NCBI GenBank assembly: GCA_052170415.1
Contig: JBQNAO010000003.1
Span: forward strand, 43,400-107,399
DNA from: Ottowia sp.
Lineage (GTDB): Bacteria > Pseudomonadota > Gammaproteobacteria > Burkholderiales > Burkholderiaceae_C
Reading direction: 5' to 3'
DNA: 64,000 bases
In this document: one piece after another, positions 1-64,000 of the stretch
How positions within the stretch are numbered: the stretch's first letter is position 1
How the letters are laid out: each line of letters opens with the position of its first letter
Made by a program: the position numbers and the translations under genes
Notes under the pieces: model-generated
What the model saw: the letters and a program-made list of their open reading frames with translations, nothing else
Database searches by the model: none
What the model was told of the DNA's origin: nothing

Positions 1-127
1 CGGGGGTTTTTCATGGGTTTGAAAAACCCGTGTCTGATTTACGTGATCGGTTTACAAGGCAGGTGCAGGCCGGGCCGTTTATGGCGGGCTGATAATGCGG
101 CTTCGGTGTTAGGATTGTTTTTCTTGA

Positions 128-1877
<1,750 letters not shown>

Positions 1878-1885
<8 letters not shown>

Positions 1886-3107
1886 ATTTGTCTGGCGCGC
1901 CGCGCATGCCGACGGCCAAAGCGCCGAGGGGCGCACTGAGGCGGCTTCGCAAGACGAGGTGCTGCGCCAGCTGCGCGAGCGGGGGCTGACGCCCATCCGC
2001 GTGCAGGAGGCCACGGGCGATGAGGCCGCAGGCGGCGCGCTGCCCCGGCGGCGTCAGCGCGTGGATCGCGGCCCCGTGCGGCAGGCCGATGTGCTGGCGC
2101 TCACCAGCGAGCTTTCCATCATGCTGCGCGCGGGCCTGGCGCTGGATGCGGCTCTGCGCGTGCTGATCGACATGAGCCACAAGCCCAGCGTCAAGGTCAT
2201 GCTGGAGAAGGTGCTGGAAGACGTCAAGGCGGGCGCATCGCTCAGCCGTGCGCTGCTGGCCTGGCAGGCGCATTTCGGCGATTTCTATATCAACATGATT
2301 CGCTCGGGCGAGATCAGCGGGCAGATGCCCAAGGTGCTGGAGCGTCTGGCCGCGCACATGCAGCGCATGAAGGCCCTGCGCGACAGCGTGGTGTCGGCCA
2401 CGCTGTATCCGGCCATCTTGCTGCTGGTGGCCGTGCTGTCGCTGGTGGGCATGCTGGGCTTTGTGGTGCCGCAGTTTGAAAAGCTGTTCATCGATCTGGG
2501 CGACGCCCTGCCCATGCCCACGCGCATCGTCATGCTGCTGGGGCAGGGCTTCAAGCATTACGGCCTGATCGTCGCCGTGCTGGTGGCGCTGGCAGGCGGG
2601 CTGATCTGGCGCTGGCTGCGCACGCCCGCCGGGCGCGACTGGTGGCAGGCGCGCCTGATCAGCCTGCCCGTGCTGGGGCCGCTGGTGCACAAATATCAAA
2701 TCACCCTGTTCGCGCGCTCCCTGGGCACCTTGCTGGACAACGGCGTGCCGCTGCTGCCTGCGCTGCACATTTCGGTGGAAACCGTCACCCACCGCGCCTT
2801 GCGCGCCGCGCTGGCCAAAATGGCGCCGCTGGTCAAGGAAGGCTCGCGCATCGTCCCTGCCATGCGGGTGACGGGCATTTTTGAACCTTTGGCCATCAAC
2901 CTCGTCCGAGTGGGCGAAGAAACCGGCCGCGTGGGCGCCATGATGGGCGAGCTGGCCGACATCTTCGACCGCGATGTGGAAACCGGCATCAAGCGCAGCC
3001 TCACCCTGCTGGAGCCGCTGATGATCCTGGTGCTGGGTATGTTGATTGCCGCCATCATCGTTTCCATCCTGCTGGGCATCATCTCGGTCAATGACCTGGT
3101 CAAGTGA
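1878..3107 (+). CDS. gspF: Type II secretion inner-membrane platform protein GspF
   Basis: 409 aa with an internally duplicated T2SSF-like architecture and hydrophobic segments. The ATG overlaps the gspE stop by 8 nt, and AGGAGG lies upstream. Confidence 0.88.
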
Positions 3108-3131
3108 ATTTCTGAAAGGACAAACAAAGTC

Positions 3132-3569
3132 ATGCAAACCCCCACACGTTTTCGCGCCGCGCGCGCGGCTGCCGGTTTCACGCTGATCGAGCTGCTGGTG
3201 GTCATTGCCATCATTGCCCTGCTCACCGGCATCGTCGGCCCGGCCGTGATGGATCGCTTCGGCGGCGCCAAGACCAAAACGGCGCAAGTGCAAATAGGCG
3301 AAATCGAAAAATCGCTGGATGTTTACAAGCTCGACACCGGGCGCTACCCCACGACCGCCGAGGGGCTGGCCGCGCTCAATGCCAAGCCCGGCTCCGTGAC
3401 GGGCTGGAACGGCCCCTATATGAAAGGCGGCGTGCCCTCCGATCCCTGGGGCAACCCCTACCGCTATGCCAACCCCGGCCCCAGCGGCGGCATTGAAATC
3501 AGCTCGCTGGGCGCGGACAACGCACCGGGCGGCGAGGGCGAAAACGCCGACGTCAAAAACACCCGCTGA
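3132..3569 (+). CDS. gspG: Major pseudopilin GspG
   Basis: 145 aa. Prepilin leader then G|FTLIELLVVIAIIALL, and the conserved GspG tail DPWGNPYRY...LGADNAPGGEGENADV. Confidence 0.9.
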   Translation: MQTPTRFRAARAAAGFTLIELLVVIAIIALLTGIVGPAVMDRFGGAKTKTAQVQIGEIEKSLDVYKLDTGRYPTTAEGLAALNAKPGSVTGWNGPYMKGGVPSDPWGNPYRYANPGPSGGIEISSLGADNAPGGEGENADVKNTR

Positions 3570-3604
3570 CGGCGGCACGCCGCGCCAGGCCCCACAAGCG
3601 CCCC

Positions 3605-3676
3605 AAAGCCTCAACCGCCGGAAAGGCCCGTGGATACTGCGCTGGCCGCTACAAAACATGTAGCAATCTGAACATC
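3605..3676 (-). repeat. DnaA-box intergenic repeat family, copy A (degenerate, box lost) between gspG and gspH
   Basis: Reverse complement reads GATGTTCAGATTGCTACATGTTTTGTAGCGGCCAGCGCAGTATCCACGGGCCTTTCCGGCGG. Shares ...TGTTTTG(A)TAGCG...CGCAGTATCCACGGGC with copies H and G. Confidence 0.5.
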
Positions 3677-3679
3677 CCG

Positions 3680-4213
3680 ATGCTGTTTGTGCAAGCGTTT
3701 GCCGCCCCCCGTCTTCTGCCCGCCCCTCGCCCGAATGAGGGCGGGCGGGCTGCGCGCGCGTGCGGCTTCACGCTGGTGGAGCTGCTGGTGGTCTTTGCCA
3801 TCCTGGCGCTGGTGATGGCGCTTGCGCCGGCCTCGCTGGGGCGCATGTATGAAGCGGCGCAATACCGCAGCGCTGTGCGTGGCATCGTCACCGATATGCG
3901 CGCAGCCCGCATGCTTGCGCAAAGCGAGGGGCAGGAAGTGCGCTTTACGGTCAATTTGCACGAACGCACTTTCGGCCTGGAAGGCGGCCCGCGCCACACC
4001 TTGCCCGAGCCGCTGCAAATGCGCGCCATCGCCGCCCAGCAGGAAACCAGCGCCAACAGGCAGGAAATGGGCATCCGCTTTCTGCCGCGCGGCGGGGCAA
4101 CCGGCGGCAGCGTGGATGTATTGCGCCCCTCGGGCGACGGCGTGCGCCTGCGTGTGGACTGGTTTTCCGGCCGCGTGGAGCAAGAGCCAGCTACTGGGGA
4201 GGCCGCGCGATGA
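3680..4213 (+). CDS. gspH: Minor pseudopilin, GspH-like
   Basis: 177 aa with a G|FTLVELLVVFAILALV prepilin motif. Position matches gspH. The leader is unusually long, so the start is uncertain. The stop overlaps the next ATG (ATGA). Confidence 0.7.
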   Translation: MLFVQAFAAPRLLPAPRPNEGGRAARACGFTLVELLVVFAILALVMALAPASLGRMYEAAQYRSAVRGIVTDMRAARMLAQSEGQEVRFTVNLHERTFGLEGGPRHTLPEPLQMRAIAAQQETSANRQEMGIRFLPRGGATGGSVDVLRPSGDGVRLRVDWFSGRVEQEPATGEAAR

Positions 4214-4668
4214 AACCTCTGCCCGAACCGCTGCGCAAGCCCGCAAAGGCTCTGGCGCTTCAAGCGCCCGGGGCGCGGCAAAGCGGCCTTACCTTGCTGG
4301 AAGTGCTGGTGGCTTTTTCCATCATGGCGATGTCCATGGGGCTGCTCTATCAGGCGATGGGCAGCAATGTGCGGCATACGGCTGATATGGCCGAGCGTGA
4401 AAAGGCCGCCCTGCTGGCCGAATCCCTGCTGGCCATGCACGAGCTGGTGCCGCCGCAAGGCGTCAATGAATCGGGCCAATCCGCCGCCTATCAATGGACG
4501 CTGCGCAGCGTGCCCCATCCCACGCCGCTGAATGCGCAAAACCCGGCTGCCGCCGCCCTGCACGAATTGCAAGTGAGTGTGCGCTGGGGGCAGGATGCGC
4601 CCCGCGAGCTGACCTTGAGCACCTTGCGGCCGCAGCGCCTGCTTCAGCCGGGCGAGAGGCTGCGATGA
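4210..4668 (+). CDS. gspI: Minor pseudopilin, GspI-like
   Basis: 152 aa with a G|LTLLEVLVAFSIMAMS prepilin motif. ATGA overlaps on both sides. Confidence 0.7.
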   Translation: MKPLPEPLRKPAKALALQAPGARQSGLTLLEVLVAFSIMAMSMGLLYQAMGSNVRHTADMAEREKAALLAESLLAMHELVPPQGVNESGQSAAYQWTLRSVPHPTPLNAQNPAAAALHELQVSVRWGQDAPRELTLSTLRPQRLLQPGERLR

Positions 4669-5345
4669 AGCGCGGCTTGATGAAACGCATGGCCCCAGCG
4701 GCCCGGCTGGGGCGCGGCTTCACCCTGCTGGAAATGCTGATTGGCATGGCGCTGTTGTCCGTGCTCATGCTGGCGCTGGGCGGCGCCCTGTTTTCCGCTG
4801 CGCAAACCGAGGAGCGGCTGGACGCGCGCCTGCAAGCGGCCGAGGACTACCGGCTGATGACGGGCTTTTTGCAGGAAACGCTGGCGCAGGCTTCGTTGCA
4901 GCAAGTGAAATCCGGCGACGACTTCCGCATCTTTTTCAACGGCCAGAGCGACTCGCTCGAATGGGTGGGCAACCTGCCCGCTCGTTACGGTCTGGGCGGG
5001 CGGCACTTTCTGCGCCTGGGGCTGGAGCGAGATGCGGCCGGCGCAGGGCGGTTGGTGCTGCGCTACATCCCCTGGAGGGACACTCCCGGCGCGCTGTCGT
5101 GGCAGGCGGCGGCTGCGCAGACGCTGGCTGCGCCCGTTACGGGCCTGAGCCTGCGCTACCAGCACCCGATCAGCGGCCAGTGGCAGCCCCTGTGGCAAGA
5201 CACCAGCCAGAGGCGCGAGCGCCTGCCCTCTGCCGTGGCCCTTGCTCTTGAAGGCCCCGAGCCTGCCTGGCCCCTGCTGGCCGTAGCGATGCGCGCGCCC
5301 ATGGCATCAGATCAGGACGCGCGTTCCGAGGGCTTCGGGCCATGA
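4665..5345 (+). CDS. gspJ: Minor pseudopilin, GspJ-like
   Basis: Internal ATG at 4665 of ORF 4494..5345 gives MKRGLMKRMAPAARLGRG|FTLLEMLIGMALLSV. It overlaps the gspI stop (ATGA). Confidence 0.7.
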   Translation: MKRGLMKRMAPAARLGRGFTLLEMLIGMALLSVLMLALGGALFSAAQTEERLDARLQAAEDYRLMTGFLQETLAQASLQQVKSGDDFRIFFNGQSDSLEWVGNLPARYGLGGRHFLRLGLERDAAGAGRLVLRYIPWRDTPGALSWQAAAAQTLAAPVTGLSLRYQHPISGQWQPLWQDTSQRRERLPSAVALALEGPEPAWPLLAVAMRAPMASDQDARSEGFGP

Positions 5346-6202
5346 GAAGCGCGGGTTTTCCGAACTTGCGCTTTCGCTGCCGCGGTCTGGCTTTGGTGAT
5401 GGTGCTGTGGATCGTGGCGGCGTTGAGCCTGTTCGTGGTGGGCATGAGCCAGGCGGTGCGCCAGCAGGTCAAAACCACGGCCAGCCTTACCGAGCAAGTG
5501 CGCGCGCGTGCGCTGGCGGAAGGGGCTATCGCTCTGGCGCTACAGCGCCTCACCGTCACGCGCGACGAATCCCAGCTTTTGCGTAGCGTACCGGTGGATT
5601 ACGCCGGCGTGCAAATGCATGTGCAGGTTATGCCACTGAACGGCCTGATTGCGCTCAACGCCGCCCAGCCCGTATTGATTTCGGCCCTGCTGCAAGTGGC
5701 CGCCGGCGTGCCCGAGCCGCAGGCCAACCGTCTGGCGCATCAAGTGCTGGCCTGGCGCGCAGGCGACGCAAGCCGCGGCATCAGGGCGCGCCAGTTCGAG
5801 TCGGTGGAAGACCTGCTGCTGGTGCCGGGCATGGACTACGCCATCTACAGCCGCGTGCGTGATCTGGTTACGCCAGATGCCTTGCATGCAGCGCAAGTCA
5901 ATCCCCTGGCCGCGCCCCTGCCCGTTCTGCTGGTGCTGGCGCGAGGCAACCGCAGCGTCGCCGAGCGCATTGCCAGCCGCCGTCAGGCCGGGCAGGAAGG
6001 CGACATGGATCTAAGCGGCCTGGATGGCGCGCTGATCGCTACCGGCTCTTCTCTCTTTTACCGGGTTGCCGCCAACGTTCCCCTTGATGCAGGCAAAATG
6101 CTCGTTTTTTCGCGCGACGTCAGGTTTTCCGGGTTTGAGCGGCAAATTGCGCCCTGGCGCACCTTGCGCACGCAGTGGCGTATCGAGTCCGCCTCGCATT
6201 GA
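5342..6202 (+). CDS. gspK: Minor pseudopilin GspK-like
   Basis: 286 aa. The N-terminal hydrophobic segment GLALVMVLWIVAALSLFVV lacks the Glu5 pseudopilin signature, as in GspK. Position is after gspJ. ATGA overlap. Confidence 0.7.
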   Translation: MRSAGFPNLRFRCRGLALVMVLWIVAALSLFVVGMSQAVRQQVKTTASLTEQVRARALAEGAIALALQRLTVTRDESQLLRSVPVDYAGVQMHVQVMPLNGLIALNAAQPVLISALLQVAAGVPEPQANRLAHQVLAWRAGDASRGIRARQFESVEDLLLVPGMDYAIYSRVRDLVTPDALHAAQVNPLAAPLPVLLVLARGNRSVAERIASRRQAGQEGDMDLSGLDGALIATGSSLFYRVAANVPLDAGKMLVFSRDVRFSGFERQIAPWRTLRTQWRIESASH

Positions 6203-6233
6203 CTCGCTCCCCCTTCGTTTTGCTTTTCTGTAA

Positions 6234-7331
6234 ATGGCTTTGGCACCTTCCAGCGACCTGCGCCTGTTTGGCATTGATCTGGGCCGATGGCGGCAGCAGT
6301 GGCACGCGGCTGCGGCCCTGCTGCTGGCGCACCCGGCGCTGCGCGCGCTTACGCCCAGTGTCAGCGTTCGGCTGCACCAGGCCAGCGGGCAGCGTACATG
6401 GTGGCGCATGGCGCAGGATGAGGCCTACCCGATTACTGCCCCGGCCAACCAGCAGCCCCAGGTTAACGCCATCGAGCTTTCCGCCCAGGATGTGCTGGAG
6501 CGCAGCCTGACCCTGCCTGCGCTGCCGCCTGCCGATTTGGCCCAGGCCGTGCAGTTGGAAGTGGCGGCGCTCACCCCTTTCAAGCCTGAGCAGACTGTGT
6601 TTGGCTACCGCGTGCAGCCTGCAACCGCTGACCGAGTGCGGGTGGACTTGGCGTTGACTTCGCGCCAGCATATGGATGTGCTGCTGCTTCAGCACGCGCG
6701 AATCAGCCGTCCGGAAGTGTGGGTGCTGCCCGCAAACGGTGCATCAGGAGCGGGCGATGGCGCGCTTCAGCCCATTTGCATGCCCGTGGTGGGAAACCGG
6801 GTGCGTCTGCGCCTGGTTCAGCATGGCCGCCGCCTACGCCTGTTGCTGCTTGGCCTGGCGGGCCTGCTGCTGCTGGCGCTGGCTGTTACCCCCACGATGC
6901 AATTGCGCCAGCGTGCCTTGGCCGCCCAAAGCGCCCTGGCGGCGCTGACTGCCGAAACTGCCCCCCAGCAGGCCGTGCGCGAAACCTTGCAAATTCAGAC
7001 TGAACGCATGATCAGCTTGCACGAAGTGGCGGGCGATCAGTTGCAGGCGGTGAAGGCGCTGGCACTGGTTACTGAAGCCCTGCCCGAAACAGCGTGGATC
7101 AACCTGATGCGAGTGGAGGGCGGCAAGATGTTTATCAGCGGTTTTGCCAACGATGCAGCGGCCCTGGTGCAGGACTTGTCCAAGCGGCCGGGCGTGCATG
7201 GCGCGCGCCTGTCTTCACCGGCCGTGCGCCATGGCAACAGTACGCAAGAGAGCTTCACGATCGAGCTTCAGTTTGACGCCGCTCTGGACCGCCTGGCCCC
7301 TGCCAGTGCAGGGCAGGGGGAGGCTTCATGA
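6234..7331 (+). CDS. GspL-like assembly protein with a PilN-like periplasmic half
   Basis: 365 aa. Cytoplasmic N-half, a single TM (LRLLLLGLAGLLLLALAV), and a coiled-coil plus ferredoxin-like C-half. Operon position matches gspL/xpsL. The sequence is divergent. Confidence 0.55.
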   Translation: MALAPSSDLRLFGIDLGRWRQQWHAAAALLLAHPALRALTPSVSVRLHQASGQRTWWRMAQDEAYPITAPANQQPQVNAIELSAQDVLERSLTLPALPPADLAQAVQLEVAALTPFKPEQTVFGYRVQPATADRVRVDLALTSRQHMDVLLLQHARISRPEVWVLPANGASGAGDGALQPICMPVVGNRVRLRLVQHGRRLRLLLLGLAGLLLLALAVTPTMQLRQRALAAQSALAALTAETAPQQAVRETLQIQTERMISLHEVAGDQLQAVKALALVTEALPETAWINLMRVEGGKMFISGFANDAAALVQDLSKRPGVHGARLSSPAVRHGNSTQESFTIELQFDAALDRLAPASAGQGEAS

Positions 7332-7888
7332 GCGCCGCCTCCATGCGCCCCGAGCGCTTTTGGCTGATCTTGCTGGGCCTGCTGGTCGTCGCCGTGCTGG
7401 GCGTGGGTGCAGGGTGGGTTTATGGCAAGCACCGCTGGGCGGCGGCCCGCCTGGCTGACATCGAACCGCGTTATGCCCGCCTGGAAGGCTTGAAAAACAG
7501 CGCCCCTCGCCTGCAAGAGCTGGGCGAGCAGTTGCGCGAGCGCATGGGGCAATACGTTTATCCGGCGGGCGAAGATCCGTCCCATGCCGGCAACAGCGCC
7601 TTGCAGCAGGTGCGCGAGCGTGCCGCCAGCGCGCAGTTGAATGTCACCAGCAGCCAGGCGCTGACCGCGCGCGAGGAAGAGGGTTTTTATCGCGTGGGGC
7701 TGAATGTGCAACTGGAGGGCGATTGGGCCCGCGTGGCCGAGTTTTTGCAGTCGCTGTTTGTGATGCGCCCGGCCGTGTATCTGGAGCGCATGCAAATCAC
7801 CAGCTCGCAAGGCCACATGGAGGACGGCCCGCAAAAAGTCACCGTCACGCTCAACCTCTTTGTTTTGCAGGAGCGCCCCGAGCCATGA
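7328..7888 (+). CDS. GspM-like (PilO-like) assembly protein
   Basis: 186 aa with N-terminal TM FWLILLGLLVVAVLGVGAGWV. Follows the gspL-like gene with an ATGA overlap. Confidence 0.55.
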   Translation: MSAASMRPERFWLILLGLLVVAVLGVGAGWVYGKHRWAAARLADIEPRYARLEGLKNSAPRLQELGEQLRERMGQYVYPAGEDPSHAGNSALQQVRERAASAQLNVTSSQALTAREEEGFYRVGLNVQLEGDWARVAEFLQSLFVMRPAVYLERMQITSSQGHMEDGPQKVTVTLNLFVLQERPEP

Positions 7889-8421
7889 AACGCCCCTTTT
7901 CCTTCGTGGCGGCCGTTTTGGGTGTTTGCGTTGCGCTGGCGTTGGCGCTTGCGGCCTTGTGGGCGCAAATGGGCTGGCGTGGCGTTTGGCAGCCACCTGC
8001 CGCGCAGCCGCCGCAGCTTGATGACTTGCTGGCGAACATTCCTGCCGCCATGACAGCGGATGAAACCGTGCCTTCGGTGCTGATCGGCAGCCCGCCGTTT
8101 TTCATCAGCCGCCGCCCGCCCCCCGCCAAGGGGGCGGACGTTGCCAAGAAGGAAGACAAGCCCGAGATCGAGCTGGACAAAATCCGCTTTTACGGCATCG
8201 TCAGTGGCCCCGCGCTCAAAGCCGTGATGGCCGAGGTGCAAGGCAAGGCCCATTCGGTGCGCATTGGCGAGCAGGTGGTCGGCTGGGAGCTGGTGTCTAT
8301 CGAAGACCGAAAAATCACCTTTGCCAAAGGCGTGCAGCGCCGTGAGCTGGAACTCGCGCATGCCCACACGGCGCTCAAACCGGCGGACAAACCCGCAGAA
8401 AGTCCCGCGCCCAAGCCTTGA
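7885..8421 (+). CDS. GspC/XpsN-like protein with a PilP/HR-type domain
   Basis: Internal ATG at 7885 gives MKRPFSFVAAVLGVCVALALALAALW (TM). The C-terminal beta-rich IRFYGIVSG...AHSVRIGEQVVGWELVSIEDRKITF resembles secretin-binding HR/PilP domains. It lies just upstream of the secretin gene. Confidence 0.5.
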   Translation: MKRPFSFVAAVLGVCVALALALAALWAQMGWRGVWQPPAAQPPQLDDLLANIPAAMTADETVPSVLIGSPPFFISRRPPPAKGADVAKKEDKPEIELDKIRFYGIVSGPALKAVMAEVQGKAHSVRIGEQVVGWELVSIEDRKITFAKGVQRRELELAHAHTALKPADKPAESPAPKP

Positions 8422-8489
8422 GAGGGCTTGATTTGATGAAGGCGCGCACCTGGCTCCTTTTAATTAGTTGAACCGTTTTTTGGCTGTTT

Positions 8490-10874
8490 ATGTTTGATCC
8501 CATTTCTCCACGCACCGCCCTCTCGCTCGCGCTGGCAAGCTGGCTGGCCGCCGCCTGTGTTACGCAAGCGCCCGCCCAACCGGTCGCTGAGCCGCCTGCG
8601 AGCGAAACAAGCGCAGCCCAAACCGTGGAGGCCCCGCAAGAGCCTGCCGCCGCGCCTGCGGCCGAAAGCAGTGATCAGGCGCAGCCCCCCGAGCGCGAGC
8701 CCCTGATCGTGCGCGGCAATGATGAAATGGTGCGCGCACCCAAGAATCTGCCCCGCGTAACCGGCCCTGTCAGCGCCTTCAAATTTGAAGACGCGCCCGT
8801 GGGGGAGGTGGTGCATGTCATGTTGCGTGATTTGCTCAAGGTCGATTACGTCATCCATCCGCCGCTCAATGGCCGCGTCACGTTGGTTACACGCGGGCAG
8901 GTGTCGGCTGACAAGGCCATGAACCTGCTGGAAAGCGCCTTGCAGCTCAACGGCATCGTCATGGCCCGCGATGCCCGCGGCACCTATCACGTTGGCGCGC
9001 CCAGCGCCCTGCGCGACATCGTTTCCGCCCCCCGTATTGCAGGCGACGACCCGCTGCCCCCCGGCTACGGGGCCATCATCATTCCGCTTGAATATTTGGG
9101 CGCGGCCGAAATGGCCAACATCCTGCGCGCGCTGGCTCCGTCTGATGCCATCGTGCGCGTCGATACCTTGCGCAACATCCTCATCATGCGCGGCACCCGC
9201 GCTGAGGCCGAGGGCTGGCTTGACGTAGTCAAAACCTTCGACGTCAATTTGCTGCGCGGCATGTCGGTGGGTGTGTTTCCCTTGCAATACACCTCTCCCG
9301 CTGAAGTGCAGCATGCCTTGTCCATTCTTTCAGGGGCCGCAGGCTCTGCTGCCGCAGCCGTTGCTCCGGTGCCGGTGCCGGTGCCAGGGCGGGGTGCGGC
9401 GGCCCCAGCGCAGGCCACGCCTGCCCCAGCGCCCCTGGGCGAGAACAACCCGCTCTTTGGCGCCGTGCGCGTGATGCCGCTGGACAGCATCAATTCTGTG
9501 TTGGTCATCACCCCCCGCGCTGCATATCTGGATGAAATCAAATACTGGATCAACAAGTTTGATCGCCCCAATGCGGGCAGCAGCGAGCCCCAGCTTTTTG
9601 TTTACAAGGTCAAAAACGGCTCGTCCGAGCATCTGGCCGAATTGCTCAACGGCATCTATGGCGGCGCGGCTTCTGAATCCACATCGGGCGCATCCTCCAC
9701 GGGCGTTGCGCCGGGTTTGAGCAGCGTCTCGGGGGGCACGGCAGGCGCTTCGCGCAGCCCCTTTGGCAGTTCATTGGGGAGCTTCTCGGGCGGTTCATCG
9801 GGCAGCGTGTTTTCCGGTACCTCATCTTCCGCGAATCTGGGCGGTGGCGGCCTGTTTGGCAACCGCACCAGCGCCAACCAGGGCAATGCCGCTCAAAACG
9901 CAGCCGCCACGGTCACTGTCACGCTGGGGCAAAACGTGCGGGTGATGGCCGATCGCATCAATAACACCCTGCTCATCTACGCCACCCCGGGAGAGTTTTC
10001 GCGCATCGAGGCCACGCTCAAGCGGCTGGATGTGCAGCGCGCCCAGGTGCTGATTGAAGCCAGCATCATCGAAGTCACGCTGGGCGACGACCTGCAATAC
10101 GGCCTGCAATGGGCCTTTAAAAACAACGATGGCGAATTTGGCACGGGCCGCAATGGCCTGGGCGTGCTCAATAACGGCAGAGGCACCACAATTGGCGGCG
10201 CCTCGCTGGGCAGCACGATCAGGAATGCAGCCCAAGGCTTCAGCTACACCCTCACCAGCTCCATCGGCAACCTCACTGCCGTGCTGAACACACTGGCATC
10301 CAAATCACTGCTCAAAGTGATCTCCAGTCCATCGCTCATGGTGCTGGACAACCACACCGCTGCCATCTCCGTGGGCGATCAGCAGCCCGTCAACACCGGC
10401 ACCACCATCAGCAGCAGCGGCACCATTGCCACCACCAACAACATTCAATACAAAGATACCGGCGTGATGCTCAACGTCACCCCTTCGGTGAATGCGGGCG
10501 ATCTCGTCACGATGGAAATCGAGCAGACCATCACCGATATCGGCCGCCAGGACGATGTAACCGGCCAGCGCAGCTTCATGCAGCGGCAAATTGCCTCCAA
10601 AGTCGCTGTTCGATCGGGCGAAACCCTGGTGCTCGGCGGTCTGATTAAAAACAACCAGTCCCAGGGCTCGTCCGGTCTGCCTCTGCTCTCGTCCATTCCT
10701 GTTCTTGGTGGCCTGTTTGGCTCGCAGAACAAGTCAGATTCCCGCACCGAGCTTCTGGTTGTCATCACCCCCCGCGTATTGCGCTCTGATGAAGATGCTC
10801 GCGCCGTCAGCCGTGAAATGCGCGATCGCATGCGGGGCCTGAGTTTGGGCGACGCCAGTCTGCCCCATCCCTGA
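8490..10874 (+). CDS. gspD: Secretin GspD/XpsD, probably lipidated, with low-complexity inserts
   Basis: 794 aa. N-domains (GNDEMVRAP..., TYHV, VIIPLEYLGAAEMANIL, NILIMRGT), and a C-terminal secretin core (VISSPSLMVLDNHTAAISVGDQQPV...LLVVITPRVL). The N-terminus ends in ...ASWLAAAC. Confidence 0.88.
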   Translation: MFDPISPRTALSLALASWLAAACVTQAPAQPVAEPPASETSAAQTVEAPQEPAAAPAAESSDQAQPPEREPLIVRGNDEMVRAPKNLPRVTGPVSAFKFEDAPVGEVVHVMLRDLLKVDYVIHPPLNGRVTLVTRGQVSADKAMNLLESALQLNGIVMARDARGTYHVGAPSALRDIVSAPRIAGDDPLPPGYGAIIIPLEYLGAAEMANILRALAPSDAIVRVDTLRNILIMRGTRAEAEGWLDVVKTFDVNLLRGMSVGVFPLQYTSPAEVQHALSILSGAAGSAAAAVAPVPVPVPGRGAAAPAQATPAPAPLGENNPLFGAVRVMPLDSINSVLVITPRAAYLDEIKYWINKFDRPNAGSSEPQLFVYKVKNGSSEHLAELLNGIYGGAASESTSGASSTGVAPGLSSVSGGTAGASRSPFGSSLGSFSGGSSGSVFSGTSSSANLGGGGLFGNRTSANQGNAAQNAAATVTVTLGQNVRVMADRINNTLLIYATPGEFSRIEATLKRLDVQRAQVLIEASIIEVTLGDDLQYGLQWAFKNNDGEFGTGRNGLGVLNNGRGTTIGGASLGSTIRNAAQGFSYTLTSSIGNLTAVLNTLASKSLLKVISSPSLMVLDNHTAAISVGDQQPVNTGTTISSSGTIATTNNIQYKDTGVMLNVTPSVNAGDLVTMEIEQTITDIGRQDDVTGQRSFMQRQIASKVAVRSGETLVLGGLIKNNQSQGSSGLPLLSSIPVLGGLFGSQNKSDSRTELLVVITPRVLRSDEDARAVSREMRDRMRGLSLGDASLPHP

Positions 10875-10899
10875 TTACTGATCTGAAAAGGAGAAACCC

Positions 10900-11445
10900 A
10901 TGTCTTTATTGAGATTCCCGCGAGCAAACGCCGCGCTGTGCCTGGGCGTGGCCTTGACCTTGGCCGGCTGCGCATCCGTGCAGGAAAGCGGCCGCCCGGA
11001 GCAAGTGGTACAGGCCCGCGCCGAGGCCCGCTGGGCCGCCCTGCTCAAGGCAGACTTTGAAAAAGCCTGGGAATATACCCGCCCTGAATACCGCCAGAAA
11101 GTGGAGCAGGCCAACTACCGCAATCAATTCGGCAACCCCGGGGTGTGGAAGCGGGCGGAAGTGGTTAAGGTTGCCTGCCCGGCTGCCAGCCAGTGCCTGG
11201 CCACCATCAGGCTGACGACGCAAACCATTGCACCGGGCTTTATTGCCACCCTTCCTGAAACCACCACTCACTACGAAGAGGAATGGGTGCGTGAAGAGGG
11301 GCGCTGGTGGTATGGCGACATCCATACTTTTAAAGCCCAGAGTATCTTGAGCGAAGAGCCTGCGGCGCAAGCCGTGGAAAAAACCGATGCGCCTGCCGCC
11401 GCAGCGCAAGAGCAAAAGCAACCGGCTGGCGCTCCCGCGCACTAA
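10900..11445 (+). CDS. Lipoprotein, NTF2/SnoaL-like fold predicted, with an acidic Ala-rich tail
   Basis: 181 aa. Signal plus lipobox LTLAGC. AAAAGGAGA Shine-Dalgarno. Starts 25 nt after gspD. Confidence 0.6.
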   Translation: MSLLRFPRANAALCLGVALTLAGCASVQESGRPEQVVQARAEARWAALLKADFEKAWEYTRPEYRQKVEQANYRNQFGNPGVWKRAEVVKVACPAASQCLATIRLTTQTIAPGFIATLPETTTHYEEEWVREEGRWWYGDIHTFKAQSILSEEPAAQAVEKTDAPAAAAQEQKQPAGAPAH

Positions 11446-11494
11446 GTCTGTTGCAAAAATGTCAAGCGCAGCCGGATTTTTCGCAAACTCGAAC

Positions 11495-11524
11495 TTGAGT
11501 TTTCTGTTTCGGCTGTGCTAGCAT
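11495..11524 (+). promoter_or_regulatory. Candidate sigma70 promoter for the 513-aa secreted protein gene
   Basis: TTGAGT (11495..11500), 18-nt spacer, TAGCAT (11519..11524), about 70 nt upstream of the ATG at 11595. Pattern match only. Confidence 0.3.
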
Positions 11525-11594
11525 CCCCAGTGCATTCTCAAGGCTTTTTCTTGGGAGTTGCGTTTACTTTTCTACTCTCATTGGAGTCATAGCT

Positions 11595-13136
11595 ATGAAG
11601 AAGAGCGTTCTCTCGATTGGTGCAGTCCTGTTGATGGGCGGCCTGGGTTCCGCGCATGCGGTTTATTACTTTGGCGCTGGTACTACTTTCGGCCATACGA
11701 CAGCGCCTCAAGCTACCGAGCTGCGTCAAAACGCTGGTGGCACCGGGCACATGCTGTATGTGCCTTACTACTCGGTGCAAGGCGCCAGCGCTTCCTACAT
11801 CAATATCACCAACACGGACAAGGACAACGGTAAGGCTGTGAAAGTGCGTTTCCGTGGCGCTGCCAACTCGGACGACGTGCTGGACTTTACCCTTTTGCTG
11901 TCCCCCAGGGACGTGTGGACTGCTCGTATCACCAAAGATCAGCAAGGTCACGCCACGATCTCGACCGAGGATAATAGCTGCACGTTGCCGACCTTCCCTG
12001 CTTCGGGTCAGCCTTTCATCACCCAGCGTCTGGCTGGCTACCTGACTGACGCTGCCAAACTTTCCCACACCCGTGAAGGTTATGTGGAAATTTTGAACAT
12101 GGCGGACATTCCTCCTGGAACCAAGCTGTTTGAGGCAATCGAACATAGCGCCAAGGGTGTTCCTGGCAACTGTAACGCGACTGCTGTGCAAACCACCCTG
12201 ATCAACCAAACTGGCGGTACTGCTGCTATTGCTCAGGCTGCTGGCCTGGCGGCGCCTACCGGCCAATTGATGGGTTCCTGGGCGATTACCAATACCTCTA
12301 AAGTTGCCATGTATGGCGGTGCCATGCCCGCAGTTCAGGCAACTAATGGTTCTGGCGTAAACGGTTACGGTAACATCATTTTCTCGCCCCAGGTGGGTTC
12401 TGCGGTGTCTGGTGTGACTGTTAATGAACAGACTGCAGACCCGTTGCTGGTTGGTGGTTTGGTGAATGCGTTGTGGTATGACCTGCCTGATATGTCCACC
12501 CCGCTGGTGCCTAATTTCGACAGCCGTCCGAACAAACAGGTGGCTAGCATCGGTATCTTGCACAGCACGGTGAATAATGAGTATGCTGCCGATCCCACAA
12601 ACGCCGTGCCTATGACGACTGACTGGGTGTTCTCTCAGCCCACCCGCCGCTACTATGCCGCATTGGACTACAAAACTTCGGCTAATGAGGCAAGAATTGT
12701 TTGGACGGACGTGGTTGCCACTAATGCTGCTGCTGCGCCTGGTACGACGTCTTCCGGTCTTGGTACCGCAAGCAATGCTTACTCCGGTCTGAATAAACAG
12801 GTTAAGGCTGACTTGGGCGCATTTGCCTGCCTGCCTGTGGTTGTGGGCACGGTGGATCGTGAAGAGCGTACGGTTTCGGCCGGTGCCTCCTTCTCGCCTG
12901 GCAACCAGGCTTCCGTGTGCGGTGAAGTGTTCACGCTGAGCTTTGGTGGCAGTTCCGTTTTGGGCGCCGAGCTGACCAACGTTCCTGTAACTTCTGTTGG
13001 TAAAGAAGGCTGGGGCTATGTGACGATCGGTGGTCTCGGTTCTGCTATCGCCATCCCTGTGGTGGGCTTCTCGGCTACCTCGGTCTACGCTCCGACCATT
13101 GGTAACTTCGGTCTGACGCTGCCGTACCGCTGGTAA
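11595..13136 (+). CDS. Abundant-looking secreted or cell-surface protein of unknown family, candidate T2SS cargo or S-layer-like
   Basis: 513 aa. Signal peptide MKKSVLSIGAVLLMGGLGSAHA|V. GGAG Shine-Dalgarno 8 nt upstream. TAA stop. G+C is visibly lower, with many T-ending codons (GGT/GCT/CGT/ACT/CCT) unlike the neighbours. Rich in Ala/Gly/Thr/Ser/Val/Asn. Ends ...LTLPYRW. A strong terminator follows. Confidence 0.75.
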   Translation: MKKSVLSIGAVLLMGGLGSAHAVYYFGAGTTFGHTTAPQATELRQNAGGTGHMLYVPYYSVQGASASYINITNTDKDNGKAVKVRFRGAANSDDVLDFTLLLSPRDVWTARITKDQQGHATISTEDNSCTLPTFPASGQPFITQRLAGYLTDAAKLSHTREGYVEILNMADIPPGTKLFEAIEHSAKGVPGNCNATAVQTTLINQTGGTAAIAQAAGLAAPTGQLMGSWAITNTSKVAMYGGAMPAVQATNGSGVNGYGNIIFSPQVGSAVSGVTVNEQTADPLLVGGLVNALWYDLPDMSTPLVPNFDSRPNKQVASIGILHSTVNNEYAADPTNAVPMTTDWVFSQPTRRYYAALDYKTSANEARIVWTDVVATNAAAAPGTTSSGLGTASNAYSGLNKQVKADLGAFACLPVVVGTVDREERTVSAGASFSPGNQASVCGEVFTLSFGGSSVLGAELTNVPVTSVGKEGWGYVTIGGLGSAIAIPVVGFSATSVYAPTIGNFGLTLPYRW

Positions 13137-13208
13137 TCAGGCGCTTGGCAAGCGCGCAAGCCTGCAAAGGATGGCGCGCTTGCAATGTGGCCTTATTGCA
13201 AAGCGTAA

Positions 13209-13238
13209 GGGTGGAACTTCGGTTCCACCCTTTTTTTT
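13209..13238 (+). terminator. Rho-independent terminator
   Basis: GGGTGGAAC-TTCG-GTTCCACCC followed by T8. Confidence 0.85.
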
Positions 13239-13800
13239 GGCCTTTCGCATGGATTTTTCTTAAACAGGCACGGATGCGCGCCCTGGCCGAGTCGGTGCTG
13301 CCGGGCTTTGTGCGTGCGGCTTTGCTGGCGTGTGCCGCTGCTTTTCGATAGCGCGTGCGCCCGTTCGGGGTGGGGTGACGCAAGGGCGCGGGCAGTTGGA
13401 AGCCGAGTTGGGCGGGGATGGCAAGCGCCTTGTGTGGTGGCGGTGCCTGCTTCGGCGGTTCTCAATGGGCCAGGGATCGCGGTTTTTGTTTTCTTCTTCC
13501 GTGGGAAGGCTGGCTTTTCAGGCCGATCGCCCTCGGGCGCGATTTGCCGCACCGCAAATTTTTGACCGCCGTTTTTGCGGCCGCGCGCCGCGGCGGTGGT
13601 GTTTGGCGCTTGAAGTTCGCGTTGGATTGGGCGCATGCGCGGCGCAAGCCTTGCCCGGTCTTTTGCTCCGGCCTTGAGTTGTGCCAGGGTCTTTTCATCC
13701 GCTTGCGTGGACAATTCGACTTTGCAGGGCGGCGCGGCCGTGGCGGCTTTTGCCGGCGCGCATGGCCCACCCTTGAGCCATCGAAAAGTCAAAAAAACAC

Positions 13801-14637
13801 ATGAGCGAGTTATTGAATACGCCAGGGGCGCTGGCAACGGACTGGCGCACCCTCTGGCGTTTGCGCCGTCTGCTGGCGGTGATGACCCTGCGGGAGTTGC
13901 AAGGGCGTTTTGCCGGATCGGCTGGGGGGCTGTTTTGGGCCTGGGCGCAGCCTGCGCTGGGCATTGCGGCGTATTACCTGGTGTTTGATGTGGTGTTTGC
14001 CCTGCGCATGGGGCAGGCCGATGCGGCGGGGGCGCAAGCGCCGCGCCTGGGGGCTTTTTTGATCGTCGGCATGCTGGCCTGGATGGCGTTCAGCGATGCC
14101 ACGCAGCGCGCCATGGGCAGCCTGGTGGAAGCGGGCGGTCTGCTGCAAAAAAACCCCCTGCCGCCCGCGCTGTTTCCGGCTCGCGCGGTGCTGGGCAGCG
14201 CGGTGGTGTTTGCGCCGTTGCAACTGGCGCTGGTGCTGGCCTACTGGCCGCGGCACGGGGGCGCTTTGCCGGTGTGGCTTTTGATGCCGCTGCTGGTGCT
14301 CACGCAGGCGCTGCTGGCCTGGCTGCTGGGGTATTTGCTGGCGGTGCTGACGGCGGCGCTGCGCGATGTGGCGCAGGTGGCGCAGTTTGCGTTTTCCATA
14401 GGCGTGTTTTTTGCGCCGGTGCTTTTTCCCATCACGCTGTTTCCGCAGGGCTGGCGGGCGCTGCTTTGGCTCAACCCCATGACGGCCTGGGTGTTGGCCT
14501 ATCAGGCCCTGCTGCTGCACGGGCAATGGCCGCCGGCCCAGGTGTGGCTGGCCATGCTGGCCTGGCTGGCGGCGCTGGCGCTGCTGCTGAATGTGGCCCT
14601 GCGCCGCGTGCGCGATCAATTGGTGGACTGGCTGTGA
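13801..14637 (+). CDS. ABC-2 type polysaccharide/O-antigen exporter permease (Wzm-like)
   Basis: 278 aa with six predicted TM segments and typical ABC-2 organisation. The stop overlaps the GTG start of the ATPase. Confidence 0.75.
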   Translation: MSELLNTPGALATDWRTLWRLRRLLAVMTLRELQGRFAGSAGGLFWAWAQPALGIAAYYLVFDVVFALRMGQADAAGAQAPRLGAFLIVGMLAWMAFSDATQRAMGSLVEAGGLLQKNPLPPALFPARAVLGSAVVFAPLQLALVLAYWPRHGGALPVWLLMPLLVLTQALLAWLLGYLLAVLTAALRDVAQVAQFAFSIGVFFAPVLFPITLFPQGWRALLWLNPMTAWVLAYQALLLHGQWPPAQVWLAMLAWLAALALLLNVALRRVRDQLVDWL

Positions 14638-15938
14638 CTGAGCTGAATAACAAGCTGGAAGAAGAAGTGGTGCTGCGCGCCGTGAACGTGGGCAAGCGCT
14701 ATCGCCTTTACGCCTCGCCGCGCCAGCGCCTGAAGGCGCTGCTGACGGGGCGGGCGGATTACAAAAGCCACTGGGCCTTGCGCGATGTGTCGTTCGAGCT
14801 GCGGCGCGGGCAGTGCATGGGCGTGATTGGCGACAACGGCGCGGGCAAAAGCTCGCTGCTGAAATTGCTGGCCGGCACTTTGCACCCCTCGCAGGGGCGG
14901 ATCGAGCGGCACGGGCGCATCACCGCCATCCTGGAGCTGGGCGCGGGCTTTCACCCCGATTTCAGCGGCCGCGAAAACCTGTATTTCAGCGGCAGCCTGA
15001 TCGGCATTGATCGGGAAAAAATGGCCGAGCTGGAGCCGGAAATCGCGGCTTTTTCCGGCCTGGGCGACGCGCTGAACCGCCCGGTGAAAACCTATTCCTC
15101 GGGCATGACGGTGCGGCTGGCCTTTGCCCTGGTCACGGCTGTGCAGCCCGATGTGCTCATCATTGACGAGGCCCTGGCCGTGGGCGATCAGCAGTTCCAG
15201 AAAAAATGCGTGGAGCGTATTGACCAATTCCGCGCCCACGGCTGCACGATTCTTTTTTGCTCGCACAGCCTCTATCACGTGCGGCACTTGTGCGATGTGG
15301 CGCTTTGGCTCGATCAGGGCAGCGTGCGCGCCCTGGGGCCCACGGAAGAAGCACTGGCCGCCTACGAAGCCCATAGCCGCCAGATCAGCCCAGGCGGCCA
15401 GAGCCGGCCAGCGGATGACGCCGCCGCGCTGCCTGGCGCCGATCAAGCCGATGGCTCCACGCCTGCCCCCGCCGCCCCGCCCGCCAGCGAGCAGCCGGCG
15501 GCATTGGTAAGCGTGCAGGCCGAAGGGCTGCCCTGCGCAGCAACTTGCAACGGCCCGCAGCCGCCGGCCGGCCAGACGCTGCCCACGCTGCCCGGCCCGG
15601 ACTTGGCCCTCACCGTGCGCGCGCGCAGCACCGTGGGCGGCGAGCCGCCCAGCATCGGCCTGATGCTGGAGCAATGGCAGGGCGTGGGCATTGCCTCCAT
15701 GGCCACGCACGCCGAAGGCGCCACGCCGCGCGCGCTGGGCGACGGGCTGTGGGAAGTCACCCTTCGCATCCCCGATTTGCCCCTGCACAGCGGCGACTAC
15801 GTGATCAGCGCCTATCTGTTTGATGCGCAAGGGCTTGTTGTGTATGAGCAGTGGCCGCGCTGCCTGGCCTTTCGCTGGATCAGCCCCAGCCTCACCCCCG
15901 GGCTGGTGCGCCTGCCCCACACCTGGAGCGGCGCATGA
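14634..15938 (+). CDS. Polysaccharide ABC exporter ATPase (Wzt-like) with a C-terminal extra domain
   Basis: GTG at 14634 in ORF 14274..15938. Walker A GDNGAGKSSLLK, signature YSSGMTVRLAF, Walker B VLIIDEAL. About 190 aa of C-terminal extension ends in the beta-rich LWEVTLRIPDLPLHSGDYVISAYLFD (Wzt_C-like). Confidence 0.8.
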   Translation: MTELNNKLEEEVVLRAVNVGKRYRLYASPRQRLKALLTGRADYKSHWALRDVSFELRRGQCMGVIGDNGAGKSSLLKLLAGTLHPSQGRIERHGRITAILELGAGFHPDFSGRENLYFSGSLIGIDREKMAELEPEIAAFSGLGDALNRPVKTYSSGMTVRLAFALVTAVQPDVLIIDEALAVGDQQFQKKCVERIDQFRAHGCTILFCSHSLYHVRHLCDVALWLDQGSVRALGPTEEALAAYEAHSRQISPGGQSRPADDAAALPGADQADGSTPAPAAPPASEQPAALVSVQAEGLPCAATCNGPQPPAGQTLPTLPGPDLALTVRARSTVGGEPPSIGLMLEQWQGVGIASMATHAEGATPRALGDGLWEVTLRIPDLPLHSGDYVISAYLFDAQGLVVYEQWPRCLAFRWISPSLTPGLVRLPHTWSGA

Positions 15939-16873
15939 GCGCCCCTGAAAACACCCCGGCCCCCACCGGCGTGCGCGCTGCCTGGGCCCGGCGCTGGCAG
16001 CGCCTGCGCACCGAAGCGCGCGATGCGCTGGAGCTGGTGCTGCTGCCAGGTCTGGCCGCCGTGCTGCCCTGGCCCTGGTGCTTTGCCCTGTTCAAGCGGC
16101 TGGCCCGCCTGCGCTGGCTCTACGGCCCGGTGTGCGAGCGCGCCCTGGCTCAAGCGCAGCAGCGCGGCATGGCGGCCGATCCGGCGCACTGGCTGTGGCA
16201 GCGCCGCCTGGTCACGCTGGTGGATCACGCCGATTACTACCTGGGCCGCTTTCGTGGCGACGGCTGGCTGCGCCGCCACGTGCAGGTGCAAGGCCAGTGG
16301 CCCGCGCCCGATCGGCCCGGCATGCTCTGCACCTTCCACTGGGGCGCGGGCATGTGGGGACTGCGCCATGCGCGCCAATCGGGCCTGCACGCGCACGCGC
16401 TGGTGGCCTCGCTGAACTCGCAAGCCTTTCAGGGGCGCACCGTGCTGGGCTGGTATGCCCGCGCGCGCACCCGCGAAGTCGCCCGAGCCCTGGGCCGCCC
16501 CACGCTGGACGTATCCGCCTCCTTGCGCCCGGCCGTGCGCGCCCTGCGCGCCAACGAGCAAGTGCTGGCCGCCGTCGATGTGCCCGCCGATCAGGTGGCC
16601 GCCAGCGAGCCGCTGCAACTGTGCGGCATGCGCGCGCGCGCCCCACGCGGGCTGCTGCGCCTGGCGGCAGAGCAGGGCGTGCCCGTGACGATCTACATCA
16701 CCGGGCTGGACATGCGCAGCGGCCAGCGCTTTTTGCGCATCGAACAACTCGCGCGCGAGGGCGACACCTCCGCGCTCATCATCCAAACCTTCGCCCGCCT
16801 GCAAGACCTGCTCTACGAAGACCCCGCCGCCTGGCACTTCTGGAGCGAAGCTGAGCGATTTTTCGAGCGCTGA
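15935..16873 (+). CDS. Possible lipid A-type (LpxL/HtrB-like) acyltransferase family protein
   Basis: ATG at 15935 overlaps the wzt stop (ATGA). N-terminal TM, and FHWGAGMWGL at the position of the HxGNWE motif but without the acidic residue. Assignment is tentative. Confidence 0.4.
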   Translation: MSAPENTPAPTGVRAAWARRWQRLRTEARDALELVLLPGLAAVLPWPWCFALFKRLARLRWLYGPVCERALAQAQQRGMAADPAHWLWQRRLVTLVDHADYYLGRFRGDGWLRRHVQVQGQWPAPDRPGMLCTFHWGAGMWGLRHARQSGLHAHALVASLNSQAFQGRTVLGWYARARTREVARALGRPTLDVSASLRPAVRALRANEQVLAAVDVPADQVAASEPLQLCGMRARAPRGLLRLAAEQGVPVTIYITGLDMRSGQRFLRIEQLAREGDTSALIIQTFARLQDLLYEDPAAWHFWSEAERFFER

Positions 16874-16904
16874 AAATCCGGCGCACTCGATGGGCGCAAT
16901 GCCC

Positions 16905-16930
16905 CAAAAAAGCCGCGAAAGCGGCTTTTG
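16905..16930. terminator. Small hairpin terminator
   Basis: AAAAAAGCCGC-GAAA-GCGGCTTTT. Confidence 0.45.
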
Positions 16931-17039
16931 ACGTTTCTGAAACCTCAAAGCCGGCGGCGGCCGAAACGGCCCGCGCCGCGCCACACCTTCCAGCCCCAAT
17001 CGCCGCCCGCCCAACACGCCCGAACCTGCCTTCAGACAA

Positions 17040-17105
17040 AAGTTATCCACAATTTGCTCATGAATTGATAGCGCACCACGAAGTATCCACGGGAGATACA
17101 GGCCA
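17040..17105 (+). repeat. DnaA-box intergenic repeat, copy B (divergent 3' half)
   Basis: AGTTATCCACAATTTGCTCATGAATTGATAGCGCACCACGAAGTATCCACGGG. Perfect TTATCCACA at 17043..17051. Confidence 0.7.
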
Positions 17106-17263
17106 TATGCCTGAATTTTCATCAAAATAAGGTAAGCAAATGCATTCTCCGGGCGCAGCCCCGGCAGGCAGGGCTTTGGTGGGGCTTGGGGCCGGGCCGC
17201 CAGAGTGCAAGCGGCTTCCTATAATGAATTTTTACTTCATCGTTACAAAAGGATTGCCCTCGC

Positions 17264-18004
17264 ATGTTCGACGTTCTGATTCGTGAAATGGCTGTGCGCT
17301 TCAACCTTGGCGACAAGGCGCTGCCCCTGCTGCAAATGCTGCTGGCGCGCGTGGCGCAAAAAGACACGGGCGGCCTGCCCGGCTTTCTGGAAAGGCTCAA
17401 GGCCGCGGGCATGGGGCCAACCATTCAAACCTGGCTGGGCGGCGGGCCGCTGGCCAAGGCCGCCACGCACAGCCAGATTGAAAACGCGCTGGGCCAGACC
17501 GGCGGGCTGCTGGAAGAAATCTGCGCCCGGCTGGATGCGCCGCGCGACGACGTGGCCGGCGCTCTGGGCTATTTGCTGCCCTACGTGGTGGGCAAGCTCA
17601 CCCCCGGCGGCAGCATGCCCGCCAGCCTGCCCGACGAAGTGCAAAGCCTGGCCGAAGTGGGCCAAACCCTGCTGGCCGCCCCCCTGCCCGCCAGCGGTGG
17701 CGGCAGCGGCAAATGGCTCTGGCCCGCCGTGGGCGTAGTGGCCGTGGCGCTGCTGGGCTTGAGCTACTGCAACAAGAGCGAAGAAGCCCCGGCGCAAGCG
17801 CCCGCCCCGGCCGTGGCGGCCCCGGCGCAAGCCCCCGCAGAAACCCCCGCCGAAACCCGGCCCGCCCCGGCAGAAGCTGCCCCCGCGCCAGAGGCCGTGC
17901 CCGCACCGGATGAGCAGGCCCGGCCCGCCGAAGACAAGCCGGCAGAAGAAGCCAAGCCTGCTGAAGACGAAAAACCGGCGGAAGAAGCCAAGCCCGCCGC
18001 CTGA
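17264..18004 (+). CDS. DUF937/YidB-family protein with a TM and a Pro/Ala/Glu-rich tail
   Basis: 246 aa. ...IQTWLGGGP...ALGYLLPYVVGKLTPGG matches the DUF937 pattern. Confidence 0.6.
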   Translation: MFDVLIREMAVRFNLGDKALPLLQMLLARVAQKDTGGLPGFLERLKAAGMGPTIQTWLGGGPLAKAATHSQIENALGQTGGLLEEICARLDAPRDDVAGALGYLLPYVVGKLTPGGSMPASLPDEVQSLAEVGQTLLAAPLPASGGGSGKWLWPAVGVVAVALLGLSYCNKSEEAPAQAPAPAVAAPAQAPAETPAETRPAPAEAAPAPEAVPAPDEQARPAEDKPAEEAKPAEDEKPAEEAKPAA

Positions 18005-18027
18005 TTGCCGCCTCGGCTTCGTCAAAA

Positions 18028-18064
18028 CCAGCGCCTGTTTTGAAAACGGGCGCTGGTTTTTTTT
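18028..18064 (+). terminator. Rho-independent terminator
   Basis: CCAGCGCC-loop-GGCGCTGG followed by T8. Confidence 0.8.
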
Positions 18065-18203
18065 ATGCGCCTTTGCCCGGGCGCATGCGCTGCGCGGCCC
18101 GGTCGGGCCGAAGGCGGGTTTTGCCGGGTTTTGAAAGATTTTGTGAGCGCTTGGGGTGGGTTTTGCGCGGTTTTCTGCCTGCATTTATGCGCGGCGCAGC
18201 GGC

Positions 18204-18320
18204 GGAAAATGGGCGGGAATCGAGCTGGAAGCGGGCTGAAATCGGGCCGAAATTTGACTGAAACCGGGCGGAAATCCGGCGCAAAACGGGGTTTGAAACC
18301 GGGCGCGGCGAAAGGCGGGC
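18204..18320. repeat. Phased 11-bp A-tract/GC-clamp tandem array
   Basis: Eight consecutive exact 11-bp units: GGAAAATGGGC GGGAATCGAGC TGGAAGCGGGC TGAAATCGGGC CGAAATTTGAC TGAAACCGGGC GGAAATCCGGC GCAAAACGGGG. Two looser units follow. Confidence 0.8.
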
Positions 18321-18322
18321 AA

Positions 18323-18361
18323 GAAAAAAGCGGATACCGGCTTGCGGCATCCGCTTTTTTT
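18323..18361. terminator. Bidirectional hairpin terminator
   Basis: AAAAAAGCGGAT-ACCGGCTTGCGGC-ATCCGCTTTTTTT, downstream of grxD on the minus strand. Confidence 0.7.
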
Positions 18362-18415
18362 GTGTGAGCTGTTGTTCTTTTTGAATGACTGACCGAAGTG
18401 GTGGCGCGGGCAGTA

Positions 18416-18742
18416 TCAGTCGGCGTTTTCGGTCAGCAGGGTATGCAATTCGCCCGATTCATACATTTCCATCATGATGTCGGAGCCGCCGATGAATTCG
18501 CCATTGACATAAAGCTGGGGAATGGTGGGCCACTGGCTGTAATCCTTGATGCCCTGGCGGATTTCTTCATCGGCCAGCACATTGACGGTGACGAGTTTTT
18601 GCAAGTTCATGCCCGAGGCTTTCAATATCTGAATGGCCCGGCCCGAAAAACCGCACATGGGAAAGTGGGCATCGCCTTTCATGAAGAGCACGAAGGGATG
18701 ACCTTTGACTATGGTTTCAATGCGTTGATGAACGTCGCTCAT
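18416..18742 (-). CDS. grxD: Monothiol (Grx4-type) glutaredoxin
   Basis: Internal ATG at 18742 gives 108 aa. CGFS active site ([10 protein letters not shown]) and [19 protein letters not shown]. Confidence 0.9.
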
Positions 18743-18871
18743 GGCGAGGGAACTCCTGGTGGGATGAAAAATGCGCCGAGAAAATGATCTGCCGCTGTGG
18801 CAGGCGGCGGCAGGTTTTGGCTTGCGAATGCGGCGGCGATTATTCCAGTTTTGCTTTTTGCGCGGGCCGTG

Positions 18872-18906
18872 CAAAAAACAATGGCCTGTGCTAAGGCAGG
18901 CCATTG
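18872..18906 (-). terminator. Rho-independent terminator downstream of hns
   Basis: Minus strand reads CAATGGCCTG-CCTTAGCA-CAGGCCATTG then TTTTTTG. A second hairpin (18923..18954) precedes it. Confidence 0.8.
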
Positions 18907-18966
18907 AGAGGGGGGAAATGAAGTGCGCAAGAGGGAGAAAACCGCCTTGCGCACGCACGCCGCAAA

Positions 18967-19260
18967 TCAGGCAATCAGATAGGCGCTGCGGTCTTTGCCT
19001 TCTATCCACTTCGGGGCTTTGCCACGGCCGGTCCAGGTGGCACCGGTGGCCGGATCGCGGTATTTGGGGGCGACTTTGGAGCCGGCATTGCGCGAAGCGC
19101 CGCGGCGGCCGGAAGGGAAAATGTCTTGCTGGGTCAGGCCATATTGCTGAATCAGTGCGTTGACTTTGCCCAAGGCTTCGGACAGTTCGTGTTGGCGGGC
19201 CTGTTCGATTTGGGAGTTGAGTTGTTCGCGTTGTTCAAGCAATTCTTTGAGGGATGCCAT
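18967..19260 (-). CDS. hns: H-NS family nucleoid-associated protein
   Basis: 97 aa. N-terminal coiled coil, and the C-terminal [21 protein letters not shown] (TWTGRGxxP DNA-binding motif). Confidence 0.85.
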
Positions 19261-19333
19261 GCTGTTGAATCTCCTAGACGAATGTCAAAAAAGGGAAACC
19301 CAAATATAGCACCCTTTTCTGATTTTGTTTGTT

Positions 19334-20629
19334 TCAGGTTTTTAATAAAGGGCGGGCGGCCACTTTATCAATGCGGCGGCCTTGCAGCGCCAGCACTTCA
19401 AATTCCCAATCGGCGACGGTGATGCGCTCGCCCTGGCGCGGCAAATCGCCCGATTCGGCCATGAGCAGGCCGGCCACGGTGTTATAGCGGCCCTTGCTCT
19501 CTTGCGGTAATTGGCGGATTTGCAGGCGGGTTTTCATTTCATTGACGGGCATCAAACCTTCCAGTATCCAGCCGCCATTGGCCGTGGGGGTGGCCCAGGC
19601 GTCAATATCGGCGTCGGGTTTGAGTTCGCCGGTAATGGCTTCGAGCAAATCGCGCGGAGTCATCATGCCTTGCACCACGCCATATTCATCCACAACCAGC
19701 AGCAGGCGGCCCGATTTGGCGCGCAATTGCTCCAGCATTTCCAGCCCGCTCAGGGTTTCGGGCACGAATACGGCATTTTCACAATGCTCGGCCAGGGTGC
19801 CGGGGGCATTTGCGCCCAATTCAAGTAATCGCGCCACGCTGATGATGCCGGCCACTTCATCGAGTCCGCCGTGGCAGACGGGATACCACGAATGCGATTG
19901 GCTTTCTTTTCGCGCGGCCACATATTCCAGCGTTTGCGCGACGGTGTTTTGCGCATTCAGCCATTCAATATCGCTGCGCGGCACCATCAGCGAAGTGAGA
20001 GGCCGGTCATCCAGGTGAAAGACATTGCGCACCATTTGGTGCTCGTGCGCTTCGATCAGGCCGGCGTCCACGCCTTCGGCCAGGCTGGCGGAAATTTCCT
20101 CGGCGGTAACGGCGCGCTCGCCCTGGTTGTCAATGCGCAGCAGCTTCAAAACGCCCTGCGTGGAAAGCGATAGCAGCGCCACAAAGGGCCGGGTGAATGC
20201 GGCCAGCGCGCGCATGGGCGGGGCCATCCAGCGCGCCACGGTTTCGGGGTAGAGCTGGCCTATGCGCTTGGGCACCAGCTCGCCAAAGATGATGGTGACG
20301 AAGGTGATGAGCGCCACCACCAGCACCGTGGCCAGCACGCCGGCGGCGCGCTCGGCCATGCCCAGCCCGTGCAGCCAGGCGGCCACCGGGCCGCTGAAGG
20401 CGGCCTCGCCCACGATGCCGTTGAGCACGCCGATGGAAGTAATGCCCACCTGCACGGTGGAGAGAAACTGCGTGGGGTCATCCATCAGTCGCAGCGCCAC
20501 GGCGGCCGCGCCATCGCCGCTTTCGGCCATTGCGGCCAGGCGGGCCTTGCGGCTGGCCGCCAGCGCCATTTCAGACATGGCGAACACGCCATTGAGCACG
20601 ATCAAGAGACAAATCAGCAGCAGTTCCAT
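19334..20629 (-). CDS. CNNM/TlyC-family transporter-associated protein (DUF21-CBS-CorC_HlyC)
   Basis: Start at the internal ATG (MELLLICLLIVLNGVFAMSEMAL). CBS pair region and C-terminal CorC/HlyC domain. Confidence 0.8.
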   Translation of the reverse strand: MELLLICLLIVLNGVFAMSEMALAASRKARLAAMAESGDGAAAVALRLMDDPTQFLSTVQVGITSIGVLNGIVGEAAFSGPVAAWLHGLGMAERAAGVLATVLVVALITFVTIIFGELVPKRIGQLYPETVARWMAPPMRALAAFTRPFVALLSLSTQGVLKLLRIDNQGERAVTAEEISASLAEGVDAGLIEAHEHQMVRNVFHLDDRPLTSLMVPRSDIEWLNAQNTVAQTLEYVAARKESQSHSWYPVCHGGLDEVAGIISVARLLELGANAPGTLAEHCENAVFVPETLSGLEMLEQLRAKSGRLLLVVDEYGVVQGMMTPRDLLEAITGELKPDADIDAWATPTANGGWILEGLMPVNEMKTRLQIRQLPQESKGRYNTVAGLLMAESGDLPRQGERITVADWEFEVLALQGRRIDKVAARPLLKT

Positions 20630-20678
20630 GCGCGGGCCGGGCTGCGGCGGGCGGGCCGCGCCCTCACAATTGCAGAGC

Positions 20679-21503
20679 ATGTCACTCTACTTTATTGGCG
20701 ACGTGCAGGGCTGCGACGGGGCCTTGCAGCGATTGCTGGATGCCATCTGCTTTTCCCCCAGCCGCGACCGCCTGGTGCTGCTGGGCGACTTGGTCAACCG
20801 CGGCCCCAAATCGGCCGCCGTGCTGCGCCGCATGCTGCGCTATGGCGAGGCCGCAAGCTGCCTGCTGGGCAACCACGACTTGCACCTGCTGGCCGTGGCC
20901 TGTGGCGCGCGCGCGCCGCACCGCAAAGACACGCTGGACAAACTGCTGGCTGCCAAAGACCGCGCCGCCCTGCTCGAATGGCTGCGCCAGCGCCCGCTGG
21001 CTTTGCGCGCAGGCGACGTGCTGTGCGTGCACGCCGGCGTGCTGCCGCAGTGGACGGCGGGCGACACCCTGCGCCTGGCCGCCGAAGTGCAGGCCGTGCT
21101 GCGCAGCGCCGAAGCGCCGCACTTTCTGCGCGCCATGTATGGCAACGAACCCGACGCCTGGCACCCCGCGCTGCAAGGCGACGAGCGACTGCGGCTGATC
21201 ACCAACGCCCTCACGCGCCTGCGCTTTTGCACTGCCGACGGGCGCATGCAATTCGAGGCCAAGGGCAGCGAAGACAACGCCCCGCCCGGCTGCCTGCCCT
21301 GGTTCGACGTGCCCGGCCGCCGCACGGCAGGCGAGGTGATTGCCTTCGGCCACTGGAGCACGCTGGGCTGGCGCGAGCGCCCCGACATCCTGCCGCTGGA
21401 CACCGGCTGCGTCTGGGGCGGCCACCTGAGCGCCCTGCGTCTGGACGGGCAGGACAGAGAGCTGATCCAGGTGCGCTGCAAACAGGCGCAGAAGCCGGGT
21501 TGA
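20679..21503 (+). CDS. apaH: Symmetrical bis(5'-nucleosyl)-tetraphosphatase
   Basis: MSLYFIGDVQGCDGALQRLL...LVLLGDLVNRGPKS...GNHDLHLL metallophosphatase motifs. 274 aa. Confidence 0.9.
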   Translation: MSLYFIGDVQGCDGALQRLLDAICFSPSRDRLVLLGDLVNRGPKSAAVLRRMLRYGEAASCLLGNHDLHLLAVACGARAPHRKDTLDKLLAAKDRAALLEWLRQRPLALRAGDVLCVHAGVLPQWTAGDTLRLAAEVQAVLRSAEAPHFLRAMYGNEPDAWHPALQGDERLRLITNALTRLRFCTADGRMQFEAKGSEDNAPPGCLPWFDVPGRRTAGEVIAFGHWSTLGWRERPDILPLDTGCVWGGHLSALRLDGQDRELIQVRCKQAQKPG

Positions 21504-21571
21504 TGGGGCGAATCGAATGGAGCGGGCGGGCAGGGCGGATTTCCCCCGCTTCCGCCCATTTGTAACAGTCC

Positions 21572-21650
21572 AAAAAACAGGCAAACCGCCCGCAGCGCCC
21601 GTGAATACTGCGATCGCAGCTATGAAAATTGGAGCAGAAACCCGCTACTG
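21572..21650 (-). repeat. DnaA-box intergenic repeat family, copy C (core only, no DnaA box)
   Basis: Plus strand reads CAGGCAAACCGCCCGCAGCGCCCGTGAATACTGCGATCGCAGCTATGAAAATT. Confidence 0.6.
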
Positions 21651-21678
21651 TTACATTTTCGGGGCCTGAAAGGCCCTT

Positions 21679-22890
21679 TCAAGCCGCCTTCAAGACCCGC
21701 GCCAGGCGGGCCACGCCTTCGCGGATGTCGGCGTCCGCTGCGGTGGCGAAGGAAAGGCGCAGGCTGGCCTCATCGGGCTGGTCGGCAAAAAAGGGCGCGC
21801 CGGGCACGAAGGCCACGCCCTGCGCGATGGCCTGCCGCGCCAGGGCCTGGCCGCTGCGCTGCGCGCCGCCCGCGCCCGTGAGCCGCGCCCAGATGAACAG
21901 CCCGCCGGCGGGGGCGGTGAATTCGATGGCCTGACCCAGTTGCTCGCGCAGGCATTGCGCCATGAGCTGCGCGCGTGCGCCATAGACCCGGCGCACCCGA
22001 TCCAGCGCCGCCGGCAAATGCCCGCCCGCCAGATAGCGCGCCGCCACGGCCTGGGCGAAGGTGCTGGTGTGCGCGTCGCTGAACTGCTTGCACATCACCG
22101 CCTTGGCCAGCAGCGGCGCGGGCGCGATCAGCCAGCCCAGGCGCAGGCCGGGCGCCAGGATTTTGGAGAGGCTGCCGCAGTGCAGCACCCAGTCGCGGCT
22201 GCCCGGCACTTCGGGCACCAGCGCCAGCAGGCTGGCCGGGGGCGGGGCGTCAAACCACAGCTCGCCGTAGGGGTCGTCTTCGACGATCAGCGTTTGATGG
22301 CGCACGGCCAGCTCCAGCACGCGCTTGCGCCGCTCCAGCGACAAGGTGGCCCCGCTGGGGTTGCCAAAGGTGGGGATGAGGTAGATCAGACGCGGGCGGT
22401 GCTCGGCAATCAGGCGCTCCAGCGCATCGGGCTGCACGCCCTGGGCGTCGACGGGGGCGCTGATGACGCGCGCGCCGTAGAGGCGAAAGCACTGGATGGT
22501 GGCCAAAAAGGTCGGCCCCTCGACGATGGCCGTGCAGCCGGGATCGAGCAGCACCTTGCCGATCAAGTCCAGCGCCTGCTGGCTGCCGGTGGTGACGATG
22601 AGCTGATCGGCGCTGACGGCCGCGCCCCGGCCTTGCATGAGCGCGGCCAGTTGCTCGCGCAGCGCGGGCAGCCCTTCGGTAGCGCCGTATTGCAGCGCCG
22701 CGCCGGGTTGCTCTAGCAGCGCCTGCTCGCTGGCCTGGCGCAGCGCGCCCACATCGAACAGGGCGCTATCGGGAAAGCCGCCGGCGAAACTGATGATGCC
22801 GGGTTGGCCCAGCAGCTTGAACAGCTCGCGTATGGCCGATGTTTCAACATGATCGAGGCGCTGGGCCAGGGCGTAGGAGGGGGAGGGCAT
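21679..22890 (-). CDS. PLP-dependent aminotransferase (class I/II; aminoadipate/aromatic aminotransferase-like)
   Basis: 403 aa with GSLSKILAPGLRLGW (PLP-lysine region). Confidence 0.8.
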   Translation of the reverse strand: MPSPSYALAQRLDHVETSAIRELFKLLGQPGIISFAGGFPDSALFDVGALRQASEQALLEQPGAALQYGATEGLPALREQLAALMQGRGAAVSADQLIVTTGSQQALDLIGKVLLDPGCTAIVEGPTFLATIQCFRLYGARVISAPVDAQGVQPDALERLIAEHRPRLIYLIPTFGNPSGATLSLERRKRVLELAVRHQTLIVEDDPYGELWFDAPPPASLLALVPEVPGSRDWVLHCGSLSKILAPGLRLGWLIAPAPLLAKAVMCKQFSDAHTSTFAQAVAARYLAGGHLPAALDRVRRVYGARAQLMAQCLREQLGQAIEFTAPAGGLFIWARLTGAGGAQRSGQALARQAIAQGVAFVPGAPFFADQPDEASLRLSFATAADADIREGVARLARVLKAA

Positions 22891-23011
22891 GGCGTGCAGT
22901 GGGATGGGCAGTGATGGCCCCTCAAGAATCAGGGGCGCGAGGGATTCGGGTCAGTGGCGCACCTTCTTGTGCAAGGTGCGGCCTCTCATATGCGCGGTGC
23001 TGCCGAGCGGT

Positions 23012-24184
23012 TTATTCGGTTTTGCTGGCGCGCTTGAAGTTGTTGTCGTCCTGACAATGGTGCAGGGCATCAAAAACGATGCCTGCAATGCGCGACAAAT
23101 GATCGGGGTGACTCAACAAAATGCTATTGCCCATGCCCAGTTGCAGGCCGGCGCGGGCGATTTCGTGTTTGCGCTGATCGGTTAATGGCACGCACACGAA
23201 AATGCAGGGCTGACGCTTATCCGCTTGATAGCGGATTAACCACCGATTGACTTTGCCTTGATACAGGATGCTGTAATAACTTTCGGTGTCCTTGGCCGAA
23301 ATTTGTGCGTCATTACCCAGAATTTCCTTGACTACTTCAAACAAGCGTCGCTCGGTATAAGTGGTCACAATGCGAGGGTTGTCGGCGTCAACGATATCAG
23401 CGGTCGGATCATCTTTTTCTGTGGCGGGCGGTGTTTCGGTGGCAGGGGTTTCAATTGCTGTAGCTGCGGGAGATTTTGCAGACAGACCCGAAACGACCAT
23501 GTTGCTGACGGAGCGTTCAACGGCTTGTTTGACCAAGGGTGCGATGCTTTCCAGAAATTTGGCATTGAATTGCCGCTGAATATTGGCCCGGCCTGCCACA
23601 TAGCGGACGAACTCGATATCCGGCTCGCGCAAGCTGGTGCTGATGACCTCGGTGAAGGCATTCAGATAGACCGTCTCTTCAGCCAGGGTTCGCAAGGCTT
23701 CGGGCTGGAACTCGTCGTGTCTGAAGCGGCGCAGTCGCTGTAAGAAAGTGGTGTCCATGTTGCCGAAATCCACGGTCAGGAAAGGCGTCGTGTCCATCAC
23801 GTTTTTGTTATTCAAATCCGTGAAAAATCTCCATTCTTCGCCGTTGGTAATGGCTGCAATCGTGACTTCGGGCGTTGCGTTGAAATAACGCGAAAGCTGC
23901 GGACAATGGTTGCTCAGCTTTTCGCTATGTCCCTTGGCCTCGATAAACATGACCGGAACGCCGTGACAAAAAAGCGCGTAATCAACACGCTCGCTGCTTT
24001 TGGCGCCTGGAAAATCAGCGCCATATTCCGCTTTGACCTTGGTCGGATCGAATGGAGAAAATCCCAAAATATCCAGCAAAGGCAGTATCAGGGCTTGTTT
24101 GGTTGTTTCCTCTGTGGTGCAATGAGTTGCGACATTTTTGACATGCTCGGCGTGTTTGCGCATGCGATCGGTAAAGCCGTCCAT
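23012..24184 (-). CDS. PD-(D/E)XK nuclease-like protein (type I restriction HsdR N-terminal-like domain) with an uncharacterised C-terminal domain
   Basis: Start at the internal ATG (MDGFTDRMRKH...). ETTKQALILPLLDILGF...ERVDYALF...VMFIEAKG gives a D...ExK signature. The gene is markedly AT-richer than its flanks. Confidence 0.7.
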   Translation of the reverse strand: MDGFTDRMRKHAEHVKNVATHCTTEETTKQALILPLLDILGFSPFDPTKVKAEYGADFPGAKSSERVDYALFCHGVPVMFIEAKGHSEKLSNHCPQLSRYFNATPEVTIAAITNGEEWRFFTDLNNKNVMDTTPFLTVDFGNMDTTFLQRLRRFRHDEFQPEALRTLAEETVYLNAFTEVISTSLREPDIEFVRYVAGRANIQRQFNAKFLESIAPLVKQAVERSVSNMVVSGLSAKSPAATAIETPATETPPATEKDDPTADIVDADNPRIVTTYTERRLFEVVKEILGNDAQISAKDTESYYSILYQGKVNRWLIRYQADKRQPCIFVCVPLTDQRKHEIARAGLQLGMGNSILLSHPDHLSRIAGIVFDALHHCQDDNNFKRASKTE

Positions 24185-24344
24185 TTCTTCTCCTTTGAGG
24201 GGTTTGCATTTGTCAGCGTTGCGCGGGTTTGAGCCCTGTTTTGCTGAGGAGTGTATTTTCTGCGCTTTTGTGCTTTGTTCTCGTTTTTGGCGCAGTTTGC
24301 GTGGAGTTGCGCAGCAAAAAGCTGGGTGCAAGCGGAGAAGAGGC

Positions 24345-24385
24345 CAAAAAAGAAGGCCGCCTTGCGGGAAGCAAAAGCGGCCTTC
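24345..24385 (-). terminator. Rho-independent terminator after tRNA-Leu
   Basis: Minus strand reads GAAGGCCGC-TTTTGCTTCCCGCAAG-GCGGCCTTC then TTTTTTGG. Confidence 0.8.
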
Positions 24386-24399
24386 GGTGGCAGTGGATA

Positions 24400-24777
24400 T
24401 GGTGCCCGGGGCCGGAATCGAACCGGCACGCCTTGCGGCCAGGGATTTTCTTCCCCGCTACGGCTTTCGCCGCCGGGGGCGGCCCGCTGGGGGCTGCCGC
24501 CCGTTTGGGGGCTGGAGCACGCCTTCGCCCTGGCGCGGCCTTTTCTTTCAAAAAGGCCGCGCTGTAGGCGCCCGCCGTCTGCTCTCTACACCTTCGCACG
24601 GATCGCGCCCGAGGGGGCGCGGGGCCGTTTGCTTGGCTCGGCGTTGGCTCGATCCGGGCCGCCGAAGGCGGGGGATCAGGGCGTTCGCCGAGTTTGACGG
24701 GCTTCACTTCACACGCTTTCCGCGTGAAGGCTCAAATTGTTCAAGTCCCTTGTGTCTACCGATTTCACCACCCGGGC
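24400..24777 (-). tRNA. tRNA-Leu(UAA), split gene: 5' exon 24777..24743, 3' exon 24449..24400
   Basis: Exons join to GCCCGGGTGGTGAAATCGGTAGACACAAGGGACTT|AAAATCCCTGGCCGCAAGGCGTGCCGGTTCGATTCCGGCCCCGGGCACCA. The 7-bp acceptor stem is perfect, the anticodon stem is AGGGA/TCCCT, the loop is CUUAAAA, the variable arm is long, the T loop is TTCGATT, and CCA is encoded. Confidence 0.88.
24450..24742 (-). ncRNA. Group I intron (IC3-like) inserted between U34 and A35 of tRNA-Leu(UAA)
   Basis: 293 nt. Begins GAACAAUUUGAGCCUU, where the internal guide GAG can pair with exon CUU through a U-G wobble. Contains CAAACUCGGC...GCCGAGCCAAGC, GCGAAGGUGUAGAGAGCAGACGG and GGCGGCGAAAGCCGUAGCGGGGAAG, ending in G. 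These elements resemble the cyanobacterial tRNA-Leu intron core as recalled. Confidence 0.82.
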
Positions 24778-24888
24778 CTGAAGTGGGAAAGAAGTGGAAA
24801 ACGGGCGATTTTGACAGAGCCGGCAGGGCCGGCCGGGATGCGCTCGGTTTGCAAATGCGGGATGCATCGCCTGCACATAATCGCCGCC

Positions 24889-25611
24889 ATGTCTGCTGCT
24901 GCCGTTTCCGATGCCGTTTTTCAGGCTACGGGCCTGACCAAGACCTATCACATGGGCGATGTGCAGGTGCACGCTCTGCGGGGGGTGGATTTGCATTTGC
25001 GGCGCGGGGAGTTGGTGGTGGTGCTGGGGCCTTCGGGCAGCGGCAAGTCCACGCTGCTGAACATTCTGGGCGGGCTGGATGTGCCCAGCAGCGGGCAGGT
25101 GAGTTATGGCGGGCAGGATTTGAGCTGCGCCGATGACGCCACGCTGACGCGCTATCGGCGCGAGCATGTGGGTTTTGTGTTTCAGTTCTACAACCTGATT
25201 GCCAGCCTGACGGCGCGCGAGAACGTGGCCATCGTGACCGAGATTGCGCGCAATCCCCTGCCGCCGGAGCAGGCGCTGGAGCTGGTGGGGCTGACGGCGC
25301 GGCTGGATCACTTTCCGGCGCAGCTCTCGGGCGGGGAGCAGCAGCGCGTGGCGATTGCGCGCGCCATTGCCAAGCGCCCGGATGTGCTGCTGTGCGATGA
25401 GCCGACGGGGGCGCTGGATTCGGCCACGGGCGTGCGCGTGTTGCAGGCGCTGGAGCAGGTCAACGCCACGCTGGGGGCCACGACGGTCATCATCACGCAC
25501 AACGCCGACATTGCCCGCATGGCCGATCGCGTGCTGGTCATGGCCGATGGCCGCATCGCCAGCGAGCAGGTCAATGCCAACCGCATCCGCGCCGAGGCGC
25601 TGCGCTGGTGA
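24889..25611 (+). CDS. ABC transporter ATP-binding protein (MacB/LolD-type)
   Basis: Internal ATG at 24889. [38 protein letters not shown]. Confidence 0.88.
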
Positions 25612-25639
25612 GGGCGGGGGTTTTCTTTAATCAGCCGAG

Positions 25640-28027
25640 TTGCCGATGTTTCGCTTGTTCCGCATTTCCCCGCTCACGCGCAAGGCGCTGCGCGATTTGT
25701 GGCTGATGCGCGGGCAGGCGCTGGCCATTGCGCTGGTGATTGCGGCGGGCATTTCGATGCTGGTGATGTCGCGATCGACGCTGGACTCGCTGCGCACCAC
25801 GCGCGACATGTTGTATGCCGAGCAGCGCTTCTCGCATGTGTGGGCGCACCTCAAGCGCGCGCCCGTGTCGCTGGCGCAGCGCGTGGCCGAAGTGCCGGGC
25901 GTGGCCGAGGTGGACACGCGCATCGTCACCCTGGCCAAGATGCAGTTGCCCGGCTTTGCCGACCCGGTGCAGGCGCTGGTGCAGTCGCTGCCCGACGGGG
26001 GCGAGCCGCCGCAAAACAAGCTGCACATGCGCGCCGGGCGCATGCTGGCCGCCGGCGCGCGCGATGAGGTGCTGATCAGCGATGGCTTTGCCAAGGCGCA
26101 CCAGTTGCAGCCGGGCGCGTGGCTCAGGCTGATCGTGCACGGGCGGGCGCAGTGGTTTCGCGTGGCGGGCGTGGCGGTGTCGGCCGAGCATCTGGTGCAA
26201 ATCAAGCACGGGGCCATGTTCCCTGATTACGAACGCTACGCCATCGTCTGGGCGCCCAAAAGCGCGCTGGAAGCGGCCATGAACATGAAAGGCGCGTTCA
26301 ACCAGCTTGTGCTGCGCCTGGCTGACGGGGCGCACGAGCAGGACGTGATCGACGCCACCGACCGCATCCTGCAGCGCTACGGCGGCATAGGCGCGGTGGG
26401 GCGCGCCGATCAGCTTTCCTACCGTTTTCTGGACAAGGAATTCAAGCAGCTGGCCACCAATGCGTGGCTGTTTCCGACCATTTTTCTGGGCGTGGCGGCG
26501 TTTTTGCTGAATGTGGTGTTCAAGCGCCTGATCGGCATGCAGCGCGATCAGATCGCCACGCTCAAGGCCTTTGGCTACACCACGCGCGAAGTGGCGCTGC
26601 ACTACGGGCAAATCGTGGCGCTCATCAGCGTGCTGGGCGTGATCGTGGGCGTGGCCGCAGGCGTGTGGCTGGGCGGGAATCTGGCGCAGCTTTACCAGCG
26701 CAATTTCCGCTTTCCCTATCTGACTTTTGCGCTGGATGTGCCGGTGATTGCCATCGGCGCGGGCGTGAGCCTGCTGGCGGCGCTGGCGGGCACGGGCCGC
26801 GCCGTGCTGGCCGCCGCGCGCGAGCCGGTGGCCCAGGCCATGCGCCCGGCCGCGCCCGAGAGCTACCGCCGCACCCTGGCCGAGCGCCTGGGGCTGACGC
26901 GCTGGCTCTCGCAGCCGGCGCGCATCGTTTTGCGCCAGATCGAGCGCCACCCCTTCAAGGCGCTTTTGACCTGCGTGGGCCTGGGGCTGGCCACCAGCGT
27001 GGCCATGCTGGCGGGCTTTCAGCGCGCGTCCGTCAATTACCTGCTGGCCCATGAGTTCGGCCTGGTGCGCCAGTACGACATGTATGCCTCCTTCACCGAA
27101 GTCACGCCCGTTCGCGCCCTGAACGAGCTGCGCGCGCTGCCCGGCGTGCTGAGCGTTGAAGGCGCGCGCGCCGTGCCGGTGCGCATCGGCCATCTCAACC
27201 ACAGCTACATCACCAACATCGAAGGGCTGCCCATGAACGGGCAAATGCGCCGCCTGCTCGACCGCCGGGGCCGGGACGTGCCCCTGCCCGAATCGGGCCT
27301 GGTGCTGGGGTCGTGGCTGGCGCAAAGCCTGGGCGTGCAGGCGGGCGACGCCGTGTGGGTGGAAGTGATGGAAGGCCGCCAGCCGCGCCTGACGCTGCCG
27401 GTGGTGCAGCTGGTGGACGAATACATGGGCATGAACGTTTACATGAACCTGCCCGCCCTCAACCGCACGCTGGGCGATGACGCCCTGATCACCCACGCCT
27501 ACATGAGCGTGGACCCCGCGCAGGAATCGGCGCTGCTGCACCATCTGGAGCGCCGCCCGCAGGTCATGGGGGCAGAGTCGCAGAGCGCGGCCGTGCGCTC
27601 CTACCGCGAAACCATGGAAATCTTCATGGGCATCTTCGCCACCGTGGCCACCATCATGGGCGCGATCATCAACTTCGGCGTGGTCTACAACTCGGCGCGC
27701 ATGTCCCTGTCCGAGCGCGCCCGAGAGCTGGCCAGCCTGCGCGTGCTGGGCATGACGCGCGGCGAAGTCACCGTCATCTTGCTGGGCGAGCTGACCCTGC
27801 TCACCCTGCTTTCGCTGCCGCTGGGCGCAGCCTTTGGCTGGCTCATGGGCCTGTTTCTCACAGCCAACATGAACAACGAACTCTTCCGCGTGCCCCTGCT
27901 GCCCAACGCATCCATCTTCGCCTTTGCCTTTTTCATCACCTGCATCAGCGCCCTGATCTCGGCGCTGTCGGTGAGCTGGCGCGTGCACCGGCTCGATCTC
28001 ATCGGCGCGCTCAAAACCCGTGAATAA
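25640..28027 (+). CDS. ABC transporter permease with duplicated FtsX domains
   Basis: 795 aa. Two blocks each of a large periplasmic domain plus 4 TM, FtsX-like. Confidence 0.8.
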
Positions 28028-28069
28028 ACCCCAGTCGCATCTTTTCATCGCCCCGTTTTTGAACCTGGC

Positions 28070-29317
28070 TTGCTGCACACCATGAAACTGCCCCGCCACA
28101 CCTTCACCGTCCTTATCCTCGTCGCTTTCGTGGCCCTGCTGGGCTGGCTGGGCCGGCGCGAGCCCGTGCAACTGGCCCGCCTGGCCGCCGTCAGCCGGGG
28201 GCCGTTGCAGGAAAGTTTTGTGGAAGAGGGCAAAACGCGCCTGGCGCAGCGCTACGTCATCGCCGCGCCGCTGGCCGGCACGCTCGAGCGCATCACGCTG
28301 GAGCCGGGCGACGCCGTGCAGGCCGGGCAAACCGTGGCCGCCATCGCCCCGGCTGCCAGCGCCTTGCTGGACGACCGCGCCCGCGCCCAGGCCCGCGCCG
28401 AAGTGCGCAGCGGTCAGGCCAGCCAGAGCGCCGCGCGCCAGCGCATCAGCGCCGCCCGCGCCGCCAGCCAACTGGCCGCCGCCAGCCTGACGCGCGCGCG
28501 CGCCCTGCAAACCGGCCAGGTCGTCTCGCAAGAAGCCCTGGACAAAGCCGCCGCCGCTGCCGCCACCGCCGCCGCCGAGCTGGCCGCCGCGCAGGCCGAC
28601 GAGCAAGCCGCCGCCGCCCGCGTCGCTGCTGCCCAGGCCATCCTCGCCCACGAAGGCGCAGCCGCCCACTCCGCGCCCCTGCCCGTCACCGCCCCCGTGG
28701 CCGGCGTCGTCGTGCGCCGCCACCAGCAAAGCGCCACCCCCGTGGCCGCCGGACAAAGCCTGCTGGAAATCGGCGACGTGGCGCAGGTGGAAATCGAAGT
28801 GCCCGTGCTCTCTGCCGACGCCGTGCGCCTGCGCCCCGGCATGCGCGCGCGCGTGCTGCGCTGGGGCGGCCCCGGCGCTTTGCAAGCCAGCGTCACCCGC
28901 GTGCAGCCGGGCGCCTACACCAAGGTATCGGCCCTGGGCGTGGAAGAGCAGCGCACCCTCGCCATCCTGCGCATCGACACCGAACTGGCCCAGCGCCAGG
29001 CCCTGGGCGACGCCTATCGCGTGGAAGTGCAATTCATCACCGACGAGCAGGCCGACGCCGTGCAAGCGCCCGCCAGCGCCCTCGTGCGCCAAAGCGGCCA
29101 GAAAGACCGGGGCGCCAGCCCCCACGGCGACCCCGCCGCCGAACCGGGCTGGGCCATCTACCGCGTCACCGAAGGCCGCGCGCATCTCACCCCCGTCAAA
29201 GTCGGCCTGCGCTCGGACACCGCCGTGCAAATCCTCGAAGGACTGGCCCCCGGCGACACCGTCATCATCCAGCCCGACGACCGCATCCGCGACGGCGTGA
29301 AGATCAAGGGAACCTAA
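28070..29317 (+). CDS. HlyD-family periplasmic adaptor (membrane fusion protein)
   Basis: 415 aa. N-terminal TM, Ala-rich coiled-coil hairpin, and beta-barrel C-terminal region. The true start may be the ATG at 28082. Confidence 0.8.
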   Translation: MLHTMKLPRHTFTVLILVAFVALLGWLGRREPVQLARLAAVSRGPLQESFVEEGKTRLAQRYVIAAPLAGTLERITLEPGDAVQAGQTVAAIAPAASALLDDRARAQARAEVRSGQASQSAARQRISAARAASQLAAASLTRARALQTGQVVSQEALDKAAAAAATAAAELAAAQADEQAAAARVAAAQAILAHEGAAAHSAPLPVTAPVAGVVVRRHQQSATPVAAGQSLLEIGDVAQVEIEVPVLSADAVRLRPGMRARVLRWGGPGALQASVTRVQPGAYTKVSALGVEEQRTLAILRIDTELAQRQALGDAYRVEVQFITDEQADAVQAPASALVRQSGQKDRGASPHGDPAAEPGWAIYRVTEGRAHLTPVKVGLRSDTAVQILEGLAPGDTVIIQPDDRIRDGVKIKGT

Positions 29318-29338
29318 GCCGCCCGTCAATTGCCCATC

Positions 29339-29420
29339 AAATAAGCAGACCATGCCGCAGCGCCCGCCAGTGCTGCGATGAGCGCTCTGCTTTTAAGAGC
29401 AAACTGTGGATAACTTGCCT
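29339..29420 (-). repeat. DnaA-box intergenic repeat, copy D
   Basis: Reverse complement reads CAAGTTATCCACAGTTTGCTCTTAAAAGCAGAGCGCTCATCGCAGCACTGGCGGGCGCTGCGGCATGGTCTGCTTATTTGATGGGC. DnaA box at 29405..29413. Confidence 0.75.
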
Positions 29421-29584
29421 CCCGGCGACGCTTTTTCACCCCGCTGCCTACAATCGCCCCCCTTGCAAATCGGCCGCCTCCAGCGCCCTTGCGGCATTGG
29501 AAGCGGCCTTTTTCATGCCCGGCAGGCGACGCCCCCGCCCGCTGCGCGCATCTTTCACACCCTGGGGCCATGTCGAGGAAAACC

Positions 29585-30706
29585 ATGTACAAAAACCTCG
29601 CCGCCGCACTTGCGGCCGCTTGCGTTTGCCTTTCAGCCGCCGCGCCCGCCCGCGCGCAAACCCCCCCCGCCACCGAAGCCGCTGCGCCAGGCGCGGCCAG
29701 CGCCCCCCTGAAGGCCGCCTGGCTTTACATGTCCCCCGTGCCCGCCGCCGGCTGGACGCGCCAGCACGACGAAGCGCGCCAGCAGGCCGAGCGCGCCCTG
29801 GGCAGCCGCGTGCAAACCCTGGCCCTGCCCGACGTGGCCGAAAACCCGGCTGATGCCGAGCGCGTGCTGCGCGACCTGGCCCGCCAGGGGCAGCAAATCA
29901 TCTTCACCACCAGCTTCGGCTACATGCCCTCGGTGATGAAAGTGGCCGCCGAATTTCCGCAAATCAAATTCGAGTGCCTCACCTGCCTGCACACCGCCGA
30001 CAACGTGGCCGTGGCCAACGCCCGCTTCTACGAAGGCCGCTACCTGGCCGGCCTGGCCGCCGGGCGCATGAGCGCGCAAGGCGAAATCGGCTACGTGGCC
30101 GGCTTTCCCATCCCCGAAGTGCTGCAAGGCATCAACGCCTTCACCATCGGATTGCGCAGCGTGGCCCCGCAGGCGCGGGTCAAGGTCGTCTGGCTCAACG
30201 AATGGTTCAACCCCGCCCGCGAGCGCGACGCCGCCATCGCGCTGATGAACCAGGGCGCGGACGTGCTGGCCTTTCACACCGGCTCCACCGCCGTCATGGT
30301 GGCCGCGCAAGAGCGCGGAAAACTGGCCGTGGCCTACCACTCCGACATGAGCAGCATCGCCCCGCAGGCGCAGCTTCTGGCCGTCACCCACCAGTGGGGC
30401 AGCTACGAAGTGGCCCGCCTGCAAGCCGCGCTGGACGGCCGCTGGCGCAGCCAGCGCGTGTGGGGCGGCGTGAAAGAAGGAATGATTGCCGTCGGCCACT
30501 TCGGCCCGCGCGTGCCGCAAGCCGTGCGCGACGAAATCCTGGCCCGCCAACAAGACATCGCCAGCGGTCGCCTGCACCCCTTCACCGGCCCCCTGCGCGA
30601 CAACCAGGGCCGCGAACAACTGCCCGCCGGCCAAACCCTGAGCGACGAAGCCATCCAGAAAATGAACTGGCTGGCCGAAGGCGTGCAGGGCACTTTGCAG
30701 CCTTGA
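29585..30706 (+). CDS. BMP-family (PnrA/Med-like) ABC substrate-binding lipoprotein or periplasmic protein
   Basis: ATG at 29585 is preceded by GAGGAA. Signal peptide MYKNLAAALAAACVCLSAAAPARA. No cognate permease or ATPase is adjacent. Confidence 0.75.
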   Translation: MYKNLAAALAAACVCLSAAAPARAQTPPATEAAAPGAASAPLKAAWLYMSPVPAAGWTRQHDEARQQAERALGSRVQTLALPDVAENPADAERVLRDLARQGQQIIFTTSFGYMPSVMKVAAEFPQIKFECLTCLHTADNVAVANARFYEGRYLAGLAAGRMSAQGEIGYVAGFPIPEVLQGINAFTIGLRSVAPQARVKVVWLNEWFNPARERDAAIALMNQGADVLAFHTGSTAVMVAAQERGKLAVAYHSDMSSIAPQAQLLAVTHQWGSYEVARLQAALDGRWRSQRVWGGVKEGMIAVGHFGPRVPQAVRDEILARQQDIASGRLHPFTGPLRDNQGREQLPAGQTLSDEAIQKMNWLAEGVQGTLQP

Positions 30707-30765
30707 CCGGGCGCTGAATGCCTGCTGCCGGCGGCGGCCGCAGGCGTTGTTCATCAAGGCGTCAA

Positions 30766-31035
30766 TCAGACCTGCGCCGCCACCCACTCCTTGAGCGCCT
30801 GATCGATGCGGCCCTGCCAGCCCCTGCCGCCATCGCGAAAGTGCGCCAGCACCTCGGGCGAGAGCCGGATCGTGATGCGCTCCTTGACGGGCGCCTTGTT
30901 GGGGCCGCGCCCTGCGCGCAGCTTGACTTGCAGGCTGCCAAGCAGCGCTTGCAATGAAGCGGCCTGATCGAACATCTCATCCGTCCACTCGGGATTGACT
31001 TCGTCTGTCAGTTCAGGATTGGGTTTTTTGCTCAT
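30766..31035 (-). CDS. brnA: BrnA-family antitoxin
   Basis: 89 aa. ...ITIRLSPEVLAHFRDGGRGWQGRIDQALKEWV is typical of BrnA. It overlaps the upstream brnT by 23 nt. Confidence 0.85.
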   Translation of the reverse strand: MSKKPNPELTDEVNPEWTDEMFDQAASLQALLGSLQVKLRAGRGPNKAPVKERITIRLSPEVLAHFRDGGRGWQGRIDQALKEWVAAQV

Positions 31036-31288
31036 AACGGGCTTGCTCTCTCGAATTGGCCTTGCGCAGGCTGATCACGCGTATGCCTGTGGGCGTTTCA
31101 CTGAATACCAACGCATGCAGCCGCTCGCCAATCAGGCCCAGGGCGATCCAGCGCGTTTCGGGATACGGCTGGCGGCAGTCTTGCCAGATCAGCGCAGTTT
31201 CAAAGTCGAAAGCCCCCGCCAAATCAAACGGCAGCCCGCGCTCGCGAACATTGCGCGCGCTCTTGGCGGGGTCGAATTCGATCGTCAT
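31013..31288 (-). CDS. brnT: BrnT-family (DUF497) toxin
   Basis: 91 aa. MTIEFDPAKSARNVRERGLPFD...RVISLRKANSREQARY. Confidence 0.85.
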   Translation of the reverse strand: MTIEFDPAKSARNVRERGLPFDLAGAFDFETALIWQDCRQPYPETRWIALGLIGERLHALVFSETPTGIRVISLRKANSREQARYEQKTQS

Positions 31289-31348
31289 GCTTCATTTTAT
31301 TGTGCATACGTTTTGCCCGTTTTGACAGGCATTTAAACGCCGCCTGAC

Positions 31349-31432
31349 AAAAGTTATCCACAAATCACTCCGAAAACCATAGCGCTCTTCGCAGTGTTTA
31401 CGGGGCTTGCGGCCGGTTTGCTTATTTTTTGT
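31349..31432 (+). repeat. DnaA-box intergenic repeat, copy E
   Basis: AAGTTATCCACAAATCACTCCGAAAACCATAGCGCTCTTCGCAGTGTTTACGGGGCTTGCGGCCGGTTTGCTTATTTTTTG. DnaA box at 31354..31362. Confidence 0.85.
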
Positions 31433-31526
31433 GCGATTTATGGCACTGCCCGGCCTGCCCGGGTTATGGCGCATGGCGTCGGCATACTGCGCGGCTTTTT
31501 TCCCGCATTTCCCAGCGCTGTCATTC

Positions 31527-31757
31527 ATGAAAAAAATTCCGCGCCGCTTCAGCGGCATTGCCTTCACTTTTTACGCCACGGCCCTGATGGCGTTCATCAT
31601 GAGCGCCGTTTTAGTGGCGCTGAACACCGGCATTGATGGCGGCTGGTTACAGCGCACGCTGCGCTCTTACGTTCTGGCCTGGCCCATCGCTTTTGTCAGC
31701 CTGCTGCTGATACGCCCGCTGGTGTTCAAGCTGGTGGCCTGGACGGTGGCCGATTGA
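31527..31757 (+). CDS. DUF2798 small membrane protein
   Basis: Internal ATG gives MKKIPRRFSGIAFTFYATALMAFIMSAVLVALNTG... Confidence 0.65.
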   Translation: MKKIPRRFSGIAFTFYATALMAFIMSAVLVALNTGIDGGWLQRTLRSYVLAWPIAFVSLLLIRPLVFKLVAWTVAD

Positions 31758-31779
31758 GACTGCCCGCACAGGCAGGGCA

Positions 31780-31886
31780 ACTTATCCATAGAAAACTCCT
31801 GAAAGCATAGCGCCCTTCGCAGTATTTACGGGCGCTGTGGCCTTGTTGCTTGTTTGATAAGCAAAATCTTGTATCCAGATATGAAC
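31780..31886 (+). repeat. DnaA-box intergenic repeat, copy F (long form; box has one mismatch, TTATCCATA)
   Basis: CTTATCCATAGAAAACTCCTGAAAGCATAGCGCCCTTCGCAGTATTTACGGGCGCTGTGGCC...GATAAGCAAAATCTTGTATCCAGATATG. Confidence 0.85.
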
Positions 31887-31929
31887 TGTCTGCCCCCTCG
31901 ACAGGCCAGGCAGGACAATCGCCCCCGTC

Positions 31930-32748
31930 ATGTCCCACGGTTTTTCCAGCTCTTCTTCTGCGGCCGCCCTGCCTGGCTGGGGCGGCCCCATTCACACCCG
32001 GTTTGTGTTGATCGAGCCCAGTCATGCGGGCAATGTGGGCGCGGTGGCGCGGGCGATGAAGGTGATGGGGTTTGATGATTTGGTGCTGGTGCGCCCGCGC
32101 TGGCCCGATGTGTTGCAGCGGCCCGAGGCGCTGGAGCGCGCCAGCGGCGCGGCCGATGTGCTGGCGCGCGCGCGCTGCGTGCCCACGCTGGAGGAGGCCC
32201 TGCACGGCGTGCAGCATCTTTGCGCCACGGCCATGACGGCGCGCGATTTCGGCCCGCCCACGCGCGCGCCGCGCGAGCATTTCGCCCGCCTGCTGGCCGC
32301 CGCCGATGGCCCGCCGCCGGCGGCCGTGGCCCTGCTGTTTGGTTGCGAGCGCTATGGCATGAGCAATGCCGATGTGTATCGCTGCCATGTGGCGCTGCGC
32401 ATTCCCACGGCGGCCGATTACGGCTCGCTCAATCTGGCTGCGGCCGTGCAGTTGCTGGCCTATGACTGGCGGCAGGCCCTGCTGGCGCACGCGCAGGCCC
32501 ACGCGCAGGCGGCCATGCCGGAGCCTTTGGGCGATGAGGCCGATGCCGCGCAGGTTGCCGCCGCGCTGGCGCACTGGCAGCAGGCGCTGGTGGAAGTGGG
32601 CTTTCTCGATCCGACCGCGCCCAAAAAGCTCATGCCCCGGCTGCAACAGCTGGCCAACCGCGCCCGCCCCACGCAGCAGGAAATTCACATCCTGCGCGGC
32701 ATGGCCCGCGCCGTGCAGCAGGCCGCGGCCCGGCGGGCCGGCCCCTGA
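31930..32748 (+). CDS. trmJ: SpoU-family tRNA (cytidine/uridine-2'-O)-methyltransferase
   Basis: RFVLIEPSHAGNVGAVARAMKVMGF closely parallels the TrmJ N-terminus. 272 aa. Confidence 0.75.
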   Translation: MSHGFSSSSSAAALPGWGGPIHTRFVLIEPSHAGNVGAVARAMKVMGFDDLVLVRPRWPDVLQRPEALERASGAADVLARARCVPTLEEALHGVQHLCATAMTARDFGPPTRAPREHFARLLAAADGPPPAAVALLFGCERYGMSNADVYRCHVALRIPTAADYGSLNLAAAVQLLAYDWRQALLAHAQAHAQAAMPEPLGDEADAAQVAAALAHWQQALVEVGFLDPTAPKKLMPRLQQLANRARPTQQEIHILRGMARAVQQAAARRAGP

Positions 32749-32808
32749 AGGGACGAAAGCACAATGCCCCCGTTTCATCTGCATCACCCGAAAGGAAAAA
32801 CAGCTTCC

Positions 32809-34170
32809 ATGTCTGATCTGAAATATCTGCTGCCCGAAAACCGCCTGCCGCGCGCCTGGTACAACATTCAGGCCGATTTGCCCGAGCCGCTGCCGGCCGT
32901 GCTGCACCCGGGCAGCAGGCAGCCCATCACCGCCGATGACCTGGCCCCGCTTTTTCCGCAAAGCATCATCGAGCAGGAAGTGAGCCTGGCGCGCGAAATC
33001 GAAATTCCCGAGCCTGTGCGCGAGGTCTATCGCCTCTGGCGGCCCGCCCCGCTGCACCGCGCGCGCCGGCTGGAGCAGGCGCTGGGCACGCCCGCGCGCA
33101 TCTTCTACAAATACGAGGGCGTCAGCCCCGCCGGCAGCCACAAGCCCAACTCGGCCATCCCGCAGGCGTGGTTCAACGCGCAGGCGGGCGTCAAGCGCCT
33201 GACGACCGAAACCGGCGCGGGGCAGTGGGGCGCTTCGCTGGCGCTGGCCGGGCAAATCTTCGGGTTGGATGTGACCATCTTCCAGGTGCGCGTGAGCTAT
33301 GAGCAAAAGCCCTATCGCCGCGCCCTCATGCAAACCTACGGCGCGCGCTGCGTGGCCTCGCCCAGCGCCGAAACCGATTACGGCCGCCAGGTGCTGGCCG
33401 AGCGGCCCGATCACCCCGGCAGCCTGGGCATTGCCATCAGCGAGGCCGTGGAAGTGGCCGCGCGCAATGAAGACACCAAATACGCCCTGGGCAGCGTGCT
33501 CAACCACGTGCTGCTGCATCAAACCGTCATCGGCCTGGAGGCGATGGAGCAAATGCAAATGGCCGATGCCTGGCCCGATGTCGTAGTCGGCTGCACGGGC
33601 GGCGGCAGCAACTTTGGCGGCCTGGCCTTTCCCTTCATCGGCGAGGGCCTGCGCGGCGGGCGGCGGCCGCGCATCGTTGCCGTCGAGCCGGCGGCCTGCC
33701 CCACCCTCACGCGCGGGCGCTACGCCTATGACTTTGGCGACACCGCCCACCTCACCCCGATGGTGAAGATGCACACGCTGGGCAGCACCTTCACCCCGCC
33801 GGGCTTTCACGCCGGCGGCCTGCGCTATCACGGCATGGCCCCGCTGATCAGCCACGTCAAGGAGCTGGGCCTGATGGAAGCAGTGGCCTACACCCAGGGC
33901 GAATGCTTTGCCGCCGGCGTGCAATTTGCCCGCGCCGAAGGCATCGTGCCTGCGCCCGAGGCCAATCACGCCATCAAGGGCGCCATCGAAGAAGCCCTGC
34001 GCTGCAAGCGCGAAGGCCGCGCCGAAACCATCCTCTTTTGTTTGAGCGGCCACGGCCACTTCGACATGGCGGCCTATCAGGCCTACTTCGACGGCCAGCT
34101 CAAGGACGAGAAATACGACGAAAACGAGCTGGCCCAGGCGCTCTCGGGCCTGCCCGCCGTATCCGGCTGA
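32809..34170 (+). CDS. TrpB-like PLP enzyme (tryptophan synthase beta chain 2 family)
   Basis: Internal ATG gives [29 protein letters not shown]...[15 protein letters not shown] (PLP lysine), ...[11 protein letters not shown]. About 453 aa, as in TrpB2. Confidence 0.85.
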
Positions 34171-34184
34171 AAGCCGCCCGCGCC

Positions 34185-35288
34185 ATGCCACGCCCTATTC
34201 ACGCCCGCATCCACCCGGCCGCGCTGCGCCACAACCTGGCGCTCATGCAGCAGGCGGCCGCCGGCGCGCGCGTGTGGGCCGTGGTCAAGGCCAATGCCTA
34301 CGGCCACGGCATCGAGCGCGTGTTTGACGCCCTGCGCGGCGCAGACGGCTTTGCCCTGCTCGATCCGGCCGAGGCCGAGCGGGTGCGCCGCCTGGGCTGG
34401 CGCGGCCCCATCCTGCTGCTCGAAGGCGTGTTCGAGCCGCGCGATCTGGAGCTGTGCTCGCGCCTTCAGCTTTGGCACGTCATCCACTGCGACGAGCAGA
34501 TCGACTGGCTGGCCATGCACAAAACCCGGCAGCCCCAGCGCGTTTTCCTCAAGCTCAACAGCGGCATGAACCGCCTGGGCTTTGCCCCCGCCCGCTACCG
34601 CGCTGCCTATGCCCGCCTGGCCGCCCTGCCGCAGGTGCAGGAAATCTCGCACATGACCCACTTCGCCCACGCCGACGGCCCGCCCGGCGTGGCCGGGCAG
34701 CAGGCGCTGTTCGAGCGCGCCGTGCAGGGCCTGCCCGGCGAGCGCAGCCTGTGCAACAGCGCCGCCTTGCTGCGCCACCCCGAGGCCCACGGCGACTGGG
34801 TGCGCCCCGGCATCGCCCTGTATGGCAGCGCGCCCGACTGGCCCGAGCGCAGCGCCGCCCACTGGGGCCTGCAAGCGGCCATGAGCCTGCGCTCGCGCCT
34901 GATCGCCATCACCTGCGCCCAGCCCGGCCAAAGCGTGGGCTACGGCGGCGCTTACGCCGTGCGCCAGCCCACGCGCGTGGGCATCGTCGCTTGCGGCTAC
35001 GCCGACGGCTACCCCCGCCACGCCCCCAGCGGCACCCCCGTGCTCGTGGCCGGGCAGCGCACCCACACCCTCGGGCGCATCAGCATGGACATGCTGGCCG
35101 TGGACGTCACCCACATCCCCCAGGCCGCCATAGGCAGCAGCGTCACCCTCTGGGGCCAGGGCCTGCCCATAGACGAAGTGGCCCACAGCGCAGGCACCGT
35201 CGGCTACGAACTGATGAGCGCACTGGCTGCGCGCGTGCCCGTCACCGTGGATGAAGACGCGGACGAAGATAGCCCTCGATTTGCATAA
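34185..35288 (+). CDS. alr: Alanine racemase
   Basis: Internal ATG gives [18 protein letters not shown]...[11 protein letters not shown] (PLP-lysine motif). Confidence 0.88.
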
Positions 35289-35368
35289 AAAACAGGCAAA
35301 CCGGCCACAGCGCCCGTAAATACTGCGAAGCGCGCTATCAAAATCAGAGAAATCTGTGGATAACTTGC
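35288..35368 (-). repeat. DnaA-box intergenic repeat, copy G
   Basis: Reverse complement reads AAGTTATCCACAGATTTCTCTGATTTTGATAGCGCGCTTCGCAGTATTTACGGGCGCTGTGGCCGGTTTGCCTGTTTTTT. DnaA box at 35355..35363. Confidence 0.9.
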
Positions 35369-35396
35369 GATTTTCGGGGCGGCGGCAGCCCCGCAA

Positions 35397-36155
35397 TCAG
35401 CCCCAGAACGCATCGCGCCCCGTCTTCAGAATCAGCGCGCCCACCACCACGATGAACACCCCGCGCACAAAACCCGCGCCGTGCCGCAGCGCCAGGCGCG
35501 TGCCGATCAGGCTGCCCGCCACATTGGCCGCCGCCATCGTCAGCCCCACCTGCCACCACACATGGCCCTTGGCCGCAAACAGCGCAATCGCTGCCACATT
35601 GGTCGCCACATTCAGCAGCTTGGCCGCCGCCGACGCATTCAAAAAGTCATAGCCCAGCACGCGCACGAAAAGAAAAATGAAAAAACTCCCCGTGCCCGGG
35701 CCGAAAAAGCCGTCATACCAGCCGATTGCCAGCCCGATCAGCGTAGCCGCCGCCTGCTCGCCCCGCAGCGCAAAGCGCGGCGCGTGCACCCGCCCCAGGT
35801 CTTTCTTTGCCAGCGTGTAAACCAGCACCGCCAGCAGCACCAGAGGCAGCAGGCGGCGCAAAAAGTCCGCGCTTGCCTGCGTCACCGTCCACGCCCCCAG
35901 CGCCGAGCCGCCCAGCGCCGCCGCGCAAGCGGGCAGCAGCGCCGCCCAGCGCATGTGCACCCGGCGGCTGTATTGCACGCTGGCCATCAGCGTGCCCCAG
36001 ACCGAGGCGCTCTTGTTCGTGCCCAGCAGCGTCGCCGGCGCGGCCGCCGGAAAAGTGGAAAACAGCGCCGGCACCAGCACCAGCCCCCCGCCGCCGACGA
36101 TGGCATCCACCAAACCCGCCAGCAGCGAGGCAACCGAGACGATGAGCAAATCCAT
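35397..36155 (-). CDS. TauE/SafE-family sulfite/anion exporter
   Basis: Internal ATG gives MDLLIVSVASLLAGLVDAIVGGGGLVLVPALF. About 252 aa, polytopic. Confidence 0.8.
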   Translation of the reverse strand: MDLLIVSVASLLAGLVDAIVGGGGLVLVPALFSTFPAAAPATLLGTNKSASVWGTLMASVQYSRRVHMRWAALLPACAAALGGSALGAWTVTQASADFLRRLLPLVLLAVLVYTLAKKDLGRVHAPRFALRGEQAAATLIGLAIGWYDGFFGPGTGSFFIFLFVRVLGYDFLNASAAAKLLNVATNVAAIALFAAKGHVWWQVGLTMAAANVAGSLIGTRLALRHGAGFVRGVFIVVVGALILKTGRDAFWG

Positions 36156-36261
36156 GATGAAACCGGGCCAGTTCACGCCGCCCGGCCACAAGCGCGGGCG
36201 GCGTGCGGGCGGCGCAGGAAAAAACGCAAAGGAAAACGCGGAAAAACGCAGGGGAAAACCG

Positions 36262-36297
36262 CAAAGAAAAATGGGCGTCACCACAAGTGACGCCCAT
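36262..36297 (-). terminator. Strong rho-independent terminator (minus strand)
   Basis: Minus strand reads ATGGGCGTCAC-TTGTG-GTGACGCCCAT then TTTTTCTTTG. 11-bp stem. Confidence 0.75.
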
Positions 36298-36591
36298 GTA
36301 AAACCCGCCGTAGCGGGACGCTTCATGCAAATTTGACGATCAGCTCACCCTGCTGGTGGGGGCCTGGGCGGGCTGAAACTTGTCTCTCACGTTCAGTCTC
36401 CTCGGTTCCCTCGCGGCGCCTGCCCTGATGCGGCCAGGGCAGCATTGCGATGAGCAGGACTGTATCGCCTGCCGGCCGCGCCATCCATCGGGATTTGCCC
36501 GATGGCGGGTTTGCGCTGGCGGTGTTCAGCTTGTGGCGGCCCGGGGGCGGACTTTGGGGTTTTGCCGCCCTTGTCCGGACGCGATCGCCAT

Positions 36592-36624
36592 GAAAAAACG
36601 CGCCTTTTTGGGCGCGTTTTTGGG
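36592..36624 (-). terminator. Terminator downstream of argG (bidirectional shape)
   Basis: AAAAAACGCGCC-TTTTTG-GGCGCGTTTTT. Confidence 0.8.
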
Positions 36625-36638
36625 GCAAGCGCTGCCGC

Positions 36639-38126
<1,488 letters not shown>

Positions 38127-38142
38127 CTACATTTGCCCGCCT

Positions 38143-39015
38143 ATGCATGAACAGGCCCCTGAATCTTCTTCCCTGCTCGCGCCCGCGCTGGCCGTGATCG
38201 GCGCGGTGTCGGCGCTGGCGCTGGGCACGTCGTTTGCCAAGTCGCTGTTTCCGCTCATCGGCGCGCAGGGCACGAGCGCCTTGCGCGTGGGGCTGTCGGC
38301 GCTGGCGCTGCTGGCGCTGTGGCGGCCGTGGCGCTGGCCGCTGGCGCGCGCCGATGCAGGCGCGTTGCTGCTGTACGGGCTGGCGCTGGGGGGCATGAAC
38401 GTCATGTTCTACATGGCCCTGCGCAGCATTCCGTTTGGCGTGGCGGTGGCCATCGAGTTCACCGGCCCGCTGGCCGTGGCCATGTATTACTCGCGCAAGC
38501 GGCTGGACTACCTGTGGATTGCGCTGGTCATGCTCGGGCTGGGCCTGCTGCTGCCGCTGGGGCCGGCGGCGGGGCAGGGCGCGCAGGCGCTGGATGTGGC
38601 CGGCTACGGCTGGGCGCTGGGTGCGGCGGCGTGCTGGGGGGCCTACATCGTGTTCGGCAAGCGGGCGGGGCACCTGCACGCGGGGCATTCGGTGTCGCTG
38701 GGGCTGCTGGCGGCTGCGCTGGTGGCCGTGCCGGTGGGCGTGGCGCACGCGGGCGCGGCGCTGCTGGAGCCGAAAGTGCTGCTGCTGGGGCTGGGCGTGG
38801 CCATTGTGTCGAGCACCATTCCGATGTCGCTGGAGATGTATGCGCTCAAGCGCCTGCCGCGCCAGACCTTCGGAATCATGCTGAGCCTGGAGCCGGTGGT
38901 GGCCGCGCTGGCCGGCATGCTGGTGCTGGGCGAGATGCTGACGCCGAAGCAATGGCTGGCCATAGGCTGCGTGATGGCGGCTTCGATTGGCAGCATTGCC
39001 TCGGCGCGCAAGTAG
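38143..39015 (+). CDS. rhtA: EamA-family threonine/homoserine exporter
   Basis: Internal ATG. FAKSLFPLIGAQGTSALRVGLSAL, EFTGPLAVA and LEMYALKRLP closely parallel E. coli RhtA. Confidence 0.8.
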   Translation: MHEQAPESSSLLAPALAVIGAVSALALGTSFAKSLFPLIGAQGTSALRVGLSALALLALWRPWRWPLARADAGALLLYGLALGGMNVMFYMALRSIPFGVAVAIEFTGPLAVAMYYSRKRLDYLWIALVMLGLGLLLPLGPAAGQGAQALDVAGYGWALGAAACWGAYIVFGKRAGHLHAGHSVSLGLLAAALVAVPVGVAHAGAALLEPKVLLLGLGVAIVSSTIPMSLEMYALKRLPRQTFGIMLSLEPVVAALAGMLVLGEMLTPKQWLAIGCVMAASIGSIASARK

Positions 39016-39016
39016 A

Positions 39017-39196
39017 TCAGTCGCCCTGCCAGTTCTGCCAGCCCTGGCGGGCCAGTTGCCGGCGCAGGGCGGCCTTGTCGGCGCTGCGCTGCGCGCCGGC
39101 GCTGCGCTCGTGCCGCCCGGCCGCGCCGGAGGAGCGCCGCGCGGCCAGGGCCAGGGCAATGTGGTTGCGCGGGGCGGTTTTGGCTTTCTTGCTCAT
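39017..39196 (-). CDS. Small basic protein (59 aa), unassigned
   Basis: Hand-translated as MSKKAKTAPRNHIALALAARRSSGAAGRHERSAGAQRSADKAALRRQLARQGWQNWQGD*. It falls below the ORF-track length cut-off and starts 15 nt after repeat copy H. Confidence 0.4.
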   Translation of the reverse strand: MSKKAKTAPRNHIALALAARRSSGAAGRHERSAGAQRSADKAALRRQLARQGWQNWQGD

Positions 39197-39210
39197 GGCG
39201 TTTTCTGATT

Positions 39211-39292
39211 AAAAAAGCGGCAAACGTGCCGCCGCGCCCGTGGATACTGCGAAGGGCGCTATCAAAACAGGAAAAATCTGTGGATAACTTTG
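39211..39292 (-). repeat. DnaA-box intergenic repeat, copy H
   Basis: Reverse complement reads AAGTTATCCACAGATTTTTCCTGTTTTGATAGCGCCCTTCGCAGTATCCACGGGCGCGGCGGCACGTTTGCCGCTTTTTT. DnaA box at 39279..39287. Confidence 0.9.
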
Positions 39293-39383
39293 CCCCGTGC
39301 GGGGCGGGCGGGGAATGAAAAAGGCCCGCTGCAAGGGCGGGCCGGGAAAAGTCGGGCAAGGCGCGGCGGCCTGCCGTCGGGGC

Positions 39384-40370
39384 TTATTTGATGATTTCGC
39401 TGGCTTGCTGGCGCAGCTCGTCAGTCAGGGTCACGCCCTGGTCGGCCGCGCCTTTTTCGTTGAGGGTGAGGGTCATTTTTGCGCCCGTTTCGCTGGCGAT
39501 GTCGCCGGGTTTTTCGCCCTTGAGGATGCGATCGACCAGCTTGGCGGCCTGGCGGCCCAGGTCGTAATAGCTCATGCCCAGGGCTGCGGCGGCGCCGCGC
39601 TGGGCGCTGCCGGGGTCGGAGGCCAGCAGGGGCAGCTTGGCCGTGCGCGCGATGGCCACCATGGTTTCGTAGGAGGAGACGACGTTGTTGTCGGTGGAGC
39701 TGTAAACGATGTCCACCTTGCCGATGAGCGACTTGAGCGCGGGGCCGACATCGACGGTGCGCGCAGCGGGCGCTTCGATCAGGCTCATGCCGCGCTGCTC
39801 CAGCTCGGTTTTGAGGGCCTTGACGATGATGGTGGAGTTGACCTCGCCGGGGCTGTAGACCATGCCCACGCGCTTGGCGTCGGGGCGCAGCTTGAGCAGC
39901 AGATCGACTTGCGGCGGGATGGGCAGGCGGTCGGACACGCCGGTGACGTTGCCGCCGGCCGGGTCCATGCTTTTGACCAGTTTGGCGGCCACGGGGTCGG
40001 TCACGGCGGCGTAAACGACGGGAATGCTGCGCGTGGCCGCCGCTGCCGCCTGCGCGCTGGGCGTGGCGATGGCGACGATGGCGTCCACTTTGTCGCCCAC
40101 GAATTTCTTGGCGATCTGCCCGGCCGTGGCGGTGTTGCCCTGCGCGCTTTGGTAGTTGAGCTTGAGCTTGTCGGGCCCCCAGCCCAGCGCGCGCAGCTCG
40201 TCTTCCACGCCCTTGCGGGCGGCGTCCAGCGAGGGGTGTTCGACGATGGCGGTGATGCCCACGGTTTTGACCTGCGCCCAGACGGGCGCGGCCCAGGCGG
40301 CGCAGGCCAGGGCCAGTGCGCCCAGCGCGGCGCGGCGGGCGAGGAAGGAAACGTTGCGGGTGGCAGTCAT
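39384..40370 (-). CDS. ABC transporter substrate-binding protein (ABC_sub_bind/DUF534-like)
   Basis: 328 aa. Signal peptide with RRAALGALALACAAWAAPVWA. No adjacent permease or ATPase. Confidence 0.7.
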   Translation of the reverse strand: MTATRNVSFLARRAALGALALACAAWAAPVWAQVKTVGITAIVEHPSLDAARKGVEDELRALGWGPDKLKLNYQSAQGNTATAGQIAKKFVGDKVDAIVAIATPSAQAAAAATRSIPVVYAAVTDPVAAKLVKSMDPAGGNVTGVSDRLPIPPQVDLLLKLRPDAKRVGMVYSPGEVNSTIIVKALKTELEQRGMSLIEAPAARTVDVGPALKSLIGKVDIVYSSTDNNVVSSYETMVAIARTAKLPLLASDPGSAQRGAAAALGMSYYDLGRQAAKLVDRILKGEKPGDIASETGAKMTLTLNEKGAADQGVTLTDELRQQASEIIK

Positions 40371-40435
40371 GGCGGGGGTTGGCTTTCTGATCGGGGGAAA
40401 GAAAAAGGGAAATCGGTGCGCGCCGCTTCGGGTGG

Positions 40436-41125
40436 TTAGCGCACCACCTGCATTTGCCCGCGAATTTCGCCGGCGGGCCAGCCGGGCGTGGTCACGCTCA
40501 CATACCAGGAGCCGTTTTGCAAATCGCGCGCCTGCTGGGGGGTGAGGGTGGCGCGGCCTTCGTAGCTGGGGCCGAAGGGGCCGGGCCAGATGATGGTTTT
40601 GGGCGCTACCTGCCCCGGCTGGGCCGGGCCGTAGAAGGCCACGCTGGTGATGGGGCCGCTCAGCCCGCTCCAGCTGGCCTTCCAGCGCAGCAGGCGGGTT
40701 TGGGTGTCATACACCGCGTCGATCTGGCCCTGGCCGTTGGTGTGGCTGGCGGGCACGGCCTGCGCGCTGGTGAGCGGGGTGGAAAAAGTCAGCAGGTGCG
40801 AGTGCATGTCCGGCTGCGCGGGCTGGACCTGGGGCGGGGCCTGGTATGAGGCCGGATCGGCGCTGCCTTCGGGCGTGAGCGGGGCCAGCTCCTGCGTTTG
40901 GGTGTAGCTGGGCTGCACGGGCTGGCTTTGCGGCGTTTCGCCCACGGGCGTTCCCACGGGCTGCACGCCCGCCGGGGCTGCGCCCATGCCGGGCATGCGC
41001 ACCTGCGTGGGCGCGTAGCGCTCGTTCAAATCCACCGAAGAGCAGGCCGCCAGCAGCGCCGCCAGCGAGCCTGCGGCCAGCGCGCGGCCTGCACGCGGCA
41101 GCAAAAGAGGTTGTTGCAAGTTCAT
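40436..41125 (-). CDS. CHRD domain lipoprotein
   Basis: Internal ATG gives MNLQQPLLLPRAGRALAAGSLAALLAAC (lipobox). C-terminal ...SWYVSVTTPGWPAGEIRGQM (CHRD-type YVNVHT..GEIRGQ). Confidence 0.7.
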   Translation of the reverse strand: MNLQQPLLLPRAGRALAAGSLAALLAACSSVDLNERYAPTQVRMPGMGAAPAGVQPVGTPVGETPQSQPVQPSYTQTQELAPLTPEGSADPASYQAPPQVQPAQPDMHSHLLTFSTPLTSAQAVPASHTNGQGQIDAVYDTQTRLLRWKASWSGLSGPITSVAFYGPAQPGQVAPKTIIWPGPFGPSYEGRATLTPQQARDLQNGSWYVSVTTPGWPAGEIRGQMQVVR

Positions 41126-41267
41126 GAACGTGTTGCCAATCAAAGTGAAAAACGGGCCGCGCCCGAAATGCGGCGAAAGGCGGCAATGGTAGCGGGCAGG
41201 GCGCTTTGGCCCGTGCCCGCCGCCACAATGGCAGCCCTTGTGTTTTTTTGTTTTTTTCCGATCTGCC

Positions 41268-42179
41268 ATGAGCCATCTTGACGACGCCGCTTTTGCCCAC
41301 TTGCAAAGCTGGCAGGGCCGCAGCCAGACGCTGCACGACACCATCTGCCACGCTCCCCTGCTGGGGCTGGCGGCCACGCTGGATGAGTCGGCCGACGCCG
41401 CCAGCGGCCCCTGGGCCGCGCACGCCGCGCTGCCGCCGCTGGCGCACTGGCTGTTTTTTCTGCCGCGCCAGCGCCAAAGCGAGCTGGGGCCGGACGGCCA
41501 CGCGCGCCGGGGCGGCTTTTTGCCCCCCGTGCCGCTGCCGCGCCGCATGTGGGCGGGCGGGCAGCTTCAGTGGGAAACGGACAACCCCCTGCGCGTGGGC
41601 GATGAGGCGCAGCGCACATCCACCATCGCCAGCGTGCAGCGCAAGCGCGGCCGCACGGGCGATCTGGTTTTCGTGCAGGTGCGCCACGACATCGCCAACG
41701 CGCGCGGCCACTGCCTGACGGAAACGCACGACATCGTTTACCGCGCCGCCGCCGTGGCCGGCCAGCCTGCATCCGAACCCGCCCCCGAGCCTTTCCAGCC
41801 CGCCGCGCCCGCGCATTGGCAGCAAACCGTGTGCGCCGACGATGTGCTTTTGTTTCGCTACTCCGCGCTCACCTTCAACGGCCACCGCATCCACTACGAC
41901 CGGCGCTACGTCACCGAAGTGGAGGGCTATCCGGGCCTCATCGTGCATGGCCCGCTGATGGCCACCTGGCTCACCCGCCTGGCCTGCCGCCAGGCCGCCC
42001 CCGGCGCGCGCATGCGGCGCTTTGCCTTCAGGGCGCTGCGCCCGGTGTTCGATGCCAGCCCCATCACCTTGCACGGCTGCCCGGCCGACCCCGCCGGCCA
42101 GAGCCTGGACTTGTGGATCACCAACCCCGCCGGCGCGCTCGTCATGCAGGCAGAGGCCCACATGCAGCCGACCGCCTGA
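41268..42179 (+). CDS. MaoC-like/hotdog-fold dehydratase family protein
   Basis: Internal ATG gives MSHLDDAAF... NGHRIHYDRRYVTEVEGYPGLIVHGPLMATWL. Confidence 0.65.
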   Translation: MSHLDDAAFAHLQSWQGRSQTLHDTICHAPLLGLAATLDESADAASGPWAAHAALPPLAHWLFFLPRQRQSELGPDGHARRGGFLPPVPLPRRMWAGGQLQWETDNPLRVGDEAQRTSTIASVQRKRGRTGDLVFVQVRHDIANARGHCLTETHDIVYRAAAVAGQPASEPAPEPFQPAAPAHWQQTVCADDVLLFRYSALTFNGHRIHYDRRYVTEVEGYPGLIVHGPLMATWLTRLACRQAAPGARMRRFAFRALRPVFDASPITLHGCPADPAGQSLDLWITNPAGALVMQAEAHMQPTA

Positions 42180-42208
42180 AATCTTCCCCGCCGCAACCCT
42201 TTTTCCCC

Positions 42209-43696
42209 ATGACCGCCCACACCTTCCTCTGGCACGACTACGAAACCTGGGGCGCCAACCCGCGCCGCCACCTGCCCGCCCAATTTGCCGCCCAGCGCAC
42301 CGACGATCAGCTTCAGCCCATAGGCGAGCCGCTGGTCTATTACTGCCGCCCGCCGCTGGACGCCCTGCCCGAGCCTGAAAGCGCCCTCGTCACCGGCCTC
42401 ACCCCCCAGCTTTGCGCCAGCCGCGGCCTGCCCGAAAGCGAATTTGCCGACCGCATCCACGCCGCCCTGGCCGCGCCCGGCACCATAGGCGTGGGCTACA
42501 ACAGCATCCGCTTTGACGACGAAGTCACCCGCCACCTGCTCTGGCGCAACCTGCTCGACCCCTACGCGCGCGAATGGCAAAACGGCAACGCCCGCTGGGA
42601 CTTGCTCGACGTGGCCCGCTGCGCCCACGCCCTGCGCCCGCAGGGCATTCAGTGGCCGCTCGATGATGAGGGCCTGCCCACCTTCCGCCTGGAAAAACTC
42701 AGCGCCGCCAACGGGCTGATGCACGAAGCCGCGCACGACGCGCTCTCCGATGTGAACGCCACCATCGCCCTGGCGCGCCTCATCCGCCAGGCCCAGCCGC
42801 GCCTGTTCGACTTTTGCCTGGCGCTGCGCGAGAAGAAAAAAGCCGCCCTCGAAATGGGCCTGCCCGCCACCAGCCAGACCGCCCGGCCCTTTTTGCACAT
42901 CAGCGGCATGTTTGGCGCGGCCCGGGGCAACCTGGCCCTCATGGCCCCGCTGGCCATGCACCCGCACAACCGCAACGAAATCCTGGCCTGGGACTTGATG
43001 CACGACCCCGCCGAGCTGGCCGACCTCAGCGCCGAGCAAGTGCGCCAGCGCCTGTTCACCCCCGCCGCCCAGCTGCCCGAAGGCACGCCGCGCCTGCCCG
43101 TCAAAAGCGTGCACCTGAACCGCGCCCCCATCGTCATCTCCAGCCTCAAAACCCTGCCCGACGAACGCGCCGCCCACTGGGGCATCGACTACGCGCTGGC
43201 CCTGGGCCAGCACCTGCCGCGCCTGCACGCGCTGCCTGACTTGAGCGCGCTGTGGAGCGACGTCTATCAGCGCCCCGCCGCCGGCGACGCAGCGCCCGAA
43301 GCGTCCGAAATGCCCGACGTGGACGAAAACCTCTACGGCGGCTTCACCAGCGACGAAGACCGCCGCCGCCTGGCCCGCCTGCGCCTGCTGCCCGCAGCCG
43401 AAATCGCCCGCACCCAAACCGGCTTTGACGACCCGCGCCTGCCCGAGCTGGTGTGGCGCTGGCGCGCGCGCAACCACCCCGAAACCCTCACCGCGCCAGA
43501 GCGCCAGCGCTGGCAGCAGCACCGCCAGGCGCGCCTTTTGCACGGCGCGGGCCAGCACACCAGCATTCAGAGCTACTTCGAAAAAATCGACGCCCTGGCC
43601 GCCGCCCACGAAAGCGACGAACGCGCCCAGGCCCTGCTGGGCGCGCTCTACGAATGGGGCGAGGCCCTGGGCGAAAGCCTGGAAGAAAACTCCTGA
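42209..43696 (+). CDS. sbcB: Exodeoxyribonuclease I
   Basis: Internal ATG gives MTAHTFLWHDYETWGANPRR (DEDDh exo I motif HDYETxG), ...GYNSIRFDDEVTR, ...HDALSDV. Confidence 0.9.
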   Translation: MTAHTFLWHDYETWGANPRRHLPAQFAAQRTDDQLQPIGEPLVYYCRPPLDALPEPESALVTGLTPQLCASRGLPESEFADRIHAALAAPGTIGVGYNSIRFDDEVTRHLLWRNLLDPYAREWQNGNARWDLLDVARCAHALRPQGIQWPLDDEGLPTFRLEKLSAANGLMHEAAHDALSDVNATIALARLIRQAQPRLFDFCLALREKKKAALEMGLPATSQTARPFLHISGMFGAARGNLALMAPLAMHPHNRNEILAWDLMHDPAELADLSAEQVRQRLFTPAAQLPEGTPRLPVKSVHLNRAPIVISSLKTLPDERAAHWGIDYALALGQHLPRLHALPDLSALWSDVYQRPAAGDAAPEASEMPDVDENLYGGFTSDEDRRRLARLRLLPAAEIARTQTGFDDPRLPELVWRWRARNHPETLTAPERQRWQQHRQARLLHGAGQHTSIQSYFEKIDALAAAHESDERAQALLGALYEWGEALGESLEENS

Positions 43697-43717
43697 AAAC
43701 AGGCCGCAGGAAGGCAA

Positions 43718-43822
43718 GGTTATCCACAGATTATTCCTGAATTGATAGCGCCCTGCGCAGTGTTTACGGGCGCTGCGGCTGGTTGGCACAATAATTAAGC
43801 AAAATCTTGTATCTGAATGCGA
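43718..43822 (+). repeat. DnaA-box intergenic repeat, copy I (long form)
   Basis: GGTTATCCACAGATTATTCCTGAATTGATAGCGCCCTGCGCAGTGTTTACGGGCGCTGCGGCTGG...TTAAGCAAAATCTTGTATCTGAATGC. DnaA box at 43720..43728. Confidence 0.9.
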
Positions 43823-43861
43823 ACGGGCGGCGGCCAGTCAGGCCACACACCGCCCGGACAT

Positions 43862-43891
43862 AAAAAAGCCAGCCCGAGGGCTGGCTTTTTT
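43862..43891. terminator. Bidirectional rho-independent terminator
   Basis: AAAAAAGCCAGCC-CGAG-GGCTGGCTTTTTT, between the convergent sbcB and surface-protein genes. Confidence 0.85.
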
Positions 43892-43955
43892 CATGTCAAA
43901 CGCACTTCAAGCGCACTTCAAACGACTTGGGCGCTTTCAGTTTTTCAGGCGCTTT

Positions 43956-45544
43956 TCAAGCCTTCTTGCGCACGCGCCTTGCCCGCGCCGCTGCGCCAGC
44001 CAGCAGGCCGCCGGTGAGCAGCAGGCCCAGGTACGAGAGCGCAGGCACGGGCGCGACGCCGGGGGCGACATAGGCCGACGATTTCAAAAACCACTCGTTG
44101 CCCACCTGGTGCAGCGTGTATTGAAAGCCGCCGCTGATCACCGGTGCGGGCAGGGTGAAGGCAGTGGCCGGGGCCGTGCCGGTTACGCGCGCCACCAGAA
44201 TGCCGTTGCCGCTTGTGGCTATGCCCGCGCCGGGCAGCGTGGTGACTTCAATCTGCGTGGAACCGGTGACGTTGCCGTTGACCAGCAGCGCATCGGCGTC
44301 CAGGCCGATGGCGTGATTGCCGCCGCTGGCCAGGTTCACGTCCAGCTTCAATTTGCTGCCGCTGCCGCCGCCGGCGTAGTTGCCGTTGATGGTGAGCACG
44401 TCGCCCGTGGTGGGCGTGGCGTCTTTCAAGTCGATGACGCCGCCGGTGTTTTTCACGCCGTCGGCATGGCTGGCGGTGAGGGTGTGCGATGAGTCCAGGC
44501 TCAAGACGGCATCGCCGGTGAGTTCCATCCGGCCCAGCGCGCTGTCGGCGTTCAGCTTCCACTTCGCGGCGGCGCTCATGTTCAGGGTAAAGCGCGCGTT
44601 GCTCGCCGCCTTGCCGGTGTAAGCGCCGCCCTGGGCGTTGAAGGTGTAGTTGCCGCCCGTGGCCTGCCACAGCGTTTCGGCGGCGACGGCGGCATGGGCC
44701 AGATCGGTGCGGGCGGGGGCGGCGTTGCGCACGTCGAAGGCGATGCTGCCCGGATCGGTGTAGTGGATTTGCAAACCGGCTGCGGCCACCAGCGGCGCGG
44801 CGTGCTGGCCGCGAATGCTGACGGCCGCGCCGCTGCTGCCCCTGATTTGCGAGCCTGCGCCCAGGTGGATTTGGCCGGTGTTGAAAAAGCGCAGGCCGAT
44901 GCCGTCGGCGCTGTCCAGATTCAGCGCGCCGTTGATATGGATGGGGCCGAACACCTGCACGCCCCAGGAATTGGGGCCGCTGATCTGAATCGTGGTGTCG
45001 CCGCCGATCACATCGCCATTGGGGTGCGTCTGGCGTATGCCTATGGCGTAGTTGCGGCCGCAATCAGGCTGCCCGTCTCGTCCGAGAACACGCCCATGCG
45101 GTGTATGCCGGGGCCGGCCTGCAAATCCACCCGCGTGGTGCCATCGACCCTGATCTGCCCGCCATCCATGGCCATCAGGGCCGCCGTTTCGACCACGCCC
45201 GCCTGCGGCACGCTCACATCGCCCTTGAAGTGAATGAGCGAATCGTCGCCATCGGCGCGGATGTGGGCGTAATCCATGGGCCCGATCGAGCTGCCCGTGG
45301 TGAAAGTCACGCTCTGGCCGACGGTGAGCGTGCCGCCCGACGTGGCCAGCAGCGCATCGGCGCGGTTCACATAAGTGCCCTGCGTGGCCGTGCAAACGCT
45401 GTTTGAAGAGGCCCGCCCCTGCGTGGCGGTATCCGTGCAAGCGCCCCAGGCCACAGGCGCGCCCAGCAGGGCAGCGGCGGCCAAAGCGGGCACGCGCCAG
45501 CGCGCAATCTGCGGGGGAAGAAGGCGGCTCTGATCACGGCTCAT
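43956..45544 (-). pseudogene. Frameshifted surface/adhesin-like repeat protein with an IPTL/PEP-CTERM-like C-terminal sorting signal
   Basis: The N-terminal part is ORF 45041..45667 from the ATG at 45544 (MSRDQSRLLPPQIARWRVPALAAAALLGAPVAWGA|C). The C-terminal part is ORF 43956..45440, plausible from ...GRNYAIGIRQ onward. The frames switch near 45045..45075. The C-terminus is PVPALSYLGLLLTGGLLAGAAARARRVRKKA. Confidence 0.7.
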
Positions 45545-45677
45545 ATTGAAAACCTTTCGCAACAACAAAAGACGCGGATGTTGCCAGCCGCCAGCTGCCG
45601 CGCCGCGCTGAAAAGAGGCCGTTTTTTTACTTGCCCCCCCCGCGCCGCGCCGGCTTTGAATGCGCATCGAATGCCCA

Positions 45678-45780
45678 GGTTATCCACAGATTTTTCCTGA
45701 ATTGATAGCGCGCTTCGCAGCATGGACAGGAGCTGCGGGCGGATCGCCTGTTTTATAAGCAAAATCTTGTAATGGAATGC
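45678..45780 (+). repeat. DnaA-box intergenic repeat, copy J (long form)
   Basis: GGTTATCCACAGATTTTTCCTGAATTGATAGCGCGCTTCGCAGCATGGACAGGAGCTGCGGGCGG...TATAAGCAAAATCTTGTAATGGAATGC. DnaA box at 45680..45688. Confidence 0.9.
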
Positions 45781-45985
45781 AAGCGGGGACGGCCATGAAA
45801 AAGCGCGCGGGCCGCTTGCGCCCTGGCCTTGGCGACTTGCCGGTTTCCGCCCGCCCGGGTTTCCGACTTGCCGGTTTTCGATTTCCCGATTTCCGGACGG
45901 GCCGCTGGCCCGAAGCGCCGCTTTGGGCTGGCCTGCACGATTGCGGGAAAGGCCCATCAGGCCCCATCAGGCCTCGTATCGCAGG

Positions 45986-46062
45986 CACTTATCCACAGAT
46001 TTTTCCTGTTTTGATAGCACGCTTCGCAGCATGGACGGGCGCTGCGGGCGGTTTGCTTATTT
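45986..46062 (+). repeat. DnaA-box intergenic repeat, copy K
   Basis: CTTATCCACAGATTTTTCCTGTTTTGATAGCACGCTTCGCAGCATGGACGGGCGCTGCGGGCGGTTTGCTTATTTGATGGGC. DnaA box at 45989..45997. Confidence 0.85.
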
Positions 46063-46080
46063 GATGGGCAAAAAGGCGCT

Positions 46081-46959
46081 TCAGCCAAATTCCCGGCCCA
46101 GTTCCCGGGCGCGCTGGCAGGCGGCGTGCATGGCGGCGCTGAAGGCGGGGCCAACGCCGCTGGTTTGCATGGCGGTGATGGCGGCGTGGGTGGTGCCGCC
46201 GGGGCTGGTGACGCGCTGGCGCAGGGTGGCCGGCGGCTCGCCGCCCTGGGCGGCCAGCGCGCTTGCGCCGCTGAAGGTGGCCACGGCCAGGCGCAGGGCA
46301 TCGGCGGCGGGCAGGCCCATTTGCTCGCCGGCCTGCTGCATGGCTTCCAGGAAATAAAAAACGTAGGCCGGGCCGGAGCCGGAAAGGGCGGTGACGGCGT
46401 CCAGCAGTTCTTCGCGCGGCACCCAGAGAAACTGGCCGGTGGCGCTGGCGGCGCGCTCGGCCAGGGCGCGTTCGTCGGCGGTGACGGCGCTGCCCGCGTA
46501 CAGCCCGGTCATACCCTGGCCGATGAGGGCGGGGGTGTTGGGCATGGCGCGCACGATGCGGTCGCTGCCCAGCCAGCGGGCCAGGCTGGCAGTGCCGATG
46601 CCGGCAGCGACCGACAGGTGCAGCGGGGCGGCGTTTGGCGTTTCAGCCAGGCGCTGCGCAATGGGCGCGGCGGCCTGGGCGAAGACCTGGGGCTTGACGG
46701 CCCAGACGATGAGCCGCGCCTGCGCCAGCGCGGCCCGGGCGGCGGGGCTTTGCGCGTCGGGCAGCGCGTGCACGCCCAGGCGCTGGCGCAGGGCATCGGC
46801 GGCGCTGGCGGCCGGCTCGATGATGCGGATGCGCTCTGCCTGTGCGCCCTGGCGCAGCAGGCCGGCAGCGATGGCGCTGGCCATGTTGCCGCCGCCGATG
46901 AAGACGGTGGGGGGCAGATCGAGGGCGGCGGCGGGGGCTTGGATGTCGGCAGGGGGCAT
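46081..46959 (-). CDS. proC: Pyrroline-5-carboxylate reductase
   Basis: 292 aa. FIGGGNMASAIAAGL NAD(P)-binding motif and ...VTSPGGTTHAAI. Confidence 0.9.
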   Translation of the reverse strand: MPPADIQAPAAALDLPPTVFIGGGNMASAIAAGLLRQGAQAERIRIIEPAASAADALRQRLGVHALPDAQSPAARAALAQARLIVWAVKPQVFAQAAAPIAQRLAETPNAAPLHLSVAAGIGTASLARWLGSDRIVRAMPNTPALIGQGMTGLYAGSAVTADERALAERAASATGQFLWVPREELLDAVTALSGSGPAYVFYFLEAMQQAGEQMGLPAADALRLAVATFSGASALAAQGGEPPATLRQRVTSPGGTTHAAITAMQTSGVGPAFSAAMHAACQRARELGREFG

Positions 46960-47060
46960 GGGCGGTTTCCTTGGCTAATAAAGAAAAAACCGAGTGTGGC
47001 GCAGGGCCGGGCGGCAGGGGGCGGCTCCGGCCGGCCCGGCCCGGCTCTTGGGCGCTGCGA

Positions 47061-47954
47061 TCAGGCGCTGGCGAAGCGGCCCGAGTTGAAGTCGGCAATC
47101 GCCTGGGCGATTTCTTCGCGGCTGTTCATCACGAAGGGGCCGTAGCCGACGACCGGCTCGTTAATGGGCTGGCCTGCCAGCACGAGCAGCTTGGCGTTGC
47201 CGTTGGCCTCGATACGGATGCCGCTGCCTGCGTGCGAGAGCGTGGCCATTTCGGCGGCGCGCAGCACTTGCTCGCCATTGACGAGCACGGCGCCGGCGAG
47301 CACGACGATGAGCGCGCTCCAGCCTTCGGGCTGCGAGAGGTCGGCGCTTTGGCCTGCGGCCAGGCGCACGTCCCATACGTTCATCGGGCTGTAGGTGGCA
47401 GCCGGGCCGCGCTGGCCGGCGTATTCGCCCGCGATGACGCGCAGCCGGCCCGCATCGGCCGGTAGCGCGACGGCGGGAATTTGCGCGCTGGCGATGCTTT
47501 GGTAGTGCGCCGGGGTCATCTTGTCTTTCTTGGGCAGGTTGACCCAGAGCTGAACCATCTCGAAGGGGCCGCCGGTTTGGCTGTAGCGCTCGGAGTGGAA
47601 CTCTTCATGCAGGATGCCGCCGCCGGCGGTCATCCACTGCACATCGCCCTTGCCGATGACGCCGCCTGCGCCGGTGCTGTCGCGGTGCTCGACTTCGCCG
47701 TCATAGACGATGGTCACGGTTTCAAAGCCCCGGTGCGGGTGCCGCCCCACGCCACGGCGCGCTCCGCTGTTGGGGGCGAATTCGGCGGGGGCGGCGTAGT
47801 CCAGCAGCAAAAAGGGGCTGCGCTCGGCCACGCCCGCGCCGTCGTAGCCAAACATGCCGTGCACGGGAAAGCCGTCGCCTACCCAGTGGCGGCCCGGGGC
47901 GCGGCGCACATCCAGCACGGTTTTGGCGGTGGTGTTGACAGTGGTGGGAGTCAT
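47061..47954 (-). CDS. Pirin-family protein
   Basis: Internal ATG at 47954 gives MTPTTVN... HPHRGFETVTIVYDGEVEHRDS (pirin metal-binding motif). The upstream part of ORF 47061..49043 is an artefact. Confidence 0.88.
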   Translation of the reverse strand: MTPTTVNTTAKTVLDVRRAPGRHWVGDGFPVHGMFGYDGAGVAERSPFLLLDYAAPAEFAPNSGARRGVGRHPHRGFETVTIVYDGEVEHRDSTGAGGVIGKGDVQWMTAGGGILHEEFHSERYSQTGGPFEMVQLWVNLPKKDKMTPAHYQSIASAQIPAVALPADAGRLRVIAGEYAGQRGPAATYSPMNVWDVRLAAGQSADLSQPEGWSALIVVLAGAVLVNGEQVLRAAEMATLSHAGSGIRIEANGNAKLLVLAGQPINEPVVGYGPFVMNSREEIAQAIADFNSGRFASA

Positions 47955-48096
47955 GAACGCAGTCCTTTCTTTTTTGAAGTGTTCGCCCGGTTTGTGCGGG
48001 GCGGATTGAATTGTCTGATGAATACAATGACTGAAAAAGTAGCAAAAAATGCCTACAGTGTTGCAAATTTCAGAACGATGAAAGGAGTGCGAGAGC

Positions 48097-49101
48097 GTGC
48101 TGGAGATCAACGAAGCCTTTGCCGAGAACCTCAACGACTGGGTGTGCTTTGCGGCCGTGGCCGAGCACGGCGGCTTTGCCGCGGCGGGGCGGGCGCTGGA
48201 TACGCCCAAATCGCGCCTGAGCCGGCGCGTGGCGCTGCTGGAAGAGCGCCTGGGCGTGCGCTTGTTGCAGCGCACGACGCGGCGCTTTGCCGTGACGGAG
48301 ACGGGCCAGGCTTTTTTGCGCCACTGCCAGGCCATGCTGGCCGAGGTGCAGGCGGGGCGGGCGCTGGCGCAGGGGCAGGCGGCGCAGCCGGGCGGGCGCG
48401 TGCGCCTGGCCTGCCCGCCCGCGCTGCTGCAAGCCGGGGTGGGGCAGATGCTGGCGCGCGCGCTCAAGGCCTGGCCGCTGATCGAATTGCAGGTGCTGGC
48501 CGGCAACGGCGCGGTGGATGTGTGGGAAGGCGGGGTGGATCTGGCCCTGCGCGTGCGCCCGGCGCAGGCGGCGCTGCCGGCCGATGAAATCGTGCGCACG
48601 CTGGCGATCAGCCCGCATGTGCTGGTGGCCGCGCCGCAATTGCTGGCCCATGCCGCGCCGCCGGCTGCGCCGCAGGACGTGCTGGCGCTGCCCACGCTGG
48701 GCCTGGGGCCGCAGGCCGATGAGGCGCTGTGGACGCTGCGCCCGCCCGAAGCAGAGGCGGGCCGGGGCCGGAGCGCAGAGCCGGTGGCGCTGGCGCATCG
48801 CCCGCGCTTGCAGGTCAACGACATGGCCGCGCTGCTGTGCGCCGCGCTGGCGGGCGTGGGCTGCGCCGTGCTGCCGCGCATGCTGGCGCACGAGGCGCTG
48901 GCCGACGGGCGCTTGCAGCAATTGCTGCCCGATTGGCAATTGCCCGCCTGGTCGGTGCAGGCAGCCTTTGCCACGCGGCGCGGCATGCGCGCAGCCGTGC
49001 GGCAGGTGATAGACGAGCTGGCAGGCGGCTTTGAAGAACTCATCGCCCGGGGCCAATGCCTGCCGGCGGGGCCGACGACCCATCAGCTTCGGCCTGTGTG
49101 A
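48097..49101 (+). CDS. LysR-family transcriptional regulator (divergent from the pirin gene)
   Basis: GTG start with AAAGGAG 9 nt upstream. Intact wHTH: GGFAAAGRALDTPKSRLSRRVALLEERLGVRLLQRTTRRFAVTETG. Confidence 0.88.
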   Translation: MLEINEAFAENLNDWVCFAAVAEHGGFAAAGRALDTPKSRLSRRVALLEERLGVRLLQRTTRRFAVTETGQAFLRHCQAMLAEVQAGRALAQGQAAQPGGRVRLACPPALLQAGVGQMLARALKAWPLIELQVLAGNGAVDVWEGGVDLALRVRPAQAALPADEIVRTLAISPHVLVAAPQLLAHAAPPAAPQDVLALPTLGLGPQADEALWTLRPPEAEAGRGRSAEPVALAHRPRLQVNDMAALLCAALAGVGCAVLPRMLAHEALADGRLQQLLPDWQLPAWSVQAAFATRRGMRAAVRQVIDELAGGFEELIARGQCLPAGPTTHQLRPV

Positions 49102-49150
49102 AGGCCATACGTCTCCAGCCGCGCCCTACACCAGAGAGGAAACAGGGCGA

Positions 49151-51040
49151 TCAGCTTTCGCTTGGTATTTCTTCGCCCTGCATTTCGTCCAGCATCTTGC
49201 GGGCGTGCCAGGCGGAGAAGTAGGCGTGGAGACGCTCGCACAATTGTTGTGTGCTCATCCCTCTGGGGTCGAATCTTTGCAGGGTGACGCTACGTTTCTT
49301 TGCGCAGATTCGTACCCGCCTTTTGCTGTTGCGGGCCGACTCGGGCAGGCGGGCCTCGGGCGTGAGGATGAAGGTGGGTTCAAAGATGCCGAGCCGCGAT
49401 TGGAGCCTGACGTCGTCGATGTCGCCCCACCCAAGGGGCGCGCGCAGACCGGACACGTACAGGGCCTCGGGCGTAAGGGTCATGATTTCGGCTTGCGAGC
49501 GTCGCCATGTGCGCCAGGCCAGGGCGGCAAATGCCACGCAGGCGGCAAGAACGATGGCCATGCCCCATGACCAGCTCATGCTTTTGACGCCATCCGCCAC
49601 TTGACGCAGAAAGATGGCGCCGGCGCCCAGCGCGGCGAGCGCGTAAAGCCACAGAACGATGCGGCTTTCGTACACGGTGACATGGCCTTGCGCCTGCTGG
49701 CTGATTTCGGTGAGTTCGCGGCGCATGCGCTCGTTGTTGTCGGCCGCGACGGCCTTGAAGTCGGCCAGTAGCTGGCGCTGCACGGCGTCGTAGTCGGCAA
49801 AGAGCGAGTACGCCCACGGCAGGGTGTCGGCGTCGGGCGCGGTCAGCGCGGGCATGGTTGGCAGGCCCAGCGCGCGCAGGCGCTCCAGCGTGGGCGGGTG
49901 GGTGTCGTAAGGGTGGCTGGTGGCGGCTTCGGCGTCCAGGTCAGGCGCTTGCAGCGGGCGGGCCTGCACGTCGGCCAGCAGCATGGCGATGAGGTCCTGC
50001 CCTGCCTGGGCGGGGCGGCGGGCGATGGCGTCCAGGCGTTCGTGCACGAGCGGCTCCAGGGCGCTGACGTGCACCAGTGCACGGGCGGCTGTTTCGGCGC
50101 TGGTGATGCGGGCGCTGACGGCGTCGGCTTGCAGCTCGCGCACGCGGTCCCAGTGGCTGACAGCGCCATGAAAGCTCTCCAGCAGGTAAAGGCCGAAGAC
50201 GGCGGCGGGAATGCTGCCCAGAGCGGCTTGATCCTCGTCGTCGCCAACCACGCTGTGCAGGGCGTGTTCCATGCTGGCGTAAAGGGGCAAAAAGCGCATG
50301 CTGTAGGCGCTGTCTTCGCCCAGAAAGTGCCCCAGCTCATGGGCGACGATGGCGTCGGTTTCATCACGCCGCAGCAGGCACAGGTAGGGGAGCGGCAGGT
50401 GCAGCGTGCGGCCCGTGAGCAACTGGGCGGCGGGCATGGCGCGCAAGCTGGCGCTGGTGACGTAAAAGCTCTCGCTCACGCCCAGCACGATGTTGTCGGG
50501 CGGCTCGGTGCCCACGCGGGCGGCCAGTTCGCGCGCGTAGCGCCACAGACCGGGCGCCTGCTCGGGCGCAAGGGGCAGGCCCAGTATTTCGTCCGGTTCG
50601 GTTTGCTGCGGCATGGGGCGGCGCAGCCGCCACAGCGCCGCGCCTGCGCTCCACGCAATGGATGCGGTGATGAGCGCGCCCGTTTGCGTCATGACAAGCA
50701 GCGCCAGAAATGCCAGCAAGACGAGCGCCAGCAGCAAACCCAGGTAGCGCGGCAGGCCCGCGTGCCAGCGCGAAAAGGCGGTCAGCAATTCATCGCGCGA
50801 GTGCATGGCGCGCCGGCCTGCGCGGCGCACGGCCCAGATGCCGAAGCCACCCCACAAGGCGGCGGCCAGTCCCGCCACGGCTGCCACCCACGCGGCGGCA
50901 AGCTGCACGGGGCGCTGTGCGCCGCCGCCGGTGTGGTGACTGATCGCCCATGCGCCAATCAGGGCGGCAGCCAGCGGCGGCAGCGCCATCCACAGCAGTA
51001 CGCGAACGATGCCGGGCAAACGGTTGAACAAGTTGAACAT
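49151..51040 (-). CDS. M48-family zinc metallopeptidase, membrane-bound, with extra C-terminal TM/soluble region
   Basis: 629 aa. HELGHF (HExxH). Multiple N-terminal TM segments. Confidence 0.75.
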
Positions 51041-51235
51041 GGGGTTTTTCCCGAATCAGCAGAGGCGTCTGGCGCTTGCCGTGAAATCGCTGGGCAACTG
51101 GCGCTGCACGGCGTCGGCATCGGTGTCGCCTGGCGCGATCGGCGCGGACGCCGTTTCCATGTCCGGCACGCGCAGGCGTTCCACGGCGCATGGCGGGGTT
51201 GCTGGCTTGGTTTGGGGATGGGTTTTTATTGGCTC

Positions 51236-51533
51236 TCAGAGGCTCTCAAACACCTCGCCTGCGGTGGCGATGGCGCTCTGCATATTCTGCGCGCCAAGGG
51301 CGGCGCGGGTGACGGCTTCGAGCGCCTCGGGGTGGCCGTGGCCAAGAATCATCGCCCCAGGAGCCGATGTGGTCGATATAGCGCTGGCCCTGCCCATTTC
51401 ACATATACATACCCTCGACGCGGCGGATGAAAGCGGGCGTGCCGCCGACGGCCTTGAAGGCGCGTACGAGAGAGTGGACGCCGCCGGGAACGCTGCGCTG
51501 CGTGCGCTGGAAAAGTTGCTCATTGGCGCTCAT
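51236..51533 (-). pseudogene. hemL: Remnant of glutamate-1-semialdehyde 2,1-aminomutase (hemL), 5' fragment only
   Basis: From the ATG at 51533: [47 protein letters not shown](stop where Trp is expected)[15 protein letters not shown]. A frameshift follows, then [18 protein letters not shown]... Only about 95 of roughly 430 codons remain. Confidence 0.7.
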
Positions 51534-51674
51534 GGCTGGAGATCGCAAAAAAACGGGGAAGGGAAACCGGGCGCAATTGCTCCTGATGCTCCTGATGCTC
51601 CTGACTGCGAATCCGTTGCCGATCCTGCCCCAGGGCGGCGGCGACCGACCCCCGGCGCTAGACTCGCGCCCGCC

Positions 51675-52445
51675 ATGTTCGACCGCACCCGTTCCTACGC
51701 CCGGGCCATCCTGGAGCGCGACCCCGCCGCCCGCAGCGTGTGGGATGTGCTGTTTTCCTATCCCGGCTTTCACGCGCTCATGCTGCACCGCGTGGCCCAC
51801 TGGCTGTGGCAGCGCGGCTGGCTGTGGCTGGCGCGCTGGATTTCGCACTGGGGGCGCTGGCTCACGGGCATCGAAATTCACCCCGGCGCGACCATAGGCG
51901 AGCGCGTGTTCATCGATCACGGCATGGGCGTGGTCATCGGCGAAACGGCCGAAATCGGCGACGACTGCACCATCTATCAGGGCGTGACGCTGGGCGGCAC
52001 CTCGCTGGACAAGGGCAAAAAGCGCCATCCCACGCTGGGCAAGGGCGTGGTGGTGGGGGCCAATTCGCAGGTGCTGGGCAGCTTTACCGTGGGCGACGGT
52101 GCCAAGATCGGCTCGGCCGCCGTGGTGACCAAGCCGGTTCCCGCCGGGGCCACGGCCGTGGGCAACCCGGCGCGCATCATCCAGCCCGGCGACGCCCGGC
52201 GGCGCGAGCAGGCCGCCGCGCAAATGGGCTTTTCGGCCTACGGCGTTACGCAAAGCGATGACCCCGTCAGCCTGGCGCTGCGCGGCTTGATCGACGGCAC
52301 CGCCACGCAGGGCCAGCAAATCGCCCTGCTGTGGCAGGCCGTGGAAAAACTGGCCTGCCAGATCGACCCCGACTGCGTGCCCGCGCAGGCCGAGCGCGAA
52401 AGCCACTTCGAGGCCGACAGGCTCAACGACTTGGTGGGCAAATGA
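51675..52445 (+). CDS. cysE: Serine O-acetyltransferase
   Basis: Internal ATG gives [19 protein letters not shown]... [43 protein letters not shown] (hexapeptide repeats). Confidence 0.88.
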
Positions 52446-52471
52446 GGCCCGGCCGCCCGCCCTTTGCTCAT

Positions 52472-52528
52472 TTTTTTGTAGCTGCCGGCGCAGTATTTAC
52501 GGGCCTTGCGGCCGCTTTGGCCGTTTGG
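52472..52528 (+). repeat. DnaA-box intergenic repeat family, copy L (3' core fragment only)
   Basis: GTAGCTGCCGGCGCAGTATTTACGGGCCTTGCGGCCGCTTTGGCC. Confidence 0.4.
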
Positions 52529-52548
52529 GCAGGCCCGAAGGAAGCGGC

Positions 52549-53511
52549 ATGAGCGCGCCCGCCCTGGCCTTCGAGGGCGTGAGCAAGCGCTACGGCCAGG
52601 GCCCGCAGGCGCTCGATGACGTCAGCCTGGAAGTGCCCGCAGGCAGCGTGACCGGCCTGCTGGGGCCCAACGGCGCGGGCAAGACCACGCTCATCAGCAT
52701 CCTGGCCGGACTGGCGCGGCCCAGCGCCGGCCGCGCGTGCGTGCTGGGCGTGGATGTGCAGCGCCAGCCGCTCAAGGCCCGCCGCCTGCTGGGCGTGGTG
52801 CCGCAGGAGCTTTCCAGCGACCCCTTTTTCACCGTGCGCGAGGCGCTGCGCCTGCAATCGGGCTACTTCGGCCTGCGCCGCAACGATGGCTGGATCGACG
52901 AGCTGCTGCATAACCTGGGCTTGGCCGACAAGGCCGACTCTCTGCCGCGCCAACTCTCGGGCGGCATGAAGCGCCGCCTCATGGTGGCGCAGGCGCTGGT
53001 GCACCGCCCCCCCGTCATCGTGCTGGATGAGCCGACTGCCGGCGTGGATGTGGACTTGCGCCAGAGCCTGTGGCAGTTCATCACCCGCCTCAACCGCGAG
53101 GGCCACACCATCTTGCTGACCACGCACTATCTGGAAGAAGCGCAGGCCCTGGCCGACCGCATCGCCATGCTGCGCCGTGGCCGTCTGGTGGCCCTGGCCG
53201 GCACGGCCGAGCTGCTGGCCGCAGCTTCGGGCGGCGCGCTGGCCTTCAGCGTGGCCGCCGACACGGCGAACTGGCCCGAGAGCCTGCCCGCCGCCCTGCG
53301 GCCCGCCGCGCGCGTGACGGGCCACTCGGTGCAGCTTCCCGTGCAGGGCGCGCTCGACGTGGAGCAGGCCCTGACCGCCCTGCGCCTGGCCGGCCTGGCG
53401 GTGGAAAACGTGCAGGTGCGCCGGGCCGATCTGGAAGACGTGTTTTTGCGCGTGATGGCCGATGCGGCCGATGGCGCTGATGCCGCCCCGGCGGAAAGGG
53501 CCGCGTCATGA
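52549..53511 (+). CDS. ABC-2 type transporter ATP-binding protein (YadG-like)
   Basis: Internal ATG with a [45 protein letters not shown]. Confidence 0.85.
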
Positions 53512-54263
53512 CAGGCTGGCAGGCCCTGCTCTACAAGGAAGTACTGCGCTTTTGGAAAGTGGGCCTGCAAACCGTGGCCGTGCCCGTGTTTTCGGCCCTG
53601 CTGTATCTGCTCATCTTCGGCCAGGTGTTGCAAGAGCATGTGCAGCCGCGCCCCGGCGTGTCCTACATCGCCTTTTTGGCCCCCGGGCTGGTGATGATGA
53701 GCGTGCTGCAAAGCGCCTTTGCCAATAGCTCTTCCAGCCTGATTCAAAACAAGATCACCGGCGGGCTGGTGTTTTTGCAGCTTGCGCCCATTTCGCCCCT
53801 GGGCTGGTTTGCCGCCTACGTGGGCGCGGCCGTGCTGCGCGCGCTGGCCGTGGGCGCGGGGGTGGGCCTGGCCGCCTGGCTGTTTGCCCCCTTCAGTCTG
53901 GCGCAGCCGCTGTGGGCGCTGGCCTTTGCCCTGTGCGGCGCGGCGATGATGGGCGCGCTGGGCCTGATCGCCGGGCTGTGGGCCGAAAAATTCGATCAGA
54001 TGGCCGCCTTCCAGAGCTTTTTCATCATGCCGCTGACCATGCTCGGCGGCGTTTTCTATTCTGTGCACAGCCTGCCCGCGCCCTGGCGGCAAATCAGCCG
54101 CATGAATCCGTTTTTCTACATGATCGACGGCTTTCGCCACGGCCTGATCGGCGCAGGCGAAGTCGCGCCCTGGCTGGGCCTGGGCGTGACTGCCGCCGCT
54201 GCCGCTGCATGCGGCCTGCTGGCGCTGGCGCTGCTGCGCTCGGGCTACAAGCTGCGCAGTTGA
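53508..54263 (+). CDS. ABC-2 type transporter permease (YadH-like)
   Basis: 251 aa with six TM segments. ATGA overlap with the ATPase gene. Confidence 0.8.
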   Translation: MTGWQALLYKEVLRFWKVGLQTVAVPVFSALLYLLIFGQVLQEHVQPRPGVSYIAFLAPGLVMMSVLQSAFANSSSSLIQNKITGGLVFLQLAPISPLGWFAAYVGAAVLRALAVGAGVGLAAWLFAPFSLAQPLWALAFALCGAAMMGALGLIAGLWAEKFDQMAAFQSFFIMPLTMLGGVFYSVHSLPAPWRQISRMNPFFYMIDGFRHGLIGAGEVAPWLGLGVTAAAAAACGLLALALLRSGYKLRS

Positions 54264-54317
54264 AGGCGCGTTTTTTCCACCCTGCTTTTTTTCTCCAAGA
54301 CCAAGGAAGACTTTCCC

Positions 54318-54572
54318 ATGATGGACGCTGAAGACATCAAATCCCACATCGCCGCCGGCCTGCCCTGCGAAGTGCTGCACGTGGAGGGCGACGGGCGGCA
54401 CTGGTTTGCCACCATCGTCTCGCCCGCCTTCGAGGGCAAGCGCCTCATCCAGCGCCACCAGCAGGTGTACGCCACCCTGGGCGATCAGCTTCGCAGCGAG
54501 GCGCTGCACGCCCTGTCCATGAAAACCTTCACCCCCGCCGAATGGGCCGCCCGCGGCGGGCAGGCGGACTGA
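54318..54572 (+). CDS. BolA/IbaG-family protein
   Basis: 84 aa. ...VEGDGRHWFATIVSPAFEGKRLIQRHQQVYATL...HALSMKTFTPAEW. Confidence 0.85.
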   Translation: MMDAEDIKSHIAAGLPCEVLHVEGDGRHWFATIVSPAFEGKRLIQRHQQVYATLGDQLRSEALHALSMKTFTPAEWAARGGQAD

Positions 54573-54590
54573 AAACCCGCCCCCGCCTTT

Positions 54591-54662
54591 TTCAATAGGG
54601 CGCTCCGCTATCAAAGCAAGAGCACCCCACGCAGCATCCACGGGCCTTTTGGCCCGTTTTTG
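54591..54662 (+). repeat. DnaA-box intergenic repeat family, copy M (degenerate/chimeric)
   Basis: GCTATCAAAGCAAGAGCACCCCACGCAGCATCCACGGGCCTTTTGGCCCGTTTTTG. Confidence 0.4.
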
Positions 54663-54687
54663 TTTTGCATCGGGGTTTGCGAGGGGC

Positions 54688-54715
54688 TTGCCTCGGGGGG
54701 GGGGGAAGGGATACT
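54688..54715 (+). promoter_or_regulatory. Candidate promoter with a G11 homopolymer in the spacer
   Basis: TTGCCT (54688..54693), 16-nt spacer C-G11-AAGG (G11 = 54695..54705), GATACT (54710..54715). About 45 nt upstream of the ATG at 54761. Confidence 0.35.
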
Positions 54716-54760
54716 GGCGGCGCTTGTTTCAGGCGTTTTCACTTGCAAAAGGAGATCACC

Positions 54761-56047
54761 ATGCCGCTTGGCTGTCCCGCATCTGTTTTTTCAAGCGCCG
54801 CTGGCCGCGCCCGCTTTTTTCCGCGCCCTGGCTGGGCGTTGTCCGCGCTGCTGGCGGCGGCGCTGGCCGCTTGCGGGGGCAGCGATGGGGGCGATGCGCC
54901 GGCTCCCACGCCTACTCCTCCACCCGCCCCGTCCACCCCGCCCGCTTCGCCTTTGCCCACGCCCCAGCCTGCCGAGTGGCCGCTGCCGCAAGTCACGGGC
55001 GGGCAGGCCGCGCTGCTGGCCGGTTCGCTGCAAAGCGATACCAAGGCCGCCTGCGGGCGGGTGGATGCGGCCGATCCGCTGCAAAGCCGCTTTGGCTCCA
55101 CCACGCACGCCATGATCGTGGGCGCAGACGGGGCGGTGTATCTGACCGACCGGGCCTGCTGGAAAGACAGGGACAAGGTGCCCGATGTGGTGCGCAAGAT
55201 TGCCCCGGATGGGCGGGTGAGCACGGTTGCCACGGGGGCATTCGAGGAAAGGTCGGGGCGCTTGCAAAGCTTCATACGGCCAGCCGGTTTGGCGCTGGGG
55301 GCCGATGGCGCGCTGTATGTGAGCGATGCCGGCAGGTATGGCGGTGTGGATCAGGAAGGGTCTTGCCCGGGCGTGACCAGCTTTGCAGCGGGATATCCGC
55401 GCCCCTCTCCCGGTTTTTCGGGGGGTGTGTGGCGCGTGCCTCCGGGCGGCGCGCCGCAGGCCCTGGCGGGCGTTGTGCGTCAGGGGTGCGTTTTGGCGGC
55501 AGAGGAGGACGATGGCGTGGGTGTGGTTGCCAGTTTCTGCTCGCCGGGGGCGCTGGCCTTTGATGCCCAGGGCCGCCTGAATGTGATTGACCACCACCGC
55601 AGCACATCAAGGCAAACCGCCTTGCGCGTGCTGGAGCCTGTATCTGGCGCTGCTGCCGAAGATGTGGCGGTTCGCGTGCGCAGCCGGGTGCGTGGCGATT
55701 ACGGCCCTCACATGGTGAGCGACCGCAACGGGCGCATTTACCTGGCGGACAAGGGCTGCGGCGCGTCGCCCGGCCAGCTCATCGCAGCCGATGACTTGAG
55801 CGTGGCCGCCACGCAGGTGCCCAACACTACCTTGCTGGCCATCGACAGCCGGGGCCGGGTGTATTCGGCTTCTTCCGAAGCGCGCAGGGAAAGGAGGATG
55901 TCGGTGATCTACCGCAGCGAGCGCATGGGCGGCGAATTCGTGCCCGTGGCCACCGGCGTGCCCGAGCTGCACGCCCTGGCGGTGGGGCCGGATGACGCGC
56001 TCTACCTCAAAGCCGGGCACGCGGTGATCCGCATCCGCTTCGATTGA
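54761..56047 (+). CDS. Lipoprotein with NHL/beta-propeller-like repeats
   Basis: ATG preceded by AAAGGAGA. Lipobox LAAC and a Pro-rich tether ([23 protein letters not shown]). Repeated motifs G(A/R)LYVSD, GRLNVID, GRIYLAD, GRVYSAS, DALYLKA. Confidence 0.65.
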
Positions 56048-56064
56048 GCGGCGGCGGGCGCCTT

Positions 56065-57150
56065 TCAGGTGTTGGAAACGCGTATGCCCGGGAAGCGGCT
56101 GGAGTAGTCCTTGGCCTGGGCGGCGATTTTCACGGCCAGCCGCCGGGCGATGGCGCGGTAGGTTTCGGCCTCGGCGCTGTCCGGGGCGGCGATGACGGTG
56201 GGGCAGCCGCTGTCGGCCTGCTCGCGTATGTGCAGCGCCAGCGGCAGGCCGCCCAGGTAGTCCACGCCATATTCGGCCGCCATGCGCTGGCCGCCGCCCG
56301 CGCCGAAGATGTGTTCCTCGTGCCCGCACTGCGTGCAGCGGTGCATGGCCATGTTTTCCACCACACCCAGAATGGGCACGCCCACTTTCTCGAACATGGC
56401 GATGCCCCGGCGCGCGTCGATCAAGGCGATGTCCTGCGGCGTGGTGACGATGACTGCGCCGGTCACGGGCGCGCGCTGGCTGATGGAAAGCTGCACATCG
56501 CCCGTGCCGGGGGGCATGTCCACGATCAGGTAGTCCACGTCGTGCCAGGCGGTCTGGCGCATGAGCTGATCGAGCGCCTGCGTAACCATGGGGCCGCGCC
56601 AGATCATGGCCTGCCCGTCAGACACCATCATGCCGATGGAGATCACCTGCACGCCATGCGCCATCACCGGCTGCATCATCTTGCCGTTGTGCTCGGGCTG
56701 GCCGCGCGCGCCCATCATCACGGGCTGGCTGGGGCCGTAGATGTCGGCGTCCAGCATGCCCACCGTTGCGCCCTCGGCCGCCAGCGCCAGCGCCAGATTG
56801 GCCGCCGTGGTGCTCTTGCCCACGCCGCCCTTGCCGGAAGCCACGGCGATCATGTTTTTCACGCCCGGCAGCAGCGGCACGCCGCGCTGCACGCTGTGGG
56901 CGATGATTTTGAAATCCACATTCGCCGTGGCCTGCTGCACGCCGGGCACGCTGCGGGCGGCGTCTTCCAGCATTTGGCGGATGGGGGCGATCTGGCTGCG
57001 CGCGGGGTAGCCCAGCGTCACGTCAAAGCTCACGCTGGCGCCTTGCGCGCGCAGGTTTTTCAGCAGCTTGGTGGAAACGAAATCCTTGCCCGTGTTCGGG
57101 TCGATCACGCCTTGCAGCGCGGCCATCAGGGCGGCCTGGTCCATGCTCAT
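56065..57150 (-). CDS. apbC: Mrp/ApbC Fe-S cluster carrier ATPase
   Basis: 361 aa. [19 protein letters not shown]-loop and the CxxC pair [12 protein letters not shown]. Divergent from metG, as in enterobacteria. Confidence 0.9.
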
Positions 57151-57255
57151 GGGAAGTGTCCTTGCGGGAGTTGTTTCAATGGGCGCGGCAGTCTATCCGT
57201 GAGGGGTGAAACCCTAAAATCAGTGGCTTTTCTTCAACTGTCTGCAAATACAGCC

Positions 57256-59352
<2,097 letters not shown>

Positions 59353-59535
59353 CACCTAAGTTTTTCAGGCGCTACCGCTCTTAGCATCGATTTCCGCGCC
59401 ACATCCGGGGCCTGCCCACCTGGGGCCGGGCTTTCTGCAATGGCGGCGGGGCGGCTTGCCTAAGGGCGTGTGTTCTTTGTCTGCACGCCGGCTGCGCAGC
59501 CGCTGCCTTCCTCTCTTTTTTGCAAAGGACACATC

Positions 59536-60432
59536 ATGAAAAAGAAACTGCTGGCACTCGCTGCCGTCTCCCTGCTGGCCGCTCCCGCCTGGGCGCAACC
59601 GGCCGACACGCTGGAAAAAGTCAAGGCCAGCGGCGAAATCAGCCTGGGCGTGCGCGACTCCTCCGGCCTGGGCTTCACCCTGGGCGGCGGCAAATACGTG
59701 GGCTTTCACACCGAAATGGCCGAGCGCATCATCGATGACCTGGGCAAGCACGTGGGCAAGGCGCTGAAGATCAACTACCAGGTCATCACCTCGCAAAACC
59801 GCATTCCGCTGATGCAAAACGGCACTATCGACTTCGAGTGCGGCTCCACCACCAACAGCAAGGCGCGCCAAAAGGATGTGGACTTTGCCGTGACCACTTA
59901 TGTGGAAGAAGTGCGCATGGCCGTCAAGGCCGACTCGAACATCGCCAGCGTGGCCGATCTGAACGGCAAAACCGTGGCCACCACCACCGGCACCACCAGC
60001 GTGCAGCATTTGCGCCGCCACGAGCGCGGGGCCAAGATCAACTTCAAGGAAGTGATGGGCAAGGACCACGCCGACAGCTTTTTGCTGCTGGAGTCGGGCC
60101 GCGCCGATGCCTTCGTGATGGATGCCTCCATCCTGGCCAAGAACATCTCCACGTCCAAAAACCCGGCCGGCTACAAGATCGTGGGCGAAGTGCTCTCGGT
60201 CGAGCCGATTGCCTGCATGCTGCGCAAGGGCGATGACAAGCTGCGCGCGGCCATCGACGCATCCATCAAGCGCCAGATTGCCGACGGCTCGCTGCAAAAG
60301 CTGTATGACAAATGGTTCATGCAGCCCATTCCGCCCAACAACGTGGCGCTGAACATGCCCCTGTCCGAAAGCACCAGGGCCGCCTGGGAGCACCCCAACA
60401 ACAAGCCCATGGAGGACTACGGCAAGAAGTAA
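59536..60432 (+). CDS. gltI: Glutamate/aspartate ABC transporter substrate-binding protein
   Basis: Internal ATG. Signal MKKKLLALAAVSLLAAPAWA. ITSQNRIPLMQNGTIDFECGSTTN is nearly identical to the E. coli GltI motif. Confidence 0.85.
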   Translation: MKKKLLALAAVSLLAAPAWAQPADTLEKVKASGEISLGVRDSSGLGFTLGGGKYVGFHTEMAERIIDDLGKHVGKALKINYQVITSQNRIPLMQNGTIDFECGSTTNSKARQKDVDFAVTTYVEEVRMAVKADSNIASVADLNGKTVATTTGTTSVQHLRRHERGAKINFKEVMGKDHADSFLLLESGRADAFVMDASILAKNISTSKNPAGYKIVGEVLSVEPIACMLRKGDDKLRAAIDASIKRQIADGSLQKLYDKWFMQPIPPNNVALNMPLSESTRAAWEHPNNKPMEDYGKK

Positions 60433-60570
60433 AGCGCCGCCTGGCCAGACGCGCGGCCTGCCCGAGTGCCGCCGTTTGCGCTGAAACAGGCGTTTGCCGC
60501 CCGCTGCACAGGCCTTTTTGCAGCGGGCGTTTTTCTTCCGGGCCTCCACAGTTAAAGAACGAATAAAGCG

Positions 60571-61320
60571 ATGAATCTGCAATGGTCGGTGTTCTGCCAG
60601 GACACCCTCACGAACGAAGAAGTGCCCGGCTGCCTAGGCGATGGCGGCGAGGTCGTCACCTATCTGGACTGGATGTTCAGCGCCTGGGGCTGGACGGTGT
60701 CCATCTCGCTGAGCGCGCTGGCGCTGGCGCTGCTGGTGGGCGCGGTCATCGGCGTGGTGCGCACGCTGCCCGATCGGCCCTGGCTGGTGCGGCTGGGCAA
60801 TGCCTGGGTGGAGCTGTTTCGCAACATTCCGCTGCTGGTGCAGATTTTTCTCTGGTACTACGTCGTGCCCGTGCTGCTGCCCTTCATGCAGGGCGTGCCC
60901 TCCTTCGTGCTGGCCGTGCTGGCGCTGGGGCTGTTCACCTCGGCGCGCTTTGCCGAGCAGTTGCGCTCGGGCATACAGGCGCTGCCGCGCGGCCAGCGCA
61001 TGGCCGGCATGGCGCTGGGCATGACCACGCCGCAGTACTACCGCTATGTGCTGCTGCCCATGGCCTTTCGCATCATCATGCCGCCGCTGACCAGCGAGTC
61101 CATGAACATCTTCAAAAACTCCTCCGTGGCCTTTGCCGTTTCCGTGGCCGAACTCACCCAGTTCGCCATGCAGGCCGGCGAGGAAACGGCGCGACCCATA
61201 GAGGTCTATCTGGCCGTGACCGCGCTCTACATCATCTCGGCGCTGTGCATCAACCGCCTGCTGGTGTTCATCGAGAAGAAAACCCGCGTGCCCGGCCTGA
61301 TCGCCGCAGGCGGGCGCTGA
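60571..61320 (+). CDS. gltJ: Glutamate/aspartate ABC transporter permease
   Basis: 249 aa, polar amino-acid permease (HisM/Q family), follows gltI. Confidence 0.8.
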   Translation: MNLQWSVFCQDTLTNEEVPGCLGDGGEVVTYLDWMFSAWGWTVSISLSALALALLVGAVIGVVRTLPDRPWLVRLGNAWVELFRNIPLLVQIFLWYYVVPVLLPFMQGVPSFVLAVLALGLFTSARFAEQLRSGIQALPRGQRMAGMALGMTTPQYYRYVLLPMAFRIIMPPLTSESMNIFKNSSVAFAVSVAELTQFAMQAGEETARPIEVYLAVTALYIISALCINRLLVFIEKKTRVPGLIAAGGR

Positions 61321-61336
61321 AAAAGGGGGGCGCGCC

Positions 61337-62005
61337 ATGCTCAATCTGGACTTTTCCTTCGTCACCTACGCCCTGCTGCAAGACTTCATCTTCAAGGGCC
61401 TGCGCTTCAGCCTCTTGCTCACCGCCGTAGCCACGCTGGGCGGCATTCTGTTTGGCACCGTGCTGGCGCTCATGCGCCTGTCGGGCGCGCGGTGGCTGCA
61501 GTGGCCCGCCGCGCTTTATGTCAACGGCATGCGCAGCATTCCGCTGGTCATGGTCATCCTGTGGTTTTATCTGCTCGTGCCCATGCTCACCGGGCGGCCC
61601 ATAGGGGCCGAATACTCGGCCATGCTCACCTTCATCGCGTTCGAGGCCGCCTACTTCAGCGAAATCATGCGCGCCGGCATCCAGTCCATCCCGCGCGGGC
61701 AGGTCTTTGCCGGGCAGGCTCTGGGCATGACTTATCTGCAAAACATGCGCCTGGTCGTGCTGCCGCAGGCCTTTCGCAACATGCTGCCCGTGCTGCTGAC
61801 GCAAACCATCATCTTGTTTCAGGACACCTCGCTGGTTTACGCCATAGGCGCCTATGACCTAATGAAAGGCTTTGATCTGGCAGGAAAAAACCTGGGCCGC
61901 ACGGTGGAAACCTACCTGCTGGCCGCGCTCTTTTACTTCGCCATCTGCTACAGCCTCTCCTGGCTGGTCAAACGCCTGCACGCGCGCGTGGCCATCATTC
62001 GCTGA
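61337..62005 (+). CDS. gltK: Glutamate/aspartate ABC transporter permease
   Basis: 222 aa. EAAYFSEIMRAGIQSIPRGQ EAA loop. Confidence 0.8.
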   Translation: MLNLDFSFVTYALLQDFIFKGLRFSLLLTAVATLGGILFGTVLALMRLSGARWLQWPAALYVNGMRSIPLVMVILWFYLLVPMLTGRPIGAEYSAMLTFIAFEAAYFSEIMRAGIQSIPRGQVFAGQALGMTYLQNMRLVVLPQAFRNMLPVLLTQTIILFQDTSLVYAIGAYDLMKGFDLAGKNLGRTVETYLLAALFYFAICYSLSWLVKRLHARVAIIR

Positions 62006-62071
62006 GGCAGATACGCCCAACCTCCTTCATTTCATGCAACCCACAAGCCAACCGAAGAAAGCCGCAGCAAC

Positions 62072-62821
<750 letters not shown>

Positions 62822-62825
62822 TTGC

Positions 62826-62908
62826 CTAAAAATCAGGCGAGATGCCCGCAGCGCCCGTAAATGCTGCGAAGCGTGCTATCAATTCAGGAAAAATCTGTGG
62901 ATAACTCG
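62826..62908 (-). repeat. DnaA-box intergenic repeat, copy N
   Basis: Reverse complement reads GAGTTATCCACAGATTTTTCCTGAATTGATAGCACGCTTCGCAGCATTTACGGGCGCTGCGGGCATCTCGCCTGATTTTT. DnaA box at 62896..62904. Confidence 0.9.
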
Positions 62909-62945
62909 CAAAAAAGCCCGGCTTCCCGAGGCGGGATGCCGGGCT
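62909..62945 (-). terminator. Hairpin terminator downstream of the OYE fragment
   Basis: AAAAAAGCCCGGC-loop-GCCGGGCTT (T-run on the minus strand). Confidence 0.6.
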
Positions 62946-62973
62946 TGGGCGGGCGGATTCTTTGGGGGCCGGT

Positions 62974-63192
62974 TCAGGGCCGGGCCGGGTAGTCGGTGTA
63001 GCCCTGGTCTGCGCCGCCGAACATGGTGGCGCGGTCGGGCGCGTTCAGCGGTGCGTCGAGGGCGAAGCGCCGGGGCAAATCGGGGTTGGCCAGGAAGGCG
63101 CTGCCGTAGGCGATGAGTTGCGCGCGGCCCTTTTGCAACTCGGCCTCGCCGCTGGCGCGCCCGTAGCCCGTGCCGGCGACCAGGGGCTTGCA
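62974..63192 (-). pseudogene. 3' fragment of an Old Yellow Enzyme-family NADH:flavin oxidoreductase (alkene reductase)
   Basis: Only the last ~72 codons remain: ...KPLVAGTGYGRASGEAELQKGRAQLIAYGSAFLANPDLPRRFALDAPLNAPDRATMFGGADQGYTDYP. The roughly 290 upstream codons are absent, and the LysR start abuts the break. Confidence 0.7.
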
Positions 63193-63196
63193 AAAG

Positions 63197-64000
63197 ATGG
63201 AACTGCTGGACGACATGGCGCTGTTTGTGGCAGTGGTGCGCGCCGGGGGCTTTGGCAAGGCGGCGGCGCGGCTGGGGCTGCTTTTGCTTCACCGCAGCAC
63301 GCGGCGCGTGGAAATGACCGAGGCCGGGCGGCTGTATTACGAGCGCGCCTGGCGCATCGTGCAAGAGGCGCGCCTGGCGCATGAGGAGCTGGGGCAAATG
63401 CGGGCGCAGCCGGCCGGCGTGCTGCGCGTGGCCGCGCCCGTGGACTTGGCGCAAACGGCGCTGGCGCCGCTGCTGCCCGGCTTCATGCAGCGGCACCCGC
63501 ACATTGAGCTGCACTTGCACCTGTCGGCGCGCCGGGTCGATCGGGCCGGCGAGGGCTTTGACGTGGCCCTGCGCATGGGCCAATTGCCCGATTCCCCCCT
63601 GGTGGCCCGCCTGCTGGCGCGCTTGGGCGGCGGGCTGTATGCCGCGCCGCACTACCTGGCCGCGCACGGGCAGCCGCGCACGCCGCAAGAGCTGGCGCAG
63701 CACGAATGCCTGCTGTTTCAAACCGCCGCCGCTGCCGAAGCGGGCCGCTGGGCGCTGCACCGGGGCGCGCAGCAGGCGCTGGTGGCCGTGCGCGGCCGGG
63801 TGACGGGCGACAACATCGGCCTGATCGTGCGCCTGGCCGCAGCGGGCCTGGGCGTGGCGGCCCTGCCCGACTTGCTGGCGCAGCCCGAAGTGGCCACGGG
63901 CCGATTGCAAAAAGTGCTGCCCCAGTGGCAAACGCCCGAGCAGCCGCTGCACGCGCTCACCGCCACGCGCCTGCTGCCGGCCAAAACGCGGGCGTGGCTG
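63197..64000 (+). CDS. LysR-family regulator, runs off the window end; ~20 aa in-frame deletion in the wHTH (possible pseudogene)
   Basis: Hand-translated from the ATG at 63197: MELLDDMALFVAVVRAGGFGKAAARLG-LLLLHRSTRRVEMTEAGRLYYERAWRIV... The substrate-binding domain continues open to 64000. It is not in the ORF track because no stop occurs in the window. Confidence 0.7.
   Translation, partial: MELLDDMALFVAVVRAGGFGKAAARLGLLLLHRSTRRVEMTEAGRLYYERAWRIVQEARLAHEELGQMRAQPAGVLRVAAPVDLAQTALAPLLPGFMQRHPHIELHLHLSARRVDRAGEGFDVALRMGQLPDSPLVARLLARLGGGLYAAPHYLAAHGQPRTPQELAQHECLLFQTAAAAEAGRWALHRGAQQALVAVRGRVTGDNIGLIVRLAAAGLGVAALPDLLAQPEVATGRLQKVLPQWQTPEQPLHALTATRLLPAKTRAWL

Follow-up and report, generated by a model that had tools for sequence, protein, structure and literature searches.

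Organization of the locus

The gene under study, npdA, is located within a 64,000-nucleotide stretch of Ottowia DNA (the window), downstream of genes for a T2SS and upstream of the wzm and wzt genes of a polysaccharide exporter (Table 1). Its reading frame opens with ATG, closes with TAA and specifies a protein of 513 aa, and a GGAG SD sequence lies 8 nt 5' of the ATG. Read by eye, the N-terminal residues MKKSVLSIGAVLLMGGLGSAHA|VYYF show the n-region, h-region and AxA motif expected of a Sec signal, and this region aligns with the N-terminus of the NpdA family, a 25-aa signal being predicted by SignalP in the Paracidovorax citrulli orthologue (PMC10765051). The mature protein (491 aa, 51.0 kDa, pI 5.4) consists of 12.4% A, 10.8% G, 10.4% T, 8.8% V, 7.5% S and 5.7% N, with D, E, K and R together contributing 12.4%, which places it at the 8th percentile of a proteome whose median is 20%. 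Of the closing residues PYRW, the family alignment keeps R512 without exception and W513 in at least 90% of sequences. The open reading frame, stop codon, SD sequence, terminator and codon features described in an initial annotation of this DNA were all real on recomputation, as was the scarcity of charged residues.

Table 1. Features of the npdA locus, numbered by position in the window.
Feature	Position	Strand	Details
gspE, T2SS ATPase	128-1885	+	Pfam T2SSE 1.8e-143 plus MshEN
gspF, inner-membrane platform	1878-3107	+	Pfam T2SSF 7.5e-53
gspG, major pseudopilin	3132-3569	+	Pfam T2SSG 1.3e-38
gspH (3680-4213), gspI (4210-4668), gspJ (4665-5345), gspK (5342-6202)	3680-6202	+	minor pseudopilins
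gspL (6234-7331), gspM (7328-7888), gspN/C-like (7885-8421)	6234-8421	+	Pfam PilN, T2SSM_b
gspD, secretin	8490-10874	+	TIGR02517 type_II_gspD 2e-136, above cut-off
Lipoprotein, NTF2-like fold	10900-11445	+	lipobox LAGC, two invariant Cys (alignment)
Putative npdA promoter	11495-11524	+	-35 TTGAGT 11495-11500, 18-nt spacer, extended -10 TGcTAGCAT 11516-11524
Conserved 5' leader	11532-11594	+	hairpin-capable element ~11532-11561, SD GGAG 11583-11586
npdA, very probable S-layer protein precursor	11595-13136	+	signal peptide codons 11595-11660, mature 491 aa
Intrinsic terminator of npdA	13207-13240	+	stem 13207-13232, 11 pairs (6 G-C), then T8
Non-coding gap	13241-13800		place of PpiC-type peptidyl-prolyl isomerase gene in 65/69 related loci
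wzm, ABC-2 permease of polysaccharide exporter	13801-14637	+	Pfam ABC2_membrane 2e-12
wzt, ABC ATPase	14634-15938	+	Pfam ABC_tran 1.3e-20; Wzt_C 1.5e-5, below gathering score
312-aa gene coupled to wzt	15935-16873	+	start overlaps wzt stop; conserved in 30/80 loci

The gsp operon upstream of npdA is complete, running from gspE to gspD, and the cluster has been published as 12 genes (PMC3110197/PMC10765051). In the window, gspH to gspK were assigned by matches to Pfam N_methyl, GspH, T2SSJ and T2SSK_1st, their starts were checked and identical gene calls were obtained in a conspecific contig, L087. A Pfam search with the gspN/C-like gene gave no match; the gene is conserved in 53 of 80 related loci. 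gspD is found upstream of npdA in 74 of the 80. The genome contains further E/F/D-like sets (C2, C39 and C11) and the T2SS at npdA need not, therefore, be the general one. Between gspD and npdA, the lipoprotein gene is present in 75/80 loci. Its AF2 model (pLDDT 81) matches NTF2-like folds with a Foldseek probability of 1.0 (YchJ/SEC-C proteins, the PBP2a N-terminal domain and the CaMKII hub). The protein may be pilotin-like or an S-layer accessory.

Downstream, wzm starts 665 nt past the npdA stop codon and occupies this position in 70/80 loci, with wzt, to which it is coupled, present in 69/80. Most related loci have a PpiC-type isomerase gene in the space separating npdA from wzm, and its absence distinguishes the window from 65 of 69 relatives; a search of the 560-nt gap after npdA for an isomerase remnant gave nothing significant. 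No Rfam family was detected in the gap or anywhere in the window, no exact match to RfaH ops/JUMPstart was found upstream of wzm and the 312-aa gene following wzt has no Pfam match. The order gsp-lipoprotein-npdA-wzm-wzt is collinear in ∼70 of 80 genomes, Delftia and P. citrulli included, and the locus is collinear and orthologous across the Comamonadaceae and Rhodocyclales. O. beijingensis (G008) is among the related loci, as L001. Linkage to the T2SS has already been published; the flanking lipoprotein gene, Wzm/Wzt and the PpiC-type isomerase gene are newly added here.

Conserved signals flanking npdA

A conserved element 5' of npdA would act as its promoter, judging from its sequence and conservation. 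In 10 Ottowia-clade loci, TTG(A) and GTGnTAGCAT are invariant and the spacer is variable. Of 66 loci searched, 28 contain the pattern TTGnnn-N-TGnTAnnnT, and in 27 of these it is placed 56–85 nt 5' of the ATG. The element was not reported by a consensus promoter scan. Promoter, leader and SD sequence are kept across loci in which the NpdA proteins are just 45–55% identical. A conserved hairpin in the leader was considered and dropped: the sequence is conserved, but compensatory changes are absent and the fold z-score of −0.98 is not significant.

Identity of the encoded protein

The gene is very probably npdA, the structural gene of the S-layer in an uncultured Ottowia close to O. massiliensis. 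BLASTP aligned the protein over its full length with NpdA of P. citrulli (37% identity, E 9e-85, residues 1–513 vs 1–527) and with the D. acidovorans orthologue (38% identity, E 2e-98). The P. citrulli reference (P0121) was translated from DSM 17060 and matches NpdA WP_011797163/Aave_4148 as printed in the supplement of PMC10765051. An alignment of 40 family sequences contains 66 invariant columns, among them K80-K83-R85-R87, N91-S92-D93-D94, D296-P298-D299-S301-T302-P303, Q348-P349-T350-R351-R352-Y353, E423-E424 and R512, together with four cysteines (C129, C193, C412 and C442); the motifs GKAVKVRFRGAxNSDDxLDF, DLPDMSTP, PTRRY, DREE and the terminal R-W are invariant or nearly so. The closest named orthologues are only ∼49% identical to the window protein, and npdA is carried by 11 of 19 Ottowia genomes. 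The orthologous locus (L034) is present in the nearest isolate, O. massiliensis Marseille-P4747.

The initial annotation placed the protein in an unrecognised family. This does not hold, as the NpdA family was named in 2011 (Shetty et al., PMC3110197) and surveyed in 2023 (Gajbhiye et al., PMC10765051) in 111 species, a list on which Ottowia beijingensis, O. caeni and O. thiooxydans already appear; it is missing only from Pfam and NCBIfam. Searches of Pfam, NCBIfam and PDB sequences with the single protein gave no match, nor did a PDB sequence search with the 40-sequence profile, and the lack of a Pfam, NCBIfam or PDB entry explains why annotation pipelines label NpdA 'hypothetical' or 'cell surface protein'. 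A profile search returned 2,496 clusters at 50% identity (E ≤ 1e-10), a family much larger than the 111 published species. The original observation was thus correct but, with NpdA proteins known from Delftia and Paracidovorax, its object is largely ordinary.

Knocking out npdA abolishes the S-layer in both Delftia Cs1-4 and P. citrulli (PMC3110197, PMC10765051), and it is for these two only that loss of the lattice on deletion and an SDS-resistant oligomer of >150 kDa have been described (PMC3110197, PMC10765051). An NpdA-type layer was seen in 15 of 16 further npdA-bearing cultures, and P. valerianellae carries npdA yet has no clear NpdA-type layer (PMC10765051). Beyond these 16 cultures, no S-layer image for any Ottowia was found in the literature consulted. 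The window protein resembles the Delftia and P. citrulli proteins in its full-length homology (37–38%), mature mass of ∼51–52 kDa, putative Sec signal, invariant motifs, four cysteines and lack of a Pfam domain, and its gene, like theirs, is positioned directly 3' of a gsp T2SS cluster. The layer has been shown in those organisms; in the window Ottowia, a separate uncultured species, it is predicted from the genes. The further proposal of a secreted, probably very abundant cell-surface protein gains support from membership of the NpdA S-layer family and from the place of the gene behind a putatively dedicated T2SS.

Predicted structure

The AF2 model of NpdA (pLDDT 85.8, pTM 0.88) is mostly beta. 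Foldseek comparison with PDB and BFVD gave whole-chain matches at noise level (TM ∼0.1); the best domain matches were weak, to galectin, laminin-G and lectin/jelly-roll-like beta-sandwiches (TM 0.4–0.47 over ∼140 residues). Lacking a convincing structural relative, the model gives no functional support. The C-terminal aromatic residue had suggested an outer-membrane beta-barrel; no porin or OMP barrel is among the best 50 PDB matches of the model.

The lectin-like domain matches could instead point to a T2SS substrate that is soluble or only loosely attached (for instance an adhesin, a lectin or an enzyme) and forms no lattice in this Ottowia, a reading also in line with the one npdA-bearing species in which no NpdA-type layer is visible and with loss from the window of the isomerase gene usual at the locus. 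We consider this improbable: the protein is a full-length orthologue of two genetically proven S-layer proteins, has no match to any catalytic family and resembles no other fold over its whole chain above noise, and npdA is intact with its promoter and leader conserved.

Variation among conspecific strains

In five conspecific contigs, NpdA is 76–91% identical, compared with 96–100% for the flanking proteins. Contigs of this species were taken from the ENA assemblies ERZ28576106, ERZ27993903, ERZ28634262, ERZ26867809 and ERZ27301581 and from Logan DRR582177. Nonsynonymous divergence is correspondingly higher, with dN of 0.05–0.13 in npdA vs 0.002–0.011 in the flanks and dN/dS of 0.33–0.91 vs 0.03–0.23. 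Among strand residues 17% are variable, vs 47–49% of loop and helix residues (p = 5e-13), and hypervariable patches lie at residues 23-45, 175-220, 255-275, 300-335, 365-400 and 480-490. Such strong loop variation within a species is as expected for an exposed coat. The npdA allele of contig L087 has a dS of 0.39, compared with ∼0.09 in its flanks, which points to exchange of the allele through recombination with a diverged lineage.

Codon usage and composition

As initially reported, the G+C content of npdA is below that of its neighbours, at 0.557 (genome 0.647, median gene 0.672, 4.9% of genes lower) with a GC3 of 0.595 vs 0.69–0.87 in the flanks. The reported preference for T-ending codons is also evident (GGT 58%, GCT 44%, CGT 64%, CCT 59%, ACT 27%, GTT 33%), the corresponding shares in typical genes being 4–7%. 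The T-ending share of four-fold codons (T4) is 0.43–0.45 in npdA vs a median of ∼0.05, at the 99.6th percentile and thus in the top 0.4% of genes; the A-ending share (A4) is 0.05 and the T share of two-fold pyrimidine-ending codons (Y2) is 0.38. Two-fold families stay C-ending (GAC 75%, TTC 69%, ATC 62%), ATA, TTA and CTA are not used at all, and AGA and GGA are each used a single time. When npdA is compared with its flanking genes at 77 orthologous loci, T4 is higher at 77/77 and Y2 lower at 64/77, with no difference in A4. The nearest gene in codon space, by a wide margin, encodes the major porin (C3:393-1382; distance 0.030, the next being at 0.169). Best-hit porins in 10 comparator genomes have a T4 of 0.22–0.53, and fusA in the comparator genomes is little enriched (0.03–0.25). 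The bin contains 36 tRNAs; a tRNA-Ala(AGC) reported by ARAGORN might have accounted for the frequent GCT codons but, being 89 nt long with 74% G+C, is a false positive.

The initial annotation left translational selection and foreign origin as alternatives and proposed comparison with ribosomal-protein genes. Because tuf, L16 and L7/L12 are absent from the 91.6%-complete bin, 28 ribosomal and other high-expression genes, located by tblastn with E. coli probes, every match being strong, served as the reference. Against this set the CAI of npdA is 0.477, within the lowest 7% of genes (median 0.657), a result that does not favour translational selection. The 28 independently identified genes exceed the background in T4 (p = 2e-4). 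The genes for S1, GroEL, EF-Ts and most ribosomal proteins keep to the usual C-ending codons (T4 0.02–0.10), indicating that the npdA bias is not the general high-expression bias of the genome. Given the low CAI, translational selection is only partly supported. Foreign origin is disfavoured, as A-ending and rare codons are not raised and the same excess recurs at all 77 loci and in the major porin. The T-ending signature most likely results from very high expression of an envelope protein rather than from foreign origin, and npdA is likely highly expressed, judging from its codons, promoter, leader and terminator.

The identity of NpdA would be unaffected if its composition were mutational, with heavy transcription or a lineage-wide loss of G+C in core operons causing C-to-T change on the coding strand and translational selection contributing little. 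The genome is indeed a G+C mosaic in which 12.6% lies below 55% G+C, a part that includes the spc/alpha ribosomal-protein operon (GC 0.45–0.50) and the nuo, atp and pil operons; the npdA coding strand is T-rich (AT skew −0.145), and the low CAI agrees with such an origin. A chimeric assembly was considered for the low-G+C ribosomal operon on contig C15 and rejected, its SecY being genuinely Ottowia-like (78–90% identical to Ottowia SecY) and the same locus of O. massiliensis equally low (0.495 G+C). However, npdA keeps C-ending two-fold codons and avoids A-ending ones, whereas the low-G+C operons are rich in both T and A (Y2 0.72, A4 0.11), and its T-ending excess is also found in mosaic-free genomes such as those of Delftia and Paracidovorax, in which Y2 is below that of the flanks, as expected under selection. 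A mutational origin is thus unlikely, although it retains appreciable weight.

Recent acquisition of npdA, or of its present allele, from a donor of lower G+C is very improbable. It would account for a G+C content 9 points under that of the genome and for rejection of the open reading frame by a codon-model gene caller, and the L087 allele indicates exchange with a diverged lineage. Recombination among Ottowia alleles, however, accounts for diversity and not for composition. The locus is orthologous in two groups of bacteria and in more than half of the Ottowia genomes, the bias relative to the flanks is universal among the loci compared, A-ending codons show no excess with ATA and TTA absent and AGA used once, and mobile-element genes were not found beside npdA.

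Proposed route from gene to layer

In the route proposed for NpdA, the transcription and Sec steps are supported by sequence, and folding, export, assembly and the accessory steps are drawn from linkage and relatives. Transcription of npdA would start at a conserved extended −10 promoter belonging to the gene itself and give a monocistronic mRNA with a conserved leader of ∼65 nt, a strong SD sequence and a strong terminator. The precursor would cross the inner membrane via Sec, losing a 22-aa signal peptide, and fold in the periplasm into a beta-sandwich-rich protein in which the four invariant cysteines probably form two disulfides, with C129-C193 and C412-C442 as candidate pairs. The T2SS of the adjoining gspE-to-gspD genes would then export folded NpdA, with the NTF2-like lipoprotein as a putative accessory. 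On the outer membrane NpdA would self-assemble into a lattice whose probable tether is the polysaccharide that Wzm/Wzt exports, in the manner of the LPS-tethered Aeromonas A-layer.

Dependence on the linked T2SS and tethering by the Wzm/Wzt product are suggested by gene linkage and by analogy with Aeromonas. The A-layer of A. salmonicida is held to the cell by LPS, and its gene, vapA, together with the sps T2SS genes, separates wzm from wzt (PMC4483657); VapA is likewise a Sec-dependent S-layer protein of ∼50 kDa encoded beside a dedicated T2SS (PMC4483657). As in Aeromonas, npdA has T2SS genes and a Wzm/Wzt O-polysaccharide exporter as neighbours, a linkage seen at 69–70 of the 80 loci. The arrangement differs, as in Ottowia wzm-wzt is downstream of npdA rather than surrounding it, and the roles demonstrated by genetics in Aeromonas are inferred in Ottowia. 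No sequence relationship between VapA and NpdA has been reported. S-layer genes are also clustered with their own secretion genes in Pseudoalteromonas tunicata (slr4, with a T2SS) and Caulobacter crescentus (rsaA, with a T1SS). Both proteins are very abundant, Slr4 being described as the most abundant protein, and both belong to families unrelated to NpdA. RsaA, which is anchored by O-antigen, differs further in its type I secretion and in calcium-binding repeats that are absent from NpdA.

Significance

The basic picture is unchanged in that the window protein is a known kind of object. A tentative extension, which we hold to be possible although somewhat short of an even chance, is that the locus constitutes a self-contained, widely conserved S-layer module comprising the T2SS, the NTF2-like lipoprotein, NpdA, a PpiC-type chaperone and a Wzm/Wzt anchoring glycan, in which npdA is hypervariable within species and shares a T-ending codon class with porins. 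If this is true, the exposed loops of NpdA would diversify by positive selection and allele exchange, under pressure from phage, predators or the host, for example, and the T-ending signature would mark a 'super-abundant envelope protein' codon class across the Comamonadaceae that is distinct from the ribosomal-protein class.

S-layer proteins are difficult to recognise by sequence. Naming NpdA reveals what is probably the principal structure on the surface of a host-associated Ottowia lineage and gives the adjacent T2SS a putative function, and the accessory genes, strain-level hypervariability and porin-like codon signature provide testable hypotheses on how NpdA is exported, folded and anchored.

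The window protein belongs to the NpdA family

The 513-aa protein, assigned to an unrecognised family in the initial annotation, is by sequence homology a further member of the NpdA S-layer protein family. A homology search detects >2,800 relatives, those with names being Ottowia 'cell surface' or hypothetical proteins. NpdA was first described as the S-layer protein of Delftia sp. Cs1-4, in which npdA disruption results in loss of the S-layer and of 'nanopods' (PMC3110197), and was proven in Paracidovorax citrulli AAC00-1 by deletion, proteomics and cryo-EM (PMC10765051). Reference NpdAs were obtained by translating the P. citrulli and D. acidovorans genes from genome contigs of the orthologous loci, the P. 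citrulli translation being matched to the supplement sequence (PMC10765051) as the published WP_011797163/Aave_4148. The window protein aligns end-to-end with the P. citrulli (37% identity, E 9e-85) and D. acidovorans (38% identity, E 2e-98) orthologues and possesses the invariant family motifs and four cysteines. Ottowia species are among the listed npdA carriers (PMC10765051), and the family was therefore already known, though it lacks a domain-database entry; sequence searches of Pfam, NCBIfam and PDB with the window's NpdA returned no match. The original interpretation is right in part: a secreted, surface-located and probably abundant protein is retained, but the family is not new. We infer that NpdA forms an S-layer in this organism. 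An NpdA profile search against 1.84 billion representative proteins recovers 3,325 clusters at 50% identity (E <= 1e-3), or 2,496 at the stricter E <= 1e-10, greatly exceeding the published diversity of 111 species.

The features originally read from the sequence hold up: the ORF with its SD and stop, an N-terminus arranged like a Sec signal that ends in AHA, the hairpin followed by T8, low G+C, T-ending codons and amino acid composition. npdA G+C is 0.557, below both the genome (0.647) and the median gene (0.672); just 4.9% of genes fall lower. Codons ending in T account for 58% of Gly, 44% of Ala, 64% of Arg and 59% of Pro codons, compared with 4-7% in typical genes of the genome, and the pooled four-fold share places npdA in the top 0.4% of genes. 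The mature protein (51.0 kDa, pI 5.4) is high in A, G, T, V, S and N, with 12.4% charged residues versus a median of 20%.

Coordinates of features at the npdA locus and elsewhere in the genome (C, contigs of the same assembly; L, related loci from other genomes)
Feature	Position	Strand	Description
npdA ORF	11595-13136	+	513 aa, ATG start, TAA stop
SD	8 nt upstream of ATG	+	GGAG
Terminator	70 nt past stop	+	11-pair hairpin, then T8
Putative -35 box	upstream of npdA	+	TTG(A), invariant in Ottowia-clade loci
Promoter spacer		+	18 nt, variable in Ottowia-clade loci
Putative extended -10	upstream of npdA	+	GTGnTAGCAT, invariant in Ottowia-clade loci
Leader	between promoter and ATG	+	conserved in Ottowia-clade loci
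GGAGTCAT	before npdA ATG	+	invariant in Ottowia-clade loci
Lipoprotein gene	10900-11445		immediately 5' of npdA
Gap in place of PPIase gene	13241-13800		560 nt, non-coding
Low-G+C spots in window	18001-20000, 23001-24000, 31001-32000
Low-G+C segments outside window	C15:24751-34750, C6:48251-61750, C12:30751-39000, C1:174251-184000
Major porin gene	C3:393-1382		Omp32-like
Second porin gene	C16:49123-50109		AT-rich throughout
Further GspE/F/D/G-like genes	C2:17569-28331, C39:2749-14035, C11:10537-10950		type IV pilus, possibly second T2SS
Distant PPIase homologues	C1 (about 152.3-152.9 kb), C50		27-43% identity
npdA-like tandem copies	L050:10001-16700; L013		Ottowia sp. MAG, long-read

The 149-nt region 5' of npdA is more conserved across Ottowia-clade loci than the NpdA protein, and a pattern search detects the same putative promoter layout in 28/66 loci across genera; at 27 of the 28 its distance from the start codon is 56-85 nt upstream. 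The leader is able to fold into a 5' stem-loop, in which covarying pairs are absent and folding energy is unexceptional, so that a hairpin here is no more than possible. The private promoter, conserved leader, strong SD and strong terminator would fit a monocistronic, heavily expressed npdA.

Conserved neighbours and a missing PPIase gene

A complete T2SS operon, gspE-F-G-H-I-J-K-L-M-(N/C)-D, precedes npdA, a position that agrees with the gsp cluster reported upstream of npdA (PMC10765051). When 80 related loci were searched by tblastn with proteins of the window, gspD was detected in 74, the small lipoprotein gene in 75, and the downstream wzm and wzt in 70 and 69, respectively. The order gspD, lipoprotein, wzm, wzt is collinear across loci, D. 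acidovorans and P. citrulli included, and is reminiscent of Aeromonas salmonicida, in which wzm and wzt flank the S-layer T2SS and vapA, and LPS tethers the A-layer (PMC4483657). NpdA would be exported by the linked T2SS and tethered by the Wzm/Wzt product. Other GspE/F/D-like sets lie on other contigs, so this T2SS is not the sole such machine in the genome, which is compatible with its being dedicated to NpdA.

The lipoprotein family is characterised by a lipobox and two invariant cysteines, and an NTF2-like fold is predicted with confidence. The window lipoprotein carries a C-terminal tail of ~40 residues (about 140-181), rich in Ala/Pro/Glu/Gln and missing from almost all of 34 aligned orthologues, a similar tail occurring only at one related locus, L041. 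Between npdA and wzm, 65/69 loci carry a gene for a PpiC-type peptidyl-prolyl isomerase (PPIase) of roughly 310 aa with a signal peptide. This gene is missing from the window, where the gap contains no detectable PPIase remnant, as well as from conspecific contigs and three related loci (L007, L014, L041); it has been lost in the window's lineage. The lipoprotein, PpiC-type isomerase and Wzm/Wzt neighbours receive no mention in the 2023 NpdA paper (PMC10765051), and these conserved accessory genes are a modest addition to the NpdA literature.

One Ottowia genome, a long-read MAG, contains three tandem npdA-like copies or fragments between the lipoprotein gene and wzm and one more full copy elsewhere, outside T2SS context. 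The reading frames are broken; errors in the long reads may account for this, or the copies may be silent cassettes that serve S-layer variation.

Codon bias is shared with a major porin

Genes were called across the 2.3-Mb assembly, and codon usage was expressed as the T-ending (T4) and A-ending (A4) shares in the four-fold families Gly, Ala, Arg(CGN), Thr, Pro and Val and as the T share among two-fold pyrimidine-ending codons (Y2). npdA has T4 0.45, A4 0.05 and Y2 0.38, the median gene 0.04-0.06, 0.03-0.04 and 0.28-0.32, respectively. Translational selection or foreign origin had been suggested. AT-rich foreign DNA is expected to show raised A-ending and rare codons; npdA contains no ATA, TTA or CTA and one each of AGA and GGA. 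Across 77 orthologous loci, npdA exceeds its flanking genes in T4 at every locus (mean 0.28 vs 0.10), Y2 is lower at 64 and A4 does not differ. Since the T4 excess is found at 77/77 loci, the bias is a trait of the npdA gene family and not of recent arrival in the genome.

Because the bin is without tuf, the S10 operon and L7/L12, 28 other genes, located independently of codon usage, served as the high-expression reference. The codon-adaptation comparison gives a mixed picture: the group has T4 above background (p = 2e-4), but npdA CAI on this reference is in the bottom 7%. Most of the 28, including S2, S12, S1, GroEL, EF-Ts and HU, use ordinary C-ending codons. The nearest neighbour of npdA in T4/A4/Y2 space is the major porin gene (0.42/0.04/0.38, G+C 0.518), at a distance of 0.030 with the next at 0.169; it lies outside the window, 43 kb upstream. 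The second porin gene has a G+C of 0.462. In ten comparator genomes of Ottowia, Delftia, Paracidovorax, Acidovorax, Diaphorobacter and Thauera, best-hit porin T4 is 0.22-0.53, with low, npdA-like A4 and Y2 in 9/10, the exception being O. massiliensis, whose porins are AT-rich throughout; fusA T4 is merely 0.03-0.25. We conclude that the signature, which differs from ribosomal-protein bias, marks NpdA and the porin, the pair of envelope proteins expected to be present in the largest amounts. High expression is the likeliest cause, and transcription-linked mutation may contribute.

The genome is itself mosaic in G+C: against 64.7% overall, 103 segments that make up 12.6% of bases fall below 55%. 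Core operons are among them, namely those for spc/alpha ribosomal proteins (0.45-0.50), nuo, atp and pilMNOPQ. Chimeric assembly is ruled out by SecY of the low-G+C operon, 78-90% identical to Ottowia SecY, and is contradicted by the isolate O. massiliensis, in which the same locus has 0.495 G+C. In this lineage, the G+C of some core operons appears to have dropped by about 15-20 points. Genes for tuf, L16 (S10 operon) and L7/L12 were not found in the 91.6%-complete bin, the spc operon on contig C15 begins abruptly with rplN and many contigs terminate in low-G+C DNA; the missing operons were probably dropped at assembly or binning owing to composition.

Predicted structure and strain variability

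An AlphaFold2 model of NpdA, built with a 40-sequence alignment, is confident and mostly beta (pLDDT 85.8, pTM 0.88). No real structural relative is present in PDB or BFVD, the sole matches being weak, domain-level similarities to lectin- or jelly-roll-type sandwiches. The model is not that of an outer-membrane barrel, no porin or other such barrel being present in the top 50 PDB matches.

The same locus was compared in five metagenome contigs from conspecific strains. Flanking proteins are 96-100% identical and NpdA 76-91%, npdA dN is 5-25x that of the flanking genes, and dN/dS is 0.33-0.91 for npdA versus 0.03-0.23. One allele has a four-fold dS excess, which indicates import by recombination. 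Variable positions are grouped in six patches and comprise 47-49% of predicted loop/helix residues versus 17% of strand residues (p = 5e-13). Fast evolution of the loops around a conserved beta core is the pattern that an exposed coat protein should display.

For npdA, this analysis establishes its homology and synteny, its codon statistics and the diversity of its alleles. Its additions to knowledge of the family are modest: the accessory genes, PPIase loss, strain hypervariability and a codon signature common to the porin and not to ribosomal proteins.

Follow-up and report, generated by a model that had tools for sequence, protein, structure and literature searches.

In an Ottowia-like betaproteobacterium of the family Comamonadaceae, a 293-nt group I intron of the bacterial tRNA (IC3) type very probably splits a chromosomal tRNA-Leu(UAA) gene at U34/A35 of the anticodon loop. 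The case adds one further lineage to a known and widespread IC3 intron family of proteobacterial tRNA-Leu genes. The exons, the intron boundaries, the core fold, the family membership, the synteny and the co-evolution of the exons are established here by analysis of the window, i.e., the whole 64-kb stretch of DNA under study, together with its relatives.

Joining 24777..24743 (GCCCGGGTGGTGAAATCGGTAGACACAAGGGACTT) to 24449..24400 (AAAATCCCTGGCCGCAAGGCGTGCCGGTTCGATTCCGGCCCCGGGCACCA) on the minus strand yields an 85-nt tRNA-Leu(UAA) in ARAGORN, whose cloverleaf carries a class II long variable arm, A73 and an encoded CCA. Applied to the genomic sequence with introns allowed, the program finds this tRNA-Leu(taa) again and places a 293-nt intron between ...GACTT and AAAAT...; the split gene lies exactly where the initial annotation had placed it. 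The insert (24742..24450) separates U34 from A35, and its exact removal restores a 7-nt anticodon loop, CUUAAAA. A host tRNA-Leu with anticodon UAA and an insertion at U34/A35, both as called by ARAGORN, are the marks of the type termed Leu.3Ug. In its default bacterial mode ARAGORN reports 0 tRNAs in the whole 64-kb window, which bears out the expectation that bacterial-mode finders would pass over this gene. Downstream, an intrinsic terminator-like hairpin (−27.2 kcal/mol, z = −5.35; 0 of 200 shuffled sequences equally stable) was revealed by folding, its loop of more than 8 nt having been overlooked by a terminator scan. A simple consensus scan for a sigma-70-like promoter of the tRNA gene was negative, as was a search for convincing direct repeats flanking a 1.45-kb insertion that adjoins the gene. 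The coordinates of all features are collected in Table 1.

Table 1. The split tRNA-Leu(UAA) gene and the elements of its intron, in the order of transcription (positions are those of the window).
Feature	Position	Strand	Description and basis
tRNA-Leu(UAA) 5' exon	24743..24777	-	Acceptor 5' strand GCCCGGG, D arm, anticodon stem 5' strand, C32 U33 U34; ARAGORN, spliced and unspliced
Group I intron, IC3-like, bacterial tRNA type, 293 nt	24450..24742	-	G1 to terminal G (omegaG) at 24450, 3' end ...GGGGAAG; model R1 match, pair counts, MFE fold
P1	24731..24745	-	Exon C32-U33-U34 and intron GAA against internal guide UUUGAG (24736..24731)
P2 hairpin	24707..24729	-	CUUCACGCG-GAAAG-CGUGUGAAG; folds, changes on both sides in relatives
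P3 5' strand	24696..24701	-	CCCGUC; pairs with GGCGGG 24571..24576
J3/4	24693..24695	-	AAA, directly after P3 5' strand
P4, J4/5, extended P5	24637..24692	-	P4 CUCGGC/GCCGAG, J4/5 GAAC; pair counts and fold
Extended P5 hairpin	24647..24682	-	Conserved internal loop, CUUCGG tip
P6, J6/6a, extended P6a	24591..24636	-	P6 CC/GG, J6/6a AAG; pair counts and fold
Extended P6a hairpin	24596..24632	-	Co-varying pairs among relatives; distal part unlike contig L152
P7 5' strand	24580..24586	-	G-(A bulge)-GAGCA; pairs with UGCUCC 24514..24519; followed by J7/3 GAC
P3 3' strand	24571..24576	-	GGCGGG; P3 and P7 cross, forming the core pseudoknot
P8	24526..24570	-	Base CGCC/GGCG, receptor-like internal loop CCUACAG/CCAGGG
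P8 13-bp extension			GCGCGGCCUUUUU-GAAA-GAAAAGGCCGCGC, GAAA-capped
J8/7 and P7 3' strand	24514..24525	-	AAGGCG and UGCUCC; invariant in 94 sequences
P9, P9a, P9b, 3' end	24450..24511	-	P9 CCCCC/CGGGG, P9a hairpin, P9b hairpin with GAAA tetraloop (GGCGAAAGCC), AAG end
tRNA-Leu(UAA) 3' exon	24400..24449	-	A35 A36 A37 A38, anticodon stem 3' strand, long variable arm, T arm, acceptor 3' strand, A73, CCA; ARAGORN, identical in metagenome contig L152
Predicted ligated-exon junction			GGGACUU|AAAAUCCC
Terminator-like hairpin, then UUUUUU	24341..24385	-	Begins 14 nt past the CCA end

The insert has no ORF and shows the architecture of a group I intron throughout. In P1 the exon and intron bases CUU|GAA face UUUGAG; the third pair, U34·G, is the wobble that marks the 5' splice site. 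As an alternative, the guide's UUU may pair with A35-A37 of the 3' exon (P10). All pairs of P3, P4, P6, P7 and P8 form in the window, with P3 and P7 crossing, and an unguided minimum free energy fold of the intron recovers the nested helices P2, P3, P4, P5, P6, P6a, P8 and P9; the P3-P9 core suggested by the initial annotation, for which a fold had been proposed as a check, is present. The junctions J3/4 AAA, J4/5 GAA, J6/7 and J8/7 AAGGC(R) and the bulged A of P7, predicted to be the guanosine-binding helix, are likewise in place and invariant in the alignment described below, and their columns agree with the Azoarcus seed. The last intron nucleotide is omegaG. The landmarks listed at the outset, namely GAG at intron positions 10-12, CAAACUCGGC, GCCGAGCCAAGC, GAAGGUGUAGAGAGCAGACGG, the GCGAAAGC hairpin and the terminal G, were all recovered, and with the P1 wobble, the core and the covariance-model match they corroborate a group I intron at U34/A35. 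All sequence-level hallmarks of membership in the class are found, the one exception being a score above the threshold of the Rfam model RF00028.

The surplus length of the intron is confined to the P5, P6a, P8 and P9a hairpins. P5 extends about 14 nt beyond that of most relatives, and the 13-bp extension of P8 is missing from most of them; this extension occurs once in the window, which rules out a repeated element. L2 is a 5-nt GAAAG loop where relatives have a GAAA tetraloop, i.e., a one-base register shift, and in P8 the 3' strand of the receptor-like loop has CCAGGG in place of the UAUGG found in many relatives and in the canonical 11-nt motif. The tertiary contact between L2 and P8 may consequently be weakened, and the GAAAG loop together with the P8 extension might represent a rewired form of that contact.

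The likeness to group I introns was quantified with a covariance model (R1), for which 12 curated introns of bacterial tRNAs were taken from a published seed alignment (Williams, 2020; bioRxiv 10.1101/2020.01.27.920355). The seeds, comprising the Azoarcus tRNA-Ile intron, two Leu.3Ug introns of which at least one is cyanobacterial-type, and Arg, fMet, Met, Thr, Lys and Ser introns, were re-aligned, and the published consensus structure was projected on them by majority vote; the sole proteobacterial Leu-subfamily seed was deliberately left out. In the window (128 kb of searched strand) R1 finds one match, 24450..24744 on the minus strand, with 98.3 bits and an E-value of 7e-31. This match spans all 227 model positions and reaches from one exon base ahead of the 5' splice site to the predicted terminal G. 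The resemblance of the insert to a group I intron is far beyond chance.

The Rfam model Intron_gpI (RF00028), the search proposed in the initial annotation, behaves differently: it gives no hit at the gathering score in the whole window, nothing at E ≤ 10 on an 801-nt or a 306-nt stretch around the intron, and nothing at E ≤ 1 on seven homologous loci. Matches to other Rfam families were below-threshold noise; Bp2_287, for example, scored 25 bits where 70 are required. Since the seven homologous loci are missed as well, the miss is best read as a false negative that reflects a gap in the sensitivity of the model, and the silence of RF00028 is not evidence against the intron. According to the Williams preprint, RF00028 rests on 12 seeds, none of them bacterial, and 20% more split tRNAs are recovered once introns of bacterial tRNAs and tmRNAs serve as seeds (bioRxiv 10.1101/2020.01.27.920355).

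Comparative support for the fold comes from an alignment (A1) of 94 sequences, consisting of the window intron, the seed Bba346.Leu.3Cg and 92 non-redundant relatives. The published structure was read through Bba346 and then mapped on the window. Standard pairs occupy 91.8% of pair cells, as against 35-44% when partners are slid by 1-3 columns, and 24 pairs show changes on both sides, with 0 of 500 shuffles reaching any of five measures. The covariation is concentrated in P2 (8 of 9 pairs with both-sided changes among relatives), P6a and P9a, while the core helices P3, P4, P6, P7 and P8 are nearly invariant: paired cells in the 94 sequences amount to 99.8% for P3, 97.9% for P4 and 100% for P6, P7 and P8, although the 5' strand of P7 lies within the search motif and its invariance is partly by construction. 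Because the 5' end of the MAFFT alignment is ragged, P1 was scored sequence by sequence and not by column. Of 138 columns with a conservation of at least 90% among the relatives, the window retains 127. Four of the 11 departures make up two compensated pairs, an A-U pair replaced by G-C in P8 and one replaced by C-G in P9; the others are the register shift in L2, a difference at the base of the P6a helix and two junction variants near P9, which are found in other IC3 seeds too.

To survey the distribution of the family, the 20-mer AAGGTGTAGAGAGCAGACGG (P6', J6/7, P7 and the start of P3') was searched in GTDB genomes, each species being represented by one. The 20-mer occurs in at least 120 loci, each from a different species, and all named records are beta- or gammaproteobacterial; the remaining metagenome-assembled genomes carry only broad Proteobacteria or Pseudomonadota labels. 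Among the matches listed, the genera include Achromobacter, Bordetella, Variovorax, Ottowia, Cupriavidus and Hydrogenophaga as well as Rhodanobacter, Lysobacter, Pseudoxanthomonas, Stutzerimonas and Pseudomonas, and Steroidobacteraceae are also represented. Complete genomes with a match include Ottowia massiliensis NZ_LT964854.1, Xenophilus aerolatus CP166702.1 and Pseudoxanthomonas koreensis NZ_CP169056.1. Intron-aware ARAGORN assigned at least 69 species to tRNA-Leu(UAA) and at least 44 to tRNA-Leu(CAA), seven loci among the matches listed being miscalled or cut off in this classification. Again among the matches listed, the UAA and CAA loci are split at one common position of the loop by introns of 213-278 nt, and the 293-nt intron of the window is the longest in the sampled family. 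The splice-site pair follows the anticodon without exception in these loci, being U·G in 70 of 70 UAA-type genes (69 relatives and the window) and C-G in 44 of 44 CAA-type genes. BLAST alignments of the intron run end to end with more than 100 relatives. Phage-borne copies of the intron were considered and rejected, as the phage matches are limited to 50 nt that resemble the 3' exon. In the one phage examined, Acidovorax phage AP1, this 50-nt match is a putative attP (attachment site) next to an integrase gene, and its counterpart is an uninterrupted tRNA-Leu(CAA).

The CAA-type genes with a C-G splice site constitute the class Leu.3Cg, which the Williams preprint describes as confined to Proteobacteria; the same study lists 5292 bacterial tRNA genes split by introns and counts Leu.3Ug among four classical types (bioRxiv 10.1101/2020.01.27.920355). 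Judged by its P7 strands GAGCA/UGCUC, which are common to the tRNA-Leu(CAA) introns, the window intron can be assigned to a proteobacterial subfamily marked by this helix. The initial annotation had implied that such an intron is rare in proteobacteria, a notion that does not survive the survey: with at least 69 UAA and at least 44 CAA carriers and a classical Leu.3Ug type, the idea of a site unusual outside cyanobacteria finds no support. Proteobacterial tRNA-Leu introns are not discussed in the review by Hausner et al. (2014; PMC3984707).

The split gene is embedded in a conserved neighborhood. In Ottowia massiliensis (L089) the flanking aminotransferase and ABC-transporter genes share about 82% nucleotide identity with those of the window and lie in the same order around the split tRNA. 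Metagenome contig L152 is closer, with about 94-97% identity over the flanking genes and 96.9% over tRNA and intron; both exons and the whole catalytic core are identical to those of the window, and the differences are restricted to distal P6a, the P8 extension (4 nt missing in L152) and the P9a loop. A third syntenic lineage (L160, L147, L130, L169 and L135) has, like O. massiliensis, an intron of 234-235 nt at the identical insertion site. Between these lineages the acceptor stem has changed, from GCCCGGG/CCCGGGC in the window to GCCTGAG/CTCAGGC in the L089 and L160 lineages, so that pairs 4-69 and 6-67 differ on both sides. In each of the two pairs one partner lies in either exon, with the intron between them, and the two halves therefore evolve as one tRNA. 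This co-evolution offers the best available indirect support for the predicted splicing of the precursor.

Among the matches listed, 20 of the 69 UAA-type loci adjoin tRNA-Gly(GCC) and/or tRNA-Cys(GCA), and none of the 44 CAA-type loci does. The E. coli glyW-cysT-leuZ operon has this order of genes, which suggests that the split gene is the housekeeping copy at those 20 UAA loci. The terminator-like hairpin behind the gene of the window and the presence of UUA codons, though rare, in the window's genes are further points in favor of function. Furthermore, none of the 120 listed 8-kb loci contains an additional intact tRNA-Leu(UAA).

The closest described relatives of the window intron are the proteobacterial tRNA-Leu introns of the Williams catalogue (types Leu.3Ug and Leu.3Cg). 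Its representative Bba346.Leu.3Cg is inserted at the same site, anticodon-loop position 3, and is collinear with the window intron from P1 to P9; both share the guide UUUGAG, P3 CCCGUC/GGCGGG, P7 GAGCA/UGCUC, J8/7 and the L9 GAAA hairpin. However, Bba346 and at least 44 species carry C34 (anticodon CAA) with a C-G pair, as opposed to U34 (anticodon UAA) with the canonical U·G in the window. With three exon bases counted, Bba346 measures 240 nt, and extensions in P5, P6a, P8 and P9a make the window intron 53 nt longer. The cyanobacterial and plastid tRNA-Leu(UAA) intron (Anabaena/Nostoc; seeds Sel1 and Ncf2) occupies the same U34/A35 site of the same tRNA with the same IC3 architecture. The core strings CAAA(C/U)UC(A/G)G, GAGCCAAG, GAAGGUG(C/U)AGAGA, GACGG and GCGAAAG are common to the cyanobacterial seeds and the window. 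In contrast, P7 is GACUA/UAGUC in the cyanobacterial seeds, the window has a C/G-rich P3 (CCCGUC/GGCGGG), the sequences of the peripheral helices show no relationship, and the host is a betaproteobacterium.

The core of the window intron also matches that of the IC3 intron in tRNA-Ile(CAU) of Azoarcus sp. BH72 (seed Aol6), for which crystal structures are available. The two align in J3/4 AAA, P4, J7/3 GAC, the bulged A of P7, J8/7 AAGGC(A/G) and the GAAA tetraloops, and in two further segments: GAGCCAAG, which runs from the end of P4 through P6 to J6/6a, and GGUGUAGAGA, which runs from the end of P6 through J6/7 into the start of P7. Compared with the Azoarcus P7 of GACUA/UAGUC, two pairs are altered on both sides in the window, and J8/7 with the P7 3' strand reads AAGGCA UAGUCC in Azoarcus versus AAGGCG UGCUCC in the window. 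The Azoarcus intron differs in its host tRNA and its insertion at loop position 5, and has a short P9, canonical 11-nt receptors and about 90 nt less in total. A group I intron in the tRNA-Leu(UAA) of Pseudomonas sp. D0715, a subsurface isolate, was reportedly described by Vepritskiy et al. in J Bacteriol in 2002 and is said to self-splice in vitro. It reportedly lies at the same tRNA-Leu(UAA) site in a gammaproteobacterial host and measures about 231 nt; in the 20-mer scan, family members were seen in Pseudomonas and Stutzerimonas species among the matches listed.

Membership in this family makes it highly probable that the precursor would follow the standard two-step group I pathway, the chemistry and its occurrence in this organism being predicted by analogy. 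The precursor would be transcribed from the minus strand and end at the hairpin-U6 terminator, and its intron would fold into the P3-P8 core including the P3/P7 pseudoknot. The guide UUUGAG would pair with exon C32-U33-U34 and the first three intron bases to form P1, setting U34·G at the cleavage site, and free guanosine bound in P7 would attack after U34. Subsequently, the terminal G would take over the P7 site, A35-A37 of the 3' exon would pair with the guide UUU (P10), and ligation of the exons would release a mature tRNA reading UUA (and UUG).

Other readings of the locus have been weighed. That the insert is an unrelated GC-rich sequence or an assembly artefact with a chance likeness to a group I intron could appeal to the absence of an RF00028 match, yet it is next to impossible: the independent R1 model finds the intron with an E-value of 7e-31, ending at the predicted terminal G and beginning one exon base early, BLAST alignments with more than 100 relatives run end to end, the helices co-vary, and an independent metagenome assembly (L152) has the insert at the same site with 97% identity. 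Covariation, the R1 match and L152 refute this reading. The insert could instead be a relic, i.e., a genuine group I descendant that no longer splices efficiently while an uninterrupted tRNA-Leu(UAA) elsewhere decodes UUA. The extra G in L2, the P8 receptor-like loop that deviates from the canonical 11-nt motif, and a length of 293 nt where other members among the matches listed have 213-278 nt would fit such decay. Selection on the tRNA could also be weak, as UUA is very rare (6 of 11,803 codons, about 0.05%, in the 30 confident ORFs of the window), and the analysis covers a 64-kb window of the genome. A relic is nevertheless quite improbable, since L152 matches the window at 100% in exons and catalytic core but not in peripheral loops, the acceptor stems of sister lineages show two compensatory pairs that bridge the exons, the syntenic position is kept in at least three lineages, every core junction is intact, and the listed 8-kb loci (0 of 120) hold no additional intact tRNA-Leu(UAA).

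A functional intron might, on the other hand, need a host protein or chaperone for splicing in vivo and not be truly self-splicing. Self-splicing in vitro is established for bacterial IC3 tRNA introns, among them those of Azoarcus and Anabaena, which speaks against this dependence, as does the fully conserved and very GC-rich core of the window intron, which favors autonomous folding. It is generally held, and stated by Hausner et al. (2014; PMC3984707), that introns with long peripheral extensions or weak tetraloop-receptor contacts often need proteins, and the window intron has its deviations in L2 and P8; a need for a helper is unlikely on balance.

The consequences lie mainly in decoding and annotation. 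It is an even call whether this genome and many of the at least 69 carrier species have no tRNA-Leu(UAA) other than the split gene; if they have none, UUA decoding there depends on RNA self-splicing. The initial annotation had expected the annotated genome to appear devoid of a tRNA for UUA and UUG, which holds for the dedicated UUA reader and fails for UUG, because tRNA-Leu(CAA) reads UUG too. As default tRNA finders and RF00028 both miss the gene, genomes can wrongly look as if they were without a UUA-reading tRNA. The significance of the finding is chiefly one for annotation, and it opens no new question. On a Mycetohabitans megaplasmid, a CDS for a "hypothetical protein" is annotated over a homologous split tRNA.

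The host of the intron is not restricted to tRNA-Leu(UAA), as the same intron family occupies tRNA-Leu(CAA) in 44 of the 120 species among the matches listed (L001–L120, the loci carrying the 20-nt intron core motif; e.g., L001, L012, L048, L063, and L082). At the 5' splice site, these CAA-type loci have a Watson-Crick C-G pair at the position where the UAA type has U·G. Predicted introns in tRNA-Leu(CAA) with this C-G pair correspond to the Leu.3Cg type (Williams, bioRxiv 10.1101/2020.01.27.920355). Two of the CAA-type loci, L063 and L082, additionally have an intact tRNA-Leu(CAA) within 8 kb. The UAA and CAA types have exons of very similar sequence, which suggests either a gene duplication followed by a change of the anticodon or a transfer of the intron from one gene to the other.

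An exon-like sequence was also found in the Acidovorax phage AP1, where the segment matching the 3' exon of the window is preceded by GGGACTCAAAATCCCC, which corresponds to the anticodon arm of tRNA-Leu(CAA) in its uninterrupted form. The phage sequence looks like a putative attP targeting an intronless tRNA-Leu(CAA) of a Comamonadaceae host. Similar matches in Xanthomonas, Acinetobacter, and Aeromonas phages are confined to the 3' half. The intron core motif itself is present in nine predicted viral contigs (IMG/VR, L121–L129), in several of them near the contig end. Here, a prophage prediction may be delimited by a tRNA-Leu gene that contains the intron, rather than the intron being encoded by the phage itself.

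The tRNA gene of the window is adjoined by a stretch of lower GC content encoding a restriction enzyme domain. This stretch is missing in L152, a metagenome contig closely related to the window (with flanks about 94–97% identical), as well as in Ottowia massiliensis, and apparently also in the contig of a third syntenic lineage (L160); due to these absences, it looks like a recent insertion. Neither an integrase gene nor convincing flanking repeats were seen in connection with it.

Features of the window and of related sequences
Feature	Sequence	Position	Strand	Remarks
Lower-GC stretch, ~1.45 kb	window	22891-24340		between tRNA terminator and aminotransferase gene
439-aa ORF	window	23012..24331	minus	type I restriction enzyme R N-terminal domain (Pfam HSDR_N, E 2e-14)
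L2 loop GAAAG	window	24716-24720		
L2 loop GAAAG	L152	in copy at 1429-1805		
P8	window	24526-24570		perfect 13-bp extension GCGCGGCCUUUUU-GAAA-GAAAAGGCCGCGC
50-nt stretch, 96% identical to window 3' exon	Acidovorax phage AP1 (L204, OM049504.1)	in region 2490-2550		directly after integrase gene
"Hypothetical protein" CDS WP_104078081.1	Mycetohabitans endofungorum megaplasmid (L203, NZ_CP062179.1)	in region 601-946	opposite to tRNA	spans homologous intron-bearing tRNA-Leu gene

Among the matches listed (L001–L120), 20 of the 69 tRNA-Leu(UAA) genes with the intron have tRNA-Gly(GCC) and/or tRNA-Cys(GCA) at a distance of no more than 600 nt, a neighborhood that resembles the glyW-cysT-leuZ cluster of E. 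coli. The gene of the window is solitary, as the 64 kb contain no further tRNA. For four motif-bearing loci from Thiotrichales and Porticoccaceae metagenome-assembled genomes (L070, L071, L094, and L103), ARAGORN placed the splice sites unusually and called tRNA-Phe(AAA) or tRNA-Thr. Based on the junction sequence CTTAA|ACAATT..., at least the three "Phe" calls among them appear to be tRNA-Leu(UAA) with the splice site misplaced by 2 nt. The protein annotated across the homologous gene on the Mycetohabitans megaplasmid is probably a spurious call; this annotation was read from a plasmid gene table which omits RNA genes and is therefore silent on any tRNA annotation in the original record.

Within the intron, the P8 extension of the window is missing in most relatives. 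In L152, its 3' strand lacks GGCC, a loss that would break the hairpin and could be either genuine or due to misassembly. The P2 loop reads GAAAG in both the window and L152, and is a GAAA tetraloop in the 93 other aligned sequences.
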